Shown here: positions 1 to 64,000 of the stretch, in pieces
Position numbering within the stretch: the first letter of the stretch is position 1
Layout of the letters: each line of letters opens with the position of its first letter
IMG/VR virus record: IMGVR_UViG_3300022917_000008
Location: 64,001-128,000 of that record
Source: a virus
Taxonomy: Duplodnaviria > Caudoviricetes
Direction: 5' to 3' (one strand)
Length of the DNA stretch: 64,000 nt
Program-made: the position numbers and the translations under genes
Notes under the pieces: generated by a model
Told to the model about the DNA's origin: nothing
The model's database searches: none
What the model saw: only the letters and a program-made list of their open reading frames with translations

Positions 1-498
1 CCTTGAACCTACACCAGTGAATTGCTTGTACAGTTCAGGTACTTCAGACTCTCTGAATGTATGGAAGTTATAGTTCCATACATACCACTTATTGGTTAGC
101 ATGTCAAAGACCTTTACCTCATGCCCAGCCATTATACCAAACTGTACAGTCCAACCAGTACCCCCAGATACTATAGGATATGCAGTCTTGTTTACATAAC
201 CCTTGTGATCCTTATGCCCAGGGGCTATGATATAGGATACAGCCACTACCTGCTGGGAGCCCATGTTAACCTGTAACCAATCCCTTCTCACATAATTCTT
301 ACCACTAAACTCAGATGGTCTACCTAATACTAGGGCAGCTTTACTGAGTGAAATGTCAATCTGCTGCAGTATTGTAGGGTGTTGGGATTTGAGATCATTC
401 TTGGACCACACGTTCACGGTAATATTAGAATGTTCAGCTAGGTCTGTCCATGCTTTATCAGCACCTGGAGCACCTCCTGTATGTAGTATTCTGCTCAT
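1..498 (-). CDS. SLOG/YspA-like nucleotide-binding protein (partial, runs off the left edge)
   Basis: Manual translation MSRILHTGGAPGADKAW...SGGTGWTV...FTGVGSR; GGAxGAD and SGGT motifs typical of the SLOG fold. Confidence 0.65.
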   Translation of the reverse strand, partial: MSRILHTGGAPGADKAWTDLAEHSNITVNVWSKNDLKSQHPTILQQIDISLSKAALVLGRPSEFSGKNYVRRDWLQVNMGSQQVVAVSYIIAPGHKDHKGYVNKTAYPIVSGGTGWTVQFGIMAGHEVKVFDMLTNKWYVWNYNFHTFRESEVPELYKQFTGVGSR

Positions 499-515
499 AT
501 GATTTGGTTTAAGTG

Positions 516-1064
516 TTAATGGAAACGTCCACATGGACCTTTTAACTGATAGCAATAACCTGTAATGAATTCCTGTGGTATAGGTAGAGTAGCGAACATA
601 AAGCCATTACCATTCTTCACTATAGCCACTTCTCTAACCTCATTCTCATCAAACTCATCTCCTTCTTTTACCCATGTAGCTTCAGGAGATATAGGACCTA
701 TTATTTTATAAGAGGATTCAAAAGTACAATCATTAGGATTTAATTTCTGCCCATTTTCATAATCCTTGATTACTATGTAATCATCTCCATTCTCACGACT
801 CCCACCTATTTCAGATATTACCCCCCATGGATCACTCTTAGACCACTTGGCTTTATCACCCACCTTTATATCCCTACTACATAGGAATAGCTTCAATATC
901 TTAGCCTCCTGATCTCTTTGTGCTTCTGGTGTAAAGTCTATAACAGCAGTACCTATGTACCCTTTACCATAGGCAGCAAGACCAAGAGACTTACCAAGGA
1001 TGTACTTATCCCCAGCCTTTATAGGGCCTTCTACAGGCACTAGCTTAGCAAAATATGGTTTCAT
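516..1064 (-). CDS. hypothetical phage protein
   Basis: 182-aa ORF in a tightly packed minus-strand gene run. Confidence 0.75.
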   Translation of the reverse strand: MKPYFAKLVPVEGPIKAGDKYILGKSLGLAAYGKGYIGTAVIDFTPEAQRDQEAKILKLFLCSRDIKVGDKAKWSKSDPWGVISEIGGSRENGDDYIVIKDYENGQKLNPNDCTFESSYKIIGPISPEATWVKEGDEFDENEVREVAIVKNGNGFMFATLPIPQEFITGYCYQLKGPCGRFH

Positions 1065-1300
1065 GGCTGTACTTTTATCTCACTAAGGGACCTGTACTCT
1101 TTAGTATGTCCATTAGTGAATGTGACTGTGTATGTTGTCCAGGTCTCTTGTGCAGGCCACCAATCATTCTCCCTAGTTGAAGGACCTATATCCCTACTGT
1201 TGTGTTCCTCCTTAATTCCAGCCACAACTAGGGGAACTTCTACACCCATATCAGTCTTGACTAACACTGTCTTACCCTTCAATAAGTCTAGTACATTCAT
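1061..1300 (-). CDS. hypothetical protein
   Basis: ATGA overlap with the downstream gene. Confidence 0.7.
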   Translation of the reverse strand: MNVLDLLKGKTVLVKTDMGVEVPLVVAGIKEEHNSRDIGPSTRENDWWPAQETWTTYTVTFTNGHTKEYRSLSEIKVQP

Positions 1301-1309
1301 ATAATGAGT

Positions 1310-1531
1310 TTATCCAATTATGGTATGTTTGTTTGGGCATTTCTCAAAGTTGGTGCCATCTGTCTTGTAGACTAATGTATCAGAGTCATCATAGAATGAA
1401 GTTAGAATCTCATTCCATGCCTCGTCATAGGTGTCATAGAGTTGGTAGTATTCCCCATTGTTATAGAACTTACGTGCATACTCATCATCTATCCATGACC
1501 TAACCTTTACACAGACAAAGTATTTGCTCAT
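1310..1531 (-). CDS. hypothetical protein
   Basis: Packed ORF, overlapped by the upstream gene's stop. Confidence 0.6.
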   Translation of the reverse strand: MSKYFVCVKVRSWIDDEYARKFYNNGEYYQLYDTYDEAWNEILTSFYDDSDTLVYKTDGTNFEKCPNKHTIIG

Positions 1532-1779
1532 ACAACGAGGTTATTTATATTAAGAATGGATTGTTCATCAACTGTTGCCCATATCTCTCCTGTACCATAG
1601 TCATCATGGTTCTGGTGTGCAGTGGCCTTGGCATGCTTAGCAGCTAACACTAGGGCTTGATGTATAGCCTCCCTTGCCATTGCCTTGGCATATTCCTTGG
1701 GTGTCCATAATGGTTTGTCCTCCTGTAGTTTTGCTAATACCTTAAGGCATGTGGCATCAAGGTCTATTTTGTCCTCCAT
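1528..1779 (-). CDS. hypothetical protein
   Basis: Packed ORF with A-rich upstream context. Confidence 0.65.
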   Translation of the reverse strand: MEDKIDLDATCLKVLAKLQEDKPLWTPKEYAKAMAREAIHQALVLAAKHAKATAHQNHDDYGTGEIWATVDEQSILNINNLVV

Positions 1780-1879
1780 GATTGTTTGATTTAGAATGTG
1801 TAATTGTCCCAGTAATCCATTGGATTACCTACCTCCATTGGGTAACTGGGGGAATCATACTCTTCAGGTACTTGGTCCA

Positions 1880-2362
1880 TTATTGTTGCATTTGTTTACT
1901 GAATGATTGATACTCAGCACGTATTTCCATAAGTAATACGCCTAATCTATTGAGGCCATGTCCTGTTTTATAGTCCACACCCCAGTACTGATCTCCCCAG
2001 TTGTTCCACTCTATGATGGGAGTGTCACCAGTAGCCATTAGAAGCCCAAACCAGGGCTGTTGCATAAACTTCTGCTCCAGGGCCCTTTTCATTACAGAGT
2101 CCTTTATTTGGCTCCATTTAGGCCCAGGATCAAGCCTCTTACCCATTCTCTTTGCATCAAATGCACTCATGAGCCTGATCTTTTCCCTTAGTTCCTCATT
2201 ATCAGTCTTCATAGCCTGGTAATAATTCTCAACTGAGGGCCAAGGCCAGTCACCACCACAATAGAACTCACATGGGTCTATATTGGAGAACCAGTTCTTT
2301 ATCCATCTGCCTTTGTATTCAAAGACTAGCGGCTTATGTTCTGACCAGTCTAGTGTACTCAT
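1880..2362 (-). CDS. NADAR (YbiA-like) family protein
   Basis: WFSN...WPSVENYYQAMK...AKRMGKR...MKRALEQKF...LMATGD..IIE...DQYWG...GLNRLGVLLMEIR match NADAR motifs. Confidence 0.9.
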   Translation of the reverse strand: MSTLDWSEHKPLVFEYKGRWIKNWFSNIDPCEFYCGGDWPWPSVENYYQAMKTDNEELREKIRLMSAFDAKRMGKRLDPGPKWSQIKDSVMKRALEQKFMQQPWFGLLMATGDTPIIEWNNWGDQYWGVDYKTGHGLNRLGVLLMEIRAEYQSFSKQMQQ

Positions 2363-2733
2363 GGTTCTGGGTATTTATAGGTAGGTAATCCTAAGGATGT
2401 AGCTAGTTTAGAAGCCTCTGCATGTTGTTCCCTAGTTAGTACAATAGTAAGGTCTTCATTCCTGTACACGTTGCAGGGCATCTTCAGGCCCTCATACTGT
2501 TGGAATGCAACTAGGGATAGCTGACCATCAGTGGCTAATACTCTAGCTTCCCTATGTACAGCCTTAGTTTCATTCCATGCACATGCCCAGTTAGGTACAA
2601 CTAAGGAAAGTACTGGTATCTCTATTGTATAAAGAGGATATGTACCACACATCTTGTGTGCCTCCTCTATAAGCATAGTTGCATCATCCCTATGTGTTTG
2701 GTCCAGCTTGTCATAGTATTGTATCTCTCTCAT
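2359..2733 (-). CDS. hypothetical protein
   Basis: Overlapping stop/start with both neighbours. Confidence 0.7.
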   Translation of the reverse strand: MREIQYYDKLDQTHRDDATMLIEEAHKMCGTYPLYTIEIPVLSLVVPNWACAWNETKAVHREARVLATDGQLSLVAFQQYEGLKMPCNVYRNEDLTIVLTREQHAEASKLATSLGLPTYKYPEP

Positions 2734-2942
2734 ATCTCAGAGTTTATTGGGTATGCAAGAGTACCACCACCTGTATGCTCACAAGGCATGAATTCTATCT
2801 CCATACCTACCTTAGCCTTTACATCATTGAAGAAAGACTTGGATACTGGTATTGCCTGGTTTCTACTTACCTGACCACCAATTAGTGTCATGTACTCAAC
2901 TGTGAACACACCAGGCATATGTTCTCTTACTATACCTTTCAT
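2730..2942 (-). CDS. hypothetical protein
   Basis: Overlapping stop/start with both neighbours. Confidence 0.65.
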   Translation of the reverse strand: MKGIVREHMPGVFTVEYMTLIGGQVSRNQAIPVSKSFFNDVKAKVGMEIEFMPCEHTGGGTLAYPINSEI

Positions 2943-3322
2943 GATTGTTTGTTTAGTACATTAAGGAATAACTGGGGCAGTATTACATTAGGTGGTGCAT
3001 CCTTGAACATAGGTGCTATTTCTTCAGGTGTATAACCTGCTCTACCACAGCCTATTGCACACATATTGAATGTGTCATCCTTGTGCTTAGTTAGTGCAGC
3101 ATAGAACATAGCCTTTACTTGCACTTCAATCCAAGGTAGTGGAACTGACCTCAGTTGTCTATGCTTAGGCTTTGTTAAGTCCTTGGTTATGATGGCCCAC
3201 GCATTGCCTTGTAGGCCCATAGCTTGTCCATATATAGCTCCATGGTATAGCTTTGCTGTTTCAGCATCACCAGCACCATGCCTGCCCTCAGTATTTGATC
3301 CAAATCCAAATATGTTGGCCAT
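2939..3322 (-). CDS. macrodomain-like phage protein (A1S_2505-like)
   Basis: IFGFGSNTEGRHGAGDA...AIGCGRAGY..EEIAPMF...NVILP motifs. Confidence 0.75.
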   Translation of the reverse strand: MANIFGFGSNTEGRHGAGDAETAKLYHGAIYGQAMGLQGNAWAIITKDLTKPKHRQLRSVPLPWIEVQVKAMFYAALTKHKDDTFNMCAIGCGRAGYTPEEIAPMFKDAPPNVILPQLFLNVLNKQS

Positions 3323-3669
3323 TATACAAATGCTTTAATACATGTACAATCTGCTATTTTCTGTACAGCCTTGACTGCATCCCCGTAGTGATGCTCAATC
3401 ACTGAATCAGGTATAAACACAGGTATAATCATACCTTCAAGCTCCTCCCTCTCACCCCTGTCAAACCTTTCTATCAGCTCTTGCTGAGCCTCAGTGGTGG
3501 GTATAGAAGCCAATGTGAAGCAATTGCTTTTGTCCACATATGTTATGTGGCTTTCACCTACATGACAAGGAACTATTTCCTTGATGGGTAGTGCTAATGC
3601 ACAGCTTTCACCTTCACATTCCTTTGCCTCATTGAGAATGTCTTTAGTGATGACTAGATTGAATTTCAT
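3322..3669 (-). CDS. hypothetical protein
   Basis: TAATG coupling to the next gene. Confidence 0.7.
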   Translation of the reverse strand: MKFNLVITKDILNEAKECEGESCALALPIKEIVPCHVGESHITYVDKSNCFTLASIPTTEAQQELIERFDRGEREELEGMIIPVFIPDSVIEHHYGDAVKAVQKIADCTCIKAFV

Positions 3670-3699
3670 AACAATGTGTGTTTATTAGTTAATGAATTG

Positions 3700-3771
3700 T
3701 TGCGGGACTAGGATTCGAACCTAGATTTCTGGGTTATGAGCCCAGTGAATTAACCTTTACTCTATCCCGCG
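3700..3771 (-). tRNA. tRNA-fMet (CAT, initiator type)
   Basis: Reverse complement CGCGGGA...CTGGG-CTCATAA-CCCAG...GGTTCGAATCC...TCCCGCAA; C1:A72 mismatch and three G-C pairs in the anticodon stem. Confidence 0.92.
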
Positions 3772-4220
3772 ATGTAATAAGCTCCTATACAGGGATTATC
3801 CCACTTATTGACCCATCCCTGTATTTGTTACTTAAATGCACGGCATATACATAACATCGGTACAAGGCTTAATCTATCAATAAGGTGTATAGGAGCTTAA
3901 GAAGTTAAAAAGAGAGCATATGATATCTTACCTGGGTAGTTAGTCCTTTCATTTATCTCTGCTCCCTATGGATTTTATTTTTGGACACTGCTGGTGGAAA
4001 TGCCTTAAACCACCTCACGCATAGTTATACCTGCTAGAGAACTACCAATAGCTAGTATGCTAACTGTCATCTTCTTGCTAACGCAATAAGTTAATGATAC
4101 TCCAATTATACAAGGTTAGGATAATTAATCCCTTGAATTACCCAGTGTTTTGCTGGTACCCTCACCATTAGTATTAGTCTGGTACTACCCAATTGGATAT
4201 AATCAGAGTATCAAAGAGAT

Positions 4221-4458
4221 ATACTCCCTCAATCAATAGCAATAGATTACTCAGAGACTCGTGAGACTCTGGACATACTTGGCCATTGCACAGGTCATAC
4301 TATGCAGTTAAGCTAGTGACTCCTGTACATTTGATGTGGTCCTTTACAACTTTCGTAAGTATGTAGACTATCCCTAGTTTGTCCCTGCTAATCATGTAGT
4401 TCTCAGGACATACTGAGCATGTAACAGGGTCTGTTTAGAGCTATTGAAGAGGGAGTAA
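4221..4458. ncRNA. putative structured ncRNA (multibranch)
   Basis: ORF-free; nested inverted repeats TACTCCCTC/GAGGGAGTA, CAATAGC/GCTATTG, ACATACTT/AAGTATGT, CCCTG/CAGGG, CTCAG/CTGAG. Confidence 0.5.
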
Positions 4459-4463
4459 TATGT

Positions 4464-4718
4464 TTAGTCTTCTTTGTATACTACAAGCCTTTCACCAGGT
4501 TTATAGCCTCTGAATGAATGAAAGAATCCCACCTCCACTGATGTGTCAGTCTCATTGAGTATGAGTGTGTCCCCATCTTTTACAAGGGGCCATTCATCAG
4601 GATCAGGGAAGTGCATGTGTTTGAGCACCAATGGTGGTCTGTAGAACCAGCATAGTGCTGGTACACCAAGGATGATAATGATTGAGCTTATTATAGCCCA
4701 TGTGTTTATCCTCTTCAT
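4464..4718 (-). CDS. small membrane protein
   Basis: N-terminal hydrophobic helix. Confidence 0.65.
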   Translation of the reverse strand: MKRINTWAIISSIIIILGVPALCWFYRPPLVLKHMHFPDPDEWPLVKDGDTLILNETDTSVEVGFFHSFRGYKPGERLVVYKED

Positions 4719-5270
4719 AGTAGAAGATTTAAGGTTAAAAATACAGGCTTTACCTACCTGCTTGCCATTGTGCTGTTGCTAGTTGGTTTGACCCAATAGC
4801 CCTTATTGCCCAATGCGAGGATGAATACTTTGGCACCTGAGGTTAAATCATATTACCTAGACAACACTGATACTGGATGTATCTCTGTGGAAGCCTGTGG
4901 GTTGATCACAGGCTGTCTCCACGTATTGTCTGTGTAGGATTGTACACTCCTACATTGTGCGTGTAACCCTGCTACTACTGCCTAGGATCATTCATAGCAA
5001 GGTAAAAGGATTGACTGTAGAACTGATTTACTGCCTACTGATGGCTCTAACTTACAGTATTTGGTATCGCAGTGAATGTTTACCACTTGGGTGTCTGTTC
5101 CTGCTATTACAGTCAATCACTATCTTCTGTCATTGTGATCCAATGGTGGATGGTTGAAGTAATACATGTATGCCAGGAATACTACGAGTGTTCCAACCAA
5201 TAGTACCCCTAACCACAGCTCTTCACTCTTGTACCATGGTACTTTTGGCTTAGCATTCATAGTTCTAGGT

Positions 5271-5477
5271 TTATAGTGTTAATAATAGCGTTAATATAAC
5301 AACAGCACACTTACATATCATTCTGTTCCTCAATACCTTCCTTTGTTGTACTACCTCAGCATGTATGGTGAGTATTAGTACTGCGTGCTTTATCATTGCA
5401 TGTGATCCTTGCTCCTCTATCATCTTGTTCCACTGTTCAGGTGTGTACACCCTATGTAGTATCTCTGTGTTTCTCAT
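5271..5477 (-). CDS. hypothetical protein
   Basis: ORF in the minus-strand run. Confidence 0.55.
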   Translation of the reverse strand: MRNTEILHRVYTPEQWNKMIEEQGSHAMIKHAVLILTIHAEVVQQRKVLRNRMICKCAVVILTLLLTL

Positions 5478-5498
5478 GTCTAATAGGTTTAGGGTTGG

Positions 5499-5888
5499 TT
5501 AATAATTGTACCAGTGCTTATACCCTACCACCTTGTGATCTACTTTCAGCCAGAATGGTGGTCTTCTTATGAAGAATGTCCATTTACCCTTGCTGAATAA
5601 TGGCTTTCTCCTACCATCATAGAAGTGACCACTCATAACCCAGGTTCTTTTGTAACCAAATGTACTGTCACCATTGCTGTAGTACATCATAACAGGCATT
5701 GTATCCACCCTGTTGAAGTGTCCAATTGTGGTATAATATCCAATGGTATTCTTGTAATAACCAGGATATCTATGATCAGTGATCAGGGGACCATAATGCC
5801 CCTGTGCTGGTGCTTTGAATGCCATTGAGCATATGGTTAGCAGTATAAGCACAACTACTATTAACCTGCCCTTTTCTTTATCTGACAT
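5499..5888 (-). CDS. exported/membrane hypothetical protein
   Basis: Signal-peptide-like N-terminus. Confidence 0.65.
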   Translation of the reverse strand: MSDKEKGRLIVVVLILLTICSMAFKAPAQGHYGPLITDHRYPGYYKNTIGYYTTIGHFNRVDTMPVMMYYSNGDSTFGYKRTWVMSGHFYDGRRKPLFSKGKWTFFIRRPPFWLKVDHKVVGYKHWYNY

Positions 5889-5907
5889 ATGATTGGTTTG
5901 TTTGGTG

Positions 5908-6141
5908 TTATAGTACTATGTTTAACCTGGTATACTTACTTGTACCACTACTGTATACATACAGTAATAACAGTCCTCCTTCATCAGTGCCATACACATA
6001 ATGAGCACTAGGGTTAACCTTCATCACAGCTTCATACACCTCCTTCCTTAGTACATCTACTGGTATGATATTAACCTCAGTATCTCTGCTGTTAGGTAGT
6101 TGTTGTGCCTCCTCTACCTTTATTTCTCTTACTTCTTTCAT
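5908..6141 (-). CDS. hypothetical protein
   Basis: ORF with A-rich initiation context. Confidence 0.6.
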   Translation of the reverse strand: MKEVREIKVEEAQQLPNSRDTEVNIIPVDVLRKEVYEAVMKVNPSAHYVYGTDEGGLLLLYVYSSGTSKYTRLNIVL

Positions 6142-6211
6142 AATAGTTGGTTTAATGTTTGGTGTGCAGCCCTCACCATAAGGGTATTGGGCTTAACACA
6201 CAAAAAGAAGT

Positions 6212-6517
6212 TCAATTGGGACTTATTTTGCTCTTTATTATGCGCCCCTTATGTATTGATATCTGTTCCTTGGGTATAGTTGCCAGGTACTCACAATAGG
6301 CATTGTATGCCTGCTGTTCCCCCTCCCTGCTCAGTGAGAAGTAACCAAAGGATTTGGGTGCACTACAGCCCTGGTATCTAGCTACAAATGAGTGCTTCTT
6401 ACCATTCTTCTTGATGTATACACCCTTGTACCTTGATCTTACACTAATACCCTTCTTCTTGGCATCCCTGACAAACACTTCCCAATTAGTCTTATTGAGT
6501 GGTATTACTATAGCCAT
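6212..6517 (-). CDS. AP2-like DNA-binding domain protein
   Basis: SRYKGVY...FVARY...SFGYF...AYNAY resembles the AP2 domain. Confidence 0.6.
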   Translation of the reverse strand: MAIVIPLNKTNWEVFVRDAKKKGISVRSRYKGVYIKKNGKKHSFVARYQGCSAPKSFGYFSLSREGEQQAYNAYCEYLATIPKEQISIHKGRIIKSKISPN

Positions 6518-6588
6518 GTTGTTTGAATTAATGCCCTAGCTAGTTCATATTCTTCTCAGGGAATAGTTCATCTAACTAGGGCAATATG

Positions 6589-7116
6589 TTATTTGCATTC
6601 ATCCTGGTATGATTGTATGTGCACAGCCATATTCTCCTCCATTCTCACTTCCTCCTCAGTTTGTGTCTTCACACCACCCTTGCTGAGGATTCTGTCATCA
6701 CCACTGAGGCATACAGGCACATAACCCTTGGATTCCCAATGATCTATAAGCTCAATGAATCCCCATATTCTTGGGTCTTTCTTAACCTCCTCATCAGGTA
6801 TCTCATACTTCCTGTATACCTCAAGAAGCGCATCTTTGAGGCCTTTCCATGTGGTATTGCCCTGGGCTATCTTCCAGCCTATATAATCAAACCAATTGGC
6901 TCTGGATGCATAGAATGCCACTTCTCCCACTATACCTGAGTATTTGTATTCCCCTCTCATGTAGGCATCATATACTCCAGGTTTGTCATATGGTGAAGCA
7001 TAAGAACCCCTTGGTTCATTGTCTATCTTAGTACCCCATAGATCACATGCCTCGTGATCTAAGTCATTGATAACTATGGCCTTGCCATCCTTATCATGTA
7101 TTTGGAACTGGTTCAT
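6589..7116 (-). CDS. hypothetical phage protein
   Basis: 175-aa ORF. Confidence 0.75.
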   Translation of the reverse strand: MNQFQIHDKDGKAIVINDLDHEACDLWGTKIDNEPRGSYASPYDKPGVYDAYMRGEYKYSGIVGEVAFYASRANWFDYIGWKIAQGNTTWKGLKDALLEVYRKYEIPDEEVKKDPRIWGFIELIDHWESKGYVPVCLSGDDRILSKGGVKTQTEEEVRMEENMAVHIQSYQDECK

Positions 7117-7170
7117 AATGTTTGTGCCTGTATCGTAGGCTTACGCTTTTTTGTTTGTGTTATAATATGT

Positions 7171-7887
7171 TTAGTCAACACTGCGGTATATGACTTTGCC
7201 TCTCTTACCATTCTTAGTGAGATAGTAATCCCTACTATAGATTAGTACATTGAGTGGTACTTTTACCTCATATACACCCAATGGTGTATCACCTATCTTA
7301 GTCTTCTTGATCACAGGTCTGTCAGTTGATATGAACTCAGAGTTCAATATCTTGATGTATGCTATGTTTCTTCCATCATACATCTGCAGCTCCAATAAAC
7401 TGACTGGCCTCTCATTATAGAAGTATTTTATGGGCTTATCAGTGTCAAATACATATTTCACACTGTCTTTGCTGTAGTCGTACTGTAGTGTGTGTACATG
7501 GTCTGATACACATGTTATTACACTTGGATTGTTATTCCATTCATCTCTCAGATCATAGTATTCTGATGCAGGCTCTGAGAATACACCTGAGGTATATGCA
7601 TCATCCAGCTCTTTCCTCCTGTCCTTCCTGTGTGTGACAATGGCAGCCTTTAATAGCCTCACAGAATCTGCCTTAGTTGTCTCATGGATATAACCATTAG
7701 CACAACACGTGAAGTAATGCACCATTGGTCTATGCCAATGACAAGGACATAAACAAGGTATTGAGTCTTTGTATACTGTGTCCTTCTGTCCAAATACTAT
7801 CATTGGACATATTAGTAGCAATAGTAGTATGTATCTCATAAGTAATGATTTGATTGTTATGTCCCTCTGCACTCTATTGTAGTTCAC
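7171..7887 (-). CDS. exported hypothetical protein (true start probably MRYILL, near 7839)
   Basis: Signal-peptide-like segment followed by a Cys/His cluster. Confidence 0.65.
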   Translation of the reverse strand: MNYNRVQRDITIKSLLMRYILLLLLICPMIVFGQKDTVYKDSIPCLCPCHWHRPMVHYFTCCANGYIHETTKADSVRLLKAAIVTHRKDRRKELDDAYTSGVFSEPASEYYDLRDEWNNNPSVITCVSDHVHTLQYDYSKDSVKYVFDTDKPIKYFYNERPVSLLELQMYDGRNIAYIKILNSEFISTDRPVIKKTKIGDTPLGVYEVKVPLNVLIYSRDYYLTKNGKRGKVIYRSVD

Positions 7888-7910
7888 AGTTATAGTTACA
7901 TTTAGATGTA

Positions 7911-8115
7911 TTTCTACATTGCACTGTAAGGATGTGAACCCAAGTTATATTACAATAGCCTACCCTTGGGTAGCTGATTAAAATTGTCTGACTCTAGGCA
8001 CTCTTATAAGTAGGCATTAACCAGACAGTACACCTCAGTTGAATGTAGAATGTTAATCAGGAGGATTGGCTATACCTCTAGGTTGTGGTGCATTACAAAG
8101 AGGAGGATGTAGAAA
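7911..8115. ncRNA. putative structured ncRNA
   Basis: ORF-free; four nested stems TTTCTACAT/ATGTAGAAA, ATAGCC/GGCTAT, CTGATTAA/TTAATCAG, TGTCTG/CAGACA. Confidence 0.45.
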
Positions 8116-8469
8116 CACCCTCCGTGCTTTAAATCCAATATCCTATGAAACCCTATCCATGTTCTGAATAAGTAAGTTTGTTCGTGTGTTTTTGTGGTCT
8201 TACAAACATAGCTAATTGACTTAGCTTGTGTATTGATTGTTAAAGATAAGGGCTAACCAAATGAATGATTAGCCCTCTGTTGAGCTGCCAGGTGTATCAA
8301 TAATATGACAATACTATGACAATTGTCAATGCATTGTATACCAATATGTTACATAATACCTCTGAGTCTTAGGTATTGGAAATGTGGAGAATAATTTGTA
8401 GCTTTGAGCTAAGACAAGCATATTCAAAGCTCCTTCACACTGCGTGTTTGTGATTCGACAAGCAATGCA

Positions 8470-8880
8470 CTAAGAAATGTATTCCACTGTGATCCTCACA
8501 TAAGGAGCATCTCTGTTCTCTCCAGTGTATACAAATATGAAGTCCTGACCTCTACCATGTATTAGGTACACTTCCTCAGCATCACTCCTGTAATGGAATA
8601 TTTTATCCATTATTTCCTTGTTGAACAACAACACACTTAGTGTTGTAGCTGATTTGTTCTCAGGCATTGTCATCTCTTTGTGCACAATGATGTTGGTCTT
8701 GGATGGCTTTTTGTCATTGCTCATCCACATTACATTGCTGATTGGCATTATGCACATGTACTGGTCAGCTATTGGCTTGTTCTTGTCTTTGTTCTCAACA
8801 AACCTTATTTCCCCAGCTATTGTGTCTATGCTTACATGTGATGTTTCATAGACCTTTCTGTCATTTGTCTTGACTTGCAT
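8470..8880 (-). CDS. hypothetical protein
   Basis: 136-aa ORF. Confidence 0.65.
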   Translation of the reverse strand: MQVKTNDRKVYETSHVSIDTIAGEIRFVENKDKNKPIADQYMCIMPISNVMWMSNDKKPSKTNIIVHKEMTMPENKSATTLSVLLFNKEIMDKIFHYRSDAEEVYLIHGRGQDFIFVYTGENRDAPYVRITVEYIS

Positions 8881-9484
8881 AAAATGGTGTATTTGTGTGT
8901 TAATGAATGCATTAGCTGTTCAGCTCATGTGCTCTCCTCACAGCCTCTTCCCTAGTTAGTCCTAAGTCTAGTATTACTATTCTCTTTGTCCACCTGTTTG
9001 TGCGAAATGTACCATATCCTTCTCTGTATGGCCAAATGGTCTTTATCACTCTCCACTTAGTCCATATTAGTCTGTTGAGCATATGATTGAGTGTTAGTGT
9101 GTTAGGTAATAGAACACAGCCCACATAATGCAGGCAGCAGTGAGTCTTCCAATACTCACATTACTTGACTCACTGCCTTTGTTTGATGCAACTAGTATGA
9201 TATTACCCACTACTAGTGTGGACAACAACAGTGCAAGACCAAATGTTAGTGCTGTAATCATATATATAGTGTTGATTGTGAGGCAATTGGGTCGCATGAA
9301 ATTAATACCTTTTTCTCTTTAGCTTACTCCACCATATTTGTACCTCTACTATAACAGCGAAGTATAGTATGACACACAATATGTATAGCACTGCTCCTAG
9401 TACTAATATTGCTGCTGACCATATCAATATGGCTATTGGTAATGATACGTTATACATAATATGTTGAGTTTTAGGTTGTTGAGG

Positions 9485-9775
9485 TTACTCTGTGTCACCA
9501 AATGCCTCATTCCATTCTTCAGGTACAATACCACTAAGGAGAAACTCTCTTTCTTCCATGCTTAGATTAGGGAATGCATGTTGTACTTTAGTTCCATTAC
9601 TAAATGCAGTAACTTGCTCCTTAGTTATTGCTAACTCAGCAAAGTGTGCTAAGCCTGTAATAGTTGAGCATTTGGCTATTATCATAGTGCCTTCAGGCTT
9701 GGCTAACCACATCTCATTCCACACCTTCAATTGCTCCATGTGTGTACTATTGGCTGGTAATGACTTGTACTTCAT
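9485..9775 (-). CDS. conserved phage hypothetical protein
   Basis: VQHAFPNLSMEEREFLLSGIVPEEW resembles a common small phage protein family. Confidence 0.7.
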   Translation of the reverse strand: MKYKSLPANSTHMEQLKVWNEMWLAKPEGTMIIAKCSTITGLAHFAELAITKEQVTAFSNGTKVQHAFPNLSMEEREFLLSGIVPEEWNEAFGDTE

Positions 9776-9840
9776 ATGATTGAGGTTTAATTGGTTAAGT
9801 GGTTGTACTGTTGGGGCTCATGCCTCTGGCATTTCGCCTG

Positions 9841-10047
9841 TTAGTCAGGTATCTGTTTCAAATGGCCTGTTCCTTGTGGATACTCATCAGCCAGCTCACT
9901 GAGTGATGTACCTAATAGTCTTATTAATTGACTATCTGAACCATTTATCACCTCTGTTATGTTGGACACAATGGCCTCAGCTAGTGTAGTATTAAATCCT
10001 TTTGATACTAGTATTCTGATTAGGTCAATATCTGCTTGTGTGGCCAT
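9841..10047 (-). CDS. hypothetical protein
   Basis: ORF in the minus-strand run. Confidence 0.5.
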   Translation of the reverse strand: MATQADIDLIRILVSKGFNTTLAEAIVSNITEVINGSDSQLIRLLGTSLSELADEYPQGTGHLKQIPD

Positions 10048-10181
10048 AGAACTGAGTATTTAGTTATGTGATCAATTAGTATGAGGAATATGATGAAGTA
10101 CGGATGACTTGTAGATGTGATGTGGTGTTGATGCAGATCAAATAAACACTCATAATCAATGAGTTATACATCAGATGACTG

Positions 10182-10197
10182 TGTTTCACGTGGAACA
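10182..10197. other. parS centromere-like site
   Basis: TGTTTCACGTGGAACA matches the chromosomal parS consensus; intergenic. Confidence 0.8.
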
Positions 10198-10355
10198 TAG
10201 CACAATAATCATAAGAGCTTGGTATATTTTCTCTCTGAGTTGTGAGATAAGAGAAAAATTACACCAAGAAATAGGGTCAATGACCTATTCTGTGATGTAA
10301 TTAACTAACATTCAGTGATACACTGAGAATACGAGACCAGAATTGGCCTTAGTTG

Positions 10356-10748
10356 TTAGACTGCTAAGGCAAACAATGCAGTGCCTTGAGGCATTAGCCT
10401 GATCATGTTGGCTGTCTTACTGTCAACCCCTTCGAATTCCAGGCTTGACATGTTCAGGAACTCACCACTCTTGGAAGGTGTGAGAACTGCCTTGGCAATG
10501 ACTGGCTTTCCAACAGGAATGTGAGTTGGAATGTTAGTGATTGCGCTCTCCAAAGGGAAGAATGTACCAAGGTCAGTGACTACAATCTTAGTCTTCCTGC
10601 CATCAGTGGTGCTCTTCCAGCCTCCAATGGATAATACCTGAATCTCAACAGTCTCAGACTTGGAATTCTTGCTTGCTTCGAGGTTCTTAGCAATGAGTTG
10701 CTCTACAAGGCTAAGTGGTTTTGCTGCTGGTGTGTTGTTCTGTTCCAT
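10356..10748 (-). CDS. hypothetical protein (first gene of the leftward arm)
   Basis: 130-aa ORF next to the strand switch. Confidence 0.75.
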   Translation of the reverse strand: MEQNNTPAAKPLSLVEQLIAKNLEASKNSKSETVEIQVLSIGGWKSTTDGRKTKIVVTDLGTFFPLESAITNIPTHIPVGKPVIAKAVLTPSKSGEFLNMSSLEFEGVDSKTANMIRLMPQGTALFALAV

Positions 10749-10980
10749 GATAAATGAAATTTAGATGTAAATAAAGTGATTCCAAACACCACATGGGATT
10801 TGATCTCACAGTATAGGGGGTACCCCCAACTCCAGATTCTGCATGGGGTTGGTGATGGGGAAGGTACTTACATCTCTACGTACTATAAACTTGGTACCAT
10901 ACAGGTACTTACACTCGTGTATACCAATTAGAACAAGGGTGGGGGTATCTTATATACAACCAAACATAGGGGGTTATTTA

Positions 10981-11012
10981 TTTGGAAGTACCAACTAGGG
11001 GGTGTATATTTG
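10981..11012 (+). promoter_or_regulatory. Bacteroidetes sigma-A promoter
   Basis: TTTG-N20-TATATTTG. Confidence 0.75.
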
Positions 11013-11033
11013 TGTATAAACAAATCAACAAGT

Positions 11034-11369
11034 ATGAACAACCCAAATGACACATTAGAGTCTGCAGCTATTGACCAGATAAAAGGGGCAAACCAAAAGG
11101 CCTTAGCAGGTAAGGTAGTAGACAGTGAACAGCCAGTAACTCCACAGAAGCCTATGTCAATAGAGCAGTACACACAGGCACTAAAGAAGGAGCATGAGGT
11201 AGCCAGGCTTAGGGCAGGCATAGCAAAGTTCATGTTTGAAGAGAACATGGCTATGGTACAACTCAATCAGCTAAGGGCTGGACAACACATGGTGCAGCAA
11301 GCACAGATGCCTGATAATCAACCAACTGAGGAAATCCCACAAACTGAAGACAATGGAGATCAAGGATAA
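11034..11369 (+). CDS. hypothetical coiled-coil protein
   Basis: ATG 11034 lies downstream of the promoter. Confidence 0.7.
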   Translation: MNNPNDTLESAAIDQIKGANQKALAGKVVDSEQPVTPQKPMSIEQYTQALKKEHEVARLRAGIAKFMFEENMAMVQLNQLRAGQHMVQQAQMPDNQPTEEIPQTEDNGDQG

Positions 11370-11658
11370 TCAATACAAGGAAGCACCATCAGGTCCTCCT
11401 GTGTTTCTAGCCCCAGCTGATGCTCCTGACAGGGATGCATTAGAGGCTTATAGGCATGGGTTAATGGAGAGGGTATGTAACCTTGATCCTGAGATTGGAC
11501 TGACTATTAGGAAGGACCTAATAGAGTTTGATGAGCAGCAGACAGCAGTATGGAGCTTGGATAGGATTCAGGATCAGCCTACTGATTGTTTGAGGGATTT
11601 GATAGTGAGGGTAGAGAACACAGAAGACATTCTTAAGGAAGACCCAAGACTACTGTAA
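11353..11658 (+). CDS. hypothetical protein
   Basis: Packed ORF. Confidence 0.7.
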   Translation: MEIKDNQYKEAPSGPPVFLAPADAPDRDALEAYRHGLMERVCNLDPEIGLTIRKDLIEFDEQQTAVWSLDRIQDQPTDCLRDLIVRVENTEDILKEDPRLL

Positions 11659-12077
11659 TGGAGCATTTACATGAACCTGAGATAGACCCTCTGGATATAG
11701 ATAGGCCTGGATACTATACACCCAGGATAGAAGAATTATTCTTCAGTTGTGAAGTAGATGTGTATGAAGGAGACAAGTGGATGTCCTATATCATAGATGA
11801 GGAGTTTGATCTGAACAACATATCAAGCTTTAGTCTAAGGATGAAATACTTACAGGCTAAGGATGTGATGGAACTAGGGTTTGCAAGAGTAATGCCTAAC
11901 ACTCCTATGTATCAAAGAGGGTCTTACACTATTACTACATACAGGCTACTTGATCCAACTTATAGCAGAGTGAAGATCAGTCAGAATGGTGTGACAGTGT
12001 TTGAGGGTCATGTGAAGAACAAGTCAGAGTTAAGAAGGATTCTGATACTTAATGAAATAAATTTTGCTGATAACTAA
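11658..12077 (+). CDS. hypothetical protein
   Basis: TAATG coupling. Confidence 0.75.
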   Translation: MEHLHEPEIDPLDIDRPGYYTPRIEELFFSCEVDVYEGDKWMSYIIDEEFDLNNISSFSLRMKYLQAKDVMELGFARVMPNTPMYQRGSYTITTYRLLDPTYSRVKISQNGVTVFEGHVKNKSELRRILILNEINFADN

Positions 12078-12093
12078 GGAAGGAGTATATTTG
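12063..12093 (+). promoter_or_regulatory. Bacteroidetes promoter of tRNA operon 1
   Basis: TTTG-N19-TATATTTG; leader ATG starts 4 nt after the final G. Confidence 0.8.
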
Positions 12094-12096
12094 GGT

Positions 12097-12192
12097 ATGC
12101 AACAACATGCAATAGATATGGCCAATAGAGAGATCAGGGTGAAGAAAAGCTCTGAGGGTATGCTATTTGCTAGACTAGATTACACAAGTTAA
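12097..12192 (+). CDS. attenuator leader peptide 1 (MQQHAIDMANREIRVKKSSEGMLFARLDYTS)
   Basis: Codons 5-17 match the downstream tRNA set; 12149-12160 is complementary to the terminator 5' arm. Confidence 0.8.
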   Translation: MQQHAIDMANREIRVKKSSEGMLFARLDYTS

Positions 12193-12214
12193 CAGGTTCC
12201 TAAGCAATAAGACT

Positions 12215-12255
12215 ACCCCCAGAGCAGCCAAAAGCTACCTGGGGGTTTTTGTTTT
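12215..12255 (+). terminator. intrinsic terminator (attenuator 1)
   Basis: ACCCCCAG...CTGGGGGT followed by TTTTGTTTT, immediately before the tRNA cluster. Confidence 0.85.
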
Positions 12256-12256
12256 A

Positions 12257-12330
12257 TCCCCTTGTAGCAAACAGGTGTAGGCAAGAGTCTTTTAAACTCT
12301 GGGGTTTGGTTCAATTCCAAACAGGGGGAC
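12257..12330 (+). tRNA. tRNA-Lys(TTT)
   Basis: AGAGT-CTTTTAA-ACTCT; T-arm GGTTCAATTCC. Confidence 0.85.
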
Positions 12331-12332
12331 AA

Positions 12333-12405
12333 GCTGTTATAACTCAACAGGTAGAGTAATTGATTCTTAATCAATGAGTTCTAGGTTCGAGCCCTAGTAG
12401 CAGCA
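12333..12405 (+). tRNA. tRNA-Lys(CTT)
   Basis: ATTGA-TTCTTAA-TCAAT; GGTTCGAGCCC. Confidence 0.88.
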
Positions 12406-12406
12406 C

Positions 12407-12580
12407 ATGATAACAATACACACAGGAGCAGGTGGTATGGAGCTATTCCAAGAAATGATGGATAGGGAACTTGGATATGAAAGAGTATATCTTAGGAAGG
12501 TGCCAAGAATACTAAAGTCTAAGTTCAAAAAGAGTCCCTACACAGGGAAGTACTATAAAAGGATAAAGATGCCCCTTTAG
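12407..12580 (+). CDS. small basic hypothetical protein (57 aa); stop lies inside tRNA-Val
   Basis: Manual translation MITIHTGAGGMELF...KMPL*. Confidence 0.5.
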   Translation: MITIHTGAGGMELFQEMMDRELGYERVYLRKVPRILKSKFKKSPYTGKYYKRIKMPL

Positions 12581-12642
12581 CTCATTGGTAGAGCTTGTCC
12601 CTTACATGGATAGAGTAGGGAGTTCGATTCTCTCAGGGGGTA
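12571..12642 (+). tRNA. tRNA-Val(TAC)
   Basis: TGTCC-CTTACAT-GGATA; AGTTCGATTCT. Confidence 0.88.
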
Positions 12643-12647
12643 CTAAT

Positions 12648-12719
12648 GCACCTGTAGCTCAATGGTAGAGCTGCAAACTTCTAATTTGCAGGCTGGAAGT
12701 TCGACCCTTCCCAGGTGTT
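12648..12719 (+). tRNA. tRNA-Arg(TCT)
   Basis: GCAAA-CTTCTAA-TTTGC. Confidence 0.88.
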
Positions 12720-12725
12720 CTATAA

Positions 12726-12798
12726 GGCCAGTTAGCTCAGTGATAGTAGCAAGAAGCTGTTAACTTCTAGGTCCTAGGTTTGATCCCTAGACTGGCCT
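12726..12798 (+). tRNA. tRNA-Asn(GTT)
   Basis: AGAAG-CTGTTAA-CTTCT; T-loop TTTGATC. Confidence 0.88.
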
Positions 12799-12840
12799 CA
12801 GATATTTTGTTCTTTGGAATAAACTTCATACATTTGTATT

Positions 12841-13230
12841 GTGACACAAAGAGAACAAACAATAGCAACCAAGTTCCTATATTTGATAGGAGTAACTAAG
12901 GGGCAGATATTTGCCAAGTGTAAGAACTGGCAGTCAGCTAGAACAACCATAAGGAGACATGCTGTGAAGATATATGAGACCTCAGGGAAGCCAAAAGCAT
13001 GTAACTCTTGTGGATATGATAAGCATTATGAAATATGTCACATAAGGGCTGTGTCTGACTTTCCAGATGAAGCCTTAGTTGAAGAGATAAATAGTATAGA
13101 CAACCTGATGGCACTATGTCCAAACTGTCATTGGGAGTTTGACAATTTAGATTGTGGGGTGGATGTAACGGTAACACAAGACTCTCATAAGGTCTTAATT
13201 GACAGTTCGATTCTGTCCCCCGCAACGTAA
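12841..13230 (+). CDS. HNH endonuclease with its own promoter (12806-12836)
   Basis: CNSCG...EICHI...NLMALCPNCH; C-terminus reads through tRNA-Met. Confidence 0.85.
   Translation: MTQREQTIATKFLYLIGVTKGQIFAKCKNWQSARTTIRRHAVKIYETSGKPKACNSCGYDKHYEICHIRAVSDFPDEALVEEINSIDNLMALCPNCHWEFDNLDCGVDVTVTQDSHKVLIDSSILSPAT
13153..13225 (+). tRNA. tRNA-Met(CAT)
   Basis: AGACT-CTCATAA-GGTCT; GACAG-TTCGATT-CTGTC. Confidence 0.82.
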
Positions 13231-13327
13231 CACAACAAAACTTGGAGCACAAGTATCTACTCATAAAAGGAGTGCTTAGGGCATAGGCTGGTGACTTCAG
13301 TAATAACCCTTCCAGTGAGAGTAGATT

Positions 13328-13399
13328 AGTACTATCGTCTAGTGGCTAGGACATTGCACTTTCACTGCAATAAAGGGGGATCGAAACCCCCTAGTACTA
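13328..13399 (+). tRNA. tRNA-Glu(TTC)
   Basis: TTGCA-CTTTCAC-TGCAA; D-arm GTCTAGTGGCTAGGAC. Confidence 0.88.
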
Positions 13400-13406
13400 C
13401 AACCAT

Positions 13407-13483
13407 AGCCTCAGGGGCTGCTAGAAGTGGCCACTCCCCTGTCACGGGAGAATATCAGGAGGGTTTGAATCCCTTTGGGGCTG
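13407..13483 (+). tRNA. tRNA-Asp(GTC)
   Basis: CTCCC-CTGTCAC-GGGAG. Confidence 0.8.
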
Positions 13484-13484
13484 C

Positions 13485-13616
13485 ATGAAAGAGACATTCA
13501 ACAGGATATGGAATGATCCAGTGGGATCAGATATCATAGCTGGACTGATAGTGTTAGTAATAGCATTTGTACTATCCAGAGTATTCAACATCAAGATTCC
13601 TCATTTTGACCCTTAG
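13485..13616 (+). CDS. small single-TM peptide (43 aa)
   Basis: MKETFNRIWNDPVGSDIIAGLIVLVIAFVLSRVF...; stop lies inside the next tRNA. Confidence 0.5.
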   Translation: MKETFNRIWNDPVGSDIIAGLIVLVIAFVLSRVFNIKIPHFDP

Positions 13617-13679
13617 CTCAATAGGTAGAGCAGGATACTCATAATATCAAGGTAGTGGGTTCAAATCCCTCAGGGTCAA
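13607..13679 (+). tRNA. tRNA(CAT), probably Ile2 (lysidine type, reads ATA)
   Basis: GATA-CTCATAA-TATC; body resembles bacterial tRNA-Ile2 (CCTTAGCTCA...AGAGCAGG..ACTCATAAT). Confidence 0.75.
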
Positions 13680-13691
13680 CAAACTAACATT

Positions 13692-14471
13692 ATGTTCTAC
13701 GTATTGCAAGAGAATGTTTTCAAGGAGTCCCATCATGAACTAATAATGAACTGGATGGAAAAGGCTGGAATAGAGCATGAAGTAATCAAGTTCAGACCTT
13801 TCACAGACACATTAGAAGTAGAGACTAAGAGGAAGGACATATGGTTATGGGGATCAGTTAGTGCATCCAGGATAGCTGAGAAGTACGGATGGTCTCCTGG
13901 TAGTATGTACAATGACAATCATGACCTTGAGGTCTACTCCAAGTACTATGGTGAGAACATGCTAAACCATGATGGTGTGGTAATGAGAGTTACTGATCCA
14001 CTCCCAGATGGTTTAGTCTCATTCTTTGCTAGACCAACTAAGGATACTAAGGCATTCACAGGACAGGTCTTTGATGCTAAGGAATGGAATGAATGGGTAG
14101 ATGATATGACTAGGGCAGGCTTAGTTAGAAGCTTCAGTAAGGATACTAAGGTACTACTAGCGCCTCTCAAGTTGATACAGCAAGAGGTAAGGTGCTGGGT
14201 GATAGGAGGTAAAGTAGTGTCTGCAAGTAGATATAAGATGCATGACAGGATACAATACCAGAACTATGATGATGAGACTTTCTACACTGACTTTGCCCAG
14301 AAGATGGCAGACATTTATTGTCCAGCAGAAGCCTTTGTGATAGATGTATGTTTGGCTGAGGGAGAACTTAAAGTGGTAGAAATCAACTGCATAAACTGTT
14401 CTGGTTTCTATCATATGAACGTAGATAAAGTAATGAGTGCTCTTGAGACTCATTTTGGCAATGTCACATAG
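13692..14471 (+). CDS. ATP-grasp domain protein (DUF4343/R2K-like)
   Basis: FARP..DTKAFTG, EVRCWVIGGKVVSASRY, FVIDV...VVEINCINCSGFY. Confidence 0.8.
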   Translation: MFYVLQENVFKESHHELIMNWMEKAGIEHEVIKFRPFTDTLEVETKRKDIWLWGSVSASRIAEKYGWSPGSMYNDNHDLEVYSKYYGENMLNHDGVVMRVTDPLPDGLVSFFARPTKDTKAFTGQVFDAKEWNEWVDDMTRAGLVRSFSKDTKVLLAPLKLIQQEVRCWVIGGKVVSASRYKMHDRIQYQNYDDETFYTDFAQKMADIYCPAEAFVIDVCLAEGELKVVEINCINCSGFYHMNVDKVMSALETHFGNVT

Positions 14472-14533
14472 CTCAATGGTTGAGCACCAATCTGATAAGT
14501 TGGGGGATGTAGGTTCAAATCCTACTGTGACAA
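14462..14533 (+). tRNA. tRNA-Ile(GAT)
   Basis: CCAAT-CTGATAA-GTTGG. Confidence 0.9.
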
Positions 14534-14535
14534 CT

Positions 14536-14793
14536 ATGAAACAAGAAATACTAGATGCAGGATGGAAGTACTATCAGAGCCCATATCTAGCTGAGAAGTA
14601 CAGAGAGGGGGTATATGAAAAGGGCAACTACTGGATGAAGATAAATGAAGATAGCAGAGACATAACAGTGATTGCACAAGACCCAGTAAAGCTACTAGAT
14701 GAGGGATGGGTATACCCAGAGAATTTTAAACTCTGTGTTCCTTATAAAGGGCCCAAAACACTAGAAGGCTTGGATAAACTACTAGATTTATGA
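14536..14793 (+). CDS. hypothetical protein
   Basis: Start reassigned to MKQEIL, after the tRNA. Confidence 0.65.
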   Translation: MKQEILDAGWKYYQSPYLAEKYREGVYEKGNYWMKINEDSRDITVIAQDPVKLLDEGWVYPENFKLCVPYKGPKTLEGLDKLLDL

Positions 14794-15074
14794 TGCTCCA
14801 ATTGAACCCTATACTACCAGTTTTCGTTCCTAGGTTCAACATAGAGGGATTTGCCTTTCTTGTAACTAGGGAATCACAAGAGCATTATACAATCTTCACT
14901 GTGGCCTTAGACAATGGTGAGATATGGGACCTAAGTAACAGGGAGGTAAGGTTTTGTGTTAATCACACTATGGACAGATCATTTATTAACAAGGGGGACA
15001 CAATATTCAAAGATGCTTTTAGACCACATAACAGGGCTGTTCCTGATGATAAAACACAGGAGAAGGGTAGTTAG
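14790..15074 (+). CDS. hypothetical protein
   Basis: ATGA overlap; MLQLNP...GEIW resembles a small phage family. Confidence 0.65.
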   Translation: MMLQLNPILPVFVPRFNIEGFAFLVTRESQEHYTIFTVALDNGEIWDLSNREVRFCVNHTMDRSFINKGDTIFKDAFRPHNRAVPDDKTQEKGS

Positions 15075-15176
15075 GTTCAAGGTACCCAGGGCTAAGGTAA
15101 TGCAGGTATACAGGTTCTCTAGGCCCAATGCCAAGGCTTTGTACTTAGGGCTGGGCAGGTTCATCTTTATCAACTA

Positions 15177-15246
15177 GGGCTAGATGCCAATGGCAGGTCA
15201 ACTCCCTTGCAAGGAGATTGTTTGGGTTCGACTCCCACTATGTCCA
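15177..15246 (+). tRNA. tRNA-Ala(TGC), atypical
   Basis: CTCC-CTTGCAA-GGAG; G3:U70 pair; irregular acceptor and D arms. Confidence 0.7.
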
Positions 15247-15302
15247 CTAATTTAATCCCAAGTATGGAGTTAATTTTGTATCTTTATTTGTAAAGATATA
15301 CT

Positions 15303-16673
15303 ATGGCTACTGCAACAATAAATTGGGTACCCACCAATGGAAGTGGGTATGAAATATGGTATGGTAAGCTAACTATGGTTGGCACTACTTTCTTACCTCC
15401 TTCTACAGGCTGGATACAAGCTCCTGGTTCACCTTTTGATTCTACTCTGGGTACAGCTACTATCAATGGACTGGATGACAACACTCAGTACAGGATAGTA
15501 ACTAGGGCTGACTGTACATCTGCTGACAGTCCATGGATTGATAAGAGTGTGGACAAGATAGTCTGCCCTACTTTCACTGTAGTAGCTAATCCAGTAGGTG
15601 GAACAGATGTGGGAGCTTCAATCACAGCAAACATTAGCCTGTCTAATATTGTTGAATTTGGATTGATAGTCTCCTCAGTTACTCTCACTGTCAAGAAGAC
15701 AAGTGATTCTTCAGTAGCAGCAACTAAGGTATTCTCTGCTCCATATACAGACACTACTCTCACTAACACATTCACATCTTTACTTACTAATACCAGTTAC
15801 ACAGTATATCTGACTTTGCATGATAGTGTGAATTCAGTGGATGTTACATGCACAAATCATGCTGTAACAACACTTGCATTCATACCACCTCCTACATGTA
15901 CAGCTCCAACATTCTCTATTAGCAATATCACACAATCTTCTGCCTTAGTTACAATAACATCAACTCTTCTAACTGGGGACACATATGATATTTCTATCAA
16001 TGGTGGATCATCCTATGTCTATACAGGACTAACTGGGGCAACATTCAGTCTTACAGGACTAACCCAGGGCACTAATTATGTAGTTGTGGTAAGGAGGAAC
16101 TGTGCAGCTGGTAATCAAGGCATTAGCACAAGTCAGACATTCACTACTGCAAGTAACATCATACCAGCAACTATACAAGCTAATAGGAGTAATGGACAGA
16201 TCAATACTGGTGGTGGACCAAGGTGGCAGTATTCAATGGTAATAACATTCCAACAACCTACACCATTCCCCATTACTATTTACTTTGGTCAGTCTGTGAT
16301 TGTAGGACAAGTAGGTGGAGGACAGTGTAGGTACAGTCAGGGATATGATATGTATACACCTCCAACTACAGGACCAATAGCTTGTTGTTTTGGTGGATGT
16401 ACATATCCAGCTCCAAACTCTAACAAGCCTTGGAGGATAGATGTACCTGCAGGTGTGGTCACATATACAGTACCATTTGACACTGCATTCAGAGATGGGG
16501 TCACTCATGCTGACTTGCAACAAGTGTGGTGTGTACAGGAGCCTGTGGGCACAGGTGCAGTGGATTACATTAGTGATTTGTGGATGAAGATTACTGCTCC
16601 TTCAGGATATTTCTGTAACTTCACTCCTGTACCTGGAGCACATACATCAGGGATAACAATACACAATCTATAA
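15303..16673 (+). CDS. FN3-repeat, Cys/Thr-rich virion decoration or fibre-like protein
   Basis: GLDDNTQYRIV, SLLTNTSYTV, GLTQGTNYVV FN3 signatures; N-terminus is paralogous to 42583..43809. Confidence 0.8.
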   Translation: MATATINWVPTNGSGYEIWYGKLTMVGTTFLPPSTGWIQAPGSPFDSTLGTATINGLDDNTQYRIVTRADCTSADSPWIDKSVDKIVCPTFTVVANPVGGTDVGASITANISLSNIVEFGLIVSSVTLTVKKTSDSSVAATKVFSAPYTDTTLTNTFTSLLTNTSYTVYLTLHDSVNSVDVTCTNHAVTTLAFIPPPTCTAPTFSISNITQSSALVTITSTLLTGDTYDISINGGSSYVYTGLTGATFSLTGLTQGTNYVVVVRRNCAAGNQGISTSQTFTTASNIIPATIQANRSNGQINTGGGPRWQYSMVITFQQPTPFPITIYFGQSVIVGQVGGGQCRYSQGYDMYTPPTTGPIACCFGGCTYPAPNSNKPWRIDVPAGVVTYTVPFDTAFRDGVTHADLQQVWCVQEPVGTGAVDYISDLWMKITAPSGYFCNFTPVPGAHTSGITIHNL

Positions 16674-16674
16674 T

Positions 16675-17652
16675 ATGAGTTTGATTAAGGATTTCTGCAA
16701 ATGGTTCAATGGGGAAGAGGATGTTGACAATACCCTCTATGTGATTACAGTGGTATTCAATCCTTTCAATTTCAAGTCCAGGTACAAGTTGTACAGGGAG
16801 TTCAGGGAGTACATGTCTACACAGAAGAATGTGAGGCTTCTAACAGTAGAAGTAGCACTAGGGGATAGGCCATTTAGAGTAACTAGGGCCAATAACTCTT
16901 GGAATGTGCAACTAAGGACTGAGGAAGAGATGTGGCACAAGGAGGCAGCTATTAATAGAGGGTTCAAACATCTATTACACTTGGTACCTAATGCCAAGTA
17001 TGTTGGATGGTTTGATTCTGATGTTAGGTTTGCTAATCCAGACTGGGTTAAGGAGACTATTCATGCCCTACACAGGTACAAGATAGTCCAGCCCTTCTCA
17101 CAAGTTGTATACATGGATGCAAAGTATGAAGAGTTGTGGCATACACCAAGTGCACTGAAACACTACCATAACAAATTAGGATACTATCAATATCCCCAAG
17201 TACCTCCTGGGTATCTATGTGGAGGACATCCAGGGTTAGCTTGGGCTGCAAGAGTAGATACTTTCAGGAAACTAGGAGGACTAATGGACTTCTGTATAGC
17301 AGGATCAGCAGACACACACATGCTGAATGCACTACTGGGAGATGTCAACATATTCTACAAACCTGGTATGACACAGGTGTTCAGGACTGAGCTTAAGAAG
17401 TGGCAGGACAAAGCAGATGAGCATGTTAAACAAAATATAGGCTACGTCAATGGAATCTGCTATCATTACTGGCATGGGAAGAGTGAGAAAAGGGGATATG
17501 AGAAGAGGTGGGACATAATGAACTTTCATCAATTTGACCCTTCTACTGACATTGTGAGGGGTCATAATGGACTATGGAAGTGGGCTGGAAACAAGCCCCA
17601 GTTAGTCTATGATCTAAGGAAATCAATGTCAGAAAGGAATGAAGATGAGTAA
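16675..17652 (+). CDS. glycosyltransferase-like protein (GT-A fold)
   Basis: WHKEAAINRG...YVGWFDSDVRF (DxD motif)...HYWHG. Confidence 0.7.
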   Translation: MSLIKDFCKWFNGEEDVDNTLYVITVVFNPFNFKSRYKLYREFREYMSTQKNVRLLTVEVALGDRPFRVTRANNSWNVQLRTEEEMWHKEAAINRGFKHLLHLVPNAKYVGWFDSDVRFANPDWVKETIHALHRYKIVQPFSQVVYMDAKYEELWHTPSALKHYHNKLGYYQYPQVPPGYLCGGHPGLAWAARVDTFRKLGGLMDFCIAGSADTHMLNALLGDVNIFYKPGMTQVFRTELKKWQDKADEHVKQNIGYVNGICYHYWHGKSEKRGYEKRWDIMNFHQFDPSTDIVRGHNGLWKWAGNKPQLVYDLRKSMSERNEDE

Positions 17653-18184
17653 TACACTGATAACACAGGACAGGTTAACAACTTTCTCCTTGCTAAGGCC
17701 CCTAGTTCCTAAAGAAGGATTAGTAGCTGAGGTAGGAGTATATAAGGGAGGATCACTTAAAGTACTAGCTAAACTGTTTGATGACACAGCAGTACTAGGA
17801 TTTGATACATTTGAGGGGTTACCTAAGGAGCAATGGATTGAGAGTGAGATACATGAGCCTGGTGACTTTCATGATACTACAATGAAGGATGTGCAGGAAT
17901 TCTTGCATGATTGTCCAAACGTGGTACTGATCAAGGGACTATTCCCAACATCAGCTAAGGGAATGGATGATTACAAGTTCAGGCTAGTACATTTGGATAC
18001 AGACTTTTATCTGGGTACAAAGTTATCACTAGAGTGGTTTTGGCCAAGGATGGAAAGTGGAGGTATTATAGTGTTTGATGACTATAAGTGGCCCAATTGT
18101 CCAGGTGTAGAACAAGTACTGAAGGAGTTTGGAGAACCTGTGCACCAAGCAGCAGATTATCAGGCATACATAAAGAAACCATGA
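17639..18184 (+). CDS. TylF/MycF/NovP-like O-methyltransferase
   Basis: AEVGVYKGGS, GFDTFEGLP, VHLDTDFY, GGIIVFDDY. Confidence 0.88.
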   Translation: MKMSNTLITQDRLTTFSLLRPLVPKEGLVAEVGVYKGGSLKVLAKLFDDTAVLGFDTFEGLPKEQWIESEIHEPGDFHDTTMKDVQEFLHDCPNVVLIKGLFPTSAKGMDDYKFRLVHLDTDFYLGTKLSLEWFWPRMESGGIIVFDDYKWPNCPGVEQVLKEFGEPVHQAADYQAYIKKP

Positions 18185-18912
18185 CATACATACAGAACAA
18201 GGACGGACTTATAGGAGACTTCCTGGGATCAGTACCTGCAATGCAGGAGCTAGGTAGAAGGGACAAGCTAGTGGTACAGATTCATCCAGAGGCATTGAAG
18301 TTAGTACCTCTTATATACAACCCAGATGGGATTGTATTTACTGAGATAGCAACTGGGCAAGTGTCACATACAATCTACTCAGCTACTGCATTCCAGATTG
18401 CAACAGCAAAGAATCTGTACATGTCACAAGCATTCTTTGAGCAGGTGGGATTGGAGATTCCCCTAGTTGCTCCTAAAGCTGATTTAAGGCTCATAGAGGT
18501 CCATACTCCAACTTATGACTACATCATATCACCTTTTGCTAGAAGCCTACCAAGCAGCCAGAAATTGCCTAAGAGTGAATGGAAGCAGTTGGTGGATAGC
18601 ATGCCTAACAAGAAGTTCTGTGTAATTGGTACAACAGTGCATGATGATCCTGAGTTCATAGTAGGACCTAATGTGGAGACTAGATTTGATATGGACTTCA
18701 ACTATGTAGGTAGCCTGCTAAGGAATGCAACTAAGGGACTCATCAGTGTTGTGACAGGCACTTCTCATTTAGCATTTCACCTAGGAGTGAAGAACTGGAT
18801 ACTTAATAATCAGGACTTTGCATGGGGTACTAATCCAGATGGAGTATCAATCAGGGATCATATTCCAGCTCTATTTGGAGAAAAGATTAGAGAATATTTG
18901 GAAAATAGCTAG
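18181..18912 (+). CDS. glycosyltransferase family 9-like protein (GT-B fold)
   Basis: GLIGDFLGSVPAM...ISVVTGTSHLAFHLG; start reassigned to ATG 18181 (ATGA overlap). Confidence 0.75.
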   Translation: MTYIQNKDGLIGDFLGSVPAMQELGRRDKLVVQIHPEALKLVPLIYNPDGIVFTEIATGQVSHTIYSATAFQIATAKNLYMSQAFFEQVGLEIPLVAPKADLRLIEVHTPTYDYIISPFARSLPSSQKLPKSEWKQLVDSMPNKKFCVIGTTVHDDPEFIVGPNVETRFDMDFNYVGSLLRNATKGLISVVTGTSHLAFHLGVKNWILNNQDFAWGTNPDGVSIRDHIPALFGEKIREYLENS

Positions 18913-18928
18913 GACTGCACTATATTTG
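18897..18928 (+). promoter_or_regulatory. Bacteroidetes promoter
   Basis: TTTG-N20-TATATTTG upstream of the tRNA-like RNAs and suppressor. Confidence 0.8.
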
Positions 18929-18936
18929 TATTACAT

Positions 18937-19008
18937 GCGGGGGATACTTAGAGAGCCCTGTTCTCTTATAACCCTTTAATACAGCCATAAAAGCTGTCCC
19001 CCGTTCCA
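18937..19008 (+). ncRNA. tRNA-like RNA A (acceptor stem, T-like arm, CCA)
   Basis: GCGGGGG/CCCCCGT-T-CCA; ACAGC-N7-GCTGT; no canonical anticodon arm. Confidence 0.6.
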
Positions 19009-19009
19009 T

Positions 19010-19059
19010 GGAGAGGTGCTTCTAAGCTTTAGGTTGGTGTGATCCCAACTCTCTCTGCA
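19010..19059 (+). ncRNA. mini tRNA-like RNA B
   Basis: GGAGAG/CTCTCT acceptor stacked on GTTGG-TGTGATC-CCAAC. Confidence 0.5.
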
Positions 19060-19062
19060 AAT

Positions 19063-19115
19063 GGGTAGAAATAGCATAGAGCTGTCAGTTGGGTGTAAGC
19101 CCCACCTACCCACCA
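19063..19115 (+). ncRNA. mini tRNA-like RNA C
   Basis: GGGTAG/CTACCC-ACCA; TGGG-TGTAAGC-CCCA T-like arm. Confidence 0.6.
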
Positions 19116-19116
19116 T

Positions 19117-19189
19117 GCCTTCCTAGCTCAATTGATAGAGCGTCCATCTCTAAAATGGAAAGATGTGGGTTTGAGTCCCACGGATCGCA
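19117..19189 (+). tRNA. amber suppressor tRNA (anticodon CTA)
   Basis: TCCAT-CT-CTA-AA-ATGGA; canonical D-arm; two acceptor-stem mismatches. Confidence 0.85.
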
Positions 19190-19204
19190 CTTAAACTAAA
19201 CACA

Positions 19205-19567
19205 ATGGCTTAGATTACATCAACATCCAGATTGATAACTATAGTAAGGAGAGACCTTAGTCATGGTTATCAGACAGCACAGACAGGTCATGCAATAGCA
19301 GAATGGGCTTATAACAATCCCAGGACCTTTAGAAGGTGGAGAAAAGAAAGTGGGTACTTAATATGTCTTTCAGTAAGAAACCTAGCAGAGCTAGAGGCAT
19401 TCAACAGAAAGTTATATGACAACAAGATAAAGTACACAGCATTTTATGAACCTGACATTGGAGAGTTTACAGCAATAGCAATAACTCCTTCAACTAAGGC
19501 AGACCAGTTAACTAAGCATCTACAGCTAGCCAATGTAAAGGCTGGCACTAAGGACAAACACAAATGA
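19205..19567 (+). CDS. peptidyl-tRNA hydrolase 2-like protein with an in-frame TAG at codon 3
   Basis: IVRRDLS.G.QTAQTGHA...LICLSV...FYEPDIG..TAIA Pth2 motifs; ATG GCT TAG ATT... is in frame with the ORF called from TTG 19232. Confidence 0.8.
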
Positions 19568-19635
19568 AGCAATTATCCTCATATTATCTCCTAAGTTCCC
19601 TGTTGAATAGACAGGCTGAGATAGTATTGAGTTAA
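19564..19635 (+). CDS. attenuator leader peptide 2 (MKQLSSYYLLSSLLNRQAEIVLS)
   Basis: Codons 4-14 are all Leu/Ser/Tyr; ATGA overlap with the Pth2-like stop; contains the antiterminator strand. Confidence 0.82.
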   Translation: MKQLSSYYLLSSLLNRQAEIVLS

Positions 19636-19660
19636 GTCATTCTTCGGAGACCCTTATACT

Positions 19661-19696
19661 AGCCCTCAGCCTAAAAACTGGGGGCTTTTTGTTTTT
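19661..19696 (+). terminator. intrinsic terminator (attenuator 2)
   Basis: AGCCCTCAG/CTGGGGGCT followed by TTTTGTTTTT. Confidence 0.85.
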
Positions 19697-19698
19697 AT

Positions 19699-19774
19699 GG
19701 CAGTGTGGGCAAAATGGTAAAGTCGCTTCACTTAGGATGAAGAGGTTCTGAGAGTTCGAGTCTCTCCACTGTCA
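19699..19774 (+). tRNA. tRNA-Leu(TAG), short variable arm
   Basis: CTTCA-CTTAGGA-TGAAG. Confidence 0.85.
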
Positions 19775-19777
19775 CAT

Positions 19778-19857
19778 ACCTCCATGGTGAAATTGGTAGA
19801 CGCGACAGACTTAAAATCTGTTCCTTCGGGGTGCCAGTTCAAATCTGGCTGGGGGTA
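19778..19857 (+). tRNA. tRNA-Leu(TAA)
   Basis: ACAGA-CTTAAAA-TCTGT; Leu-type D-arm. Confidence 0.92.
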
Positions 19858-19859
19858 CT

Positions 19860-20258
19860 ATGGATAATAAAACCTACTATAGCTCCATAGCGGAGCTAAA
19901 AGTAATGGCTGATCTAACAGCTAAGCACTATCATATATTCAATCAAGTATCTGGTAAGGCACCATTTGACTTGGTTGCATACAGGGATGGAGAGCTAAGG
20001 AGAGTCAGTGTCAAGAGTTGCAACAAAGACCCTAGGAAGGACGGGGGATTTGTGATAGAAGTTGGCAGGGTAAGAGCCAATAAAACAGAGAATAAGATAT
20101 ACAAGTTTGATCAGTCTGAATGTGATCTGCTGGCCATCTACATAGTCAAAGAAGATAGAATAGTCTATGTGGAGTCAACAGTAGCGCATGATAAAAGGCA
20201 GATCATCATACAAGGAAGGTCCCAGTTGACAGAGGTACATGATCTTGAAAATCACTAG
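19860..20258 (+). CDS. PD-(D/E)XK endonuclease (group I intron-associated type)
   Basis: AELKV...PFDLV...RVSVKS...CDLLAIY. Confidence 0.8.
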   Translation: MDNKTYYSSIAELKVMADLTAKHYHIFNQVSGKAPFDLVAYRDGELRRVSVKSCNKDPRKDGGFVIEVGRVRANKTENKIYKFDQSECDLLAIYIVKEDRIVYVESTVAHDKRQIIIQGRSQLTEVHDLENH

Positions 20259-20299
20259 GTCCCTAAAAAGACGTGGGGGTTGAACTCCCCCACCTTCCT
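20214..20299 (+). tRNA. tRNA-Ser(TGA), divergent
   Basis: GGAAGGT/ACCTTCC acceptor; TGAT-CTTGAAA-ATCA; long variable arm. Confidence 0.75.
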
Positions 20300-20307
20300 C
20301 AAACTAA

Positions 20308-20392
20308 GGAGAGTTGGCTGAGAGGCTTAAAGCACCACATTGCTAACGTGGGGGCTGTAATAGGTCCACTAGTTCGAATCTAGTACTCTCCT
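20308..20392 (+). tRNA. tRNA-Ser(GCT)
   Basis: GGAGAGT/ACTCTCC; loop TTGCTAA; long variable arm. Confidence 0.9.
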
Positions 20393-20398
20393 CTTAAT

Positions 20399-20482
20399 GC
20401 CTACCATGGTAGATTGGATACTACCTGTGGACTGTAAATCCACTGCCCTTGGGCTTATTCAGTTCGATTCTGAAGGGAGGCA
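20399..20482 (+). tRNA. tRNA-Tyr(GTA)
   Basis: GTGGA-CTGTAAA-TCCAC; long variable arm. Confidence 0.82.
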
Positions 20483-20504
20483 CATTTTGTTGTATATTTG
20501 TATA

Positions 20505-20765
20505 ATGGAATACAACATCACACCTCAGGCCCTAGTTGATAGGGGATTCAAGTACCATGCACCAGGCATAAGTGGAGCAGACATGTGGCAGGGAATGCCA
20601 TGGTGGATTCATAAGGAGAAGGATATAGGTCTATGCCTTAGAGGGACTACTTCTACAGCAAAGCCTAGAGGACTAAGGTTAGCTGGACATTTCAATACAG
20701 AGGTGAGAACAATAAAGCAGTTAGAAGTTTTGATGGAAATATTTGGTTTGAATCCAAATAGTTAG
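20505..20765 (+). CDS. hypothetical protein (probably leaderless)
   Basis: ATG 20505 just after TATATTTG; the N-terminus in the ORF track overlaps tRNA-Tyr. Confidence 0.65.
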   Translation: MEYNITPQALVDRGFKYHAPGISGADMWQGMPWWIHKEKDIGLCLRGTTSTAKPRGLRLAGHFNTEVRTIKQLEVLMEIFGLNPNS

Positions 20766-20773
20766 TATATTTG
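20742..20773 (+). promoter_or_regulatory. Bacteroidetes promoter of tRNA operon 3
   Basis: TTTG-N20-TATATTTG; same spacing to the leader ATG as in operon 1. Confidence 0.8.
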
Positions 20774-20776
20774 ATT

Positions 20777-20848
20777 ATGAAACAGACTTGGCAACATACC
20801 TTTACGACACAAACTCCACTAAAAGGAGAAGGGTATCTGTTGTCATAA
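20777..20848 (+). CDS. attenuator leader peptide 3 (MKQTWQHTFTTQTPLKGEGYLLS)
   Basis: Codons 3-14 are all Gln/Thr/Trp/His/Phe/Pro; contains the antiterminator strand. Confidence 0.85.
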   Translation: MKQTWQHTFTTQTPLKGEGYLLS

Positions 20849-20883
20849 CATTCCAAGAAAGATTGTAATAATGAAACACTGAT

Positions 20884-20912
20884 ACCCTCCATTCCTGGAG
20901 GGTTTTTTATTT
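20884..20912 (+). terminator. intrinsic terminator (attenuator 3)
   Basis: ACCCTCCA-TTCC-TGGAGGGT followed by TTTTTATTTT. Confidence 0.88.
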
Positions 20913-20984
20913 TGGGTGGTTGACCAATGGTAGGTCCCTACATTTGGGATGTAGAATTTGCAGGTTCGAGTCCTGTTCACCCAA
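20913..20984 (+). tRNA. tRNA-Pro(TGG)
   Basis: CTACA-TTTGGGA-TGTAG. Confidence 0.85.
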
Positions 20985-20988
20985 CTAT

Positions 20989-21061
20989 GGTGCACAAGCT
21001 AATCTGGTGAAAGCACTAGACTGAAAATCTAGGGAGCTTGGATCAAAACCAAGGTGTACCG
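20989..21061 (+). tRNA. tRNA-Phe(GAA)
   Basis: CTAGA-CTGAAAA-TCTAG. Confidence 0.85.
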
Positions 21062-21062
21062 C

Positions 21063-21494
21063 ATGAAACAATCAAATAGAAAGGATGCTAGAAGGGTCAT
21101 AGACTGTGAAAACTGTGGTAACCCAACAAAGAATGATAGATTCTGTAGTCTATCTTGCTCAGCAGAACATGTATCAAAGGAGCAGTATAGAAAGTTCTTG
21201 AGCAGCCCTGAGGACTTCCAGGGTGAGGAGTACTCTCCTAAGTCCTTTAAGAAGTTTATACTGAAGGAACAGGATTGCAAGTGTAGCATCTGTAGTATAG
21301 ACAATATATGGAATGGTAAGGAACTGGTGTTTGTACTAGATCACATAGATGGAAATCCAGGCAACAATACTAGGGACAACCTTAGGCTAGTATGTCCCAA
21401 TTGTGATAGCCAGTTGGACACATTTAAAAGTGGAAATAAGGGAAGTGGTAGGTACTACAGAACACAAAGAAGATTAGAGGGCAAATCCTCATAA
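21063..21494 (+). CDS. HNH endonuclease
   Basis: CSIC...LDHIDGNPGNNTRDNLRLVCPNCDSQ; N-terminal Zn finger. Confidence 0.9.
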   Translation: MKQSNRKDARRVIDCENCGNPTKNDRFCSLSCSAEHVSKEQYRKFLSSPEDFQGEEYSPKSFKKFILKEQDCKCSICSIDNIWNGKELVFVLDHIDGNPGNNTRDNLRLVCPNCDSQLDTFKSGNKGSGRYYRTQRRLEGKSS

Positions 21495-21567
21495 GGCCGG
21501 TTAGTTTATATGACTAAAATACGTCTCTTGTAAAGATGAGTACTGAGTTTGATGCTCAGACTGGCCT
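21495..21567 (+). tRNA. tRNA-Thr(TGT)
   Basis: CGTCT-CTTGTAA-AGATG. Confidence 0.8.
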
Positions 21568-21573
21568 CTTAAT

Positions 21574-21644
21574 AGCCCTTTAGCACATTGGTAGTGCGTG
21601 GAGCTTTGGACTCCATGAAGTTAGTTCGATCCTAGCAGGGGCTT
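21574..21644 (+). tRNA. tRNA-Gln(TTG)
   Basis: TGGAG-CTTTGGA-CTCCA. Confidence 0.87.
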
Positions 21645-21651
21645 CTTATAT

Positions 21652-21724
21652 GGTGCTTGTAGCATAAAGGTAATGCACTGCTCTGTGAAAGCAGTGAAGA
21701 GGGATCAATACCCTCCTTGTACCC
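21652..21724 (+). tRNA. tRNA-His(GTG)
   Basis: CTGCT-CTGTGAA-AGCAG; G-1 present. Confidence 0.8.
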
Positions 21725-21729
21725 CAAAC

Positions 21730-21798
21730 ACGTGCTAGGCTATGGTAGCCACCCAGTCTCCAAAACTGAAGGAAGTAGTTCGATTCTACTAGTGCGTG
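21730..21798 (+). tRNA. tRNA-Trp(CCA)
   Basis: CAGT-CTCCAAA-ACTG; AGTAG-TTCGATT-CTACT. Confidence 0.8.
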
Positions 21799-21849
21799 CA
21801 ATAGAATAGTTTGATAAGCAAACCTATAAAGTTTGCATGTCAAACTATT

Positions 21850-21881
21850 TTTGTTTATATGAACTAAGACCCATATATTTG
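21850..21881 (+). promoter_or_regulatory. Bacteroidetes promoter
   Basis: TTTG-N20-TATATTTG. Confidence 0.7.
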
Positions 21882-21898
21882 TATTGAAGACCAACAAT

Positions 21899-22246
21899 AT
21901 GAGTGTAGACTTAATCAAGGACAAGATAACAGTAAGTGATAAGACTGAGGCACTCAGGCTGCACCTACTTATTAAGTCCTTCCAGACAGGTCTAAACCTC
22001 TCAGAGTCAGACATTAACAGTCTGGTTGAGCTTAGCATAGTAGGGTATAACCCAGAGTTCTTCAAGGCTTGTGTAGACAAGGGCTATTACAAGAGTGAGC
22101 AGACTGTAAGGAATGCCATAGCCAAGATGACTAACATGGGGATACTGTACTACAGGAAGAGAGGGGAAAGGAAGATCAATGAGGACTTCCTACCTAAAAC
22201 AAGTTCAGACAAGGTAATGTTTCAATACTTAGTGGGTAACATATGA
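21899..22246 (+). CDS. putative winged-HTH DNA-binding protein
   Basis: SEQTVRNAIAKMTNMGIL HTH-like segment. Confidence 0.55.
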   Translation: MSVDLIKDKITVSDKTEALRLHLLIKSFQTGLNLSESDINSLVELSIVGYNPEFFKACVDKGYYKSEQTVRNAIAKMTNMGILYYRKRGERKINEDFLPKTSSDKVMFQYLVGNI

Positions 22247-22581
22247 TAGTAAGGGCATCTGAAATATATACTGTAACAGCACTAAGGCATGGATTGGACC
22301 AAGAACTTGTTTCCTCAGTTGGTGAGACAGTGTTCAAGTCCTTGATGGAAAAGATGGTAGTACCTCATGACCTAGCTTATGAGTTGGATCATGTGGGGAC
22401 ATTTGCTATTAGACACAAGAAGTTCTTGGGTAAGCATGCAACCCTTTTGAGTAATAACCCTGACCATCCCTTTGTGTCAACATGGAGGCATGTTATAGAC
22501 ATGGTACAGGACTTCAGAAACACTAAGGCACAATTTCAATCTAGGAGGGCAGAATATGACAGAGCCAAAAAACAAGGCTAA
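22243..22581 (+). CDS. HU/IHF-like protein (putative)
   Basis: ELDHVGTFAIR resembles the HU beta-arm motif. Confidence 0.45.
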   Translation: MIVRASEIYTVTALRHGLDQELVSSVGETVFKSLMEKMVVPHDLAYELDHVGTFAIRHKKFLGKHATLLSNNPDHPFVSTWRHVIDMVQDFRNTKAQFQSRRAEYDRAKKQG

Positions 22582-22873
22582 GATCAGCCTTAAGAATATA
22601 GGTAGGTTCTTGCAGGGATACTCCAGGATGTTCTCAGAGACCTTTGGCTTGCTTGAAAAGCACAAACAGGAGCAAGTTATATGGAGATCAGAACAGGCCA
22701 AGGAATGCCTTAAAAATGGCTCCTGCTTGTATTGTGGATGTGACACCCCAGCTAAATTTTATGGAGATGAAGCATGTGAGGACCCTCAAAGGCAATGTTA
22801 CCCTAGTATGATGGATGTACCAACTTGGGAACAGTATAAGGCAGAACATCAAATAACCATTAAAGTAGACTAA
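22556..22873 (+). CDS. Cys-rich hypothetical protein
   Basis: CLKNGSCLYCGC...C...CYP. Confidence 0.7.
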   Translation: MTEPKNKAKISLKNIGRFLQGYSRMFSETFGLLEKHKQEQVIWRSEQAKECLKNGSCLYCGCDTPAKFYGDEACEDPQRQCYPSMMDVPTWEQYKAEHQITIKVD

Positions 22874-23181
22874 TGGGACAAGAAGTAACAATAAGCCCTA
22901 GTAGGATGGACTTGGGCAAGATAGATAACAAACCCAGAAAGTTCTGGTTTGAAGTCAGGAATAACCACCATGCAACTCTTGACTTAGCAGCTTGGGCCTC
23001 TTGTGGCTGTACTACACCAATAGTAGTCCCTAGTAGGGTTGAACCTGGGCAGACAGCACAACTGAGGGTAGAATTTGATCCCACTGGTAAAAGTGGCCTC
23101 CAGGAGAAGGGAGTGGGAGTAACTTATGTTATAGAGGGCCATCAGAAGAACACAGGAGCAACCTTTGTTGCAAACATCTAA
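22873..23181 (+). CDS. DUF1573-like Ig-fold protein
   Basis: ASCGCTTP...VEPGQTAQLRVEFD. Confidence 0.75.
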   Translation: MGQEVTISPSRMDLGKIDNKPRKFWFEVRNNHHATLDLAAWASCGCTTPIVVPSRVEPGQTAQLRVEFDPTGKSGLQEKGVGVTYVIEGHQKNTGATFVANI

Positions 23182-23192
23182 AACAAAATACT

Positions 23193-23492
23193 ATGAGTTT
23201 CCACAATCACACACATGAAGAGGGTCATCTATGTGATGACTGCAAGGCAGAATTGAAAGAGGACATTCACCTTATGATCACTATCCTACACTCTCCAGCA
23301 GGGGAATCTACTAGGGACTTGGCTGATAGCCTACTATACAGCTTCCTTATGGAGCTATATGGGGTATGTGACTGTGAGGACCCTGATGAGGATGATGATG
23401 AACAGTCAGATAATGATAGCCCTGTACAAGGTCCTATAATTGGGAACTTGAGGGAGTTCCTCACAGCTATGGGTACACAGCACCACACCTAA
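23193..23492 (+). CDS. acidic His/Cys-rich hypothetical protein
   Basis: 99-aa ORF. Confidence 0.6.
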   Translation: MSFHNHTHEEGHLCDDCKAELKEDIHLMITILHSPAGESTRDLADSLLYSFLMELYGVCDCEDPDEDDDEQSDNDSPVQGPIIGNLREFLTAMGTQHHT

Positions 23493-23522
23493 TTATCATG
23501 TTGGGGGCCAGTCTAGTCAGGA

Positions 23523-23984
23523 ATGGAAAAGTATTGTCCTAAATGCAAGCAGAAGAAAGACACATCCTTCTTCAGACCTAACAAATCTAGGAAGGATGGT
23601 CTTCAACCTTGCTGCATAGATTGTGATAAGGAATATCAAAGGCAATGGTACCAGAGCAACAAGGAAAAGGTAAAAGCTAAGTCCTTAGTAAGCAATAAGG
23701 TAAATAGAGAAAGAGTACAAGAGATTCTACTAAGGGAACTAGAAGGTAAGAAATGTGAACACTGTGGGGAAGGTGATATACTAGTACTAGAGTTTGACCA
23801 CCTAAGAGACAAGCAGTTCACCATAGGCAATACACAGTGGGAGAGCGAAGACAAAATAATAGAGGAGGTAGGAAAGTGCCAAGTACTATGTGCCAACTGC
23901 CATAGAAGGAAAACTCATGAAGATATGAACACATACAAATGGAGGTATAGCCAAGGGGTAAGGCAGGAGTCTGCAAAACTCTGA
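23523..23984 (+). CDS. HNH endonuclease
   Basis: CPKC...CIDC; CEHCG...LEFDHL...CQVLCANCH; stop lies inside tRNA-Cys. Confidence 0.88.
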   Translation: MEKYCPKCKQKKDTSFFRPNKSRKDGLQPCCIDCDKEYQRQWYQSNKEKVKAKSLVSNKVNRERVQEILLRELEGKKCEHCGEGDILVLEFDHLRDKQFTIGNTQWESEDKIIEEVGKCQVLCANCHRRKTHEDMNTYKWRYSQGVRQESAKL

Positions 23985-24014
23985 GCGAAGGTTCAATTCC
24001 TTCTACCTCTTCCA
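23941..24014 (+). tRNA. tRNA-Cys(GCA)
   Basis: GGAGT-CTGCAAA-ACTCT; encoded CCA. Confidence 0.88.
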
Positions 24015-24047
24015 GAAATCCAACAAACCTTAAATAAACCAACACTA

Positions 24048-24120
24048 GCATCAGTAGTATAAAGGCTGATTATACTGCACTTCCAATGCAGGGATGAGGT
24101 TTCGATTACCTCCTGGTGCT
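24048..24120 (+). tRNA. tRNA-Gly(TCC)
   Basis: CTGCA-CTTCCAA-TGCAG. Confidence 0.85.
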
Positions 24121-24137
24121 CAAAAAGAAACCAACTA

Positions 24138-24857
24138 ATGAAGTTTATTGAAAGTACACACAAGTACATTGACGAGGAAGAGAAAGAATATGCCCCAGTT
24201 ACATCTCTACTGAAGAGTTTTCAGGAGAAGGTGGATTGGGATGCAGTAGCAACCAAGAAAGCTAAGAAGGATGGCACAACTAAGGAGGCCTTACTTGCTC
24301 AATGGGCAGACAAGAGAGATAGGGCAGCAGAGAGGGGTACAGCTTACCATAAGCAGAAGGAAGAGGAGTTACTAGGCTATCCCAATGTTGTTGGATACCA
24401 TACAGATCATAGTGGGATTAAGTCTGATGCTGACATGAAGTTAGAGGAAGGCCTGATCTATGTGGAGAAGATGATATGGTCCAAGAAGTATAAGGTGTGT
24501 GGTACAGCAGACTTGGTTGAAGTAGTCAATGGAAAGATCAATATTAAAGACTACAAGACAAATGAAAAGTTGGATTTCGAGTCATGGAAACACCCAAGAA
24601 ATGGATCAAAAAGGCTCCTCTATCCAGTTCAACACCTGGATGACTGCAATTTCAACCTATACCAGCTTCAGGTTAACTGCTATATGTATATGCTACTCCA
24701 GCACAATAGGCACCTTAAGATGGGAGAGATGGAAATCCTCCACGTAGTGTTTGATGAGAACAAGCAGCACAAGGAAACAAGAGTATACCCAGCTATGAAC
24801 TTCCAGAGAGATGTGAAGAACATGTTGGAACAACATCTAAAAACCAGGCATGCTTAG
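24138..24857 (+). CDS. PD-(D/E)XK (RecB/Cas4-like) nuclease
   Basis: GTAYH...E...CGTADL...IKDYKT...YQLQVNCY. Confidence 0.85.
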   Translation: MKFIESTHKYIDEEEKEYAPVTSLLKSFQEKVDWDAVATKKAKKDGTTKEALLAQWADKRDRAAERGTAYHKQKEEELLGYPNVVGYHTDHSGIKSDADMKLEEGLIYVEKMIWSKKYKVCGTADLVEVVNGKINIKDYKTNEKLDFESWKHPRNGSKRLLYPVQHLDDCNFNLYQLQVNCYMYMLLQHNRHLKMGEMEILHVVFDENKQHKETRVYPAMNFQRDVKNMLEQHLKTRHA

Positions 24858-25356
24858 TATAAGAATATTTGAGGCAGTAGATGGGAAACTAGTGATCACT
24901 GATCAATGTCTGAGGATACCCCAGTTGAAAGCTGTGTATGATAGTCAGAAAGACCCTATACCCGCTTTCAATTACATAGACTGGATGACAGCCCCAGATA
25001 GTCCCTATTCAAGATTACCTGAAGAGGAGAAGCTACAAATGATCTCTGAGGATGCAGGAGGTGACTTTGAGGTGGATGATGAACTGATAACAGCTGCCAT
25101 AGACAAGCTCAATGCTTTATATGTAACTCCCACAAAGAGGTACTATGAAGCTGTGAAGAAGTCTCTGGATATAACTAGTGAGCAGTTATCCAACATTACC
25201 CAGATCACATATGGTAAGGATGGTAATGCAGAGATGATAGACAAGATGCAGATGAATGCAGGCAAGAAGATTGAAGCATTCAAGAAGCTAGAGAAGATAA
25301 CTGAGGAGGAGATAAAGGTTGTCCTGCGTGGTAAAGCGCAAAGTGGCATGTACTAA
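24850..25356 (+). CDS. conserved phage protein, possible terminase small subunit
   Basis: Directly upstream of TerL; helical. Confidence 0.5.
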   Translation: MLSIRIFEAVDGKLVITDQCLRIPQLKAVYDSQKDPIPAFNYIDWMTAPDSPYSRLPEEEKLQMISEDAGGDFEVDDELITAAIDKLNALYVTPTKRYYEAVKKSLDITSEQLSNITQITYGKDGNAEMIDKMQMNAGKKIEAFKKLEKITEEEIKVVLRGKAQSGMY

Positions 25357-25358
25357 GT

Positions 25359-27521
25359 ATGTATGAATATCCATTAGAGGTAAAAACCTATACCAAAGAG
25401 ACTGATGCATGGTCTTCTACTACCTTCAGTACTAAGCAGGAGCACATAGAGTTTGTTAGGAACTGTGTAAAGCTACCTGGGGAGTACAGGCTGAAAGGTA
25501 CAAAGAAATGGACTGAGCAGTACACTAACTTCAAAAAGGAAGGTCTGTACACTCCACATGTTCCTAACTCTCGTCAATGGGAGAAGTACTGGCAGGAGGA
25601 GATACATAAGGTCAAGCATGGTGTAATCATAGATGGATGGTACATACCTGGCTTCTACTACTTTTATCTGAACTTCATGGAGATATTCGTGAAGGAGAAG
25701 AGAACTGTACTAGGGCCATCAGTGTGGGATTCTGACTATCACTTCATGATGTACATTATGAGGTGTATACTGGAAGGGCATCATGCAGTTGTAGTTAAGA
25801 CCAGACAAAGAGGATACTCATACAAGATTATGGCCATATTATACTGGTCATATTGCTGGTTCCAGGGAGCAGTGAACACACTAGGGGCATCAGACAAGTC
25901 TTATGTGCAGAAGACATGGGGCTATGTAGAGTCATTCAGGAACTTCATTAACACCAAAACTCCTTGGCTGAGGGGGCCACAAATCCCAAAAGCATTGGAA
26001 TGGGCTGAGAGGAAGCTGGATGAGAATGGTAACTATGTGGGTAATGACTCAATTCTAAGGGGCATATCCTTCCAACAATCACCAACTAAGGGTGTAGGTG
26101 GATACCAATCATTCTTCTTCTATGAGGAAGCTGGTGTAGCTCCAAGCATGTTAGAGACTATAGAGTACATGCTACCTGCCTTAAGAGCAGGTAGAGAAGT
26201 AACAGGTACTATTATAGTCTCAGGCTCTGTAGGTGACCTTGAGGATTGTCAGGACCTAAAGACCCTATTTACTGATCCAGAGAAGTATGGCTTCCTAGGT
26301 GTACCCAATATCTGGGATGACAAACCAGATAGGACCACATGTGGGTTCTTTGTACCAGATAGTTGGTCCCTAGTTGGATTCATAGATGCTGATGGCAATT
26401 CCTTAGTTGCAGAAGCTGAAAGGGATATTAGAGCAGCTAGGGAAAAGGACAAGGAGAGTTTAAGGCCAGAAAAGTACCAATTAAGGGTGTCACAGAATCC
26501 TCTTAGTCCTGAAGAAGCATTTGCCTTCAGAAAGAGTTCTTACTTCCCTCAATGGTTAGTACAGAGACAAAAGGACAGACTAGCTGTAGAAAAGCCTAAA
26601 GACAAGCCTGTAGTACTGTTTGAGGATGATAATGGAGCAGTAAAGTTCAGGTTTGCAGATGAGAAGGACCCACTTCCAATTGAGAACTGGCCTCTCAAAG
26701 ATGCTCAGGATAAAAGGGGATGTGTAGTTATTAGTGAGTTTCCTGGGGATACACCTGATCCATTACTGTATTTTGCTGGGGTTGACCCTGTAGCAACTGA
26801 TGTTACTACCACTTCAGAGTCACTATTCTCAGTTACCATCTTCAAGAACCTCATAGAAACTAAGGTAGAGGATGATGAGGGTAATATAAAGATCAAACTA
26901 TCAGGTTTCAGGCCTGTAGCTAGGTATGTAGGTAGGATGGAAGATATCCCTAGTACCAATAAACAGGGAGAGATGTTGATTAGAATGTACAATGCAAGGG
27001 CTAATGTTGAGTCTAATGTACCTAACTTCATCAACCATATGCAACAGAAGGGTCTGCAGAGACACTTATTCTCAAAGAAGGAGATTGGATTCCTTGAAGA
27101 TATGAAGTTCAATGAGAATGTGCACAAGCAATATGGTACACATATGACTCCCAATGTCAAATCTTACATCTTACAGAACATCAAGGACTATATAACAGAG
27201 GAGTTGGACCACATCAGGAAGGAAAATGGGGAGGTAGTTAAGACTATCTATGGGATTGAGAGGATAACTGACCTGGGATTGTTGGAGGAACTAAAGGAAT
27301 ACAGAGATGGAGTCAATACTGACAGGCTTATTTCATTTGGTCTGGCACTATCTGTGGCAAAACACTATGCTGTGAATGGTGCCCTAGTTAGGAAAGATGA
27401 AACTAAGAAGAAAGATGAGGTAATGATGCCGCACAAAAGGTCATTCTTCAAGTCACTTGATCAGAACCTTAACTATTTGCCTGGATTAAAGCCCAGGTCT
27501 TTTTTCAAACACTTAGGCTAA
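25359..27521 (+). CDS. terL: terminase large subunit
   Basis: KTRQRGYS Walker A, FFYEEAG Walker B, AGVDPV RNase H-like motif, DRLISF. Confidence 0.93.
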   Translation: MYEYPLEVKTYTKETDAWSSTTFSTKQEHIEFVRNCVKLPGEYRLKGTKKWTEQYTNFKKEGLYTPHVPNSRQWEKYWQEEIHKVKHGVIIDGWYIPGFYYFYLNFMEIFVKEKRTVLGPSVWDSDYHFMMYIMRCILEGHHAVVVKTRQRGYSYKIMAILYWSYCWFQGAVNTLGASDKSYVQKTWGYVESFRNFINTKTPWLRGPQIPKALEWAERKLDENGNYVGNDSILRGISFQQSPTKGVGGYQSFFFYEEAGVAPSMLETIEYMLPALRAGREVTGTIIVSGSVGDLEDCQDLKTLFTDPEKYGFLGVPNIWDDKPDRTTCGFFVPDSWSLVGFIDADGNSLVAEAERDIRAAREKDKESLRPEKYQLRVSQNPLSPEEAFAFRKSSYFPQWLVQRQKDRLAVEKPKDKPVVLFEDDNGAVKFRFADEKDPLPIENWPLKDAQDKRGCVVISEFPGDTPDPLLYFAGVDPVATDVTTTSESLFSVTIFKNLIETKVEDDEGNIKIKLSGFRPVARYVGRMEDIPSTNKQGEMLIRMYNARANVESNVPNFINHMQQKGLQRHLFSKKEIGFLEDMKFNENVHKQYGTHMTPNVKSYILQNIKDYITEELDHIRKENGEVVKTIYGIERITDLGLLEELKEYRDGVNTDRLISFGLALSVAKHYAVNGALVRKDETKKKDEVMMPHKRSFFKSLDQNLNYLPGLKPRSFFKHLG

Positions 27522-30308
27522 ATGGCTAATTCAAAGAAAACAAAGAAGGGTGCAGTAGTATTAACTGCCAGAGACCTACTCAATGGGTATGTAGCTGGGG
27601 GATTAGACTACAACATATACAATATGACTCCTCTGCAGATGGTATCAGCAGATGAGAAGGATGAGGATTGGAAGAAATGGAACCTGGATTGGCTTGAAAG
27701 AGCAGGTATAAGACAGTTAATGAGGGAAAGTAGGAGACTGATCAAGAATTACCACCTTGCAAATGGTATCATAGACAAGTTTGACTACATGATAGGTCCA
27801 AACAATGATATGAGTGATCATATTGCAGTGATAGCTGAGGAGAATCAGAACACTATTCCTATCAGATTCTATCCCCTAATACCCAATGTAATCAACACAA
27901 TGGTGTCTGAGCATGCAAAGAGGGACAATAGGATCATTGCTAAGCAAGTGGATGAGCAATACTACAATGAGATGAATGAGCAGAAGATGGGTGATCTAAC
28001 TCAAATCCTTGTAGCTAGAGCTGAACAGAAGCAAATAGAGAGATTCCAGGAGATGGGCATTGACCTAAGTGATCCTGAGATGCAACAACAGGTTCAGCAA
28101 CAGCTGGATACTGCTAAGCAACTAGCTGAATTGGAGGTCAAATACAAGAACTACAGGGGTATAGCAGAGCAATGGGCTAATCATATGATAGCATATGATG
28201 ATGCTAGGTTTGACATGTACAATCTTGACAACTTGGGCTTTAGAGATTCCCTGGTTTGTGATAGAGAGTTCTGGCATATCAGGCTACTGGATGATGATTA
28301 CAAGGTGGAACTATGGAATCCAGTTACTACATTCTATCACAAGAGTCCTGAGACCTATTACATCTCTGAAGGCAACTATGTAGGTAGAATACTACTAATG
28401 TCCATTCCAGATGTAATTGATCTATTTGGGGATAAGATGACTGAGGAACAGATAACAGAGCTAAAGAATGGCTACAGGATCATTAATCACCTTCCCTTAG
28501 TTGATGACGCATATAGAGATCAGTACAACTTCTATACCAACTATGGACAGCCTTATCCGAAGAACATACAGAATGTAACCTGGGGGCAATCCATTGATGG
28601 TAAGTTTGTTAAGAGTATGGGACAACCTACTACTCCTGATAACAATGCATTCAACATGTCATGGCATGATCTAGGTAAGATCACTAGTGACTACTTTAGT
28701 ACACTGGAAGGTCCAGGTATGGTAAGAGTGACTGAGGCCTATTGGAGGTCCCAGGTCAAGGTCTTTAAGTTGACTAGAATAACTAAGGAAGGGGACATCA
28801 TAAAGACTATTGTGGATGAGAATTATATAGTCAGTGAACCACCTGTTTATGACAAGAGTATACACCAAGTAGAGAGTGCAGACAATCTCATTTCAGGAGA
28901 ACATCTGGATGCCACATGGATTAACCAGACGAGGTATGGAGTAAAGATAAATAGTTCCTTAAGCACCTACTACACAAGAAACTACACTAACTTTGATCCA
29001 ATATACATAGGAGGTGATCCTATTCCCTTTGAATTCAAGGGGCAGGGGAACCTCTATGGGTGCAAGTTGCCAGTAGAAGGTAAGATATATAGTGAAAGGA
29101 ACTCCTATTCCAGTAGTATGGTAGATAAGATGAAGAGCTACCAGATTCAATACAACATCTTCAATAACCAAATACTGGAGATGACAGCTGATGAAGTAGG
29201 TAGTGTGTTCATGATAGACCAGAACATGATACCTCGTAACTCGCTGAATGGGGAATGGGGCAAGTACAACTACCCAATGTTCCATCAAGTGATGAAGGAG
29301 TACAACATTGCCCCAGTTGATACAAGTGTTATCAATACTGGTGTAGGTACTAACTTTCAGCACTTCCAGGTAGTGGACCTTACAAAGACACAACAAATAC
29401 TTAGTAGGATACAGCTAGCTGAATGGGCTAAGACACAATGCTATGAAGTAGTAGGAATAACTAAGGAGAGGCAGGGTAATATAGCTGCATCATCATCTGC
29501 AACTGGGGTACAACAAGCAGTGCAGAACAGTTATGCTCAGACAGAGATATACTTTGATCAGCACATGAATGACCTGATGCCTAGAGTTAGACAGATGATG
29601 TTAGACGCTGCTCAATTCATTAGTGCTACTAAGCCTCAAAGTAAGATCACTTACCTGAATAGTGACGACCAGAATGTATTCTTTGAGATCGAAGGGTACA
29701 GACTACTTATGGCTGACTTCAGGGTGTATGCAAGGAGCACAGCTGATATTAAGGCTACTGTAGAGCAACTAAGGAAACTGGCAGTGGAGAACAATACTGC
29801 AGGTGGTTCCCTATATGAGATAGCACAGATGTTAACTATGCAGAGTCCAGCTGAGATCATGTCTAAACTGAAGGAAGCAGATGAGAAGAGACAACAACAG
29901 GCACAAGCTCAGAATGATCATGAGATGATGCTACAACAACAACAGCAACAGTTCCTTGAGAAAGAAGAAGAGAAGAAGGGTGCAAGACAGGATTACTGGG
30001 AAGCTAAGAAGCTTGAAACAGAGATACTTGTGGCTCAGATTAGGGCATCACAGAGTAAATCCAATGATGTCAATGGTAATGGTGTACCTGATCCTCTTGA
30101 GGCTCTGGATATACTTGAACAGCAGAAAGTCAATGCTGCAGCTATTCTGAACAACCAACAGAAGTTGGACCTGGATGAGAAGCAACACAATGACAATATC
30201 AACCTTCAAAGGGAGAAGTTGCAGGTTGAAAGAGACAAGATGGCATCAGATCAGAAGATTGAGGCCATGAAAGCCAAGGCACAGAAGAATAAGCCAAAGG
30301 CTAAATAA
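27522..30308 (+). CDS. portal protein
   Basis: 928 aa after TerL; FYPLIPNVIN and GITKERQG motifs; Gln-rich coiled-coil C-terminus. Confidence 0.88.
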   Translation: MANSKKTKKGAVVLTARDLLNGYVAGGLDYNIYNMTPLQMVSADEKDEDWKKWNLDWLERAGIRQLMRESRRLIKNYHLANGIIDKFDYMIGPNNDMSDHIAVIAEENQNTIPIRFYPLIPNVINTMVSEHAKRDNRIIAKQVDEQYYNEMNEQKMGDLTQILVARAEQKQIERFQEMGIDLSDPEMQQQVQQQLDTAKQLAELEVKYKNYRGIAEQWANHMIAYDDARFDMYNLDNLGFRDSLVCDREFWHIRLLDDDYKVELWNPVTTFYHKSPETYYISEGNYVGRILLMSIPDVIDLFGDKMTEEQITELKNGYRIINHLPLVDDAYRDQYNFYTNYGQPYPKNIQNVTWGQSIDGKFVKSMGQPTTPDNNAFNMSWHDLGKITSDYFSTLEGPGMVRVTEAYWRSQVKVFKLTRITKEGDIIKTIVDENYIVSEPPVYDKSIHQVESADNLISGEHLDATWINQTRYGVKINSSLSTYYTRNYTNFDPIYIGGDPIPFEFKGQGNLYGCKLPVEGKIYSERNSYSSSMVDKMKSYQIQYNIFNNQILEMTADEVGSVFMIDQNMIPRNSLNGEWGKYNYPMFHQVMKEYNIAPVDTSVINTGVGTNFQHFQVVDLTKTQQILSRIQLAEWAKTQCYEVVGITKERQGNIAASSSATGVQQAVQNSYAQTEIYFDQHMNDLMPRVRQMMLDAAQFISATKPQSKITYLNSDDQNVFFEIEGYRLLMADFRVYARSTADIKATVEQLRKLAVENNTAGGSLYEIAQMLTMQSPAEIMSKLKEADEKRQQQAQAQNDHEMMLQQQQQQFLEKEEEKKGARQDYWEAKKLETEILVAQIRASQSKSNDVNGNGVPDPLEALDILEQQKVNAAAILNNQQKLDLDEKQHNDNINLQREKLQVERDKMASDQKIEAMKAKAQKNKPKAK

Positions 30309-30409
30309 CTATGTGATCACCAGAATTAGGCCAAAATAACTTTACAGATTTGGAATTGATCTAACTATTCAATACAATTATACTGTAGAACTCTAAAAAC
30401 CAAATAGAT

Positions 30410-31636
30410 ATGCCAGAGATTTTAACTGACGAGCAGGCAGCTGCTATATGGTCAGGACAAACAACGAGTCTACTAGGGCTTGAGCCAGAGAAGAAAGTGG
30501 ATACTCCACCACCACCTGTTACAAAGCAAGAGGAGCCTCCTAAGGAACCTGTAACAACAGTAGTAAAGGATGAAGACCTTGCTAATGTGTTCCATGAGGA
30601 TGAAGAGGAAGAAGTGGAGGAACAAGAAACCCCACCTGCAACCCCTGCAAATGCTCCTCCTGCAGAGAAGAAGCCAGGGAGAAAGGCTTCAGATTTAGTA
30701 ACTGGGGTTAACCAGATGATTGAAGAAGGCCTACTCCTTGCAGCAGATGATGGACAAGGGGGTATAGTAGAGATCAAAACTATTGAAGATGCCAAAAAGC
30801 TCATTAAGTCAAACCTGGAACACAGACAGGAACAGGATGAGGAACAGTGGTGGGAGTCAAAAAAGAAAGCCTACAGTCCACAAGTACAGGCAGTACTGCA
30901 TTATGCAGACCAAGGTGCCCAGAGTGCTAGTGAAGTGATAGAGCTGCTAGGTGCAATCAGGGAAGTAGAAGAAGCTGCTGAGATTGATATCAAGACCCCA
31001 GCTGGAGCTGAGAAGGCTGTCAGAGAGACATATAGGTCCAAAGGATTCAAGGATGCTTATATAGACAAGCAGATAAACATACTCAAGGACCTGGGAGGAA
31101 GTAGACTCCAGGAAGAAGCTGCAGATTTATATCCTGAGCTTTTAGCCTCAAAACAGGCCCTAGTTGAGAAGAGTATGACAGAAAAGGAACAGAGAAGACA
31201 AGAGGCTGAAGAAGCAAGTAAGGTCTATGTTTCTACAATAAGAAAGACCCTTGACAAAGATGTTATTGGGGCTGTAAAGCTAACCAGAGAGGACAAGGCT
31301 AAGTTGTATGAAGCAATCACATTGCCTAAATACCAGTCCCTTAATGGATCAAAGACCAATCTCTTTGTGAAGACACTGGAAGAACTCCAGTTTGGCAATA
31401 ATGCCAACTATGATCATTACATGAATGTGGTACAGTTTGCTATAGACCCTCAAGGGTTCATAGATAAGTTGAAGACCTCAGTTACTAATACAGTGACTGA
31501 AGAGACCTTCAAGAAGCTGAAGACAGCTAAGGCAACATCTGCTACCACAAACAATGATGATGCAAACAACAGAACACAAGTAGGCAGAACAAATAAAACA
31601 CTCCCTAGTAAAGGATTTGTAAACCCCTACTCCTAA
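30410..31636 (+). CDS. crAss-type scaffold/capsid-associated protein
   Basis: Acidic low-complexity N-terminus; located between portal and MCP. Confidence 0.6.
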   Translation: MPEILTDEQAAAIWSGQTTSLLGLEPEKKVDTPPPPVTKQEEPPKEPVTTVVKDEDLANVFHEDEEEEVEEQETPPATPANAPPAEKKPGRKASDLVTGVNQMIEEGLLLAADDGQGGIVEIKTIEDAKKLIKSNLEHRQEQDEEQWWESKKKAYSPQVQAVLHYADQGAQSASEVIELLGAIREVEEAAEIDIKTPAGAEKAVRETYRSKGFKDAYIDKQINILKDLGGSRLQEEAADLYPELLASKQALVEKSMTEKEQRRQEAEEASKVYVSTIRKTLDKDVIGAVKLTREDKAKLYEAITLPKYQSLNGSKTNLFVKTLEELQFGNNANYDHYMNVVQFAIDPQGFIDKLKTSVTNTVTEETFKKLKTAKATSATTNNDDANNRTQVGRTNKTLPSKGFVNPYS

Positions 31637-31660
31637 TTAGATTAAATCCCCTTATAAGAT

Positions 31661-33295
31661 ATGAGTACACCAGTAATTAATAATGGTATATTCTACAGAC
31701 AGACACAGTTCGACATGAGGTCCCACATGGCTAAGAACTATCTGCCATTCATGAATGTAGATAAGGTCACTGACCTTGGTCCTGTAGAGTATTGGGCAAT
31801 GACTAGAAAGTCAGAGATGCCATTATATAAGATGTCTAGCTTTGGAGGTAAGAACATTGTTGAGATTGATGGCAATGTAGCTAGATTCCAAGTCCCAGTG
31901 TCAATGGATGATACTGTTGAAATAGTAGCAGATATTACTACTGTTGACAAGCCTGGACTTGATGGAATGAAGTTTGAAATCCTTGTGTCTACAGACAGAT
32001 TTGGATATGGAGACATTCTGAAGTTCTCTCAGTTCTCCAACTTCCAGATGGTAGTAACACCTGATCCAATCAGGCAGAAAGGTGAAGCCTTCATCTACAC
32101 AGTTAAGATTCCTGACAATGGGTATGTTAAGTACCTAGACAAGAAGTATCTTGTTCCTGGAGTTAGAATTGGTAAGTATGGCTCTGTAATGTCCCCTGAG
32201 TTTGGACAGTACTATAGCTCATGGAAGTACAGTGGAGTAGGTGAAAGGGAGTACATCATCAAGATTGGTGAAGCTGTAGCCCAGACCTCTTACTGGATTT
32301 CAAACAAGGCTAATGAACATGGCATCTCAGTAGACAATTACAGGAAAGTAATTGAATACGTACAGATTGATGGTACTGGTGATCCCACTGTACCTGAACT
32401 GACTAAGTACATGGAAAGTGTTGGCATGAGCCCACTTGACCTTAAGGCTAGGGTAGACTCTGGTGAAGCCAGGATGAAGTTTGCCTTTGCTATGGATGAT
32501 ATCTCAATGAGAATCCTAGCTAGGGACTATGAGAATCAGCTTATGTGGGGTACTGGTGGTAGAATACTACTGGATGGACAGGATGAAGTTGATCTGCCTA
32601 CAGGATTGTGGCAACAACTGAGTGCTGGTTACATTCACGTGTACAACTATGCCAACTTCTCTAAGTACATGTTTATCAATGCCTACCACAACTACTTCCT
32701 TGGTAAGAGAGACTATGTCACTCCTGGAAGTGAGCCTACTGTTGAAATTGAAACAGGATGGGGTGGAATGGTACTGGTAAATGAGATGATTGCTAAGGAA
32801 ACAAACAGCAACTCATTTGTACTGGATGGCCAGAAACTAGGGGTTGTTACAGGTAATGCCTTCAATCTTGGATTTGGTCTATGGTACAATGAACTGACTC
32901 TGCCTGGTCTTGTAAGGCTGAAGTTCAGATACAACCCTGCTTTTGATGTTATCAACAAGAATGATGTGGACAATCCTAAGATTGCTACAGGTTACAACCT
33001 GTCTTCTTACTCCTTCATCATGTATGATGTTGATGACTTCTCTAACAACGTACAGTTGTTAAGGAACAACAAGGCTAAGGTTAAGATGATCATACAGAAT
33101 GGTAGAGATACCCACCCTCTTGGTGAAATGGGTAATGGAGGAACTTCTAAGTTCTTTGCTCAGAGCAGAAAGTCAGGGTTTGGTGTAGCATTCGAAAGAC
33201 CTTATGATGCTATTAGAGTTATTGACCCAACTAGAGTACTGAAGATTGTTATGAGGAACCCCTTCACAGGATTGCCTTTTGGAGGCCTGGTGTAA
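31661..33295 (+). CDS. major capsid protein
   Basis: Synteny; ENQLMWG...GLWQQL; followed by a strong terminator. Confidence 0.82.
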   Translation: MSTPVINNGIFYRQTQFDMRSHMAKNYLPFMNVDKVTDLGPVEYWAMTRKSEMPLYKMSSFGGKNIVEIDGNVARFQVPVSMDDTVEIVADITTVDKPGLDGMKFEILVSTDRFGYGDILKFSQFSNFQMVVTPDPIRQKGEAFIYTVKIPDNGYVKYLDKKYLVPGVRIGKYGSVMSPEFGQYYSSWKYSGVGEREYIIKIGEAVAQTSYWISNKANEHGISVDNYRKVIEYVQIDGTGDPTVPELTKYMESVGMSPLDLKARVDSGEARMKFAFAMDDISMRILARDYENQLMWGTGGRILLDGQDEVDLPTGLWQQLSAGYIHVYNYANFSKYMFINAYHNYFLGKRDYVTPGSEPTVEIETGWGGMVLVNEMIAKETNSNSFVLDGQKLGVVTGNAFNLGFGLWYNELTLPGLVRLKFRYNPAFDVINKNDVDNPKIATGYNLSSYSFIMYDVDDFSNNVQLLRNNKAKVKMIIQNGRDTHPLGEMGNGGTSKFFAQSRKSGFGVAFERPYDAIRVIDPTRVLKIVMRNPFTGLPFGGLV

Positions 33296-33319
33296 TAGTC
33301 TTATATTTGATACACATAC

Positions 33320-33349
33320 AGGGGAGATGTGCAGAGTCTCCCCCTTTTT
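33320..33349 (+). terminator. intrinsic terminator after MCP
   Basis: GGGGAGA...TCTCCCC followed by a T tract. Confidence 0.75.
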
Positions 33350-33364
33350 CAAAAAACCCACATT

Positions 33365-34291
33365 ATGAGTGATAGATCAATAAGCATTCAATACCTTCCA
33401 TTCCAGGAGGAGAATGATCCAACTAAGCAGTTACAGGCAGGACTATTCCTGTTCCCTGGATTTGAGAGAAGATTAGAGCCTGCTACAAGGCCATCATCAG
33501 GAGGAAAAGTAAGGTTCATCACTGGGCTAGACCCCAATGATTATCCTGAATCAGAGAGAGAAGAGGTTGTACAAGTGAAGAAAGAGTTAGAGGACTACTT
33601 TGGTGCAGACCACATGGACCCCACTAACATTCAGTTTTGGACAGACAAATCTCTCGTCATAAACAAGAAGACTACATTCTTGAATATGAATAAGCCTGAA
33701 GACAAGCTTACATTCTACATGATCAAGGGGGGAGCCTTCAAAGAGATTGCTCCTTCATATGAAAAAGCTACAGACAGTGCAGTACCTCTTAGATGGTACT
33801 TGATTGATGCTAAAGAGTATGCAGAGGTAGGTGTAGCTGATGACAGAAAGATTAACAAGGCAATTGCTGCACTTGAAGCTATTGATGAAGACAAGAGGTT
33901 AGAAGACATCTTCATTATCCACAAGGTACTAGTATCCTCAGATAGAGGAATCACACTAAGGACTCCAAGGGGGATGATGTACAAAGACCTATCAGACTTC
34001 ATACATGGTAAGATAGTCAAGACTAATAAGAAGTTGACACCAAAGCAATTCCTTGATGCAGTTGAATTATTGAAGAAGGACAAGAAGGCACTCTATATTT
34101 CAGCCTACTTGAAAGAAGGTAACTACTTCAACTTCCTTACTACAGCTGATGACAATCAGATAAAGAACATACAAACAGGAACCAAGTATGGTGGTTCCTT
34201 AGATAGGGCAGCCAGGTTCCTTGCAAGTCCAGCTAATCAAAGTGAGCTGGAAAACTTGAAGGAGCAGGTTGAGAAAAAATGGAACCAGTAA
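33365..34291 (+). CDS. conserved crAss-like protein downstream of MCP
   Basis: Synteny; start reassigned to ATG 33365. Confidence 0.65.
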   Translation: MSDRSISIQYLPFQEENDPTKQLQAGLFLFPGFERRLEPATRPSSGGKVRFITGLDPNDYPESEREEVVQVKKELEDYFGADHMDPTNIQFWTDKSLVINKKTTFLNMNKPEDKLTFYMIKGGAFKEIAPSYEKATDSAVPLRWYLIDAKEYAEVGVADDRKINKAIAALEAIDEDKRLEDIFIIHKVLVSSDRGITLRTPRGMMYKDLSDFIHGKIVKTNKKLTPKQFLDAVELLKKDKKALYISAYLKEGNYFNFLTTADDNQIKNIQTGTKYGGSLDRAARFLASPANQSELENLKEQVEKKWNQ

Positions 34292-34292
34292 A

Positions 34293-34988
34293 ATGACACC
34301 ACAACTTGTCCTTATAAAGACCAGACTAAGGCTTAACAAACTGCATAGTAGTGACTATGACAACATACCAGATTGGCAGGTCATGGAAGCAGTTAACAAA
34401 GCACAGCTAGAATGGTTTAGAAGACAAGTACATGGGTCAAATGTAAGGCAGGAAGGTGATGAAGAGAGTAGAGTGAGAGTGGATGACCTTCAGAAGTTCC
34501 TTGTAGAAAAGAGGGTAAATGGGGCAGACAAGAAGGGATACTTCGAGACTGACACATTACCTACTAACTACCTCTGGTTTAAGAAAGTTCTTCCCTATGC
34601 TTCCAAAGACACTTGTCAGGGAATCCTCCTTGATAGTACACTGATAGAAGAGGCAAATGTGCCTGTCTATCTGTTTGACTGGAGTCTCAGTCCTTCATTT
34701 GAGTGGAGACAAACATTCCACACCTTACTTGGCAACAAACTAAGGGTTTATACAAATGATGACTTCCAGGTGGACTATGTGCAGTTGACCTATTACAGAG
34801 CCCCCAAAAAGGTGGATGTAGCTGGGTATACACATGAAGATGCTACAGCCTCCAAGGATTCAGACCTTGAATTTAAGGATGATATAGCAGAGTTGATACT
34901 GGATGATGCAGTCTCCATACTGGCAGCAGACACTGAGTATTTAACTCAGATGCAAGCAGCAAAGCAAAGGGCTGAGGAAAACACCTAA
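34293..34988 (+). CDS. head-tail adaptor/ring protein
   Basis: NKAQLEW...RVDDLQ...LTYYRAP...ELILDDAV. Confidence 0.7.
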   Translation: MTPQLVLIKTRLRLNKLHSSDYDNIPDWQVMEAVNKAQLEWFRRQVHGSNVRQEGDEESRVRVDDLQKFLVEKRVNGADKKGYFETDTLPTNYLWFKKVLPYASKDTCQGILLDSTLIEEANVPVYLFDWSLSPSFEWRQTFHTLLGNKLRVYTNDDFQVDYVQLTYYRAPKKVDVAGYTHEDATASKDSDLEFKDDIAELILDDAVSILAADTEYLTQMQAAKQRAEENT

Positions 34989-35025
34989 GATTCGATTTTA
35001 CATAACAACAAAACTTTAACAAGTT

Positions 35026-36996
35026 ATGAGTTTCTCACACGAGTATAACTTGCCCTATTTTGTAGGGACAGGCGCTATACTAACCTCTGGAACAACAGAC
35101 CAGCTTAAGAAAGGACAGCTTACAGTCTATAGGTCAAGCACTGGCCAGATTGTAAATGGACCAGTTCCTGCTGCTGCCCACCTGCAAATTGCACAAGGTA
35201 GCTGGCATACTGTAGACCAGTTAGGAAGGTTCACTGGGGGTCTGACTCAATCAGATAAGACCATTGAATTTAATGTCAAAGGAATACATTCATTCCAAAG
35301 ATCATACCCAAGAGCTGCTCAATCTGAGCAATGGGCTATTGGTTGGGATGGTATTAATGATTGTAACAAGCTGGCATTCTTTGCTTCAACTAGTTACAGA
35401 TTCAAGGTAAAGGTATGGGGTGAAGATGTCTATGGCACTTACACAAGGCCTATAGAGAGGGAGATCATGATCACAACAGGATGTCCTACTACCTCAGCTG
35501 ATTGCCAAACAGGTAATTGCTTTGACCCTGTGGACACAAAGATTCAGGCATATGCCCTAAAGAAGGCAATTGAAGAAGACCCTGAGTTGAAGTGGTTTGT
35601 GAAGGCTGATGTAATCTCTTCTGATTATGCAGCTACTTCTCCAACCCACACACTGTATAACCTGACTGTTCCTGACCTTGGAGATGTGCAAGCCCTGGCT
35701 GCAGTACAAACTGCCTATCCAACCCTGCAAATCTCTCTGCTAAGCAGAACAGGTATCAACTCCACTTACCAAGCCTGTATTCTAACTACAGCTGGTGCAC
35801 CAGCTAACTACACTCCTGCTGGGTCTATTGCCCTAGCTGTTTGTGGAACATGTCCTGCTGGTTATACTTCAGTGCCTGCTTATGACACTTATGTAATAAC
35901 TAAGGCAGTATCTGCAACTGATGCAATTGATACAACTGCTCACCAAGCAACTTATGCTGCTGCAGTAGTAACTGCATATTCTGCCATAAGTGGTAGTGGT
36001 AAGTTCCTTAGCCAAAATGGAGCTGTGGCTCAAGTACAGATCAATGTAACTGCTGGTACAGCTGTAACTCCAACAAACAACACTTCTGATATTGTAACTA
36101 AGGTTGGTTCTACAGTAGCTCAGTGTACTCCTCCTGCTAACTCAGCAATTGCTTGGGTATCAGCTGGAACAAGGTACAAGACTACTCAGACCCTCTACTT
36201 CACTTTACAGAAGACTTGTGGTGGAACAAACAGACTGTCTGATGTTCAAGCATTCTATGCTGGCAACCCAACAATTGTATCTAACTCAATTGCTGTATAT
36301 GCAAGTGGAACTTGTTCTGACAAGTACACGCTGCAACAATGGAGCAATGATTGTGCACTTGATGGTTGCTTAACTAAGCCAGTGCCTACTTTCACTCCTC
36401 TTCCTTGGTTTGAAGGTCAAAAGCCTGATGTTGATCCTTGTGCTGTAACTGGCCCTGTGGATACAACTATCAAGGTAGGTGTGATCTTAACAGCTGCTTA
36501 TGTAGGAAATACCCAGTTTGGTAACCCAAGCTTCTTCCCAACAGATTACTACTCTGTAAGGCCTCTGAAGCTCGAAGTAACTCAACTGATGGGTATTGGT
36601 ACTACCAACTACGATGGTGAAGGTAAGCCTTGTAATAACTTCGTAGCAACAAGAAGAATCACTAACTCCTCAATGCCAACCCAAAGTGGTGAATTCATCA
36701 TCAGGGAGTACATTAGAGCTAACAGGTACAGAGTACATGGAGAGTTCTACCATGATACAAGGTTGAGAGAGGTGATGGACAACACAGCATTCAATGCTGT
36801 AGATAGAACAAAGAACTATATCACTTACCATCTAAAGGTAACACAAGATAGGTCTCTGTTCAACCATCAGGCTGATTTCTCTCCTGAAATCTATGAGTTT
36901 GTGTTTGCTTTCCCTGTAGGTACAGATACCTCAGCATTTGAGACTTACATAGAGAGCTTCACAGCGCAGAATGGAGTGTTCCTGACGAACAGATAA
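35026..36996 (+). CDS. virion structural protein (auxiliary capsid protein-like)
   Basis: 656 aa, Thr/Ala/Cys-rich, followed by a hairpin. Confidence 0.65.
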   Translation: MSFSHEYNLPYFVGTGAILTSGTTDQLKKGQLTVYRSSTGQIVNGPVPAAAHLQIAQGSWHTVDQLGRFTGGLTQSDKTIEFNVKGIHSFQRSYPRAAQSEQWAIGWDGINDCNKLAFFASTSYRFKVKVWGEDVYGTYTRPIEREIMITTGCPTTSADCQTGNCFDPVDTKIQAYALKKAIEEDPELKWFVKADVISSDYAATSPTHTLYNLTVPDLGDVQALAAVQTAYPTLQISLLSRTGINSTYQACILTTAGAPANYTPAGSIALAVCGTCPAGYTSVPAYDTYVITKAVSATDAIDTTAHQATYAAAVVTAYSAISGSGKFLSQNGAVAQVQINVTAGTAVTPTNNTSDIVTKVGSTVAQCTPPANSAIAWVSAGTRYKTTQTLYFTLQKTCGGTNRLSDVQAFYAGNPTIVSNSIAVYASGTCSDKYTLQQWSNDCALDGCLTKPVPTFTPLPWFEGQKPDVDPCAVTGPVDTTIKVGVILTAAYVGNTQFGNPSFFPTDYYSVRPLKLEVTQLMGIGTTNYDGEGKPCNNFVATRRITNSSMPTQSGEFIIREYIRANRYRVHGEFYHDTRLREVMDNTAFNAVDRTKNYITYHLKVTQDRSLFNHQADFSPEIYEFVFAFPVGTDTSAFETYIESFTAQNGVFLTNR

Positions 36997-37107
36997 TAAT
37001 TCCCTCCTTGTTCTCTATAAAGGGGCTGCTGGCAATACTCACGCCTCAGCCCCTTCTTAATATACAGCATTATTTGTCCCCTTCCCCCCATTTGATTATA
37101 TTATATT

Positions 37108-37647
37108 GTGATAAGCAGACTTGAAATACAGGAGGTTGCAGGTAGCTGCAAGGTGCTAAAGCTAGTGGACTTGTCTACCTATAATGCAGACATTCCAGTA
37201 GCTAATGGCATTTTGGAAGTAACTCCTCCAGGATTCAGCTGTGCAGTGAGCTTTCCTGTGGATCAGAACTTCAGCATCACACTAAACTCTAGTACACTAA
37301 AGATAGCTCCAGCTGTAAGACAGGAAGACCTTATAGACCTTCCAGATGGTATCTATTACTACAAGTACTCCATTAAACCCAATGACCAACTCTTTGTTGA
37401 ATATGCAGCCCTAAGGGCCTGTAGCCTTCTCCAGAAGTATTATTATGCTGTTTGTGAGCTTTTCTCAGATAGGGTGAAGATTACCAGGAGAGAATTTGAA
37501 GAGAAGAGAAGGGCCTTAATTTGGATCAAGGAATTGGTTGATGGAGCTAAATACAAGGTAGAAGAGTGTGGACAGGAGAAGGAGGGCATAGAAATGTACA
37601 ATGAAGCTTTGAGGCTTCTTGAAAGAAAAAACAGCTGTTATTGCTAA
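37108..37647 (+). CDS. tail hub/adaptor-like protein
   Basis: LPDGIYYYKYSIKP motif; synteny. Confidence 0.55.
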   Translation: MISRLEIQEVAGSCKVLKLVDLSTYNADIPVANGILEVTPPGFSCAVSFPVDQNFSITLNSSTLKIAPAVRQEDLIDLPDGIYYYKYSIKPNDQLFVEYAALRACSLLQKYYYAVCELFSDRVKITRREFEEKRRALIWIKELVDGAKYKVEECGQEKEGIEMYNEALRLLERKNSCYC

Positions 37648-37877
37648 TGAAGCCTAAGGAAAGAAATATAATCAGGGACTTGCAATGCACTATGGCAGAC
37701 CTTACATACCAGGAATACTTGGATAGGGTTTACAGCCTTAGTGCCTGCTCAAATGATTATGATGAAGGCCTAATGGAGGAATACAAGCTAAGGCTAGGAC
37801 TTGTGCAATCACAGGTAATGTGCCCCTCTAAACAACCCAAAGTACAACCTATAACACACCATGGCAGGCCCATATGA
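37641..37877 (+). CDS. hypothetical protein
   Basis: Packed ORF. Confidence 0.55.
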   Translation: MLMKPKERNIIRDLQCTMADLTYQEYLDRVYSLSACSNDYDEGLMEEYKLRLGLVQSQVMCPSKQPKVQPITHHGRPI

Positions 37878-38988
37878 CATAGCAGGTAACTTCCAGCCAC
37901 TTAGTCCTAATTTTGCTAAGTTTCAAGTCCTTAGTGCTGCTCCACAAGCAGTGTCTGAGGGTAGGTCTTACTATGACCTAACACAAGGCATTGGTGTATA
38001 CGCTAATGGACAATGGAACTACGCTTCTGGTGGAGGAGGTGGAGCAGTAAGTTCAGTGTTTACCAGAACTGGGGATGTTGTGGCGCAATCAGGAGACTAT
38101 ACATTTGCTCAGATAGGATCAACCCCTACGACTCTTAGTGGATATGGTATTACTGATCCTGTTGCACTAACTAGTGGATCATACTCAAATCCTACTTGGA
38201 TAACTGGGTTGGCCTGGTCTAAGATCACTGGAACTCCTACCACAATCTCAGGATATGGTATAACAGATGGAGTTACTGCATCCAGCGTTACTACATTTAC
38301 TAATAAGACATTCAACACTGCAGGTGTTGGTAACTCCTTTAGTATTAATGGTACAGCTATAACAGCAGTAACAGGTACTGGCTCTGTAGTATTAGCTACA
38401 TCTCCTACCCTAGTTACTCCCACATTAGGAGTAGCAACAGCTACTTCAGTTAACAAAGTAACTATAACAGCACCTACAACAAGTGCTACTTTAACCCTAG
38501 TTACAGGTTCAAGCCTTATAACAGCTGGGGCTTTTGCCATTACTCTAACCAGTACAGCTACTACAAATGTTACCTTACCAACATCTGGTACACTATATGG
38601 TACAGCTTCAGCCTCAATAACATCAGCTCAGCTGCTTGCATCTATGTCTGATGAAACAGGCACAGGATCACTAGTATTTGCTACCTCCCCTACTCTTGTA
38701 TCTCCAAAGCTTAAAACCAGTGTAGTTAGTGGAACTACACAGACCCTGGATGCTACAGCAACTACATGGGTATTTACAGGAGCAGTAGCAACCACATGGA
38801 CACTTCCTGCAGTAACTGGTAATACTGACACTACCTACTTTATTAAGAATAGAGGGTCAGCTACAATAACTTTAACAAGAGCAGGATCAGATAATATATA
38901 TACAACAACAACTGTAACCACGCTCACTATAAATCCAGGAGAAGGTTATACTGTCATTAACGATGGTACCTACTGGATAATATTATAA
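37861..38988 (+). CDS. tail fibre-like protein
   Basis: VSSVFTRTGDV, TPTTLSGYGITD repeats, TGTGSxVxATSPTLV repeats. Confidence 0.8.
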   Translation: MAGPYDIAGNFQPLSPNFAKFQVLSAAPQAVSEGRSYYDLTQGIGVYANGQWNYASGGGGGAVSSVFTRTGDVVAQSGDYTFAQIGSTPTTLSGYGITDPVALTSGSYSNPTWITGLAWSKITGTPTTISGYGITDGVTASSVTTFTNKTFNTAGVGNSFSINGTAITAVTGTGSVVLATSPTLVTPTLGVATATSVNKVTITAPTTSATLTLVTGSSLITAGAFAITLTSTATTNVTLPTSGTLYGTASASITSAQLLASMSDETGTGSLVFATSPTLVSPKLKTSVVSGTTQTLDATATTWVFTGAVATTWTLPAVTGNTDTTYFIKNRGSATITLTRAGSDNIYTTTTVTTLTINPGEGYTVINDGTYWIIL

Positions 38989-38992
38989 TACA

Positions 38993-39490
38993 ATGGCATA
39001 TTTACCAAAGATACTAGCATCAGGTTCAGCAAGTGCAGCAGCCACTCTAGATATAAACATGAGTGCTTACTATAATCTGTACGATGTTATACAAGTAACT
39101 CTCTACAATATACTACCTTCTACTAACGCAGTAGACTTGTATGTAAGGGTTAGTGTAGATGGTACAACCTATGATAGTGGTGCAAATAACTATCAATGGA
39201 GCTTCAACTATGGTTCTGGTGGTAATGGCAACACATTAGACACAGGTATCAAGCTAGGAGGTTCATATGGAACAGGATCATCCAGCCATGGAACAGTAAC
39301 TATCTGGACACCTGGAAGTGCAACATACAATCCCAAGATTACTTGTCATTTAGTTGAAACAGATGGTTCTGGTAACAATGTACCAATAAATGGTGCAGGG
39401 GCTAGACTAACTGCACAACTAACTAAGGGCCTTAGGTTCTATTTTGGCTCAGGAAATATAACTGCAAACTACAAAGTAACAGGATACTAA
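38993..39490 (+). CDS. fibre-associated/receptor-binding protein
   Basis: Beta-rich; ends GLRFYFGSGNITANYKVTGY. Confidence 0.6.
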   Translation: MAYLPKILASGSASAAATLDINMSAYYNLYDVIQVTLYNILPSTNAVDLYVRVSVDGTTYDSGANNYQWSFNYGSGGNGNTLDTGIKLGGSYGTGSSSHGTVTIWTPGSATYNPKITCHLVETDGSGNNVPINGAGARLTAQLTKGLRFYFGSGNITANYKVTGY

Positions 39491-39492
39491 TA

Positions 39493-41217
39493 ATGACTCC
39501 CAAAAATTCAAACATATCAACTCCCTGCACAAGCGCAGTTAGTTCTACATGTGTTACATGGACTGGCCAATCTATACCTGCACTAGGTGTAGTATCAGGG
39601 CAATCTATGACTGATACTATGTACAAGGTTGCCTGTCAGGTTGTTGAGATAACTGAGGGATTAGACCTGTCAGATATGGACCTGAGCTGTCTTATTGAAA
39701 AGACCCCTCTTCTACCTGAAAATAAGACAGTTAGGCTAATCCTTCAGTTGCTTCTTGATAACCAGTGCTCACTCAAGGCTCTTATAGACCAGGCAGGCAA
39801 TACAACAGATGATTTGCCTCCTATTGTAGTGAACATGAAGTGTCTAAGAAGGTTTGATGACTTTGGCAATGAACTACCACAGGACCTGAACCAAGCTCTA
39901 CAATCACTTGTAAACCAGGTCTGTGCTAGTGCTACTGACATTGCATCCCTAAAGAATACTACAGCCAACCTGCAGGATCAGATTGACAATCTGCCAATCC
40001 CCCCTGCCTATGTTGAGCCTAATATAGTTACCTGTGTAACCCCCACTCCAAAACCTGCGAGTGTACAAGTGCCGTTGCTAGCTCAGGATTACTGTAATTA
40101 CAAGGACGTAGTGGGACAGGTAACAGATGTACAACAAGCAGTTGCAAGGCAGCCACAGGGCTTAAATAAGCTCCTGGGGACTGTTGATGGATGGATATTG
40201 AACCCACAGAATCTTTCTCAATCTGAGAACAATCTGTGGCTCCTAGCTAAGAACTTACTGGATAGGATTGACAACATTGAATCAAACTGTTGCAAATCTA
40301 CCTGTAAGGACATCACTCTATCCATACTTGCAGAACCCAACTCAGATGGGGACGCTGTTTACATCACATTCTCAACCTACTTGGGTACTAACATACCCAA
40401 TGGATTTCTTGATAGTGGTGATTCTGTGCTTACCATTACAGACAAGAATAACAAGTTTGCACAGTATCCAATTACTGTTAGTGAGGACACTAAGGAAGGA
40501 CCATTCTCATTTGCAGGACTTGACTTATCAGGACCACTTACAGCCTCAGTTAGTGCCTCTCTAACAAGTGGTACCCTCAATTGTGAGAAGTGTGTAGGTA
40601 AGCAATTCATACCAAATAGTGCTTGTCCTGTATGTCTTGTTACAGGCGCTGGTACAAGTGGCTTAACAACCATTGTATACCAAGCCCCTGGGCAGAAACT
40701 AATACAAACACTGGTTGTTGCTCCTGGATCAACTGGTTACATACAGAAGGGTGCCAGCATTGTTGGTATTGACTCAACTGGTGACTCTAGTGTAACTTCA
40801 GACTGTATTAACCTTGGAGCACCTGCCTATGTATGTGCTAATGTGAAGTATGCAGTATCTGGTAATGCAGGTTCAGCTACAACTTGGGAGAACTACAACA
40901 ATGATACAGCTGCAATAGCAATTGGTATAGGTGGAACAGAGTACCCAATCAACACTACATATAAGGGTGACCCTGTTGCAATCAGCAATGCAATTGCAGC
41001 TGCTACGCCTCCAGGACTAATAAAGATTGTAAATACAGCATCTACCAACCCTGTTGGTGTGAGGTACATAGGAAACATCTTCCTGAAGGTGCCTTCTACA
41101 CTTGTGTCTACTCTGTATATCAAGTGGCAGGTACTTGACTACAATCCTGTTGAAGTGTTTGCAACAACCTGCCCAACTTGTTGTGGAGATAGTGGTAGTG
41201 GAGGACATGGACTTTAA
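39493..41217 (+). CDS. Cys-rich fibre/spike protein
   Basis: SSTCVTWTG motif, coiled coil, beta-rich C-terminus. Confidence 0.65.
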   Translation: MTPKNSNISTPCTSAVSSTCVTWTGQSIPALGVVSGQSMTDTMYKVACQVVEITEGLDLSDMDLSCLIEKTPLLPENKTVRLILQLLLDNQCSLKALIDQAGNTTDDLPPIVVNMKCLRRFDDFGNELPQDLNQALQSLVNQVCASATDIASLKNTTANLQDQIDNLPIPPAYVEPNIVTCVTPTPKPASVQVPLLAQDYCNYKDVVGQVTDVQQAVARQPQGLNKLLGTVDGWILNPQNLSQSENNLWLLAKNLLDRIDNIESNCCKSTCKDITLSILAEPNSDGDAVYITFSTYLGTNIPNGFLDSGDSVLTITDKNNKFAQYPITVSEDTKEGPFSFAGLDLSGPLTASVSASLTSGTLNCEKCVGKQFIPNSACPVCLVTGAGTSGLTTIVYQAPGQKLIQTLVVAPGSTGYIQKGASIVGIDSTGDSSVTSDCINLGAPAYVCANVKYAVSGNAGSATTWENYNNDTAAIAIGIGGTEYPINTTYKGDPVAISNAIAAATPPGLIKIVNTASTNPVGVRYIGNIFLKVPSTLVSTLYIKWQVLDYNPVEVFATTCPTCCGDSGSGGHGL

Positions 41218-41237
41218 TAATATAACAAACTAATCTA

Positions 41238-42581
41238 ATGTGCACTAACTGCAATCAGCCTTCTACAATGCCTTGTTCAGACCCTTGCAAAACCTGTGGG
41301 GGCTGTGTATGTACCTGTTCATCATTGTATGATAGTGTAGGCTGTATCAACATAACTTCTTCAGACTGTGTCAACTATACAGGACTGGATATATCTTGTG
41401 TTGGGATCAAGAGGAATGACAATTTCTCCAAGATCATCAACACTCTATCCACCTATAGCTCAGCTACACTAGGGAGAATCTCCTCATCATCTATGTCCCT
41501 GGTTTCAGTGGGATGTGATCAGTTGAAGTTGGAATTAATTCCTTCCAGCAACCCTGATAATATACTGACCTATGGAACAGATGGGAGACCCTATGTTCCC
41601 AGAACTGACTTACAGCTAGTGGCTACAACTTGCCTTAGCTGGCAGAAGACAGTAAATGGCTCTACAGTCATTTATGTGCCTATTATAGACTGGAACTGTG
41701 TATCCCAGCAGACTTGTCCTCTTTGTGACAACCCTGCTCCTTGTGACGCTCCTACAGGCCTTATAATCAATTCTGTTGGTCAAACAACAGTACAGCTTGG
41801 GTGGAATAGCACAAGTGGAACAACTTATGATGTTCTTGTCAATGGCGTAGTACAAGCTACTGCTGTTAACAGTCCATATACATTCAACTCACTGGTACCA
41901 AATACAACTTATTCTCTGACTGTCAGAGCTAAGTGTGCATCTGGTCTTACTGCTGATACTTCAGCCTCAGTTACAACAATGCCTATAACTAGCTGTACTC
42001 TACCAAGTGGTGTTACAGTTCTGATATCTGGTGGTACTGCTGCTCTTGGATGGACTCCAGGTGGATCAGATGGTACTCAGACAATAGAATACAAGTTGTC
42101 TACTGCTCCCACATACACTCAGTATGCAACACTGAATGCAGCAGCTTCTTCAGTTAACATTCCTGGTCTGTCGCCAAATGTAGTGTACATATTCAGAATA
42201 ACAAACAATTGTGGAAGTGGTTCTGCTAGTGCAGTGACTAAGACAGGAATTGAAATAACTTGTACAACCATAACTTCAGTGACAACTGACACATCAATAG
42301 TAGCATCATTTGCTCCTCTGGGTGGAGACATAGACAGATATGTAGTGAACTTGTATGATGCTGGTGGAGTGAACCTGTTACAAACACAGACATTCACTGG
42401 ACCATTTGATACACAGATCAATGCTACATTCACTGGCTTGACACCATCCACAAGCTATCTGGTAGAAGTACAACCTGCAGCTGGTTCTACAATCAGAACT
42501 AACTGTACCAAGATCACAGCTACAACAACAGCTGTACCTGGATGTCCTCTGCCTACAAACCTAACAGTAACAATATCATAA
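41238..42581 (+). CDS. Cys-rich FN3-repeat virion protein
   Basis: LVPNTTYSLTV, GLSPNVVYIFRI, GLTPSTSYLVEV. Confidence 0.8.
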   Translation: MCTNCNQPSTMPCSDPCKTCGGCVCTCSSLYDSVGCINITSSDCVNYTGLDISCVGIKRNDNFSKIINTLSTYSSATLGRISSSSMSLVSVGCDQLKLELIPSSNPDNILTYGTDGRPYVPRTDLQLVATTCLSWQKTVNGSTVIYVPIIDWNCVSQQTCPLCDNPAPCDAPTGLIINSVGQTTVQLGWNSTSGTTYDVLVNGVVQATAVNSPYTFNSLVPNTTYSLTVRAKCASGLTADTSASVTTMPITSCTLPSGVTVLISGGTAALGWTPGGSDGTQTIEYKLSTAPTYTQYATLNAAASSVNIPGLSPNVVYIFRITNNCGSGSASAVTKTGIEITCTTITSVTTDTSIVASFAPLGGDIDRYVVNLYDAGGVNLLQTQTFTGPFDTQINATFTGLTPSTSYLVEVQPAAGSTIRTNCTKITATTTAVPGCPLPTNLTVTIS

Positions 42582-42582
42582 T

Positions 42583-43809
42583 ATGTCTGCAACAGCAACA
42601 ATAAGTTGGCAAAATCAGGCTTCAGGAACTACACAAGAGCTATACTATGGAAAGGACCTACTAGCCACTGGCTTACCAGGTTCAGGTTCTGGTTGGTTAC
42701 CATCTGACCAGAACCCCCTTCCATCAGCAGCTGGTAGTGCAACTATCTCCAATCTGGATGATAATGTAAAGTACAAGTTCCTAGTCAAGTCTGATTGCAC
42801 CAACTCTCAAAACATCTACTCCTCTTCCACAGCAGTTAAGTGGATATGTGGGGCTCTGCAAACAAGTGGTCCTCAATCAGGTACCCTTGTATACACACTG
42901 CAGGTTGACCCTAGTGTCTCTAATGCTGGGTCAGGGATCACATCCATTGAAGTACAACTAATAGGTGTGGATAGAGTTAACTTTGGTAACCTCTACCAAG
43001 TAAAGACCTACTCTGCTCCCTATTCAGGATCATATACAGACCAGTTCAATGGTGTAAATGGTGACGTAGATTGGACTATCAGAGTCATATACAAGACTGG
43101 AGCCTATCCATCTACAGAGATACATGAGTGTTCTTCACAAGCATACTCTACTACTTCTATACCTGGAGTATCATATCTCCAAGTGAGAAATGCCTTAGTT
43201 GATGGCGTACTAACTCAGCTATCACTGAACAATGCTCCTCAGTTAGCGCAGACATTGACTCCTGGATATGCTTCTAAGACTGATGTAACTGCTCTGCTAT
43301 CAGGAGGTACACCACTACAACCCACAGTGAATCTAACTGGGGTAGTATCTGGTACCCAACTATATGCAAGACAGATCAGGAACAATGCTCAACTGACTGG
43401 TGGACTATTCACATATGCAGGCTCAAACAGTCCTATATCCTCAGTCCCCTGGAACATACAGAATGGAGACATCATTGAAATTACTCCTGCATTCACTAAT
43501 GCTTATGTGTTCAAACAAACAATAGTTGCAAAGAACACAGATGGCTATGATCTCAATGTAAAGATTGATGTGCCTCTAGGTGCACCTTCTACTTACAATA
43601 TATCCTTCACTGGATATGATTATTCCAGTGGAGAGAGTGAACATCTCACAGGAACAGTTACTATAGCACAAGGAGATACTGAAGGCACTCTAGTCCATAT
43701 ACAGAGCACCTTACCTACTCCAGAGTACACTAGGGCCACTGTCACTTCTGTCTGTTTTACCACAGACGCTGGGATAGCATACCCACACATATACGACTGT
43801 CTATCATAA
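42583..43809 (+). CDS. FN3-domain virion protein
   Basis: NLDDNVKYKFLVKSDC; paralogue of 15303..16673. Confidence 0.75.
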   Translation: MSATATISWQNQASGTTQELYYGKDLLATGLPGSGSGWLPSDQNPLPSAAGSATISNLDDNVKYKFLVKSDCTNSQNIYSSSTAVKWICGALQTSGPQSGTLVYTLQVDPSVSNAGSGITSIEVQLIGVDRVNFGNLYQVKTYSAPYSGSYTDQFNGVNGDVDWTIRVIYKTGAYPSTEIHECSSQAYSTTSIPGVSYLQVRNALVDGVLTQLSLNNAPQLAQTLTPGYASKTDVTALLSGGTPLQPTVNLTGVVSGTQLYARQIRNNAQLTGGLFTYAGSNSPISSVPWNIQNGDIIEITPAFTNAYVFKQTIVAKNTDGYDLNVKIDVPLGAPSTYNISFTGYDYSSGESEHLTGTVTIAQGDTEGTLVHIQSTLPTPEYTRATVTSVCFTTDAGIAYPHIYDCLS

Positions 43810-43847
43810 CATTATACACCTGGGTTTGTTGGTTTTCCCAGAATTGT

Positions 43848-43879
43848 AGCCCTGCTTATTCCTAAGTGGGGCTTTTTTT
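43848..43879 (+). terminator. intrinsic terminator
   Basis: AGCCTGCTTA...TAAGTGGGGCT followed by a T tract. Confidence 0.7.
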
Positions 43880-43939
43880 CCTCTTAATATTTGGAAGTTA
43901 GCTATATTTTGTGTAAGTTTGGCTTATCAACAATCAATT

Positions 43940-45295
43940 ATGAGTAACAAAGAAAATTTAATAGCCTATCTAATCAGGAATGGTAAGGACCTATCTTGGC
44001 ACGAACTGGCTAAAGCATTTGGGTATGACAGAGCAGACTCTGCTAGGAATGCTTGGCTAAGATATAGGCAAGACAATCCAGGCACACCTACTTACCTAAC
44101 CAAACCAGCTCAACCTGTTAACAACATAGTAGGGAGCATGATACCTGGTGTTGCTGAAAGACTAAGAAGTAGAGAGCAATACATGATGGACCTTGAGGAT
44201 AAGATCACTAAGTTTGAGGAAGACCTAACTAAGGGCACTGCACAAGTAGAAGCCTTAGTTGGACAGGAGATCAAGACACTGGAAGAACTAGTAGAGAAGT
44301 GTAAGATTGATCTCACCAAATGGCAAATTACTAAATGGGTACAGAACTTCTGGAATAACAAGTACCAAGTAAAGGCCTTCCTTGCTCCCAAGGAAGAGAA
44401 GAATAAGTTCCAGGAGAACTTCATGAAGTACTTGGAGACATGGGACAAATCTGCTCCCATAACTCTCACATCTTCAGGTATGTGTAATACTCCTGTAGAA
44501 TGTTGGGTTGAGGGTGTGGCTAGTGATGTAGAGGCATTGAAGCCTAATGGGTGCCTCATCATCAACAAACAGGACTTACACTTCGACAAATATGATATAA
44601 AGGGTAATAATGATATACGTGCAAGGTTTGCGCAGTACAAAGGTGCTGTTGAGAGAATAGTGAAAAAGGCTAACCTTAGTTACCACATAGCCAAACTAGT
44701 ATATGTGATAGGTTCTGACGAGTTCAATAGTGAGTGGACAGGAATGACAACTAAGGGAACCCCACAGAAGAATATGGTTGACTACCACCAAGGATTTGAT
44801 AGTATATGCAGACACGAAGTAGAGATAATAACTGAGCTGGCAAAGGCTTGTCCTTCATTAGAAGTGATATACATGCCTGGGAATCATGACGAGTATGTAG
44901 GTTGGCACCTAATAACATGGCTACAGGCTTACTTCAAGGGGCACAAGATACTATTTGATGCCAGAACAGACTACAGAAAGTATGGAGCATTTGGCAATTC
45001 CTTAATGATGTTCAATCATGGAGACATCATCAAACCTGAGAAGCTTGCTGCTATATTCCCACAGGAGGCTAAGGAATCATGGTCAAATAGTAACTATCAG
45101 TACATCTTCACTGGTGATAAGCATCATGAGAAGACATTGGATATGGATGGTATCATGTTCTACCAGTTGACTCAAGGATCAAATGCCACATCCAAATGGG
45201 ACTCCAAACAGGGATATCTTGCCAGGGGATTCCTCACAGCTTTTGTAATATCTGAGAACTGGGGTATGGCTGATATATACAAAGAGAAGCTCTAA
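43940..45295 (+). CDS. calcineurin-like metallophosphoesterase with N-terminal HTH
   Basis: DLH, GSD, GNHD, NHGD, GDKHH motifs; promoter TTTG-N20-TAAGTTTG at 43890-43921. Confidence 0.85.
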   Translation: MSNKENLIAYLIRNGKDLSWHELAKAFGYDRADSARNAWLRYRQDNPGTPTYLTKPAQPVNNIVGSMIPGVAERLRSREQYMMDLEDKITKFEEDLTKGTAQVEALVGQEIKTLEELVEKCKIDLTKWQITKWVQNFWNNKYQVKAFLAPKEEKNKFQENFMKYLETWDKSAPITLTSSGMCNTPVECWVEGVASDVEALKPNGCLIINKQDLHFDKYDIKGNNDIRARFAQYKGAVERIVKKANLSYHIAKLVYVIGSDEFNSEWTGMTTKGTPQKNMVDYHQGFDSICRHEVEIITELAKACPSLEVIYMPGNHDEYVGWHLITWLQAYFKGHKILFDARTDYRKYGAFGNSLMMFNHGDIIKPEKLAAIFPQEAKESWSNSNYQYIFTGDKHHEKTLDMDGIMFYQLTQGSNATSKWDSKQGYLARGFLTAFVISENWGMADIYKEKL

Positions 45296-45394
45296 GTTAG
45301 ATTGTTGATATACAAGACCCTGCCACAAGGTGGGGCCTTTCTCATTTGGAGAGTTAATTGGTAAACTTAATAGATTTGATTAAATTGTAGTAGC

Positions 45395-45952
45395 ATGGCA
45401 AGGATCATGGAAGGGCCACCTAGGTTTGCAGACCTCAAAGGTCCTAGATTCAACACAAGGAAGTTTCGCAAGAAGATAGTAACCAAGGAGTTGTTCAAAG
45501 AATGGAAGAAGACTAATCCAGGTATAACCTTTGACCAGTTCAAGCACATATGGAAGATGATAGCACAGGAGATTCAGAATACTGTCATCACTGAGCCTGA
45601 TGGTGTAATGCTTCCCAATGGAATAGGGAAGGTGTACACAGCCTATGTGAAGATGAAGGAGCCTGGAATTGATTGGAAGACTTCCAAAGAACATGATGTG
45701 CTGGTTACCTATGAGAACTACCATTCATATGGCAAGCCAGGCAAGATAGTCTACAATCCCTGTTCCAAATACAAATTGAGTACCTGTACTATGTGGAACT
45801 TCAAAGCAATAACCCCATTCAAGGAAAAGGTATCTCAGGCATTTAGAGAGAGGCCTGAGATATACAAGAACACAGCACAAAAGCAATATCATGGACATCC
45901 CAGTAGTAGGACATCTGATCTCACAACTAATGAATCAAGTAAGGCTGACTAA
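45395..45952 (+). CDS. basic IHF/HU-like crAss-type protein (putative)
   Basis: DGVMLPNGIGKV segment; synteny before tail genes. Confidence 0.5.
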   Translation: MARIMEGPPRFADLKGPRFNTRKFRKKIVTKELFKEWKKTNPGITFDQFKHIWKMIAQEIQNTVITEPDGVMLPNGIGKVYTAYVKMKEPGIDWKTSKEHDVLVTYENYHSYGKPGKIVYNPCSKYKLSTCTMWNFKAITPFKEKVSQAFRERPEIYKNTAQKQYHGHPSSRTSDLTTNESSKAD

Positions 45953-46568
45953 TGCAGATAGTCGTCTTACAAGGAAATTCATTTGGTCAATCATTGATAA
46001 GCATGCAAGATGGCTTATTAAGAGGGAAGCATCCAAGCTGAGGATCATGAAGTTGGACTATTTGTTCCAGACACTTAAGTGTGTTGATGTAATAGAGGTA
46101 CCAGCTGCAGATGAATGTTGTGGTATTAAGACTAAGTGCAAAGTGTGGAGAACAAGGGAGAAGATTCCAGACCTATACACAGATGAAGACGGTGTAATAC
46201 TTAAGGCAGTATATAGCATAGATGGTTCTGAGGAGTTTAGTCCTATCAAGTTACAAGAGTTGATGAGGAAACTAGAGAACCCACATACCAAGTATGACAA
46301 AGCAAGGTACTACTACTATCATAATGGCTACCTCTACTTCCCTATAAAGGGCATCAAGATGGTACAGGTCAAGGGGTTCTTTGTAGATGAGGTCATAAAT
46401 GAGTGCATGCCTGGTAGTGACAAGAGGAAGTGTGTAGCACATATGGATAAGAAGCTAAGGGTACCAGACTATGTACTGGGAGAATTGATGGACCATGCAC
46501 TTAATGATCTGATCAACACTAAGAAGATACCTGTAGACCCCAAAGTAAATAAGGAGGAGAATAGATAA
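45891..46568 (+). CDS. tail ring/tubular protein
   Basis: LFQTLKCVDVIEV...YYYHNGYLYF. Confidence 0.65.
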   Translation: MDIPVVGHLISQLMNQVRLTNADSRLTRKFIWSIIDKHARWLIKREASKLRIMKLDYLFQTLKCVDVIEVPAADECCGIKTKCKVWRTREKIPDLYTDEDGVILKAVYSIDGSEEFSPIKLQELMRKLENPHTKYDKARYYYYHNGYLYFPIKGIKMVQVKGFFVDEVINECMPGSDKRKCVAHMDKKLRVPDYVLGELMDHALNDLINTKKIPVDPKVNKEENR

Positions 46569-47140
46569 TGTCAGCAGTACTAAGGACAAGTGATGTTAGG
46601 TTTAATCTCAGTCAGAAGAGTAACCTTACCAGGAGCTGTATCTATAGGATAGTAGATATGGAGAATGGTAAGGTGTACATAGGTAAAGCTAAGAACCTTC
46701 TTAAGAGATATAATGATCATAAGCATGCCTTATACAAAGGAAGGCATCCAAATATTATACTACAGAGAGTGTTCGACAAGGGTAGAGAACTAAGGATGGA
46801 TGTAATAGAGTTTGTAGATGAGCCTCTTCTATTTGAGAAAGAGAAGTTCTACATAGATTCTCTACAAGCCCTGGATAGGAACTTCGGATATAACATGGCT
46901 AGGGAGGTAAGGGGTGGGCACTCTCCATCTAAAGTAGATGTATATGACAGGGAGTATAGGCTCGTAGAGACATTAGACTCAGTTCAGGAGGCTAAATCCA
47001 AGTATTCCACAAGTGTTAGTCAGATACTAAGGAAGACTCCTGGATACAGATTCACAATGGAAGGATTTACTTTTGCTTACCATGGGGAAGAGGTTGACAA
47101 AACCCCATACAAACATAAATGGAGGAGGATACATGGCTAA
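46568..47140 (+). CDS. GIY-YIG homing endonuclease with NUMOD1-like tail
   Basis: CIYRI...KVYIGKA...R...H...E...FGYN. Confidence 0.9.
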   Translation: MSAVLRTSDVRFNLSQKSNLTRSCIYRIVDMENGKVYIGKAKNLLKRYNDHKHALYKGRHPNIILQRVFDKGRELRMDVIEFVDEPLLFEKEKFYIDSLQALDRNFGYNMAREVRGGHSPSKVDVYDREYRLVETLDSVQEAKSKYSTSVSQILRKTPGYRFTMEGFTFAYHGEEVDKTPYKHKWRRIHG

Positions 47141-48053
47141 TATTTCGTATATCACTTTGGACCAATTAATGGCCTCAGTTGAAAGTGATCTGGATTCCTT
47201 TGCAGATGAAGGTATGATCAACAGGGGTAAGGTCATCAAGGTGGTTAGAAGGGTTAATGAGGACTTAGGTCTAAAGATAAACAGGGAGAAGCAGGCCATT
47301 ATTGAGGTTAAGAACCACAAGGCTGATCTACCTGCAGACTTCATGTATCTGCAGTTAGCCTTCATGTGTGGTAGAAAAGTGGAGTACCATAGCAATGCAG
47401 GAGAGACACTAGGGAATCTAACTGAGGAATGGGATCATCCCAAAGGCATTAGCCCTGTGGTAGCTCTATGTGATCCACTAAGGGCAGGAGAGCAGGTCAA
47501 TGATTGTGGTGGACACTTCTATGTAACACAGAGATGGCAGGAGAAAATAGTACAGTACAATGATCCCAGGCCTATCAGATTAACAGCTGGGGCTCTCAAA
47601 CATTGTACAGATGAGTCTTGGCATCACTGGGGTACAAGAGGAGCAGCTGAATATGAGCTGGATATAGATGAAGGTACAATCACCACTACCTTTGAAGAAG
47701 GTACCTTATACCTCAACTATCTTAGTGACATGGTGGATGATGACAACAATGTACTAATCCTTGATCATCCTCTACTAACAGAGTATTATGAGTATGCAGT
47801 GAAGAAGCATCTGCTGGAGAACTGGTTACTCAATAGTAATGCAGATGTAGCTCAAAGGTTAGGATATGTTAAGCAGGAGCTAAGGGATGCAAGGCTCACA
47901 GCACTAAACTTTGTGAACACAATTGAATATAGTCAGATAAGGGATTTCTACAGACAGAATAGGTTGCAGTTTGCTAAGAAGTACTACAGGATGTTTAGCG
48001 ACTACAATGATTCTCATGGCAGATATCCCACCTATCCATCAGCTTATGCCTAA
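47133..48053 (+). CDS. tail ring/tubular protein
   Basis: ADLPADF...TTFEEGTLYLNY...LILDHP. Confidence 0.65.
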   Translation: MANISYITLDQLMASVESDLDSFADEGMINRGKVIKVVRRVNEDLGLKINREKQAIIEVKNHKADLPADFMYLQLAFMCGRKVEYHSNAGETLGNLTEEWDHPKGISPVVALCDPLRAGEQVNDCGGHFYVTQRWQEKIVQYNDPRPIRLTAGALKHCTDESWHHWGTRGAAEYELDIDEGTITTTFEEGTLYLNYLSDMVDDDNNVLILDHPLLTEYYEYAVKKHLLENWLLNSNADVAQRLGYVKQELRDARLTALNFVNTIEYSQIRDFYRQNRLQFAKKYYRMFSDYNDSHGRYPTYPSAYA

Positions 48054-48429
48054 GAGAGTAATAAAGAGAGGAGTTTTCACTGTTGATCTGTACAAAGTAG
48101 TCATAGAAGTGACTGTACTTGCTACAGCAAAGGATGTTTCATACAAGGCAAGACAACTGTTCAGGAAGTATGGATGGGACCCTAGTGAGGTTGCTAAAGA
48201 GTGTTATGGGTATGCTCTCAACTTCTCCCAGCATCCTGCTGATTTCTACATACTACTTACCACTGAGAATCTCACAGTGAACACAATCACACATGAGGTA
48301 GACCATGTAAGGCAACATATTATGAACTTCCTAAGTCTAACTGGGGAAGAAGAATCAGCAAACCTAAGTGGATATATCAATGAGAAAGTATTTGGCTTTC
48401 TTCAAAAGAACAACTTACAGATAACCTAA
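48046..48429 (+). CDS. small HExxH-motif protein
   Basis: TITHEVDH...EESANL. Confidence 0.55.
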   Translation: MPKRVIKRGVFTVDLYKVVIEVTVLATAKDVSYKARQLFRKYGWDPSEVAKECYGYALNFSQHPADFYILLTTENLTVNTITHEVDHVRQHIMNFLSLTGEEESANLSGYINEKVFGFLQKNNLQIT

Positions 48430-51400
48430 TGGCTGACAACTCACCACTGGATGTAAAGACTAATGTCCCCCAAAAGGGGCTGGTTACAGACCTACTGGAA
48501 AACACAGTTCCAGGGGAGCTGTGGACCTATGCTAGAAATGTAACCCTCAATAGCCAGATAGGGCAGATTGGATTCATGCAGAATGAACCTTCCAATATCC
48601 TGTGTGCTGAGGTGCCATATCCTCCTATAGGCTTCATAAGATTGCTTAGTGATAGATGGGCTGTATTTAGCACAGATGAGTCAAATAGTGAGATTGGGAT
48701 ATTTGATTCCAAGAACTGTTCTTACACTAAGCTGGTAAATGATTCTTGTTTGGGCTTCAGCAAGTTCTATCCCATTCAGGGCTCATCTAAGGAGCTATCT
48801 GATTGTACTGAGGCAATCTACTGGACAGACAAGAAGAACCCAAGAAGGTACCTCAAATTGGCTCAGGTGCCCTATAAATACACCTTGGACACTGATGCCT
48901 GCCAAACCAAGTTATTTACCAATGAATTGGATTGTGATGCTTTACTTATAGACAAGCATTTCTCCTTACCCCTAATTAACTCAACACTAGGGCCTGGAGG
49001 CAATCTGAAGAATGGTACCTACGAGTTTGCCATAGCCTATACCATAAACAGGGAGAGAGTAACTGATTTCTATGGAATGACAAACCCACAGCCAATCTGG
49101 TCTCACCAGAACTATGGGCAGTCTATTAACTTGAATATTGCAGGACTTGATACCCAGTTTGCTGAGTATCAGTTGATTGTAGCTTATGAAATTGATCTGG
49201 TGGTCAGATACAAATCACTGGGCTATTTCCCTATTGCTACAACTCAACACAATGTCTCAACCACAGACAGACCTGAATACACAGAACTGTCACTGGATGA
49301 AATAATAGTGAAGAGACCAAAGTATCCCTATGCAGATGGGGTTACAAGTAATGATCAATATCTACTATGGTATGGAATGACCAGTACTCCTGAGCTTAAC
49401 TACCAGTTGCAGGCAATGGGTATACTATCCAGATATGTGGTGTATCAGGCCCCAGCTGATTATTATGCTAAGGGTGGTAGCATAGTTGGTAATTGTAGGG
49501 ATGAGAATATGGCGTTTGGTATACAATGGCTACTACCAACAGGAGAATGGAGTTCTGCTTTCCATATACCTGGTCCCAAACCCAGTGCAAATGATCTTGG
49601 TTTAGCTAGTGGACCTAATGTCTATGAGGCTGATCTTGATCCAAAAGCAGTAGTGAGGAACTGGCAAGTAACCAATACTGCTGGTCCCTTAGTTAAGTCA
49701 AAGCTTAGTGATCCACAGGTGTTAGGAGAAGGTACAGTTGGTGTATACCTGAGTGCAGAAACATATCCAGATAACAGGACAATGTTTGGAGATGATGCAT
49801 GTACTCCCATAAGACACCATAGAATGCCTGACTCTACTAAGGTGCATATACATGCAAATAGTGGACAGTCCATCAACATCCTGGGAATGAGGTTCGAGAA
49901 CATTGAACACCCCAAGGATGCTCAAGGTAAGTACATTACAGGTATTACTGCATATAGGATTGTAAGAGCAGATAGAAGAGGCAACAAGACTGTAATTGCT
50001 AATGGACTAGTGAGTAATGTAAGAGCATACAATGAGACAAATAGGGAAGTGATGTATGCTAACTATGGTTACAATGACCTAAGAGCAGATAGCTTCCTTG
50101 GCACTAAGCAGGTTAGTAATGGAGACGGTGGGTATGTGCCTCTTACAAAGTACTACAACAGTAGGTTCAACTTCTATGGTCCACACACACAGTTCAATCA
50201 TATAGGCCTTGGTACTGAGATACAATTCTACACTGAGGAGATAGCACAGGTGGAAGGCTTCTTTGAGTATGCATATAGACATCCTAAAGCTAAACTGTTG
50301 ACACAGTTTGATATGTACTTTGCTCTGATCATAGGAGCACTAGATGGATATTATGCTGCTAGCGGAAAGAGAGGGGTAGTAACCACACATGTTAACAATT
50401 CACAGACTAGCATAGAACTGGGTACTGGGGTACTAACAAGTCCAAGTGGTCCTGTAACTGCAACACCAGGTTCTATTGCTGTAACCAATGCACAAACAAC
50501 CAGTGCAGTTAATGACGCACTACAGTTTGTGTCTGGTACAAGTGTAGGTGGAGGAGGTGTAGCAGGCACTGCTTCATCATTTGGTGAAAGAGTGATTAGA
50601 GCACTAGCAGAAGTAGGTGTGTTTGCATACTTTGCTTTACAGACTGCTAACAGGGTACTGGACATAATAAGTGAGGCTTCTCCTTACCAACAGTATGCAA
50701 TGCAGTACAATTCCCATGGGTTCTTCAATGACTATAGGAATGTACCTGTTGATAATAGAAGAAGATATCTTCCCTTCTACCAGTACTTGTATGATGGATT
50801 GAATACAGTGGAAGACCAGGTATTCAATAACTTCAAGAGGGAGAACTCAGTGTATCTGAGAATAGCTAAGGACATAGATGAACCAGTTACAATTGATGAC
50901 ACAAGAAAGACGCTGGTTGAGTTTGGACTTTGTAAGAATCCCCTAGCTCAGGTTAACTCTACTGCATCCATGTTCTATGTAGGGATAAAGAGAAACAATC
51001 CCAACCAGTATGGAGCTATAGATAGTGTGCAATACCTAGATACAGGGTACCTTGATACTACTCTACTCAACCAGGCTGCAGTAGGAAGTAAGGAGATGCA
51101 ATACGCAACTGGACCTGTGTTTGGAGGGGATACCTACATTAATAGGATGACTACAAGAAGGAGTCACCATTTCTTCTCCACATTCTTGCATGATGTAGCA
51201 GACACTTTCATAATAGACTACAGATTGTATAGGAATGTGGCTTATCCTAGGTACTGGATAAATAGCACTCCCTATGATATGAGTGAGTTTGTATCTCTGA
51301 ACCCTACTAAGTCCCACACACCAGCTTCACATCACAACTTGAACTGTGAAGGTAACAGTGGATTTGGTAGTATTACAGTAGTGAAGGATCAATTCTTCTA

Positions 51401-53066
51401 CCTATTCAATAGTGGAGTAATTGACTTCTTCTGTGAAAGTGATTACAACTTGGATTACAGGGACTGGACTACTGACTTCCCAACGTTCTACTCAAGGTTC
51501 AATAGTGATCTTAGTAGTATATTCAGGACAGACAGGATTGAACTAAGGGAAGAATACAAGTATGATCTTAGCTACTCCAAGTTATTGACAGAGAATTACA
51601 TAGTGCAGCAAAGGGTAGACTACAATCCAACCACTGATAGCACATGCTTCCAGTATGTAAAGAATAGAGTAGTATACTCCCTACCTGCATTTAAGGATCA
51701 AAGAGCAGACAATTGGTTGGTGTATCTTGCAGAGAACTATTGGGACTTCCCAATGACTGAGTTTGGTGCATTAACAGCTGTGCACCCAATAGACAATCAG
51801 CAACTGATGTTCCTGTTTGATAAGGCAGGACCTTATGTATCAATAGGTAGAGATGAATTACAGTTGGATGGAAGTGGTAAGAAGATAACATTGGGAGATG
51901 GAGGACTATTCTCAAGACCACCCAGACCCATAGCATTTAGTGATTACTACTATGCTAACTGCCAATCAAGATGGGCATTTGTTAACACACCATTTGGCTC
52001 ATACTATCCATCAGAAAGACAAGGGAACCTATTCAAGTATTTCCCAATAGCATACAGAAACCCAATAACAGAGGTAACAGCTGGGGTAATGGATTATTGG
52101 TTCAACCAGTACCTACCATCAAACCTGGAAGTGCAGTTCCCTAACTACAAACACTTGGACAAACCTTCACTAGGTACTGCAATAGTATCTGCATTTGATG
52201 GCTCATCTGGTGTGTATTATTTAACAAAGAGAGATTATAGACTAAAAGATGTTTATGTAGACAGAGTTACTTATGACCCCACTACAGACAGATTTAAAGT
52301 GGATGGGCATAATGGTCCAACACTTGGGGACCCTGAATACTTTGAAGATGCTTCATGGACTGTATCCTATGATGCCAGGTCAGGCCAATTCATTAGTTGG
52401 CATGACTGGCACCCAGAATGGATGCTGCAAACAGAGAAACACTTCATCACAGCAAAAGGGTTAGGCCTATGGAAACACAATGAGAACTGTACCAGTTTTT
52501 GTAATTTCTATGGGAGTGACTATCCTTTTGAGGTAGAGTTCGTGGTCAATAATGGTCAGAATGTGGAGATACTCAAGTCCATAGAGTACCAAATGGAAAT
52601 AGGCCAGTACTACTCTGATTGTAGGAACTTCCATACAGTACTGGATGACAACTTTGACTATCTAATAGTCTATAACACAGAGCAGTGTAGTGGTCTGCTG
52701 CACCTGAACTTACAGTCCAAGAAGGATATGGCTCAGTTACTAGGATATCCTTACTTCAATCCTGGATTACAGGGTATGGAAATCCTTTATGCAAAGGAAG
52801 AACAGAAGCACAGGATAAACATGTTTAGTGATCTGATCAATGATAGAGGAGAGTTTGATAAGAAGAACTTCCCTATCTGGCTAACAGATGCTAATGGCTA
52901 CACGAGAACAATGCCTCCAGTTACAATCAATTACTCTAAGCCTGTGCAATTACAGAAGAAGTTCAGAAGCACATGGCACAAGATATTCCTTAGTAAGAGT
53001 AAGAGTGGTAACAGGAAATACATATTCAAATTCCTAAATGGTAAGGAAAACTATTCACCAAGATAA
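48429..53066 (+). CDS. tail stabilization/muzzle protein
   Basis: 1545 aa; IYWTD, IRHHRMP, FGGDTYI, WTVSYD..FISWHDWHP motifs typical of the crAss muzzle protein. Confidence 0.8.
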   Translation: MADNSPLDVKTNVPQKGLVTDLLENTVPGELWTYARNVTLNSQIGQIGFMQNEPSNILCAEVPYPPIGFIRLLSDRWAVFSTDESNSEIGIFDSKNCSYTKLVNDSCLGFSKFYPIQGSSKELSDCTEAIYWTDKKNPRRYLKLAQVPYKYTLDTDACQTKLFTNELDCDALLIDKHFSLPLINSTLGPGGNLKNGTYEFAIAYTINRERVTDFYGMTNPQPIWSHQNYGQSINLNIAGLDTQFAEYQLIVAYEIDLVVRYKSLGYFPIATTQHNVSTTDRPEYTELSLDEIIVKRPKYPYADGVTSNDQYLLWYGMTSTPELNYQLQAMGILSRYVVYQAPADYYAKGGSIVGNCRDENMAFGIQWLLPTGEWSSAFHIPGPKPSANDLGLASGPNVYEADLDPKAVVRNWQVTNTAGPLVKSKLSDPQVLGEGTVGVYLSAETYPDNRTMFGDDACTPIRHHRMPDSTKVHIHANSGQSINILGMRFENIEHPKDAQGKYITGITAYRIVRADRRGNKTVIANGLVSNVRAYNETNREVMYANYGYNDLRADSFLGTKQVSNGDGGYVPLTKYYNSRFNFYGPHTQFNHIGLGTEIQFYTEEIAQVEGFFEYAYRHPKAKLLTQFDMYFALIIGALDGYYAASGKRGVVTTHVNNSQTSIELGTGVLTSPSGPVTATPGSIAVTNAQTTSAVNDALQFVSGTSVGGGGVAGTASSFGERVIRALAEVGVFAYFALQTANRVLDIISEASPYQQYAMQYNSHGFFNDYRNVPVDNRRRYLPFYQYLYDGLNTVEDQVFNNFKRENSVYLRIAKDIDEPVTIDDTRKTLVEFGLCKNPLAQVNSTASMFYVGIKRNNPNQYGAIDSVQYLDTGYLDTTLLNQAAVGSKEMQYATGPVFGGDTYINRMTTRRSHHFFSTFLHDVADTFIIDYRLYRNVAYPRYWINSTPYDMSEFVSLNPTKSHTPASHHNLNCEGNSGFGSITVVKDQFFYLFNSGVIDFFCESDYNLDYRDWTTDFPTFYSRFNSDLSSIFRTDRIELREEYKYDLSYSKLLTENYIVQQRVDYNPTTDSTCFQYVKNRVVYSLPAFKDQRADNWLVYLAENYWDFPMTEFGALTAVHPIDNQQLMFLFDKAGPYVSIGRDELQLDGSGKKITLGDGGLFSRPPRPIAFSDYYYANCQSRWAFVNTPFGSYYPSERQGNLFKYFPIAYRNPITEVTAGVMDYWFNQYLPSNLEVQFPNYKHLDKPSLGTAIVSAFDGSSGVYYLTKRDYRLKDVYVDRVTYDPTTDRFKVDGHNGPTLGDPEYFEDASWTVSYDARSGQFISWHDWHPEWMLQTEKHFITAKGLGLWKHNENCTSFCNFYGSDYPFEVEFVVNNGQNVEILKSIEYQMEIGQYYSDCRNFHTVLDDNFDYLIVYNTEQCSGLLHLNLQSKKDMAQLLGYPYFNPGLQGMEILYAKEEQKHRINMFSDLINDRGEFDKKNFPIWLTDANGYTRTMPPVTINYSKPVQLQKKFRSTWHKIFLSKSKSGNRKYIFKFLNGKENYSPR

Positions 53067-53875
53067 TGAAACTCAAAGTAAAGGCCACAGGGGGTCCTAC
53101 AATAGGAACAGGCCAACAGATCAATTGGGATCATGCACTAGCATCCTATGTTGCACAGAACCTAGCTTCTGGACTGATCTCTAGGCTATCCCCTAATAGC
53201 CAGCAGAACACAGTGCAGGAGTTCAATAAGCAACAATACAATCCAATGAACTTCTTGCCCTACACTTCCAATGTGTCTCAACAAGCACAGTTTGGGTATA
53301 GAAGAGGAGGAGCAATAGGTGGATTGGGATACTGGCCACCTAAGAAGATGGAACAAGGTGGTGAGTTTGATATGACTGATGCTATGAGAAAGTGGATAAT
53401 GGATGATGCTGAGCAGACTCCACAGCCACAGGAACAGCAGATGCAGGCAGACCAACAGCAGATGGACCCTAGTATGTATGATGCCTTGCAATATGCACAA
53501 TTCTCCCAGATGATGGGTGGAGATGAGGATCAACAAGGACCTGTAACTGATGATGAACTGTACACCATACTGGGAGATGAGGCAGATGATGGTAGAATGG
53601 ATCAACTGAAGAAGGGTGGATGGATTCAATCTGCTAATGCCAGTATTAAAAGAAGAGGAACAAAGGGTGTATGCACAGGTAGTAAGTTTGGTGGACCTAG
53701 CTGTAGACCAGGTACAAGAAGATATGCCCTTGCTAAAACATTCAAGAAGATGGCTAGGAATAGGAAGAGGCATGAAATGGGTGGCCTTGTGAACTTCCAG
53801 GAAGGTGGTGAGTATGACCTTCAACCAGAACAAATTATAGGCCTTATAGGTCAGGGATATAACATAGAAGTATAA
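53066..53875 (+). CDS. virion cargo protein with repeated xxxGG motifs
   Basis: YRRGG, MEQGG, LKKGG, HEMGG, FQEGG. Confidence 0.6.
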   Translation: MKLKVKATGGPTIGTGQQINWDHALASYVAQNLASGLISRLSPNSQQNTVQEFNKQQYNPMNFLPYTSNVSQQAQFGYRRGGAIGGLGYWPPKKMEQGGEFDMTDAMRKWIMDDAEQTPQPQEQQMQADQQQMDPSMYDALQYAQFSQMMGGDEDQQGPVTDDELYTILGDEADDGRMDQLKKGGWIQSANASIKRRGTKGVCTGSKFGGPSCRPGTRRYALAKTFKKMARNRKRHEMGGLVNFQEGGEYDLQPEQIIGLIGQGYNIEV

Positions 53876-54282
53876 TGGACTTTAATCTAGTACAAGCAAA
53901 AAGACAAAAGGTTACACTAGGCCCTAGTGGACCCGCAGAGTTCTTTGGCAAACTTATGCAAATAAGGGACATTGCCCATCTAACTCACCTTAGGCAGCCT
54001 GATCTAAAGTATTCTACACACAAGGCTCTGAACACCTTGTATGATGAAGTGTTAGACCTAGTAGATACACTGATAGAATCTTGGCAAGGTATCCATGGGC
54101 TGGTAGATGTGGTTATACCAGAGTCAAGATATAGAGATGATCCAGCTACATGGGTACAAGAACTGTACTCTTATATAGCATCTAACAGGACACTATTCTC
54201 AGAAAGCTGGGTACAGAACCAATTAGATGAAGTAGCAACTCTACTAGCCCAAACATTATACAGACTAAAGTATGTACAATAA
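53875..54282 (+). CDS. ferritin/Dps-like protein (DUF5856-like)
   Basis: AHLTH...HKALNTLYD...DTLIESWQG...QNQLDE...TLYRL. Confidence 0.78.
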   Translation: MDFNLVQAKRQKVTLGPSGPAEFFGKLMQIRDIAHLTHLRQPDLKYSTHKALNTLYDEVLDLVDTLIESWQGIHGLVDVVIPESRYRDDPATWVQELYSYIASNRTLFSESWVQNQLDEVATLLAQTLYRLKYVQ

Positions 54283-56333
54283 TGAAAATCAAAGTAAATA
54301 AACTACCAAAGAAGGGATCAGGTGGGCCAATAAACAATATTGCCAACCCCATTCCATTCCCATCACTATTCAACATCAATCCTTTTGGGCTGATAAGTAC
54401 TAACAATACAAACACAAGTGATGATTCCATTACTACTACCCTTCGTCCTATTGATAGGGATCATGCTAATGTGGAGGCTGAGAAAGGGGAAATGCTAGTC
54501 AAAGGAGATATGACTGGTCTATACAAGATAGGAGGTAAGAAGCACTCAAGTGGTGGAACCCCTCTACATGTACAGCAAGGAGCATTCATATTCTCTGATG
54601 ATAAAGGGTTAGCCTTTACCAAAGATGAGAAGGATGTGTTTAACTTCAAGAAGGGTACCAGTGAATCTAAGAGGAATAATACTCCAGCTAAGGTACTGAA
54701 GAGGGAAGTTGATCCTGAACACTACAATAGGATGGTGACTATTATGCAGGACCCTAAGAGTAATGACATAGCAAAGCAAACAGCTGCTATAATGTTACAA
54801 AAGCATCAGCAAAAGATTGGTCAGGTTGCTCTTGTACAAGAGGCCAAAAAGACTAGAGCCACACTTCCTCCATTTGCTACAGGTCCTAGTGAACTATCTG
54901 TAGGACAGAGGGAAGCAGTAGAAGCTGGTGCAGAGAAGATGTATGCAGCTTTAGGTGGATTTGTACCACAGATGGATGAAGGAGGGTATCCTCCTGACAA
55001 GACTGGTAAATGGGCTGGTGACTTTAGGAGGAGCAAGAACCCAAAGAGTGGGCTTGTGTCTAACACTTGGAATGCAATGACTGATTTTGCTTCTCCACAA
55101 GACTATGCTAATGCAGTAGGATACACTGGTAAGCTAGATGCTAAGGACCCTAATAGTATTAAGGGTCTACAGCAGTGGGTAATGCAGAAATACCCTGATC
55201 TTGTTAACAAGTACCATGGACCTACACAATATGGCATGCCTGCTACAGGCTCACCAGATGATGGTAAGTTGGGTGTAAGGTGGAATGCTATTGGATTGGA
55301 TATACAGAGGCAGAGAGACCCTAATCCATCTCCTATCCAACCTATTGGACCAACTGGGGCCACACCTGCTAATCCCATCACAGCTGCTCCACTTGTATCC
55401 AAACCCACTACAGGTGGGAACATAGTCCAGGATCAATGGCAAGGCTACAAGTTTGGTATGAATGCACAGGAGAAGTTGACTACTGTAGCTCCATTCCTGG
55501 CTGCTCTTACACAGAAACCTTACTATGACATGTTGTTGCAAAGGAGTAGTCCTACAGTAAGACTAGATAGAATGGACCCTACGCAGGAAGTGGCTAATAT
55601 ACAACAGGCAACTTCAGTTACACAAAGGGAAGCAGGACAGAATCTGCCTGGTAGAATGGGTGTAGCAGTAGGTGCTAATGCACAGGCTAGGGCTACAAGT
55701 GCAATAGACAATGTGTTCCACCAGGTCAATGAAAGAAACCAACAGATTGGTAACCAGGAAACTGGTATCAACCTACAGAACAAGATGAGAGATCAGGACT
55801 TTAATCTGAGCCAGATTCAACAAACCTATAGGAACAATCTGCTAACCCAACAAAGAAGGGATGAACAGTTAGCCAATGGAGCTACTGCCTCATTGAACAA
55901 TGGTGTACAGATAGCTAACAGATTGGATGCTATGGGGCTTGCAGCTACACAAGCTGCTCTTCCTTATATGACAGGAGCTAAGGATGCTAATGGTAATCCC
56001 TTGTACTACACTGGAAATGATGGACAGATTCATCAGCAGATTGGTGTGCCTATTGGATTCAATGGTGACAGAAGGCCTCTGTTCAATCCTACATTTGGAG
56101 GACTGGAGAGTGTTGGTGTGCAACAGGCAGGGCAAAATGCTACAGGGAGAAGTCTTAATAACATGCTAATGACTCAGATAAATGAGGCTATGAATGATAG
56201 GAGTCCTGAAGGAACCAAGAGGTTATACACTCTACTACTAGGACTTGATAGAACTAACAAGCCTAACACTAAGGGAGATACTCCTCTGGAGAATATTATA
56301 CAAGCTGCAAGGTCTTCATACTATGGTCAGTAA
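54282..56333 (+). CDS. virion cargo/ejection protein
   Basis: ANVEAEKGE...GKKHSSGG...IFSD motif; Gln-rich helical C-terminus. Confidence 0.65.
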   Translation: MKIKVNKLPKKGSGGPINNIANPIPFPSLFNINPFGLISTNNTNTSDDSITTTLRPIDRDHANVEAEKGEMLVKGDMTGLYKIGGKKHSSGGTPLHVQQGAFIFSDDKGLAFTKDEKDVFNFKKGTSESKRNNTPAKVLKREVDPEHYNRMVTIMQDPKSNDIAKQTAAIMLQKHQQKIGQVALVQEAKKTRATLPPFATGPSELSVGQREAVEAGAEKMYAALGGFVPQMDEGGYPPDKTGKWAGDFRRSKNPKSGLVSNTWNAMTDFASPQDYANAVGYTGKLDAKDPNSIKGLQQWVMQKYPDLVNKYHGPTQYGMPATGSPDDGKLGVRWNAIGLDIQRQRDPNPSPIQPIGPTGATPANPITAAPLVSKPTTGGNIVQDQWQGYKFGMNAQEKLTTVAPFLAALTQKPYYDMLLQRSSPTVRLDRMDPTQEVANIQQATSVTQREAGQNLPGRMGVAVGANAQARATSAIDNVFHQVNERNQQIGNQETGINLQNKMRDQDFNLSQIQQTYRNNLLTQQRRDEQLANGATASLNNGVQIANRLDAMGLAATQAALPYMTGAKDANGNPLYYTGNDGQIHQQIGVPIGFNGDRRPLFNPTFGGLESVGVQQAGQNATGRSLNNMLMTQINEAMNDRSPEGTKRLYTLLLGLDRTNKPNTKGDTPLENIIQAARSSYYGQ

Positions 56334-56384
56334 ACCTAAAGTATTATTTTGCAGTAAAGAAGAACAGAACTAAATTGCAACCAA

Positions 56385-59258
56385 ATGCCTTCATTTTTAG
56401 AAAGAGAGCAACTATTACCAGTAGCACCTTCAATAGCTCCTGCAGACCAAGTGCTTGGTGCCTTTGGCACTAGGCAGTCCTTATTTGGTATAGGGGCTTC
56501 TCAACTTAAGAGTGCATACAACAGTTATAGCACTATGCCTCTTACCAACCAACAGAACCAAATGCAGTTGGATGGACTGCTTAAGGAAGCAGGCACAAAC
56601 ATAAAGAAAGCCTCAGTTAGTGACCTTAGTGTTGGTGATAATCAATCAGCTGCTATGAGTGCCTTTGATCCCATTATAAAGGACCCAGATATAATGGCTG
56701 ATGCTGCTTTAACTAAGGGATGGAATGCTGGTAGGAGCAGAGCAGATGCTGATAGAATAAGTAGTGGAGGAAAGAGATTCAACTCTGCTTCCCTTGATGC
56801 TATCAACTATCAACAGCAGCTGTATGCCAAGTCCAGCAAGGATTCATGGAGAGCCTTCTATAACAATAGGGAATCTTACAGTCCTTACTATGACACCACA
56901 GATGAGATGGGCAAACTACAGAAGATGTTCAAGACTGATGTCATTGAGAAGGACCAACAGAATGGAGCCTATATCACTACAACTAAGGACTCATCTTGGT
57001 ACAAAGACAAGTGGCAACAGTTTGTAGAGGCTAATGCCTCACCACAATTGAAGGCACAGATTAGTACTCAATCCAGAGCTGAATACTATAGGGACATGCT
57101 GACTATGCCTAAGGATGCTATCATAGCCAAATACACTGGTCTAAGGAATGAATTACTGAAGAAACAGATGAGAGTAGATGCACAGAACATGATGAACATA
57201 GGTGCATCACTTGCTATGTTTCATGATAGTAAAGATAACTCTCCTCTTAGATCACAGCTACTTGCACAAGCCTCATATCTGAATGATCAATATAGTAAGA
57301 AGAAGCAGGCCTTTGATAGTCCTCTTGAAGGAGCAGATGCACTTGGTGATGTTAACAATCTTGCAATAGGTTCTAGGATTGCAGAAGGTCTTGGGCAGCA
57401 TTCCTACTTTGATAAGGTAGGTGATGCCTTTGCTCACAAAGAAGAAAAGATCAGTATCAAACCTGACTATGCTTACCTGTCTCTGAAGAAGCTACAAGAA
57501 CAATCCAGGGAATTTGGCATCAGGCAAAGTGAGATTGGTAGACACAATAGAGCACTTGAACAGCATGCTTCTAACATGGAGCAGATTGACCTAATTAAAG
57601 CTCAGGCTGCTATTATGAGAGCTAAAGGTAGTGGTAAGAAGGGTATAGGTGATGATGAAGAAGACAACAATCCTTCTAATAGTACAAGTACTGGATTACA
57701 GAACACTAACAGTGTTAGCCCGGCTGGCAATAGTGAGAAGGCACAAACACAAGGACAGTCAATTCTGGATCACCTAGGAAACACACAGAAGCAGTACAAT
57801 GATGTATATGATAATGTGTCTAGTGCTGTATTCTCCCCTCAGTTGATGAATAGCATAAGTGGCCTAGCAAATGATCCATCAAAAGCTGGCCTCAAACTAA
57901 CAGATGTACCTGATCCCACTACAGCCACAGATGGTACAGGTGGTAATAGATCAAGACTACTAAAATTCATAGTAGCTGCAGGAGCACTTGATCAGGATGC
58001 AGGTGGACAGATACTAGGTAATCTAACTGGGGACAAGTATGATCCTGAGACTGCTGCTAAAGATTTGACTGTGGCAGATGCAAGACAATTACTTAGGACA
58101 ATATTCTCTGATCCCAAGATGTTACAGAAGGGCATAGCAGCTATTAAGGGTAATGATCCCTCAATAAACTCCTATGCAATAGCAGCTGAGATTGAAAAGA
58201 GAAAACAAAGGATAGATGGAGAGCATACTGACATTATTAGTCAGGCTATTCCATTAGTCAAGACTAACCTGGAAAGGTACAGTTCACTATTTGAGTCTGA
58301 CTTCTTCTCTAAGGGCAAAATACCTACTAAGGATGAAGTAAGAAAGATCATGCAGACTGTCCCACTAAGTGTACTAAAGGATCAAACACCTAATCCAGGA
58401 GTATTCAAGTCCCCACAGTTCAAGTCTCAGGAAGACTATTACAGGGACCTTGCTACTGATAATGTGATGAAGACTATCCTTGGTACATTGGGTAACAATA
58501 GGACTGCTTACAATACACAATACCAGGATTATTTCCCTGCTAAGGGTAATGCCCAGGCAGATAATGCTTTCAAGAATAACCTGCAGACCCTGATTGAAGG
58601 AGCACAAACTCAAACTAAGGGATTACCTAGTGGAGTGTTAAGTACCCTAGACTATGCTAGGCATCACCCAAGTGCAGTAGAGTATGTAAGAATGAATTCA
58701 GTAGATGAAGCCCATGACACTCCCTGGATGCAGATTTATTTCAAGACTCCATCTAGTGCAGCTGAAAGAGCACTTGTGCCTGAATCTGGGATTGGTATTC
58801 CCACTACTAATGCTAATGACAAGTTTAGACAGGTACCACTAGATGACAGGACCACCCTGCTGAATAACAAGGCATTGAAGTTCCAAGTTACCTACAATGA
58901 TGGAAAGAAGTCTAACCTATCCATCTATAATAGCAGTGGAGACAAGTCTAATCCAATGTTTGATATTAACCCTGATTTCTCTTACCAAACACTAGACATA
59001 GACAGGAGAACAGGTGACATCAAAGGTATAGTTACTGTACACAAGGCAGATGAGGTTAACAACTTGACACAAGGTAGACCTCAGTTGTTCTCACAGGCAA
59101 TAGGCCTTGACCCAACTCAGGTATACAACACACTTGCTAACAAACTAATAAAGAATAGAGATGCAGTTGATGAGTATATGAAGGCTAATGGTAGGATCAA
59201 GAACATCAATGACCTACCAGAATACATAAAGACTGCTCTCAAAAACAATTCATTCTAA
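56385..59258 (+). CDS. large virion ejection protein
   Basis: 957 aa, helical, precedes the giant ORF. Confidence 0.6.
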   Translation: MPSFLEREQLLPVAPSIAPADQVLGAFGTRQSLFGIGASQLKSAYNSYSTMPLTNQQNQMQLDGLLKEAGTNIKKASVSDLSVGDNQSAAMSAFDPIIKDPDIMADAALTKGWNAGRSRADADRISSGGKRFNSASLDAINYQQQLYAKSSKDSWRAFYNNRESYSPYYDTTDEMGKLQKMFKTDVIEKDQQNGAYITTTKDSSWYKDKWQQFVEANASPQLKAQISTQSRAEYYRDMLTMPKDAIIAKYTGLRNELLKKQMRVDAQNMMNIGASLAMFHDSKDNSPLRSQLLAQASYLNDQYSKKKQAFDSPLEGADALGDVNNLAIGSRIAEGLGQHSYFDKVGDAFAHKEEKISIKPDYAYLSLKKLQEQSREFGIRQSEIGRHNRALEQHASNMEQIDLIKAQAAIMRAKGSGKKGIGDDEEDNNPSNSTSTGLQNTNSVSPAGNSEKAQTQGQSILDHLGNTQKQYNDVYDNVSSAVFSPQLMNSISGLANDPSKAGLKLTDVPDPTTATDGTGGNRSRLLKFIVAAGALDQDAGGQILGNLTGDKYDPETAAKDLTVADARQLLRTIFSDPKMLQKGIAAIKGNDPSINSYAIAAEIEKRKQRIDGEHTDIISQAIPLVKTNLERYSSLFESDFFSKGKIPTKDEVRKIMQTVPLSVLKDQTPNPGVFKSPQFKSQEDYYRDLATDNVMKTILGTLGNNRTAYNTQYQDYFPAKGNAQADNAFKNNLQTLIEGAQTQTKGLPSGVLSTLDYARHHPSAVEYVRMNSVDEAHDTPWMQIYFKTPSSAAERALVPESGIGIPTTNANDKFRQVPLDDRTTLLNNKALKFQVTYNDGKKSNLSIYNSSGDKSNPMFDINPDFSYQTLDIDRRTGDIKGIVTVHKADEVNNLTQGRPQLFSQAIGLDPTQVYNTLANKLIKNRDAVDEYMKANGRIKNINDLPEYIKTALKNNSF

Positions 59259-62200
59259 TGCCAGATTTCTCTTATCTTGATGCTTCAGGAATTGGACAGA
59301 TAGAAACTCCAACTCAACAACCTAATACATTGCAGGTTGAGGCCCCCCATATTGGTTATGGTCCTGCCAAACCTACTCTGGACTTTGGTAACATATGGAA
59401 GGAAGGTGCACCAGATACTGGTACTACTCCTCTTTTCAATGATACACTGGACATGAGCAAGTTCAAAGGAAAGACTCCTCCTAGATCATTTGATGCTGAT
59501 AGGTTAATACCCTATAAGCAATCAGGTGCCTATAAGGATTTGGGGTACAATCCTGGTATGCCTGAGGATAAGATTCAAGCTCAATACGACTATGATCAGT
59601 CTAATTGGGAGGCAATGAAGTCTTCCGTTAGTGACTTCTTCCATATCACTGGACAATCATTCACTAACTACTTCAAGACTTATGGGGATAGCATTAAGTG
59701 GCTGACTAACAGGAACCAGGAAGGCATCATGTATAATGACCTGATCCCACAAGTGGAAGCAGATAACGAGGCACAAAGGTCCAACCTAAGGTTCAAGGGA
59801 GATGTGCCAACACACTGGTACAACTATATTCCATTCCCAGGATTACTGAAGGGGGATGTGGCTGAGGAACTATTACCTCAGTTAGGATTTACTGTAGGTA
59901 CAGGAGCAGCAGCTATCATTGAGAACCTTGGTGTATCCCTGATGACTGCAGGTACAGGTGAGGCAGCAGAGATTCCCAATACAGCCACAAAAATGTACAA
60001 GCTGATCTCAGAGTTCAATACCTTAGCTAGGGGAACACAACTTGTTAAGAGTGGTGTTTCTGGCACTGTAGAGGGCCTAAGAGCAGGTTTAGATATGTGG
60101 AGGCTTACAAATGCTACACTTTCAGAAACAAGCCTAGAAGCAGCTACAAACCTTGTACAACACAAGCAGAAACTAATCCAGGATTACATAGACAAGAATG
60201 GTCATGCTCCACTAGAAGGTAGTGATGACATGAAGAAAATAGAAAACTCTGCCCATGATGTAGCTAGAGAGACTATGTGGGGGGAGTTCCCCGTCTTATT
60301 TGCAAGTAACTGGATACAATACAGGAACCTGCTTGCTCCCAATCTAGCTAAGAAATTGGCTGAGAATGAGGTGATGAAGGGTATGAAGATTGTCAATACT
60401 GCTGAGAATGGAATCACATCACAATTTGCTGTTTCAGAAGCTGCAAAGGCCACTCTTGGACAAAGGGTAGCAGGTGGAGCATCTCATTTCCTTAAGAATG
60501 CAGTGACAGAAGGTCTGGAGGAAAGTGGACAGAGATTAGTAAGTACTGCTGCATCTGACTATGAGGAAAAGCTGTACCAAGGTAAGGAGCATTCAATGGC
60601 CAATAGTATCTTCCAGGTAGGTGTACCTGACATACTGAGTGATAGTGGACTACAGGAGTTCATGGGTGGATTTGTAACTGGTGGACTATTCCATGCATTT
60701 GGTATGGCTGGTAACAAGCTAGCCACACTCAAGGGTGTATTCAATGAAGATGGCACACTAAGTGGAAAGGGAAATCTGTTAACAAGGATGGGCTTTGGTA
60801 CTGAAGAAATAGCTAGGGCCAAAGTAAAGGGCCAATTACAGTCTGTAGCTAATCTACTTAATACCGAGGACCTGAAGGATATATTCAAGGAAGAAGGTCT
60901 GGCCAATTTCATAAAGGCTACACAGACCTCACAAGCTATGAATGCAGCCCTATTTGAGAATGACCTATTCAATGTAGGCAATCTCAAATCTAATGCCCTA
61001 GTTAGGTTCCTATATACAGGAATGGAGACTGGTAAGCTTGACCTAAGGCTTGCTCAGTTGGATGCATTTAGAGGGCTATCACAAGAGGAGCTGAACAAGT
61101 TCCTTGATATAGACACAGGTGCACTGGACAAGAACACCACTGGAGCTGTCATAGATCATATCATTGAGAAAGCCGGACAAGTAGAAGAAATATTTGATGA
61201 AGAGAAGGATAGGTTCAAGGACAAGGAGATAAGTGCAATCAAAGCCTTTAATACACAGAATACCTCTCATGAAGGACTAGAGCAAACACTAAGGACCAAG
61301 TATGGTATTGATCCTAATGAGAAGGATATAAGGGGACCATTGATACAAAAGCTGGCTGAAGACCCTGAGAATGAGGAATTGAAGACTGATCTTGCTAGTG
61401 CATATGATAGTAATATCAATAGGAACCTATCCTATATGAACCTTGTTGCAGTAAGAGAAGGTAGGAAAGCAGCTGTGTTTGCTGCAGCCCAAATGCAGAT
61501 AGATTCAGATAGAAGTAAGGAAGCTATTGGGACTATGCAGGACTATGATCTTGCATACTCAGACCTCAACAACACACTGAATCTCACTGAATTACAGCAA
61601 CAGCAGAAGGAATTACAGGAGCAAGCTAAGGTATTCCAAGGTGTGGATAGCCAGAAGATGTTAGAGATTGATGACAAACTGAGAAGGCTGGATAGAATCT
61701 TGCATCATCTTTCACTATTCTACAGGGAGAATATTGATGGTTCCCCTTATGGGCATGGTATGCCCATCAGTGAAGCTGACCACTATGATGAAGGTGCTAA
61801 AGCATTGGTGGCAGCAGGTGCTCTATATGACTATCTGCATGATGAACTTGATCCACAGAAGCTAAGAACTAAGGGCAAAGAGACAAGAATGCTTGCTATG
61901 ATCCTTAGACTGGAGAAAAGAAATAGGGATAACCTATCGCTGTATAACAGACTGACTACATCTGATCAAGGGTTTGATGAGTACAGCAAGCAAGAGACAC
62001 AAAAGACAGCTGCTACAATTGGTAGATGGACTAATGAGTACCTGAAACAACATGCAGATGAACCTGAGAGTGAACCTATACAACAACCTACTGAACAGGA
62101 AGAACAAGTGGTAGAGCATGTTGAGCCAGTACAACCTGTACAGACTCAACAACAACAGGACTTTGATGCAATCAAATCTAAGGTTGCAAAGGGAGAACCT

Positions 62201-64000
62201 TTGTCTGATGAGGAAAAACAATTCTTAGCACAGGGGGCCCTAGTTAATCCTGATATAGCTGAGTTCAGAGCTGCTTATCTTGCAAAACAACCCAAGCCCA
62301 CACAACCAGCCGCTGCTGCCACACCTACAGCACCAACAACACAAACTGTATACACTAGTCCCAAGACTGAACAGGCTGGATATAGACCAGATGTAGATAA
62401 AGGACAGAAGCCTGATGAGGTTGCAGAGAAGAGTAGATTACAGGAACATAATGGTCAAGTGATTGGAAACCCCAATAGGACCATTGTCAATGAAGTGCCT
62501 AAGGCTGAATTTGATAAGATACAGCCTAAACTTGAAGGTGGTTACACTGAGTGGAAACAAGGCTTCTTCAATCACATAGCACAGAATGACCTTGTAGATA
62601 GATTCCAGGGTAGACTTGCCATTGATGAAGCTGCAAACTATCCTAAAGGCACTGTACAAAGAGACTTCCTTGAGAAGAATCCTGATAAGGCTGGACTTGT
62701 GCTGATGATCACAGACAAGGCTGGTAACACTAACTTCACTAGGGAATATGTCCCTAGGAAGAATGGTTCCATGAGAATAGTGCATTCAATGCCAAATTCT
62801 CCTGGTAAAGCTGCCCTGCTTACTAAGATGAAGGCTATGGGCATTACACACATTGATGGGATACAGTTCTCTAATCTATCTCAGGGTATATTTGATGAGC
62901 TGGAAAACCCTAGACATACAGCTGAATTACTAGAGGGGATAAGTGCACAGGACTATCAATTCATCATAGCACAAGGAGCTTCTGGTGAAGACATCTACTA
63001 TGACAATGGAATGGCAATGAAGAATGGTGGTCTTTACATTAAGACTGCAGGTTCTTACATTAAGCTGTTACCTGAATATGCTGGTAATCTTGTAATAGGA
63101 ACTGACTCAAATCCAGACGTGTATGGACTACTGGGTAGAAACTATGCTACCTATGAAGATGCTAAGACTATAGCTGAGTTCTTGCAAAAACTGTTCTACA
63201 CTAATAAAGAGAAAGGTGGACTACAGTTCTCTATTGATAAGAATGGAGATCAGTACCAGGTTAATGCTAGTATCATGCAGGTGGGTGCACCTCTACAACT
63301 AACTCCAGTAGAGCTAGCAGGTACACTGAAAGGACAGAGGATCAACATTGACATGAACTCTCTTGGTACTACCCTCAAGTTCTACCATGTAGAGCAAGGG
63401 AAGGTTGTGTCTACTGATGTAGATTACAATGAGTTCCTGAGAAACAATACACTGACTAACAAGAAGGCTTATGAGAACTCAGATGGTAGAAAGGTAATAA
63501 AGCCTGTAAATAGGTACCTGACACTGGCAGCTGATCTGCAACAAATGGCAGATACACTTGAACCACAAGTAGCTCTAACCTTACCACAGGAAACACAGAA
63601 CATTGTATCCAGGATTACTGACAACCAGAAGAAGGTACAAGGTAAGACTGATGATGGACAGTTCTATATCATAGATGGGGAACAGTACAAGAGGGTAACC
63701 AATGTAATACCCAATGACTTTGATGGTGATACCACCCTATATGAGAATAGTAGAATAGCAGGTTCAACTGTAGATGGTATTGTGAGAGCCTTCTTTACAA
63801 CTGGGGACATTACCAAACCTGAGAACATTAGCCAAGCAGCCTTTGATCATATCATAGATGCTCTGGCTGACATCAAGAAGACCATTGAGAGTAGGGGAGA
63901 AATGTTCCTTACTAACAATCTTGTTATGTTTGATACTCAGCTAAAGATAGCTGGGGAGGTAGACATTCTCAGTGTTGATAGTAAAGGGCAGTTCAGAATC
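59258..64000 (+). CDS. giant virion protein (>1580 aa, partial) with a PD-(D/E)XK-like domain at the window edge
   Basis: ATG 59258 coupled to the previous TAA; start and end are in the same frame (MPDFSYLD... ...YKRVT...IAGEVDILSVDSKGQFRI); absent from the ORF track, as expected if no stop occurs. Confidence 0.8.
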   Translation, partial: MPDFSYLDASGIGQIETPTQQPNTLQVEAPHIGYGPAKPTLDFGNIWKEGAPDTGTTPLFNDTLDMSKFKGKTPPRSFDADRLIPYKQSGAYKDLGYNPGMPEDKIQAQYDYDQSNWEAMKSSVSDFFHITGQSFTNYFKTYGDSIKWLTNRNQEGIMYNDLIPQVEADNEAQRSNLRFKGDVPTHWYNYIPFPGLLKGDVAEELLPQLGFTVGTGAAAIIENLGVSLMTAGTGEAAEIPNTATKMYKLISEFNTLARGTQLVKSGVSGTVEGLRAGLDMWRLTNATLSETSLEAATNLVQHKQKLIQDYIDKNGHAPLEGSDDMKKIENSAHDVARETMWGEFPVLFASNWIQYRNLLAPNLAKKLAENEVMKGMKIVNTAENGITSQFAVSEAAKATLGQRVAGGASHFLKNAVTEGLEESGQRLVSTAASDYEEKLYQGKEHSMANSIFQVGVPDILSDSGLQEFMGGFVTGGLFHAFGMAGNKLATLKGVFNEDGTLSGKGNLLTRMGFGTEEIARAKVKGQLQSVANLLNTEDLKDIFKEEGLANFIKATQTSQAMNAALFENDLFNVGNLKSNALVRFLYTGMETGKLDLRLAQLDAFRGLSQEELNKFLDIDTGALDKNTTGAVIDHIIEKAGQVEEIFDEEKDRFKDKEISAIKAFNTQNTSHEGLEQTLRTKYGIDPNEKDIRGPLIQKLAEDPENEELKTDLASAYDSNINRNLSYMNLVAVREGRKAAVFAAAQMQIDSDRSKEAIGTMQDYDLAYSDLNNTLNLTELQQQQKELQEQAKVFQGVDSQKMLEIDDKLRRLDRILHHLSLFYRENIDGSPYGHGMPISEADHYDEGAKALVAAGALYDYLHDELDPQKLRTKGKETRMLAMILRLEKRNRDNLSLYNRLTTSDQGFDEYSKQETQKTAATIGRWTNEYLKQHADEPESEPIQQPTEQEEQVVEHVEPVQPVQTQQQQDFDAIKSKVAKGEPLSDEEKQFLAQGALVNPDIAEFRAAYLAKQPKPTQPAAAATPTAPTTQTVYTSPKTEQAGYRPDVDKGQKPDEVAEKSRLQEHNGQVIGNPNRTIVNEVPKAEFDKIQPKLEGGYTEWKQGFFNHIAQNDLVDRFQGRLAIDEAANYPKGTVQRDFLEKNPDKAGLVLMITDKAGNTNFTREYVPRKNGSMRIVHSMPNSPGKAALLTKMKAMGITHIDGIQFSNLSQGIFDELENPRHTAELLEGISAQDYQFIIAQGASGEDIYYDNGMAMKNGGLYIKTAGSYIKLLPEYAGNLVIGTDSNPDVYGLLGRNYATYEDAKTIAEFLQKLFYTNKEKGGLQFSIDKNGDQYQVNASIMQVGAPLQLTPVELAGTLKGQRINIDMNSLGTTLKFYHVEQGKVVSTDVDYNEFLRNNTLTNKKAYENSDGRKVIKPVNRYLTLAADLQQMADTLEPQVALTLPQETQNIVSRITDNQKKVQGKTDDGQFYIIDGEQYKRVTNVIPNDFDGDTTLYENSRIAGSTVDGIVRAFFTTGDITKPENISQAAFDHIIDALADIKKTIESRGEMFLTNNLVMFDTQLKIAGEVDILSVDSKGQFRI

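Follow-up and report, generated by a model that had tools for sequence, protein, structure and literature searches.

What decides whether a phage transcribes its own tRNA genes? The question is raised by the 156-kb genome of a crAss-like phage, in which three blocks of tRNA genes each lie behind a leader ORF and a terminator. An earlier note on this locus had read the three leaders as ribosome-mediated attenuators of the trp/ilv type, and that reading is supported by the conserved short ORFs, the terminators adjoining the tRNAs, the alternative RNA pairings and the covariation between leader codons and the tRNAs carried by the cluster. This anatomy, its conservation, the covariation and the pairings are established in the present analysis. 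Chiefly because of the covariation across related phages, we consider it likely that the leaders respond to how fast codons are decoded and so control transcription of the tRNAs, and the phage would thus probably make a tRNA block only if ribosomes decode its codons slowly. A literature search found no paper on leader-peptide attenuation controlling tRNA genes.

Leader ORFs, terminators, and tRNA clusters

In the window, the 64,000-nt stretch of the genome that was analyzed, each cluster is preceded by an ATG-started ORF (31, 23, and 23 codons) and then by a GC hairpin and U-run adjoining the first tRNA, much as had been described before (Table 1). The terminators end 0-2 nt before the tRNA starts, a gap that leaves no space for a separate promoter, and among the ARAGORN tRNAs of the genome only the three cluster-first tRNAs have a terminator directly upstream. 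A search for leaders found none at the Cys and Gly tRNAs of the window (23941 and 24048), and the suppressor and initiator tRNAs are likewise without one. The tRNA lists drawn up earlier mostly stand; cluster 2, however, has one tRNA-Ser rather than two, and the tRNA-Ala credited to cluster 1 is present only as a weak match 3 kb downstream. Counting two Ile tRNAs in cluster 1 assumes that one of the CAU tRNAs is a lysidine tRNA-Ile2. Since protein genes interrupt the clusters and possible internal promoters (12829 and 20493) lie within clusters that carry such genes, the gate may cover only the first tRNAs.

Table 1 Positions in the window of the three putative attenuators and the tRNA clusters behind them
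Feature	Position	Strand	Details
Promoter-like site, leader 1	12063-12093	+	TTTG 12063-12066, 19-nt spacer, TATATTTG 12086-12093
Leader ORF 1	12097-12192	+	31 codons; peptide MQQHAIDMANREIRVKKSSEGMLFARLDYTS
Sensor block 1	12109-12147	+	codons 5-17; AIDMANREIRVKK
Region 2, attenuator 1	12148-12171	+	codons 18-25
Intrinsic terminator 1	12215-12255	+	stem 12215-12222/12239-12246, then U-run; -21.4 kcal/mol
tRNA cluster 1	12258-15246	+	10 tRNAs plus weak Ala; protein genes interspersed
Cluster 1, start		+	Lys-UUU 12258, Lys-CUU 12333, Val 12571, Arg-UCU 12648, Asn 12726
Cluster 1, middle		+	CAU 13153, Glu 13328, Asp 13407, CAU 13607, Ile-GAU 14462
Cluster 1, end (tRNA-Ala-UGC)	15178-15246	+	weak match, 29.8 bits
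Cluster 1, protein genes			HNH 12841-13230, R2K ATP-grasp 13692-14471, two small ORFs
Promoter-like box	18921-18928	+	TATATTTG; TTTG 20 nt upstream
Leader ORF 2	19564-19635	+	23 codons; peptide MKQLSSYYLLSSLLNRQAEIVLS
Sensor block 2	19573-19605	+	codons 4-14; LSSYYLLSSLL
Region 2, attenuator 2	19614-19626	+	GGCUGAG...
Intrinsic terminator 2	19661-19696	+	GC hairpin and U-run; -16.1 kcal/mol
tRNA cluster 2	19699-20483	+	Leu-UAG 19699, Leu-UAA 19778, Ser-GCU 20308, Tyr 20399
PD-(D/E)XK gene	19860-20258		inside cluster 2, between Leu-UAA and Ser-GCU
Promoter-like site, leader 3	20746-20773	+	TATATTTG at 20766-20773
Leader ORF 3	20777-20848	+	23 codons; peptide MKQTWQHTFTTQTPLKGEGYLLS
Sensor block 3	20783-20818	+	codons 3-14; QTWQHTFTTQTP
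Region 2, attenuator 3	20824-20838	+	GGAGAAGGGUAU
Intrinsic terminator 3	20884-20912	+	GC hairpin and U-run; adjoins tRNA-Pro
tRNA cluster 3	20913-21799	+	Pro 20913, Phe 20989 (20989-21061, detected by Rfam only), Thr 21495, Gln 21574, His 21653, Trp 21730
HNH gene	21054-21494		inside cluster 3, between Phe and Thr

Unbroken blocks of 13, 11, and 12 codons in the three leaders encode all of the amino acids of their own clusters (9, 3, and 6, respectively) and no others; as the earlier note had also stated, these sets are disjoint and amount to 18 amino acids. In leader 1 the codons match anticodons as well: the Arg codons AGA/AGG suit Arg-UCU, each of the two Lys tRNAs has its codon (AAG and AAA), and ATA occurs in a leader whose cluster has a second CAU tRNA. 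A chance match of leaders to clusters is excluded: among the 1288 ATG ORFs of 15-60 aa in the whole genome, no other ORF scores as high as the window leader for that leader's amino-acid set, with a best run of 13 versus 12 in the next ORF for leader 1, 11 versus 9 for leader 2, and 12 versus 6 for leader 3. Two points count against the attenuator reading: leader 2 has four Ser codons, of which three (TCN) are unreadable by the phage Ser-GCU, and C/U-ending family-box codons require four-way reading by U34.

Promoter-like boxes (TAnnTTTG or TTTG) lie upstream of the leaders. At leaders 1 and 3, the TATATTTG box ends 3 nt before the ATG, and at leader 3 it has TTTG boxes 15 and 20 nt upstream. 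No TATATTTG box was found directly before leader 2, whose start codon shares the sequence ATGA with the TGA stop of the PTH2 gene, and the box at 18921 heads a unit of suppressor tRNA, PTH2, and leader 2. The Bacteroidota sigma-A box TAnnTTTG sits at -12 to -5 (PMC9723704); the predicted transcription start therefore falls at or next to the AUG, and the mRNA would be leaderless. With only 3 nt between box and ATG, transcripts of leaders 1 and 3 might even begin inside the ATG, a point against the proposed reading.

Leader codons and tRNA content in related phages

Twelve further leaders with an unchanged layout occur in six related phages (L081, L083/L090, L085, L086, L087, and L132), giving 15 leaders in seven phages; TerL identity to the window phage is 35% for L132 and 54-70% for the others. 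In the L083 phage, cluster 1 is scattered and no leader was found for it. Looking for covariation in relatives had been put forward earlier as a check, and leader codon content does track cluster tRNA content. L086 and L087 have a Gly tRNA within cluster 1 and GG in the leader, whereas the window has neither. Arg-UCU paired with AGA/AGG codons occurs in the window only, while cluster 3 of L086 has Arg-GCG with CGT in its leader, and cluster 3 of L083 has a Cys tRNA with TGT. Cluster 1 of L087 is without a Glu tRNA and its block is without E; AAG is restricted to leaders whose phage has Lys-CUU, and ATA to leaders with two CAU tRNAs present. Even where the partition differs, as in L132 (Phe, Tyr, Ser, Trp, Cys, Ser), the block follows it (SSYSYWCSFS). 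In a cross-matrix each leader fits its own set best (e.g., 10 versus 5 for L083 leader 3, 13 versus 7 for L086 leader 3, and 13 versus 6 for window leader 1). The composition of the blocks is conserved across relatives but their residue order is not, which is expected of codon sensors and not of a functional peptide.

The same device might instead take amino-acid starvation or charging level as its input, as in trp/his/ilv, rather than tRNA abundance or cleavage, and phage tRNA transcription would then be tied to the nutritional state of the host. Stalling reports charged tRNA, so starvation must trigger the switch too, and Ser codons of both boxes are used whichever Ser tRNA the phage carries, which resembles matching at the amino-acid level. 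Nevertheless, the other matches are at the isoacceptor level (AGR versus CGT for Arg-UCU versus Arg-GCG, AAG for Lys-CUU, and ATA for the second CAU tRNA), and extra tRNA gives no relief of an amino-acid shortage; we regard starvation as an unlikely primary input.

Alternative pairings in the leader RNA

The earlier note had claimed that the 3' part of each leader is complementary to the 5' arm of its terminator. Folding bears this out in all three; in a comparison of the duplex with shuffles, using a narrowly defined 5' arm, the pairing is significant in leaders 1 and 3 only. In attenuator 1, region 2 can pair with region 1 (block codons 13-15, 12133-12139) or with the terminator 5' arm, the latter duplex reaching -25.6 kcal/mol versus -10.9 ± 2.8 kcal/mol for shuffled sequences (0 of 300 shuffles reach it). 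The full-length fold of attenuator 2 has region 2 paired with the block, the alternative partner being CUCAGCC of the terminator 5' arm and loop; the duplex, for which the 5' arm is narrowly defined, does not differ significantly from shuffles. The partners in attenuator 3 are CAUACCUUU in the block or AUACCCUCC of the 5' arm (-14.2 versus -5.3 ± 2.2 kcal/mol for shuffles). The 1:2 pairing is present in all three window leaders. In each of the 14 folds that end short of the 3' arm, ORF codons ~17-25 (codons 11-17 in leaders with a short block) are paired with the 5' arm as an antiterminator; for the fifteenth leader, that of L132, the antiterminator is shown by the duplex rather than by a fold. 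For 12 of 14 leaders, and also for L132, the duplex between region 2 and the 5' arm is stronger than in at least 98% of shuffles. Terminator sequences differ across all leaders, yet the antiterminator pairing is kept.

Folding with a ribosome footprint, another check suggested at the outset, was borne out in part: a footprint in the block lowers terminator probability below 50% in 9 of 14 leaders, whereas the other 5 show no switch. Terminator probability is at least 0.74 elsewhere and collapses only with the modeled ribosome in the block. In this equilibrium model the switch is triggered by part of the block only (e.g., N-R-E-I-R of leader 1), and a ribosome stalled on the first or last codons of the block does not trigger it.

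Could real leaders and terminators act inversely, or as a timer in which leader translation couples tRNA output to overall ribosome availability or infection stage, with the codon content serving another purpose? The antiterminator forms without a ribosome in 8 of the 14 folds ending before the 3' arm, so an untranslated leader may read through, unlike trp; together with the 5 leaders without a switch, this favors such a scheme. However, it leaves unexplained a block that covers exactly the amino acids of its cluster and tracks tRNA gains and losses. Moreover, release that depends on a stall needs region 2 immediately 3' of the block, where it is found in every case; the scheme is very unlikely. 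Still less probable is an untranslated leader RNA that binds directly to the anticodons of tRNAs, either as a T-box-like multi-specifier or as a tRNA sponge: the successive triplets of the block do complement the downstream anticodons, but these triplets are always in frame with the ATG, a stop follows 6-21 codons past the block, specifier-loop and discriminator architecture is absent, and neither the T-box nor any other riboswitch family gave a match at E <= 0.1 or 0.05. Finally, coincidence, with unrelated small ORFs upstream of ordinary terminators ending the preceding genes, could appeal to the nine common amino acids of set 1 and the unrelated ORF with a run of 12, but it is effectively refuted by the genome ORF ranking (three of three leaders) and by leader/tRNA covariation in the relatives, and the terminators leave no promoter space before the tRNAs.

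Proposed mechanism

Under ribosome-mediated attenuation, each leader would act as an OR-gate whose 3-9 inputs are the amino acids of the tRNAs encoded downstream. Host-type RNA polymerase would start at the Bacteroidota sigma-A-like promoter (leader 2 being read in from the PTH2 gene), and a ribosome would translate the leader while the polymerase advances. If all block codons are decoded fast, the ribosome would reach region 2 (codons 17-25) in time, and the terminator hairpin would form and stop transcription before the first tRNA. If any block codon is slow, its charged tRNA being scarce, the ribosome would lag and region 2, left free, would pair with the terminator 5' arm, letting the polymerase read into the tRNA genes. 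What we infer in this scheme is that the leaders are translated, that their mRNAs are leaderless, which way and how strongly the switch acts in vivo, and what triggers it.

Because the product is the sensed tRNA, such a device would regulate the supply of tRNA in a closed feedback loop. Loss of host tRNAs, whether through host shut-off, anticodon nucleases, or codon-usage mismatch, would turn it on too. The link to anticodon nucleases (PrrC, PARIS) made in the earlier note would be plausible, and a supply loop that limits itself, or compensation for codon usage, would account for the findings no less well; a counter-defense role of the putative attenuators is something we only infer.

Comparison with known systems

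Among the closest known systems are the leader-peptide attenuators of enterobacterial amino-acid operons: the multivalent ilvGMEDA (Ile/Leu/Val) and thr (Thr/Ile) leaders, and also trpL, hisL, leuL, and pheL. The phage leaders share with them a short leader, consecutive regulatory codons, an intrinsic terminator before the first gene, mutually exclusive 1:2, 2:3, and 3:4 pairings, and several amino acids per leader; the Rfam leader families gave no sequence match to the phage leaders. Whereas enterobacterial attenuators control biosynthetic enzymes, the phage leaders would control tRNAs themselves, and the loop would therefore close on the sensed molecule. The phage leaders also cover up to 9 amino acids, mostly with 1-5 codons each, instead of long homopolymeric runs, and they are phage-borne, in a Bacteroidota-type setting, without a Shine-Dalgarno sequence and probably leaderless.

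In the E. coli pheST attenuator, a Phe-codon leader controls phenylalanyl-tRNA synthetase. This is likewise leader-peptide attenuation of a translation-apparatus component rather than of biosynthesis, but it responds to a single amino acid, and the gene it regulates is cellular and encodes a protein. T-box riboswitches also use a codon-like triplet to sense a specific tRNA state and a terminator/antiterminator switch; they are, however, untranslated, bind uncharged tRNA directly, and control synthetase or amino-acid genes, and their hallmarks (Stem I, specifier loop, T-box sequence) and Rfam matches are absent from the phage leaders. According to a preprint (bioRxiv 10.1101/834739), leaderless polycysteine short ORFs in mycobacteria are Cys-responsive attenuators. 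As described there, they are leaderless short ORFs, rich in the codons of one amino acid, that regulate downstream operon genes, much as proposed for the phage leaders; they differ in serving one amino acid and cysteine metabolism genes in another phylum.

Codon-matched leaders ahead of the tRNA clusters

Three tRNA clusters in the window are each preceded by a short ATG-initiated ORF (leaders 1 to 3), and the coordinates and peptides first described for these ORFs were found in the sequence. Within each leader, an uninterrupted block of sensor codons is restricted to, and covers, the amino acids of its own cluster, as had been claimed, with 13, 11, and 12 codons for 9, 3, and 6 amino acids, respectively. 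Across the window and the related phages described below, an ATG ORF of 22 to 37 codons with a stop codon, predicted to be translated, is present in 15/15 leaders; the runs confined to the cluster's amino acids span 8 to 14 codons, and the whole set is covered in 13 of the 15. When 1288 ATG ORFs of 15 to 60 codons, taken from both strands of the genome, were scored against each amino-acid set, every window leader was the top scorer for its own set (13 versus a next best of 12, 11 versus 9, and 12 versus 6), and each is positioned exactly ahead of its matching cluster. A leader/cluster match by chance is excluded.

The tRNA inventory combines ARAGORN and Rfam, and in one detail it departs from the earlier note, which had counted two tRNA-Ser in cluster 2: the second was found by neither tool in this genome, and both Ser tRNAs are present in the related phage L081. 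HNH, PD-(D/E)XK, and R2K-clade ATP-grasp genes interrupt the clusters, and their positions vary among relatives, a pattern expected of mobile insertions. A third CAU tRNA, located away from the clusters and with no leader, resembles an initiator in its C1/A72 mismatch and in an anticodon stem with three G-C pairs at its base. Outside the window, the same genome carries tRNA matches with insertions of ~45 nt after the anticodon region, which may be either intron-bearing or degenerate genes, other odd tRNA-like genes alongside these, and a candidate tmRNA-like gene.

Features of the leader-tRNA units and associated loci (window coordinates, plus strand unless marked; G000:C1, whole record of the same genome, outside the window; L085, locus of a related phage; tRNAs by start position)
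Feature	Position	Details
Leader 1	12097-12192	MQQH-AIDMANREIRVKK-SSEG...
Leader 1 block	12109-12147	
Leader 2	19564-19635	MKQ-LSSYYLLSSLL-NRQ...
Leader 3	20777-20848	MK-QTWQHTFTTQTP-LKG...
Terminator U-run, cluster 1	12246-12255	
Terminator U-run, cluster 2	19687-19696	
Terminator U-run, cluster 3	20904-20912	
Cluster 1 tRNAs	12258-15246	Lys-UUU 12258, Lys-CUU 12333, Val 12571, Arg-UCU 12648, Asn 12726, CAU 13153, Glu 13328, Asp 13407, CAU 13607, Ile-GAU 14462, weak Ala-UGC 15178 (29.8 bits)
Cluster 2 tRNAs		Leu-UAG 19699, Leu-UAA 19778, Ser-GCU 20308, Tyr 20399
Cluster 3 tRNAs		Pro 20913, Phe 20989, Thr 21495, Gln 21574, His 21653, Trp 21730
HNH endonuclease gene	12841-13230	Inserted between tRNAs
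HNH endonuclease gene	21054-21494	Inserted between tRNAs
HNH endonuclease gene	23523-23984	Inserted between tRNAs
PD-(D/E)XK nuclease gene	19860-20258	Inserted between tRNAs
R2K-clade ATP-grasp gene	13692-14471	Inside cluster 1
Suppressor-type tRNA	19117-19190	Anticodon CUA; ARAGORN: "Pyl"
PTH2-family peptidyl-tRNA hydrolase gene	19232-19567	Pfam E = 4.5e-10
Promoter box nearest to leader 2	18921	Ahead of suppressor tRNA-CUA
Further promoter box	20493	
86-codon ORF	20505-20765	
Initiator-like CAU tRNA	3699-3771 (- strand)	
tRNA matches with insertions	G000:C1:44002-44791 and 47688-47751 (- strand)	Rfam, 119-120 nt
Candidate tmRNA-like gene	G000:C1:55911-56315 (- strand)	ARAGORN; tag peptide ETEQYLLIK
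Decayed-looking cluster 3	L085:1195-1790	Block QFWFTQP, then R, QQ

In the leader 1 block, the codons are arranged in the reverse of the tRNA gene order: the longest common subsequence is 9/11 when reversed (reached by 0/5000 shuffles) and 3 when read forward. The same reverse tendency is seen in leader 3 of the related phage L083 (6/7, p ~0.05), and the other leaders are not significant. We know of no mechanism for a reversed codon/tRNA order.

Phage affiliation and choice of relatives

The window corresponds to positions 64001-128000 of a viral record that is 155,657 bp long and rated complete by CheckV. The large terminase (TerL) is at most 30% identical to the TerL of GenBank Crassvirales, Flavobacterium, and Cellulophaga phages, and we assign the genome on sequence grounds to a distant crAss-like phage because of this TerL similarity and the presence of a Crass_capsid domain in relatives. 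The TerL and capsid similarities, together with the promoter boxes, indicate that the host is probably a member of the Bacteroidota.

A TerL search uncovered a clade of ~145-155-kb phages in public assemblies, and the relatives were examined as loci fetched around TerL, with tRNA clusters in view in six phages. Their TerL identity to the window phage is 70% for L081, 54-56% (by alignment) for L083/L090 (one phage), L085, L086, and L087, and 35% for L132. The covariation set left out L082, L084, L088, L089, L091, and L092, where there is no tRNA cluster within 10 kb of TerL or a contig end cuts the locus. In 80 IMG/VR loci retrieved by TerL (35-45% identical), the tRNAs around TerL are only scattered single ones and lack a leader with terminator, so that these loci are usable as a negative control and not for covariation. 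Searches of GenBank phages by megablast with the region and by blastn with leader 2 returned nothing or tRNA-Leu matches only, and the R2K ATP-grasp gene, used alone as a protein query for loci, returned no relatives.

Leader codons follow tRNA content

Twelve further leaders in the six relatives share the same layout of an ATG ORF, then a terminator, then the first tRNA; cluster 1 of the L083 phage is fragmented and lacks a leader. The order of residues in the block varies between phages while the composition is kept, as in the cluster 3 blocks (QTWQHTFTTQTP, QTWQHTTFTTFPQP, WQSHTQFCPFTPT, TTTHTRFWFQPQF, and QWFQFHPFTQ), as would be expected if the blocks served as codon sensors and not as a functional peptide. 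In L085, what looks like a decayed cluster 3 has kept a leader and terminator, behind which stand an HNH-like gene and a single tRNA-Trp.

The covariation between leader codons and tRNA content that the earlier note proposed to look for in related phages is present, the codons following both gains and losses of tRNAs, and it is the key evidence for reading these elements as attenuators. Cluster 1 of L086 and L087 includes a tRNA-Gly, and GG appears in their leaders; the window's tRNA-Gly is located elsewhere without a leader, and its block has no G. Only in the window does cluster 1 contain Arg-UCU, and only there does the block contain AGA and AGG. In cluster 3, Arg-GCG in L086 is accompanied by CGT in the leader, and tRNA-Cys in L083 by TGT. 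L087 has neither tRNA-Glu in cluster 1 nor E in the block; L086 has both (Glu by Rfam, 41.4 bits). Even isoacceptors are matched, AAG being confined to leaders where Lys-CUU exists and ATA to leaders with two CAU tRNAs. A different partition of tRNAs in L132 (Phe, Tyr, Ser-UGA, Trp, Cys, and Ser-GCU) comes with the block SSYSYWCSFS. Scored against its own set versus the homologous set of another phage, leader 3 of L083 reaches 10 versus 5, leader 3 of L086 13 versus 7, and leader 1 of the window 13 versus 6. Serine is the one clear exception, since every leader 2 has both TCN and AGY codons regardless of which Ser tRNA the phage carries.

Terminators and alternative pairing

An intrinsic terminator directly before the first tRNA, another element of the original description, was confirmed for 3/3 window clusters as a GC-rich hairpin with a U-run ending 0-2 nt upstream; among the tRNAs of the genome, only these three first tRNAs have a terminator directly upstream. 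Hairpins of -13 to -21 kcal/mol with a U-run adjoin the first tRNA in all leaders of the window and relatives. In full-length minimum free energy folds of the three window leaders, this terminator coexists with a hairpin between region 1 (the 3' part of the block) and region 2 (the segment just after it), which overlaps the block.

To fold the antiterminator, the RNA of 14 leaders was truncated before the terminator 3' arm and a ribosome footprint was placed in the block. The 3' part of the leader, which had been said to complement the terminator 5' arm, did pair with it in 14/14 folds, through ORF codons ~17-25 (11-17 in leader 1 of L087, where the block is short), the partner always lying just 3' of the block. 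This predicted duplex is stronger than in at least 98% of shuffled ORFs in 12/14 leaders, also in L132, and is kept although the terminator sequences all differ. Homologous leaders aligned poorly with MAFFT/RNAalifold, which recovered the terminator in part only; therefore, per-sequence folds were used.

Folds with and without a ribosome footprint were compared, as had been advised. In ribosome-free truncated folds, the region 1:region 2 hairpin wins in 6/14 leaders and the antiterminator forms in 8/14. In the equilibrium model, the terminator has a probability of at least 0.74 when the RNA is ribosome-free or the ribosome has moved beyond the block, and a stall inside the block lowers this to <0.5, often <0.1, in 9/14 leaders; the remaining 5/14 show no modeled switch. 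The modeled switch is triggered by only part of each block. Real attenuators are decided by kinetics.

Promoter boxes, predicted leaderless starts, and the leader 2 unit

In leaders 1 and 3, a TTTG is followed 15-20 nt downstream by the box TATATTTG, which is separated from the ATG by 3 nt. In relatives, this spacing is 3-4 nt for leader 3 of L081, leader 3 of L087, and L132, and 7-50 nt for other leaders. As the Flavobacterium sigma-A box TAnnTTTG is located at -12 to -5 (PMC9723704), a box 3 nt before the ATG predicts a start at or beside the AUG, and therefore a leaderless mRNA. A small minority of mRNAs in Bacteroidota are known to be leaderless: 3.7% of 5' UTRs in B. thetaiotaomicron are <10 nt (PMC7366714), and 5.5% of mRNAs in F. 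psychrophilum are leaderless (PMC9723704). A sigma-70 promoter scan did no better than shuffles, a model that does not apply to a Bacteroidota-type host. An 86-codon ORF likewise has a TATATTTG box 4 nt upstream of its ATG, which suggests wider use of leaderless mRNAs by the phage.

Leader 2 lacks a promoter box of its own, and its ATG shares bases with the stop codon of a gene for a PTH2-family peptidyl-tRNA hydrolase (ATGA). This overlap suggests that synthesis of a ribosome-rescue enzyme is translationally coupled to the sensor, and this neighborhood recurs in L081, L083, and L087. The suppressor-type tRNA occupies the same place in L081, L083, L086, and L087, and ORF coverage in this genome showed no clear signal of stop-codon recoding when TAG, TGA, or TAA was treated as a sense codon.

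Proposed mechanism and significance

Anatomy, covariation, and alternative pairing lend computational support to the ribosome-mediated attenuation of the tRNA clusters put forward in the earlier note. The attenuator would be of the trp/ilv type, acting as an OR-gate over the block codons: slow decoding of any one of them would keep the ribosome off region 2, leaving it free to form the antiterminator with the terminator 5' arm, and polymerase would read into the tRNAs. Fast decoding of the block would instead let the terminator form. Such a loop would be self-limiting, since what it produces is the tRNA it senses. The sensed quantity could be amino-acid supply or tRNA supply, and tRNA supply is favored because the matches extend to the isoacceptor level. 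Candidate natural triggers include host shut-off, anticodon nucleases, and codon mismatch.

On balance, we think it fairly probable that large phages operate a per-isoacceptor tRNA homeostat, in which each block is transcribed on demand when the ribosome slows on a matched codon string, thereby detecting and repairing host tRNA loss, including anticodon-nuclease cleavage; this would be a general, so far undescribed way of regulating phage tRNA arrays, which the crAss-like lineage studied here would exemplify. Why phages carry and use tRNA arrays is a long-standing question, for which codon-usage compensation, host shut-off, and escape from tRNA-cleaving defenses are the usual candidates. If the proposal holds, decoding speed would be sensed codon by codon and answered with matching tRNAs, so that arrays would be regulated on demand. 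Classical attenuation would reach RNA genes as well as closed-loop feedback on the translation apparatus, with an added case in Bacteroidota-type hosts, without Shine-Dalgarno sequences. Codon-swap reporters should then reprogram which tRNA shortage activates which block. For annotation, leader composition predicts the tRNAs behind the leader, including ones that gene finders miss (here Ala and Phe).

Comparison with known attenuation systems

Rfam leader families (Trp_leader, His_leader, Leu_leader, Thr_leader, and others) gave no match in window positions 11000-26000 (E <= 0.1) or in three relatives (E <= 0.05), these scans returning tRNA matches only, plus weak sub-threshold matches on tRNA genes. 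The T-box riboswitch (RF00230), with its Stem I, specifier loop, and T-box sequence, was rejected, as its covariance model had no match in the same scans. Leader-peptide control of tRNA genes was not described in the full-text literature searched, whose coverage excludes most subscription journals. The elements resemble trpL/hisL/ilvL-type attenuators in having a leader ORF, pathway-specific codons, an intrinsic terminator, and a competing antiterminator. However, those attenuators control biosynthesis enzymes or a synthetase, whereas the first controlled genes here are tRNAs; therefore, we treat these leaders as a variant that belongs to none of the described leader families.

Follow-up and report, generated by a model that had tools for sequence, protein, structure and literature searches.

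The DNA analysed here (the window) is a stretch of 64,000 nucleotides, bases 64001-128000 of the 155,657-bp IMG/VR virus record IMGVR_UViG_3300022917_000008, which belongs to an uncultured Bacteroidota phage. Its TerL and portal proteins return phage family matches, the named relatives nearest by TerL (~29% identity) being an Azobacteroides phage and crAss-like phages, and its tRNAs resemble those of Cellulophaga and Bacteroides phages. The whole genome carries 24 tRNA genes, a count that takes in an Ala(UGC) gene (15178-15246) and a Phe(GAA) gene (20989-21061) called by Rfam alone; all 24 lie inside the window, where the + strand carries 23, spread over 12258-24121. Eleven of these form a block (12258-15246) that adjoins a short region of dense organization, the features of which are as follows:

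12063-12066, + strand: TTTG, -33 element of a Bacteroidota-type promoter, lying within the last codons of the upstream gene for a 139-aa protein
12086-12093, + strand: TATATTTG, -7 element, with a 19-nt spacer from TTTG
12097-12192, + strand: leader ORF of 31 codons plus TAA (12190-12192)
12109-12147, + strand: putative regulatory codon block, codons 5-17 of the leader ORF (A I D M A N R E I R V K K)
12112-12139, + strand: segment 1, candidate anti-antiterminator strand, pairing with segment 2 when ribosome-free
12149-12160, + strand: segment 2, core of the antiterminator 5' strand, with weaker pairing on to ~12176
12214-12225, + strand: segment 3, terminator 5' arm, common to antiterminator and terminator
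12215-12246, + strand: intrinsic terminator hairpin, about -18.5 kcal/mol
12247-12255, + strand: terminator T-run, ending 2 nt before the tRNA-Lys(UUU) gene at 12258
12258-12406, + strand: tRNA-Lys(UUU) and tRNA-Lys(CUU)
12571-12799, + strand: tRNA-Val(UAC), tRNA-Arg(UCU) and tRNA-Asn(GUU)
13153-13680, + strand: tRNA-Met(CAU), tRNA-Glu(UUC), tRNA-Asp(GUC) and a second CAU tRNA at 13607
14462-14534, + strand: tRNA-Ile(GAU)
15178-15246, + strand: tRNA-Ala(UGC), weakly scoring (29.8 bits, anticodon loop CUUGCAA)

The block thus reads Lys, Lys, Val, Arg, Asn, Met, Glu, Asp, CAU (Met or Ile2), Ile, Ala. As the T-run abuts the first tRNA-Lys gene and leaves no space for a separate promoter, transcription of the first tRNAs must cross the terminator. 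Two further ORFs are interspersed with the tRNA genes: a 57-codon ORF without a family match (12407-12580), lying between the Lys and Val tRNAs with its stop codon within tRNA-Val, and, within 12806-13230, an HNH endonuclease ORF that passes through tRNA-Met (13153-13226). The latter has a promoter-like site of its own at 12806-12836, the -7 box of which is followed by a GTG at a distance of 4 nt, and this site could render transcription of the distal tRNAs independent of the attenuator proposed below.

Through protein-cluster look-ups and one metagenome scan we obtained ten related, distinct metagenomic loci, anchored on Pth2 and the upstream 139-aa gene (46-70% anchor identity), while a search for close IMG/VR relatives with the 139-aa gene, the ATP-grasp gene, TerL and alignment A2 returned only a fragment of the same phage. 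Four of the ten contigs (L009, L012, L015, L016) stop 150-240 nt past the anchor gene, either within the leader and first tRNA or immediately beyond them, and it would seem that assemblies break at the tRNA array. Counterparts of the weakly scoring Ala(UGC) gene occupy the same site in L003, L011, L004, L013 and L014, and the second CAU tRNA is possibly Ile2, its D-arm being like that of the Ile(UAU) tRNAs of L004 and L013.

The TTTG-N19-TATATTTG arrangement corresponds to the Bacteroidota sigma-A consensus (-33 TTTG / -7 TAnnTTTG; PMC6847099), with both elements present and a spacer in the required 19-21 nt range. This promoter pattern was seen 11 times in the window against 1.9 expected, 9 times on the + strand, and the + strand copies examined adjoin ORF starts, just upstream of them. 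The TTTG position is kept in the 10 relatives, where TTTG also codes for the end of the 139-aa gene, and a TAnnTTT[G/A] box is seen in the window and in 9/10 relatives, L015 having only TAAATTGT, which is off consensus. An AAGGAG at 12080-12085 might be read as a Shine-Dalgarno motif; we rejected this reading, as the motif is not kept in most relatives and Bacteroidota mRNAs are described as being without SD sequences (PMC6847099).

The initial annotation had placed the ATG at 12097 at about the expected transcription start, implying a leaderless mRNA. The promoter and ATG coordinates hold, but the leaderless part is borderline. In the published Bacteroidota geometry the -7 box occupies -12 to -5 and transcription begins 4-5 nt beyond its G (PMC6847099, PMC9723704), from which +1 is predicted at 12098-12099, 1-2 nt beyond A12097 of the leader ATG. 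The spacing from box to ATG is 3 nt here and again in module 3 (see below), L009 and L015; it is 5 nt in L013, L014 and L017, and 15-18 nt in the four relatives L003, L004, L011 and L012. In two leaders, B and C, of Cellulophaga phage phi38:1, also treated below, the ATG lies 4 nt after the -7 box, which is exactly the published start-site distance; both would accordingly be predicted to be leaderless. Because the unusual 3-nt spacing that it requires is recurrent, we regard a leaderless start as plausible, if borderline. Were the start at 12098-12099, translation would have to begin at Met8 (12118) or rely on read-in transcripts; read-in transcription from the upstream operon into the leader is possible.

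The mirroring of the downstream tRNAs by codons 5-17 of the leader ORF, as originally quoted, is borne out at the same coordinates: each codon of the block (13/13) specifies one of the nine amino acids carried by the 11 downstream tRNAs, with none of the nine missing (9/9). Among 725 small ORFs of the genome only one, the leader itself, has such a 13-codon in-set run, and none of 38,447 proteome 13-mers is both entirely in-set and inclusive of all nine amino acids. The same annotation had stressed that the match extends to isoacceptors (AAG/AAA, ATA/ATC, AGR). This is true as an observation, but it is indistinguishable from the codon usage of the phage, in which AGR makes up 97% of Arg codons, ATA 45% of Ile codons and CpG codons ~1%. 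Given so extreme a usage, the isoacceptor detail of leader 1 is uninformative and adds nothing beyond the amino-acid match, and it is on the amino-acid level that the significance of the codon match rests. Coding CpG is strongly avoided genome-wide, with CGN accounting for 3% of Arg codons and ACG, GCG, CCG and TCG each for <=1% of their own box. We also observed post hoc that the order of the block codons (12109-12147) is roughly the reverse of that of the tRNA genes (12258-15246; Spearman -0.78, permutation p = 0.0012). Relatives show this tendency less strongly, and in phi38:1 leader C the run His-Gln-Glu-Pro is the exact reverse of its Pro, Glu, Gln and His genes.

One alternative would be an ordinary small phage gene followed by a constitutive terminator of the upstream operon, with the codon match arising by chance. 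Phage genomes are indeed rich in small ORFs and terminators, and as 49% of proteome residues belong to the nine-amino-acid set the composition odds for module 1 alone are only ~1e-4. Against this stand the coverage of nine amino acids in just 13 codons, unequalled in the proteome, and several lines of evidence presented below, namely the shuffling of the block among relatives with its composition kept, conservation of the RNA across two reading frames, covariation of the antiterminator, sister modules with odds of ~1e-8 each and recurrence of the design in phi38:1. We accordingly consider a chance match highly improbable.

With respect to the RNA, it had been noted earlier that 12149-12160 pairs at 11 of 12 positions with the terminator 5' arm at 12214-12225. 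We confirm this complementarity, which is interrupted by one A.C mismatch, and find that the duplex of the terminator 5' arm with the ORF has z = -3.7 to -4.0 relative to dinucleotide shuffles. The A.C mismatch is kept in 5/6 aligned phages and would hold the antiterminator weaker than the terminator. We then folded the leader with the footprint of a ribosome masked at different codons. With the ribosome stalled at codon 11 or 14, the 12149-12160 / 12214-12225 helix forms and outlasts the terminator even in the full leader; with the ribosome at the stop codon, segment 1:2 pairing is obtained together with the terminator; and with a stall on the last Lys codon, the antiterminator core is masked or destroyed. 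The last result agrees with a caveat attached to the initial annotation, that a stall on the Lys codons may partly mask the antiterminator. The Val-Lys-Lys end of the block abuts segment 2, and as the Lys codons lie too near to the antiterminator for classical sensing, a response to Lys is doubtful. A response to tRNA-Lys cleavage is consequently the least supported part of the model, and an awkward one given that the Lys tRNAs are the first in the operon.

In the subgroup of this phage the stop codon lies 25 nt past the segment 2 core, such that a terminating ribosome leaves the core uncovered, unlike in the trp attenuator; with the stop this far from segment 2 the model needs segment 1:2 pairing. 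Some form of this pairing is present in the minimum-energy fold of every homologue, with a variable register and weak z-scores (0 to -3.5). In the L003 subgroup the stop codon is situated 4-12 nt past segment 2, in a trp-like position.

These features lend some weight to the possibility that the codon-matched leader is a real sensor with a different mode of action or with inverted polarity, stalls favouring termination, for instance, or translation governing how the tRNA precursor is processed or how stable it is instead of the choice between terminator and antiterminator. Stalls on the Lys codons, which adjoin the antiterminator, favour termination; the stop codon is far from segment 2 in this subgroup and segment 1:2 pairing is poorly conserved; and with the tRNA starting 2 nt after the T-run, RNase P cleavage would free the leader anyway. 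Nevertheless, the antiterminator helix covaries, its location is constant among 11 phages and among six modules from two lineages, and folding with a masked ribosome yields the polarity of a classical attenuator when the stall is placed at codons 5-14. On balance we hold this alternative to be unlikely, while regarding it as a more serious contender than a chance match.

Comparison of the 11 homologues shows what has been kept in this region. The leader ORF is intact, with its ATG in frame with the block, in 11/11 homologues at a length of 23-32 codons, and gaps before the block in alignment A3 are mostly multiples of 3. In the relatives the block comprises 11-15 codons, the order of which is permuted, with every residue still belonging to the nine-amino-acid set. 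Terminators of -15.7 to -20 kcal/mol with a T-run are present in 11/11, and a Lys(UUU) tRNA or Lys-like sequence abuts the terminator wherever the contig continues; a recognised tRNA follows the T-run in six loci, starting 5-8 nt downstream by the T-run end that the scan assigns. The tRNA arrays are syntenic wherever contigs extend. Despite the varying length of the ORF, the stop codon is positioned 22-30 nt before the terminator stem in 11/11. The antiterminator strand CTCTGAGGG is read in two frames, as Ser-Glu-Gly in one subgroup and as Pro-Leu-Arg in the other, indicating that this stretch is conserved as RNA and not as peptide.

When the whole leader is searched for the best partner of the terminator 5' arm, it is found immediately behind the block in 11/11 phages (z = -1.7 to -4.3), and L003-class leaders pair badly with terminators of the class found in the window. 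Both antiterminator strands change together, CTCTAAGGG occurring with CCCCTAGAG and CTCAAGGCTAT with ATAGCCCTTGAG. In counts based on six related sequences (alignment A5), 83% of antiterminator cells are paired versus 26-44% with the partner slid; four pairs are changed on both sides, a number reached by 4/500 shuffles, and the covariation score is 0.233 (1/500). Terminator cells are 91% paired across the six phages. The 11-sequence alignment A3, in which the two terminator classes are two columns out of register, was dropped for pair counts in favour of per-sequence duplexes and A5.

Two sister modules are found in the window:

19564-19697, + strand: sister module 2, comprising a terminator and a leader whose 11-codon block consists of Leu/Ser/Tyr codons; tRNA Leu, Leu, Ser and Tyr follow
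20742-20912, + strand: sister module 3, comprising a promoter, a terminator and a leader whose 12-codon block consists of Gln/Thr/Trp/His/Phe/Pro codons; tRNA Pro, Phe, Thr, Gln, His and Trp follow

The three leaders are thus set against three disjoint sets of tRNAs: 36/36 block codons belong to their own set, and each leader fits its own block only. Simple composition odds are 1e-4, 1.6e-8 and 2.2e-8 for modules 1, 2 and 3, respectively, and the proteome holds no equal to the block of module 2 or 3. An unbiased scan of the window and five related loci for short ORFs with a strong hairpin and a T-run behind them recovered only these modules, each adjoining a tRNA block, with the exception of one marginal match in L014 (-10.3 kcal/mol).

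The surroundings of module 2 offer several further observations. A tRNA with a CUA anticodon (amber suppressor) is encoded at 19117-19190 and is kept in relatives (L003 9831, L004 9885, L011 17679, L013 13425), although translation table 11 reads the genome well. It suggested recoding of TAG, which we rejected since long intact ORFs are already obtained under table 11. Beside it lies the Pth2 gene (19232-19567), upstream of which there is an in-frame ATG at 19205 with a TAG two codons on. An ORF for a PD-(D/E)XK endonuclease (Pfam PF11645; 19860-20258) occupies the site at which relatives have tRNA-Ser(UGA); this phage is therefore without Ser(UGA), and leader 2 still has TCC and TCA codons. 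Elsewhere in the genome, ~8 kb ahead of the window, the minus strand carries an ARAGORN call of a tmRNA-like gene, the tag peptide of which is short (genome positions 55911-56315).

The same design is also encountered in an unrelated phage family. The cultured Cellulophaga phage phi38:1 (KC821614.1; Pervagoviridae, 72 kb), here locus L019, has three modules, listed in the numbering of that locus, to which 29522 is added for positions in the record:

L019 5761-5897: first phi38:1 module
L019 7222-7395: second phi38:1 module
L019 8465-8614: third phi38:1 module

Like those of the window, these modules combine a promoter, a short ORF, a codon block matching a tRNA block, a terminator abutting the first tRNA and an antiterminator strand after the codon block; unlike them, they group the tRNAs in another way, and their leaders are without sequence similarity to those described above. 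The groups are Ala-like/Lys/Ile/Gly/Met/Asp/Thr/Val/Arg, Tyr-like/Ser/Ser/Asn/Trp-like/Phe/Cys-like and Pro/Glu/Gln/His/Leu/Arg, and the phi38:1 leaders track this grouping of the phage's own. The 13-codon block of leader C, for instance, consists of exactly Leu, His, Gln, Glu, Pro and Arg, and the Arg codon is AGA before the block with Arg(UCU) and CGA before the block with Arg(ACG). Leader B has Trp and Cys codons for which no tRNA is annotated, and a search there yielded tRNA-like genes with CCA and GCA anticodon loops. In all, four tRNA-like sequences at L019 ~5898-5972 (UGC, Ala), 7408-7490 (GUA, Tyr), 7775-7845 (CCA, Trp) and 7996-8066 (GCA, Cys) had been missed by the record annotation, ARAGORN and Rfam, the search for them having been prompted by the leader codon blocks. 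The leader ORFs themselves are only partly annotated in KC821614.1. We found no description of the phi38:1 modules in the literature; the paper on the transcriptome of phi38:1 infection makes no mention of a promoter or terminator, and the tRNA genes that it mentions are the host's only (PMC5335546). A search of IMG/VR with the phi38:1 promoter-ATG motif returned phi38:1 and Calle-type genomes only, and a scan of the crAss001 tRNA array recovered no such module.

In light of the above, we propose that the module is probably a ribosome-mediated (leader-peptide) transcription attenuator that gates the operon of 11 phage tRNA genes, and that production of these tRNAs is probably confined to times when ribosomes are slow on the block codons. 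The core of the initial annotation, a translated leader mirroring the tRNAs joined to a terminator/antiterminator switch, is supported by the ten relatives, the covariation, the two sister modules and phi38:1. In the mechanism that we envisage, RNA polymerase would start at the 12063-12093 promoter, or read in from the upstream operon, and transcribe the 31-codon leader. Should any of the sampled charged tRNAs be short, a ribosome translating the leader would stall within about codons 5-14 and leave segment 2 (12149-12160) free, which would then pair with the emerging 12214-12225, such that no terminator forms and polymerase enters the tRNA genes. With smooth reading, the ribosome would instead unwind segment 2 and come to a stop at 12190-12192, in the apical part of the antiterminator; segment 1 would then recapture segment 2, the hairpin 12215-12246 would form, and transcription would stop 2 nt before tRNA-Lys. 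The sequences themselves show the parts, with their significance, conservation and covariation; that the ORF is translated, where transcription starts, and in which direction and by what trigger the switch works is inferred. As the products of the operon are the very tRNAs that decode the block, the circuit would amount to a negative-feedback homeostat for tRNA supply in infection.

A leader attenuator senses charged tRNA, and cannot alone tell low tRNA from low amino acid. The same device could hence report general amino-acid starvation or translation stress; its targets would then be all the genes behind it, ATP-grasp and fn3 among them, and the tRNAs would be carried along as passengers. 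We saw no terminator after the last tRNA, and read-through may reach protein genes. However, the six leaders of the two lineages each track the tRNAs of their own block, down to the split of Arg isoacceptors in phi38:1, and such partitioning would be unexpected for a general stress sensor. For these reasons we assign a sensor of general stress a low probability, somewhat below that of a sensor acting by another route.

Attenuation by leader peptides is textbook knowledge for amino-acid operons, and the proposed tRNA-gating attenuator has clear parallels there. In the multivalent leaders of enterobacteria, such as ilvGMEDA (Ile/Leu/Val) and thr (Thr/Ile), a stall on any regulatory codon results in read-through; as proposed here, a short translated leader with a run of codons for several amino acids is combined with an intrinsic terminator and an antiterminator that overlaps the leader. 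They differ in regulating biosynthetic enzymes, whereas the present module gates tRNAs, and in having long runs of one to three amino acids, whereas here the 13 codons sample nine, most of them just once or twice. The setting too is distinct, being a Bacteroidota phage with a -33/-7 promoter and a possibly leaderless start. With the trp attenuator of E. coli (trpL) the module would share the four-segment logic of 1:2, 2:3 and 3:4 pairing, its 1:2 pairing being a candidate one, together with a terminator 5' arm common to both structures and the importance of the stop position. In trp the ribosome at the stop codon covers segment 2, whereas here the stop falls in the apical part of a long antiterminator. 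T-box riboswitches are comparable in that they couple the state of a tRNA to terminator read-through via an antiterminator; their ligand, however, is uncharged tRNA itself, no translation being involved, and their targets are genes for aminoacyl-tRNA synthetases and amino acids. Searches of the leader with the T-box covariance model and for a specifier loop gave no match at the gathering threshold or at E values up to 10, and an Rfam search returned tRNAs only, with no leader or T-box family. The in-frame 13-codon block in a conserved ORF points to the ribosome, and not a T-box, as the sensor. A full-text literature search for attenuation of phage tRNA genes found nothing; leader-peptide attenuation being known, its control of tRNA genes is apparently new, with no published case found.

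It is tempting to speculate that the three leaders serve as a counter-defence alarm. A host anticodon nuclease or another tRNA-depleting defence, by removing any one of the sampled tRNA species, would cause a stall on the matching codon, and the replacement tRNA block would be turned on in this event alone, in which case the arrays would be inducible repair kits and not constitutive codon-usage aids. We put this forward tentatively, as a possibility less likely than the attenuator itself.

At least two Bacteroidota phage lineages that are unrelated to each other share the design, and with both the cultured representative phi38:1 and its host Cellulophaga baltica in culture the idea is directly testable. 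If correct, it supplies a sequence rule by which the composition of the leader equals the tRNA content of the block behind it, a rule that in phi38:1 pointed to unannotated tRNA-like genes. It would also constitute a natural multi-input sensor of decoding capacity, and would show how phages time the expression of their large tRNA arrays.

What the first reader, a model, noticed from the sequence alone, without database searches (positions are those of the whole stretch)
19117..19567. Amber suppressor tRNA directly followed by a Pth2-like gene with TAG at codon 3
A tRNA with a CTA anticodon (19150-52) ends about 15 nt before ATG GCT TAG ATT ACA... (ATG 19205, in an A-rich Bacteroidetes-type initiation context). 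This start is in frame with the peptidyl-tRNA hydrolase 2-like ORF. The rest of the window reads as long ORFs in the standard code, and from terL onward the genes end in TAA (one TGA). So this is not the genome-wide TAG recoding known from some crAss-like phages. Inference: a single-gene read-through switch in which the hydrolase is made only when the suppressor out-competes RF1. Two acceptor-stem mismatches leave its charging identity unclear.
Basis: partly seen in the sequence, partly recalled or inferred. Interest (0 to 1): 0.82.

Follow-up and report, generated by a model that had tools for sequence, protein, structure and literature searches.

The report
Stop-codon-gated phage hydrolase with suppressor tRNA
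A 156-kb phage that otherwise uses the normal genetic code has the stop codon UAG as codon 3 of a small tRNA-hydrolase-like gene, 14 bases after its own UAG-reading tRNA; dozens of distant phages keep the same layout, so the enzyme is probably made only when that tRNA overrides the stop.

Summary

**What is there**
- A tRNA with anticodon CUA lies at 19117-19190.
- It ends 14 nt before ATG-GCT-TAG, which is in frame with a Pth2-fold ORF (19205-19567).

**Code usage.** The whole 155,657-bp contig uses the standard code. TAG ends 17 of 138 ORFs of 90 aa or more. I found no other internal in-frame TAG.

**Significance.** In this genome alone the pattern could be chance. In relatives it is not.
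- All 10 crAss-like lineages keep the tRNA(CUA), then ATG, 1-2 codons, then TAG.
- Across 68 distinct family contexts, 50 have an early TAG with no canonical start after it. These include huge phages and the cultured Tenacibaculum phage pT24.
- Cluster C mycobacteriophages keep a TAG directly before GTG, with a tRNA(CUA) nearby.

**Best explanation (0.72).** The gene is translated only by suppressor read-through. Why a hydrolase is gated remains an inference.

**Limits**
- The inserted amino acid is unknown. The "Q" in database homologues is a gene-caller convention.
- The window's tRNA has two acceptor-stem mismatches.

**Prior record.** I found no published account. This scan has already noted the same module in 50 or more other genomes.

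The parts
18921..18930 (+). Promoter-like Bacteroidota -7 box (TATATTTGTA), just after the stop of the upstream gene
   Evidence: The motif GTATATTTGTA is conserved at the same place in all relatives aligned (A3 and A4). There are 9 copies in the window against 4.05 expected. Its role as a promoter is inferred.
19010..19055 (+). Conserved structured element: a stem enclosing GTGCTTCTAAGCTTTAGG and a T-arm-like GGTGTGATCCC
   Evidence: Conserved in sequence and position upstream of the suppressor tRNA in W, L001, L002, L005, L007, L008, L010, L011 and L012. Function unknown.
19063..19115 (+). tRNA-like minihelix: stem GGGTAG/CTACCC, a T-arm-like hairpin, ending in ACCA
   Evidence: Read from the sequence. 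The equivalent element of L012 (478-546) scores 37.5 bits with Rfam's tRNA model. The element is present in the aligned relatives.
19117..19190 (+). tRNA with anticodon CUA (19150-19152). Class I, discriminator A73, no encoded CCA, C3.C70 and U4.U69 mismatches
   Evidence: ARAGORN. Rfam RF00005, 55.2 bits. In 10 orthologues, 17 of 21 pairs show compensatory changes and the CTCTAA anticodon loop is invariant.
19191..19204 (+). A-rich 14-nt spacer (CTTAAACTAAACACA type) between the tRNA and the start codon
   Evidence: The spacer is 12-14 nt in 6 lineages and 68-75 nt in 4 lineages. Its last 15 nt or so are similar in all.
19205..19567 (+). Pth2-like ORF of 120 codons read from ATG 19205 through TAG at codon 3. 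The stop is TGA at 19565-19567
   Evidence: Pfam PTH2 40.2 bits. phrog_1866 E 8.9e-16. AlphaFold2 model with pLDDT 95.3. Foldseek TM 0.70-0.76 to archaeal Pth2 and human Bit1.
19211..19213 (+). In-frame TAG (codon 3) followed by ATT
   Evidence: Conserved in all 10 close lineages and in 50 of 68 family contexts. The next base is A in 43 of those 50 and G in 7.
19232..19234 (+). TTG, the first canonical start after the TAG. Best read as an internal Leu codon
   Evidence: It is TTG, CTG or TTA in close relatives, and TTA 23, CTA 9, CTG 7, TTG 6, CTC 3, CTT 1 in the family.
19661..19696 (+). Terminator-like hairpin with a T run, between the Pth2-like gene and tRNA-Leu (19699)
   Evidence: A stem of 9 pairs followed by TTTTTGTTTTT.

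Best explanation
The locus is a two-part translational gate.

**Proposed sequence of events**
1. One transcript probably starts after the -7 box at 18921.
2. It carries two small tRNA-like elements, a tRNA with anticodon CUA and, 14 nt later, the mRNA of a Pth2-fold hydrolase.
3. tRNA processing frees the tRNA. It leaves an almost leaderless, A-rich mRNA.
4. Ribosomes start at AUG 19205, read GCU and meet UAG at codon 3.
5. If the phage tRNA(CUA) is matured and charged, it inserts an amino acid of unknown identity. The 120-residue protein is then made.
6. If not, RF1 ends translation after two residues.

Hydrolase output therefore follows the activity of the suppressor tRNA relative to RF1.

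**Shown**
- The tRNA, the frame and the Pth2 fold.
- Standard code in the rest of the genome.
- Conservation of ATG, a few codons, then TAG.
- No usable start after the TAG in most relatives.
- Frequent linkage of the gene with a tRNA(CUA).

**Inferred**
- Read-through itself.
- Co-transcription.
- The purpose of the gate.

**Likely purpose.** I think the enzyme is wanted only when suppression is active. It would recycle peptidyl-tRNA from ribosomes that read through UAG stops and stall. The same phage also carries a tmRNA and a GGQ-motif mini-protein.
For: **The element**
- tRNA(CUA).
- In-frame ATG-GCT-TAG.

**Close relatives.** In all 10 lineages, 66-77% identical in protein:
- a tRNA(CTA) lies 12-75 nt upstream;
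- then ATG, 1-2 codons, TAG, ATY.

**Translation of the codons after the TAG**
- The Leu codon varies (TTG, CTG, TTA).
- Synonymous changes occur between the TAG and the core: ATT/ATC, AGA/AGG, TCC/TCA/AGT.
- Homologues without the TAG keep the same N-terminal motif x-I-K-x-G-D-K-L. The Ile after the TAG is therefore a protein residue, not a start.

**The tRNAs are under selection**
- 17 of 21 pairs are compensatory and the anticodon loop is invariant.

**Wider family, 68 distinct contexts**
- 50 have a TAG 2-23 codons before the core with no ATG, GTG or TTG in between.
- All 50 have an in-frame ATG upstream, 46 of them within 6 codons. The stop is always TAG.
- A tRNA(CTA) is present in 33 of the 50 loci, many of which are short. 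It is present in 3 of the 12 loci without a TAG.
- On the tree, TAG forms lie on both sides of the midpoint root. Forms without TAG sit in several small nested clades.

**Other phage groups**
- Huge phages LR745206, LR756500, LR756501 and LR756504.
- Cultured Tenacibaculum phage pT24. It has ATG AAA TAG ATA, and one of its four tRNAs is CUA.

**This genome**
- It is not recoded.
- The protein has the Pth2 fold.
- The phage has a tmRNA and a GGQ-motif ORF.
Against: - There is no direct evidence of read-through, of charging or of the protein.
- The window's tRNA has two adjacent pyrimidine-pyrimidine mismatches in the acceptor stem. L008 has them too. The other eight orthologues pair fully.
- In 38 of 50 cases the codon after the TAG is AUU, AUC or AUA. 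These are near-cognate starts that could in principle serve re-initiation.
- In cluster C mycobacteriophages a GTG with good Shine-Dalgarno spacing follows the TAG directly. There the gene needs no suppression.
- In this locus the tRNA and the mRNA would come from one transcript. The gate therefore cannot be a simple transcriptional timer.
- TAG-terminated ORFs of this genome show no extra back-up stops: a median of 17 codons to the next TAA or TGA, the same as the control.
- The canonical Pth2 Lys of the GK motif is Tyr in this subfamily. The substrate may not be peptidyl-tRNA.
Confidence: 0.72

Rival explanations
1. Mini-ORF with re-initiation. ATG-GCT-TAG is a complete two-codon upstream ORF ended by RF1. 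The hydrolase is then translated by re-initiation at the next codon (AUU 19214) or at TTG 19232. The neighbouring tRNA(CUA) is there only because this gene family sits inside phage tRNA arrays.
For: - The codon after the TAG is AUU, AUC or AUA in 38 of 50 contexts.
- In mycobacteriophages a GTG follows the TAG directly, with suitable Shine-Dalgarno spacing.
- W has TTG seven codons after the TAG.
- The family does sit in tRNA arrays that lack a CUA tRNA in some phages (L022, L076, L081).
- Two- and three-codon minigenes and peptidyl-tRNA hydrolase are linked in the lambda bar literature (my own knowledge).
Against: - The stop is TAG in all 50 cases and never TAA or TGA, even in 24-38% GC genomes.
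- 12 of 50 contexts have ACA, ACT, AGC, GGT, GTA or GTT after the TAG and no canonical start before the core.
- The Ile after the TAG is an internal residue in homologues without the TAG.
- A tRNA(CTA) is present in 33 of 50 TAG loci against 3 of 12 loci without TAG.
- pT24 has only four tRNAs, and one of them is CUA.
Confidence: 0.13
2. Neutral relic. The TAG is read by the tRNA but has no regulatory role. It is left over from a TAG-recoded ancestor, or is a first accidental client on the way to recoding. The tRNA is kept only because this one codon needs it.
For: - Some relatives are probably recoded. There are extra internal TAGs in L016, L021 and L050.
- Borges et al. propose that standard-code phages with suppressor tRNAs are intermediates.
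- Late genes of this phage use only TAA, 30 of 30, as expected for depletion of TAG and TGA stops.
Against: - A relic TAG would sit at varied positions and would be lost by drift. Instead it is always near the start: within the first seven codons in 46 of the 50 contexts, at most 14 codons in. It survives branch lengths above one change per site.
- Only 3 of 50 genes have any other TAG.
- A single TAG-to-sense change would free the phage from needing the tRNA. Yet the pair persists in crAss-like phages, huge phages and Flavobacteriia phages.
Confidence: 0.1
3. Broken gene and decaying tRNA in this particular phage. The TAG is a nonsense mutation, the mismatched tRNA is inactive, and at most a shorter protein is made from TTG 19232.
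For: - There are two adjacent acceptor-stem mismatches.
- Pfam's PTH2 profile aligns from the TTG onward (protein residue 1 to profile position 3).
Against: - An independent assembly, 99.3% identical, carries the module unchanged.
- The TAG is shared by every relative.
- L008 keeps mismatches at the same two positions with different bases, while the rest of the tRNA co-varies.
- The ORF is otherwise intact and conserved.
Confidence: 0.04

Closest known systems
Stop-codon recoding in phages with phage-encoded suppressor tRNAs (TAG read as Gln, "code 15": crAss-like and Lak phages). Sources: Yutin 2021 PMC7886860; Borges et al. preprint 10.1101/2021.08.26.457843; Peters 2022 PMC9523058
   Same: - The phage encodes a tRNA(CUA).
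- An in-frame TAG must be suppressed for a phage protein to be made.
- A stop codon is proposed as a translational gate.
- The host uses the standard code.
   Different: - Here one gene is affected, not a block of late or lysis genes.
- The TAG is fixed near the start (codon 3 here, mostly codons 2-5 in relatives, up to about 15) and the tRNA is usually close by.
- TAG still ends 17 ORFs of this genome.
- The gated product is a translation-related hydrolase.
- Borges et al. describe the code-change genes as written in standard code. They do not mention a hydrolase (0 occurrences).
Peptidyl-tRNA hydrolase 2 (Pfam PF01981; PDB 2zv3, 3erj, 1wn2, 1xty; human Bit1 1q7s). PTH2 of jumbo phages is described in Iyer et al. 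2021, PMC7824862
   Same: - The fold matches: TM 0.70-0.76.
- The profile matches: E 5.6e-12 to 2zv3.
- The motifs RxDL, AQ, HA, (E)PD and T are kept.
- The gene occurs in phages rich in tRNA genes.
   Different: - The Lys of the GK motif is Tyr (GYQ).
- A loop before the last strand is about 4 residues shorter.
- The subfamily is phrog_1866, "unknown function".
- Activity and substrate are untested.
- Canonical phage PTH2, for example XacN1 ORF295, has GK, a plain ATG and no TAG.
Orphan amber suppressor tRNAs of standard-code phages, e.g. Xanthomonas phage XacN1 (PMC5852040)
   Same: The genome uses the standard code and carries a tRNA(CUA). The authors asked which genes it serves.
   Different: - The authors read through the 18 TAG stops at gene ends and found no target.
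- Here the client is at a gene's start.
- XacN1's own member of this family is a C-terminal domain of a 280-aa protein without an early TAG. XacN1 is therefore not explained by this module.
Programmed stop-codon read-through in viruses (Q-beta A1 protein, retroviral gag-pol). From my own knowledge
   Same: A stop codon inside a functional reading frame is decoded by a tRNA at some frequency.
   Different: - Those cases use host tRNAs at low efficiency to add a C-terminal extension to a protein that is also made in short form.
- Here a dedicated virus-encoded tRNA is needed for any product at all.
Lambda bar minigenes (AUG-AUA-UAA) and Pth. From my own knowledge
   Same: A two- to three-codon ORF yields a very short peptidyl-tRNA, and the biology is tied to peptidyl-tRNA hydrolase.
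   Different: - bar minigenes have no conserved in-frame coding sequence after the stop, and they use UAA.
- Here the stop is always UAG and the frame continues into a conserved protein.

Membership tests
Pth2 (PF01981) | Profile match above Pfam's gathering score | tested here: met
   40.2 bits against a cut-off of 23, E 4.5e-10, profile positions 3-114 of 115. PF01981 was also found by the six-frame search of the contig.
Pth2 (PF01981) | Pth2 alpha/beta fold | tested here: met
   AlphaFold2 model with pLDDT 95.3 and pTM 0.87. The top 12 Foldseek hits are all Pth2 or Bit1, with TM 0.70-0.76 apart from the NMR model 1rzw at 0.57.
Pth2 (PF01981) | Canonical active-site motifs (GK Lys, AQ, HA, Asp of DAG) | tested here: inconclusive
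   In the profile alignment to 2zv3, AQ, HA and an acidic E-P-D are kept. The GK Lys is Tyr and the following loop is shorter.
Pth2 (PF01981) | Hydrolysis of peptidyl-tRNA | not testable with these tools
   This needs an enzyme assay.
Amber suppressor tRNA | Cloverleaf with anticodon CUA in a standard 7-nt loop (U33, A37) | tested here: met
   ARAGORN and Rfam at 55.2 bits. The loop reads CT-CTA-AA.
Amber suppressor tRNA | Structure kept by selection | tested here: met
   In 10 orthologues that are 60-93% identical, 17 of 21 pairs have compensatory changes.
Amber suppressor tRNA | Fully paired acceptor stem | tested here: not met
   C3.C70 and U4.U69 in the window. L008 has U.U and U.U at the same positions. 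The other eight orthologues pair fully.
Amber suppressor tRNA | Aminoacylation and decoding of UAG | not testable with these tools
   This needs charging assays or a reporter.
Genome-wide TAG recoding (code 15) | Many genes with internal in-frame TAG, and TAG not used as a stop | tested here: not met
   Long ORFs are intact under table 11. The four candidate internal TAGs are ordinary gene ends followed by new starts. TAG ends 17 of 138 ORFs of 90 aa or more.
Programmed single-gene read-through | In-frame stop conserved in position among diverged homologues, with coding constraint on both sides and no alternative start | tested here: met
   All 10 close lineages and 50 of 68 family contexts show it. 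The Leu codon and the codons after the TAG vary synonymously.
Pyrrolysine system (ARAGORN's label "tRNA-Pyl") | tRNA-Pyl shape: 6-bp anticodon stem, 3-nt variable loop, small D loop (my own knowledge) | tested here: not met
   The tRNA has a 5-bp anticodon stem (a sixth position is a G.A mismatch), a 5-nt variable loop (4 nt as ARAGORN draws it) and an 8-nt D loop. The label only reflects the CUA anticodon. pylS and pylBCD were not searched.
Initiator-type tRNA(CUA) starting at UAG | Three G-C pairs at the base of the anticodon stem, and a 1:72 mismatch (my own knowledge) | tested here: not met
   The anticodon stem is TCCAT/ATGGA and the 1:72 pair is G1-C72. An in-frame ATG is conserved upstream of the TAG.

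The most novel reading that the evidence does not exclude
The suppressor tRNA and the amber-gated Pth2-like gene form an ancient, mobile two-part module. It would be the main reason why standard-code phages keep "orphan" amber suppressor tRNAs. It may also be the seed from which genome-wide TAG recoding grows. The hydrolase would act within the suppression pathway itself. It might, for example, act on peptidyl- or aminoacyl-tRNA(CUA), or on ribosomes stalled after read-through. It would not be a general housekeeping Pth.
Probability: 0.3. Interest if true: 0.9.

Novelty: new variant of a known kind. Interest (0 to 1): 0.8.

Why it matters
Suppressor tRNAs turn up in phages that use the standard code, and their targets have been an open question. 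The XacN1 authors looked for targets and found none (PMC5852040). Borges et al. treat such phages as intermediates on the way to recoding.

This locus gives the tRNA a concrete, conserved client. The client is a tRNA-hydrolase-like gene locked by one UAG at its start, usually beside the tRNA.

If read-through is confirmed, this would be:
- a natural gene switch whose input is the activity of a single tRNA;
- a component of phage "code-change" kits that has been missed, because gene callers truncate the gene or read the TAG as Q;
- a fix for annotation. Of the 150 best cluster representatives, 53 are truncated calls and 32 begin M-x(0-4)-Q.

It can be tested in culture with Tenacibaculum phage pT24.

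Tried and rejected
1. **TTG 19232 as the start.** Rejected. The codon is CTG, TTA, CTA, CTC or CTT in most relatives.
2. **"Q" in homologues P0005, P0008 and P0009 as evidence for Gln.** Rejected. Those proteins translate only "with_TAG=Q", so the Q is a gene-caller convention.
3. **Genome-wide or block-wise TAG recoding.** Rejected for the complete contig.
4. **Initiation at UAG by an initiator-like tRNA(CUA).** Rejected. The tRNA has no initiator features, and the upstream ATG is conserved.
5. **Amino-acid identity from similarity to the phage's other tRNAs.** Uninformative. The best matches are 0.62-0.73 identical and spread over Met, Val, Arg, Lys and Glu. The 44 distinct tRNA(CUA) sequences collected are heterogeneous.
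6. **HDV-like or theta ribozyme in the 68-75-nt spacer of L001, L007, L008 and L012.** No Rfam match. The idea came from 10.1101/2023.06.13.544163.
7. **Adaptation of TAG-terminated ORFs by nearby back-up stops.** None seen. The median is 17 codons in both sets.
8. **XacN1 as a cultured example.** Not one. ORF295 is a canonical Pth2 with a plain ATG. Its phrog_1866-like domain is a C-terminal fusion without a TAG.
9. **Searches that failed.** A single-protein scan of viral contigs found nothing. Alignment A6 was too diverse to seed a scan.
10. **Other early-TAG genes in this genome.** There are three weak candidates. Two have a plain ATG after the TAG. One (G000 35529-36383, - strand) is unresolved.

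Full report
**The observation**

ARAGORN finds 23 tRNAs in the window. One, at 19117-19190, has anticodon CTA at 19150-19152. Rfam's tRNA model scores it 55.2 bits, mid-range for this array. The cloverleaf is regular except for two adjacent mismatches in the acceptor stem, C3.C70 and U4.U69. The discriminator is A and no CCA is encoded.

Fourteen bases later come ATG (19205), GCT and TAG (19211). Then follow ATT ACA TCA ACA TCC AGA and TTG (19232). All are in frame with an ORF that ends at 19567.

From the TTG on, the product matches Pfam PTH2 (40.2 bits, cut-off 23) and phrog_1866, which has no known function. An AlphaFold2 model (pLDDT 95.3) superposes on archaeal Pth2 and human Bit1 at TM 0.70-0.76.

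A second, independent metagenome contig is 99.3% identical over 2.7 kb. It carries the 400-nt module without a single change.

**The genome and its code**

The window is bases 64001-128000 of one 155,657-bp contig. CheckV rates the record 100% complete. Its large terminase is about 29% identical to those of Crassvirales phages of Bacteroidota.

Long ORFs are intact under table 11 everywhere. Reading TAG as sense gives no more gain than the TGA or TAA controls. A codon-usage scan for TAGs with coding sequence on both sides gave seven hits at five places. I inspected the four in intergenic or small-ORF settings on the left arm; each is a gene end followed by a new start. The two that lie on the opposite strand inside long late ORFs I did not inspect.

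TAG ends 17 of 138 ORFs of 90 aa or more. From terL onward, all 30 + strand ORFs end in TAA. Elsewhere the counts are TAA 64, TGA 26 and TAG 17. This is therefore not genome-wide recoding.

**Is it more than chance?**

In this genome alone, no. An ATG within six codons upstream of the in-frame stop that precedes an ORF occurs for 4 of 88 TAA, 4 of 48 TAG and 5 of 53 TGA cases. The case rests on relatives.

**Close relatives**

Eleven homologues, 66-77% identical, were found, and the DNA of ten was fetched. All ten lineages share this layout (W, L001, L002, L005, L006, L007, L008, L010, L011, L012):
- a tRNA(CTA) lies 12-14 or 68-75 nt upstream;
- ATG follows, then one or two variable codons, then TAG;
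- ATT or ATC comes next, then four or five codons, a Leu codon, and ATA ACN GTN GTN.

The Leu codon is TTG in four lineages, CTG in five and TTA in one, so it is not a start. Between the TAG and the core the changes are largely synonymous. They include Ser TCC/TCA to AGT, which points to selection on the peptide.

The "Q" that three database homologues show at the TAG position is not evidence for glutamine. Those proteins translate only with TAG=Q.

The ten tRNAs are only 60-93% identical. Even so, 17 of 21 base pairs show compensatory changes and the anticodon loop is invariant. L008 has mismatches at the same two acceptor positions as the window, with different bases. The other eight pair fully.

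**The wider family**

The family has 865 cluster representatives at E of 0.001 or better. Among the best 150, the N-termini fall as follows:

| N-terminus of the called protein | Count |
|---|---|
| Truncated call lacking the start of the core | 53 |
| Begins M-x(0-4)-Q-[ITV...] | 32 |

This is what gene callers would produce from an early TAG.

I fetched DNA for 16 viral loci, 53 metagenome loci and several GenBank phage records. That gave 68 distinct N-terminal contexts:

| Context | Count | tRNA(CTA) in the fetched locus |
|---|---|---|
| TAG before the core, no canonical start in between | 50 | 33 |
| TAG followed by a canonical start | 6 | 5 |
| No TAG | 12 | 3 |

Details of the 50 TAG contexts:
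- The TAG lies 2-11 codons before the core, and 23 in one case.
- All 50 have an in-frame ATG upstream, 46 of them within six codons and the rest 7-13 codons away.
- The stop is TAG in every case, although these genomes have 24-38% GC.
- The next base is A in 43 and G in 7.
- Only three genes have any further TAG.
- Many of the fetched loci are short, so the tRNA counts are lower bounds.

Homologues without the TAG keep the same N-terminal motif, x-I-K-x-G-D-K-L. The Ile after the TAG is therefore an internal residue, and the TAG aligns with Thr, Ser or Lys.

On a maximum-likelihood tree, TAG forms lie on both sides of the midpoint root. Forms without TAG sit in several small nested clades. 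The label needs six changes on the tree, of which well-supported branches force at least four. This fits an old TAG with repeated losses. The tree is unrooted, so that order is not proven.

**Other phage groups**

- Huge phages LR745206, LR756500, LR756501 and LR756504 have ATG, one or two codons, then TAG ATT.
- The cultured Tenacibaculum phage pT24 has ATG AAA TAG ATA. Its annotated CDS starts inside the core. It has only four tRNAs, and the best-scoring one is a tRNA(CUA) 2.5 kb upstream.
- Cluster C mycobacteriophages have [A/G]TG TAG GTG and an annotated tRNA(cta) 130-300 nt after the gene (Bxz1-like Breeniome, Myrna, Phabba). There the Shine-Dalgarno spacing favours the GTG after the TAG, so suppression is not required.
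- XacN1 is not an example.

**How it most likely works**

A Bacteroidota-type -7 box (TATATTTGTA, 18921) follows the upstream gene's stop and is conserved in relatives. Two conserved tRNA-like elements, the tRNA(CUA), the ORF and a terminator-like hairpin (19661-19696) follow on the same strand.

I infer one transcript. tRNA processing would free the tRNA and leave an mRNA with at most 14 nt of A-rich leader. That suits Bacteroidota, which largely do without Shine-Dalgarno sequences (my own knowledge).

Translation would start at AUG 19205. It could pass codon 3 only if the matured, charged tRNA(CUA) beats RF1.

An early position wastes only a dipeptide when suppression fails. A purine after UAG is a context known to favour amber suppression in E. 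coli (my own knowledge).

**Why gate a hydrolase?** This is inference. The enzyme may be wanted only when suppression is on, to recycle peptidyl-tRNA from ribosomes that read through UAG stops and stall. Three observations fit this reading:
- The phage also encodes a genuine tmRNA (Rfam 75.6 bits, G000 55909-56315, - strand).
- It encodes a 73-aa ORF with a GGQ motif (PF00472, E 1e-6, below cut-off).
- Cluster C mycobacteriophages combine the same three items: tmRNA, Pth2-like gene and tRNA(CUA) (PMC5122674, PMC9583779).

The GK Lys of canonical Pth2 is Tyr in this subfamily. The substrate could therefore differ.

**Rivals**

- Re-initiation after a two-codon mini-ORF explains the frequent AUH after the TAG. 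It does not explain the exclusive use of TAG, the 12 contexts without any near-cognate start, or the link with tRNA(CUA).
- A neutral relic would not stay fixed so close to the start across such divergence.
- A broken gene is excluded by conservation and by the independent assembly.

**Comparison with what is known**

Stop-codon recoding with phage suppressor tRNAs is established (PMC7886860, 10.1101/2021.08.26.457843, PMC9523058). PTH2 in jumbo phages is also described (PMC7824862).

Full-text searches found no paper that combines a phage peptidyl-tRNA hydrolase with an in-frame amber codon or a suppressor tRNA as its key. The XacN1 paper states that no target of its amber suppressors could be found.

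I therefore rate this a new variant of a known kind.

Notes of this scan report the same module in 50 or more other genomes. Those are AI notes. They agree with this reading, which I reached from my own tests.

Noticed in passing
G000:C1:55909-56315, - strand (about 7.7 kb before the window's start; L091 410-816): The phage encodes a genuine tmRNA: Rfam RF00023, 75.6 bits, E 3e-29. ARAGORN gives the tag peptide as ETEQYLLIK.
   Followed up: partly
G000:C1:36486-36707, - strand (L094 1486-1707): A 73-aa ORF with a GGQ motif (..RPYGGQQVN..) matches the RF-1/ArfB-type peptidyl-tRNA hydrolase domain PF00472 at E 1e-6, below the cut-off. It may be a ribosome-rescue mini-protein.
   Followed up: partly
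window 19010-19055 and 19063-19115: Two conserved small structured elements lie between the promoter-like box and the suppressor tRNA. The second is a tRNA-like minihelix ending in ACCA. Both recur in relatives (A3, A4). Their function is unknown.
   Followed up: partly
L001 2902-2973, L007 812-886, L008 2906-2973, L012 627-699: In four relatives a 55-60-nt insert sits between the suppressor tRNA and the ATG. It has a hairpin with compensatory changes (ACTCAGT...ACTGAGT against CCTACA...TGTAGG). There is no Rfam match. It might be a processing element.
   Followed up: partly
window 25359-64000 and on to G000 155657: All 30 + strand ORFs of 90 aa or more from terL onward end in TAA. Elsewhere the counts are TAA 64, TGA 26 and TAG 17.
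   Followed up: yes
window 20989-21061 and 15178-15246: Rfam finds two tRNAs that ARAGORN missed. The first scores 51.5 bits and has a GAA anticodon loop, so it is probably tRNA-Phe, as in relatives. The second scores 29.8 bits and is borderline.
   Followed up: no
G000:C1:35529-36383, - strand (L094 529-1383): This is a membrane-protein-like ORF whose first canonical start is GTG. An in-frame ATG GTA GGT CTA TAG lies ten codons upstream. It may be a second early-TAG gene or may be chance.
   Followed up: partly
L018 2833-2998 (IMGVR_UViG_3300032516_005602): A family member without the early TAG is followed directly by two tRNA(CTA) genes. One is 85 nt long with a long variable arm (class II, Ser- or Leu-like).
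   Followed up: no
L033 2956-2964, L034 and L035 2468-2476 (Mycobacterium phages Breeniome, Myrna, Phabba): ATG TAG GTG or GTG TAG GTG lies directly at the annotated start of the "peptidyl tRNA hydrolase" gene. A tRNA(cta) lies 130-300 nt after the gene.
   Followed up: partly
L098 2438-2446 (Tenacibaculum phage pT24, NC_049383): The annotated CDS (L098 2573-3391) starts inside the Pth2-like core. The upstream in-frame ATG AAA TAG suggests the gene is mis-annotated and is longer at its 5' end.
   Followed up: partly
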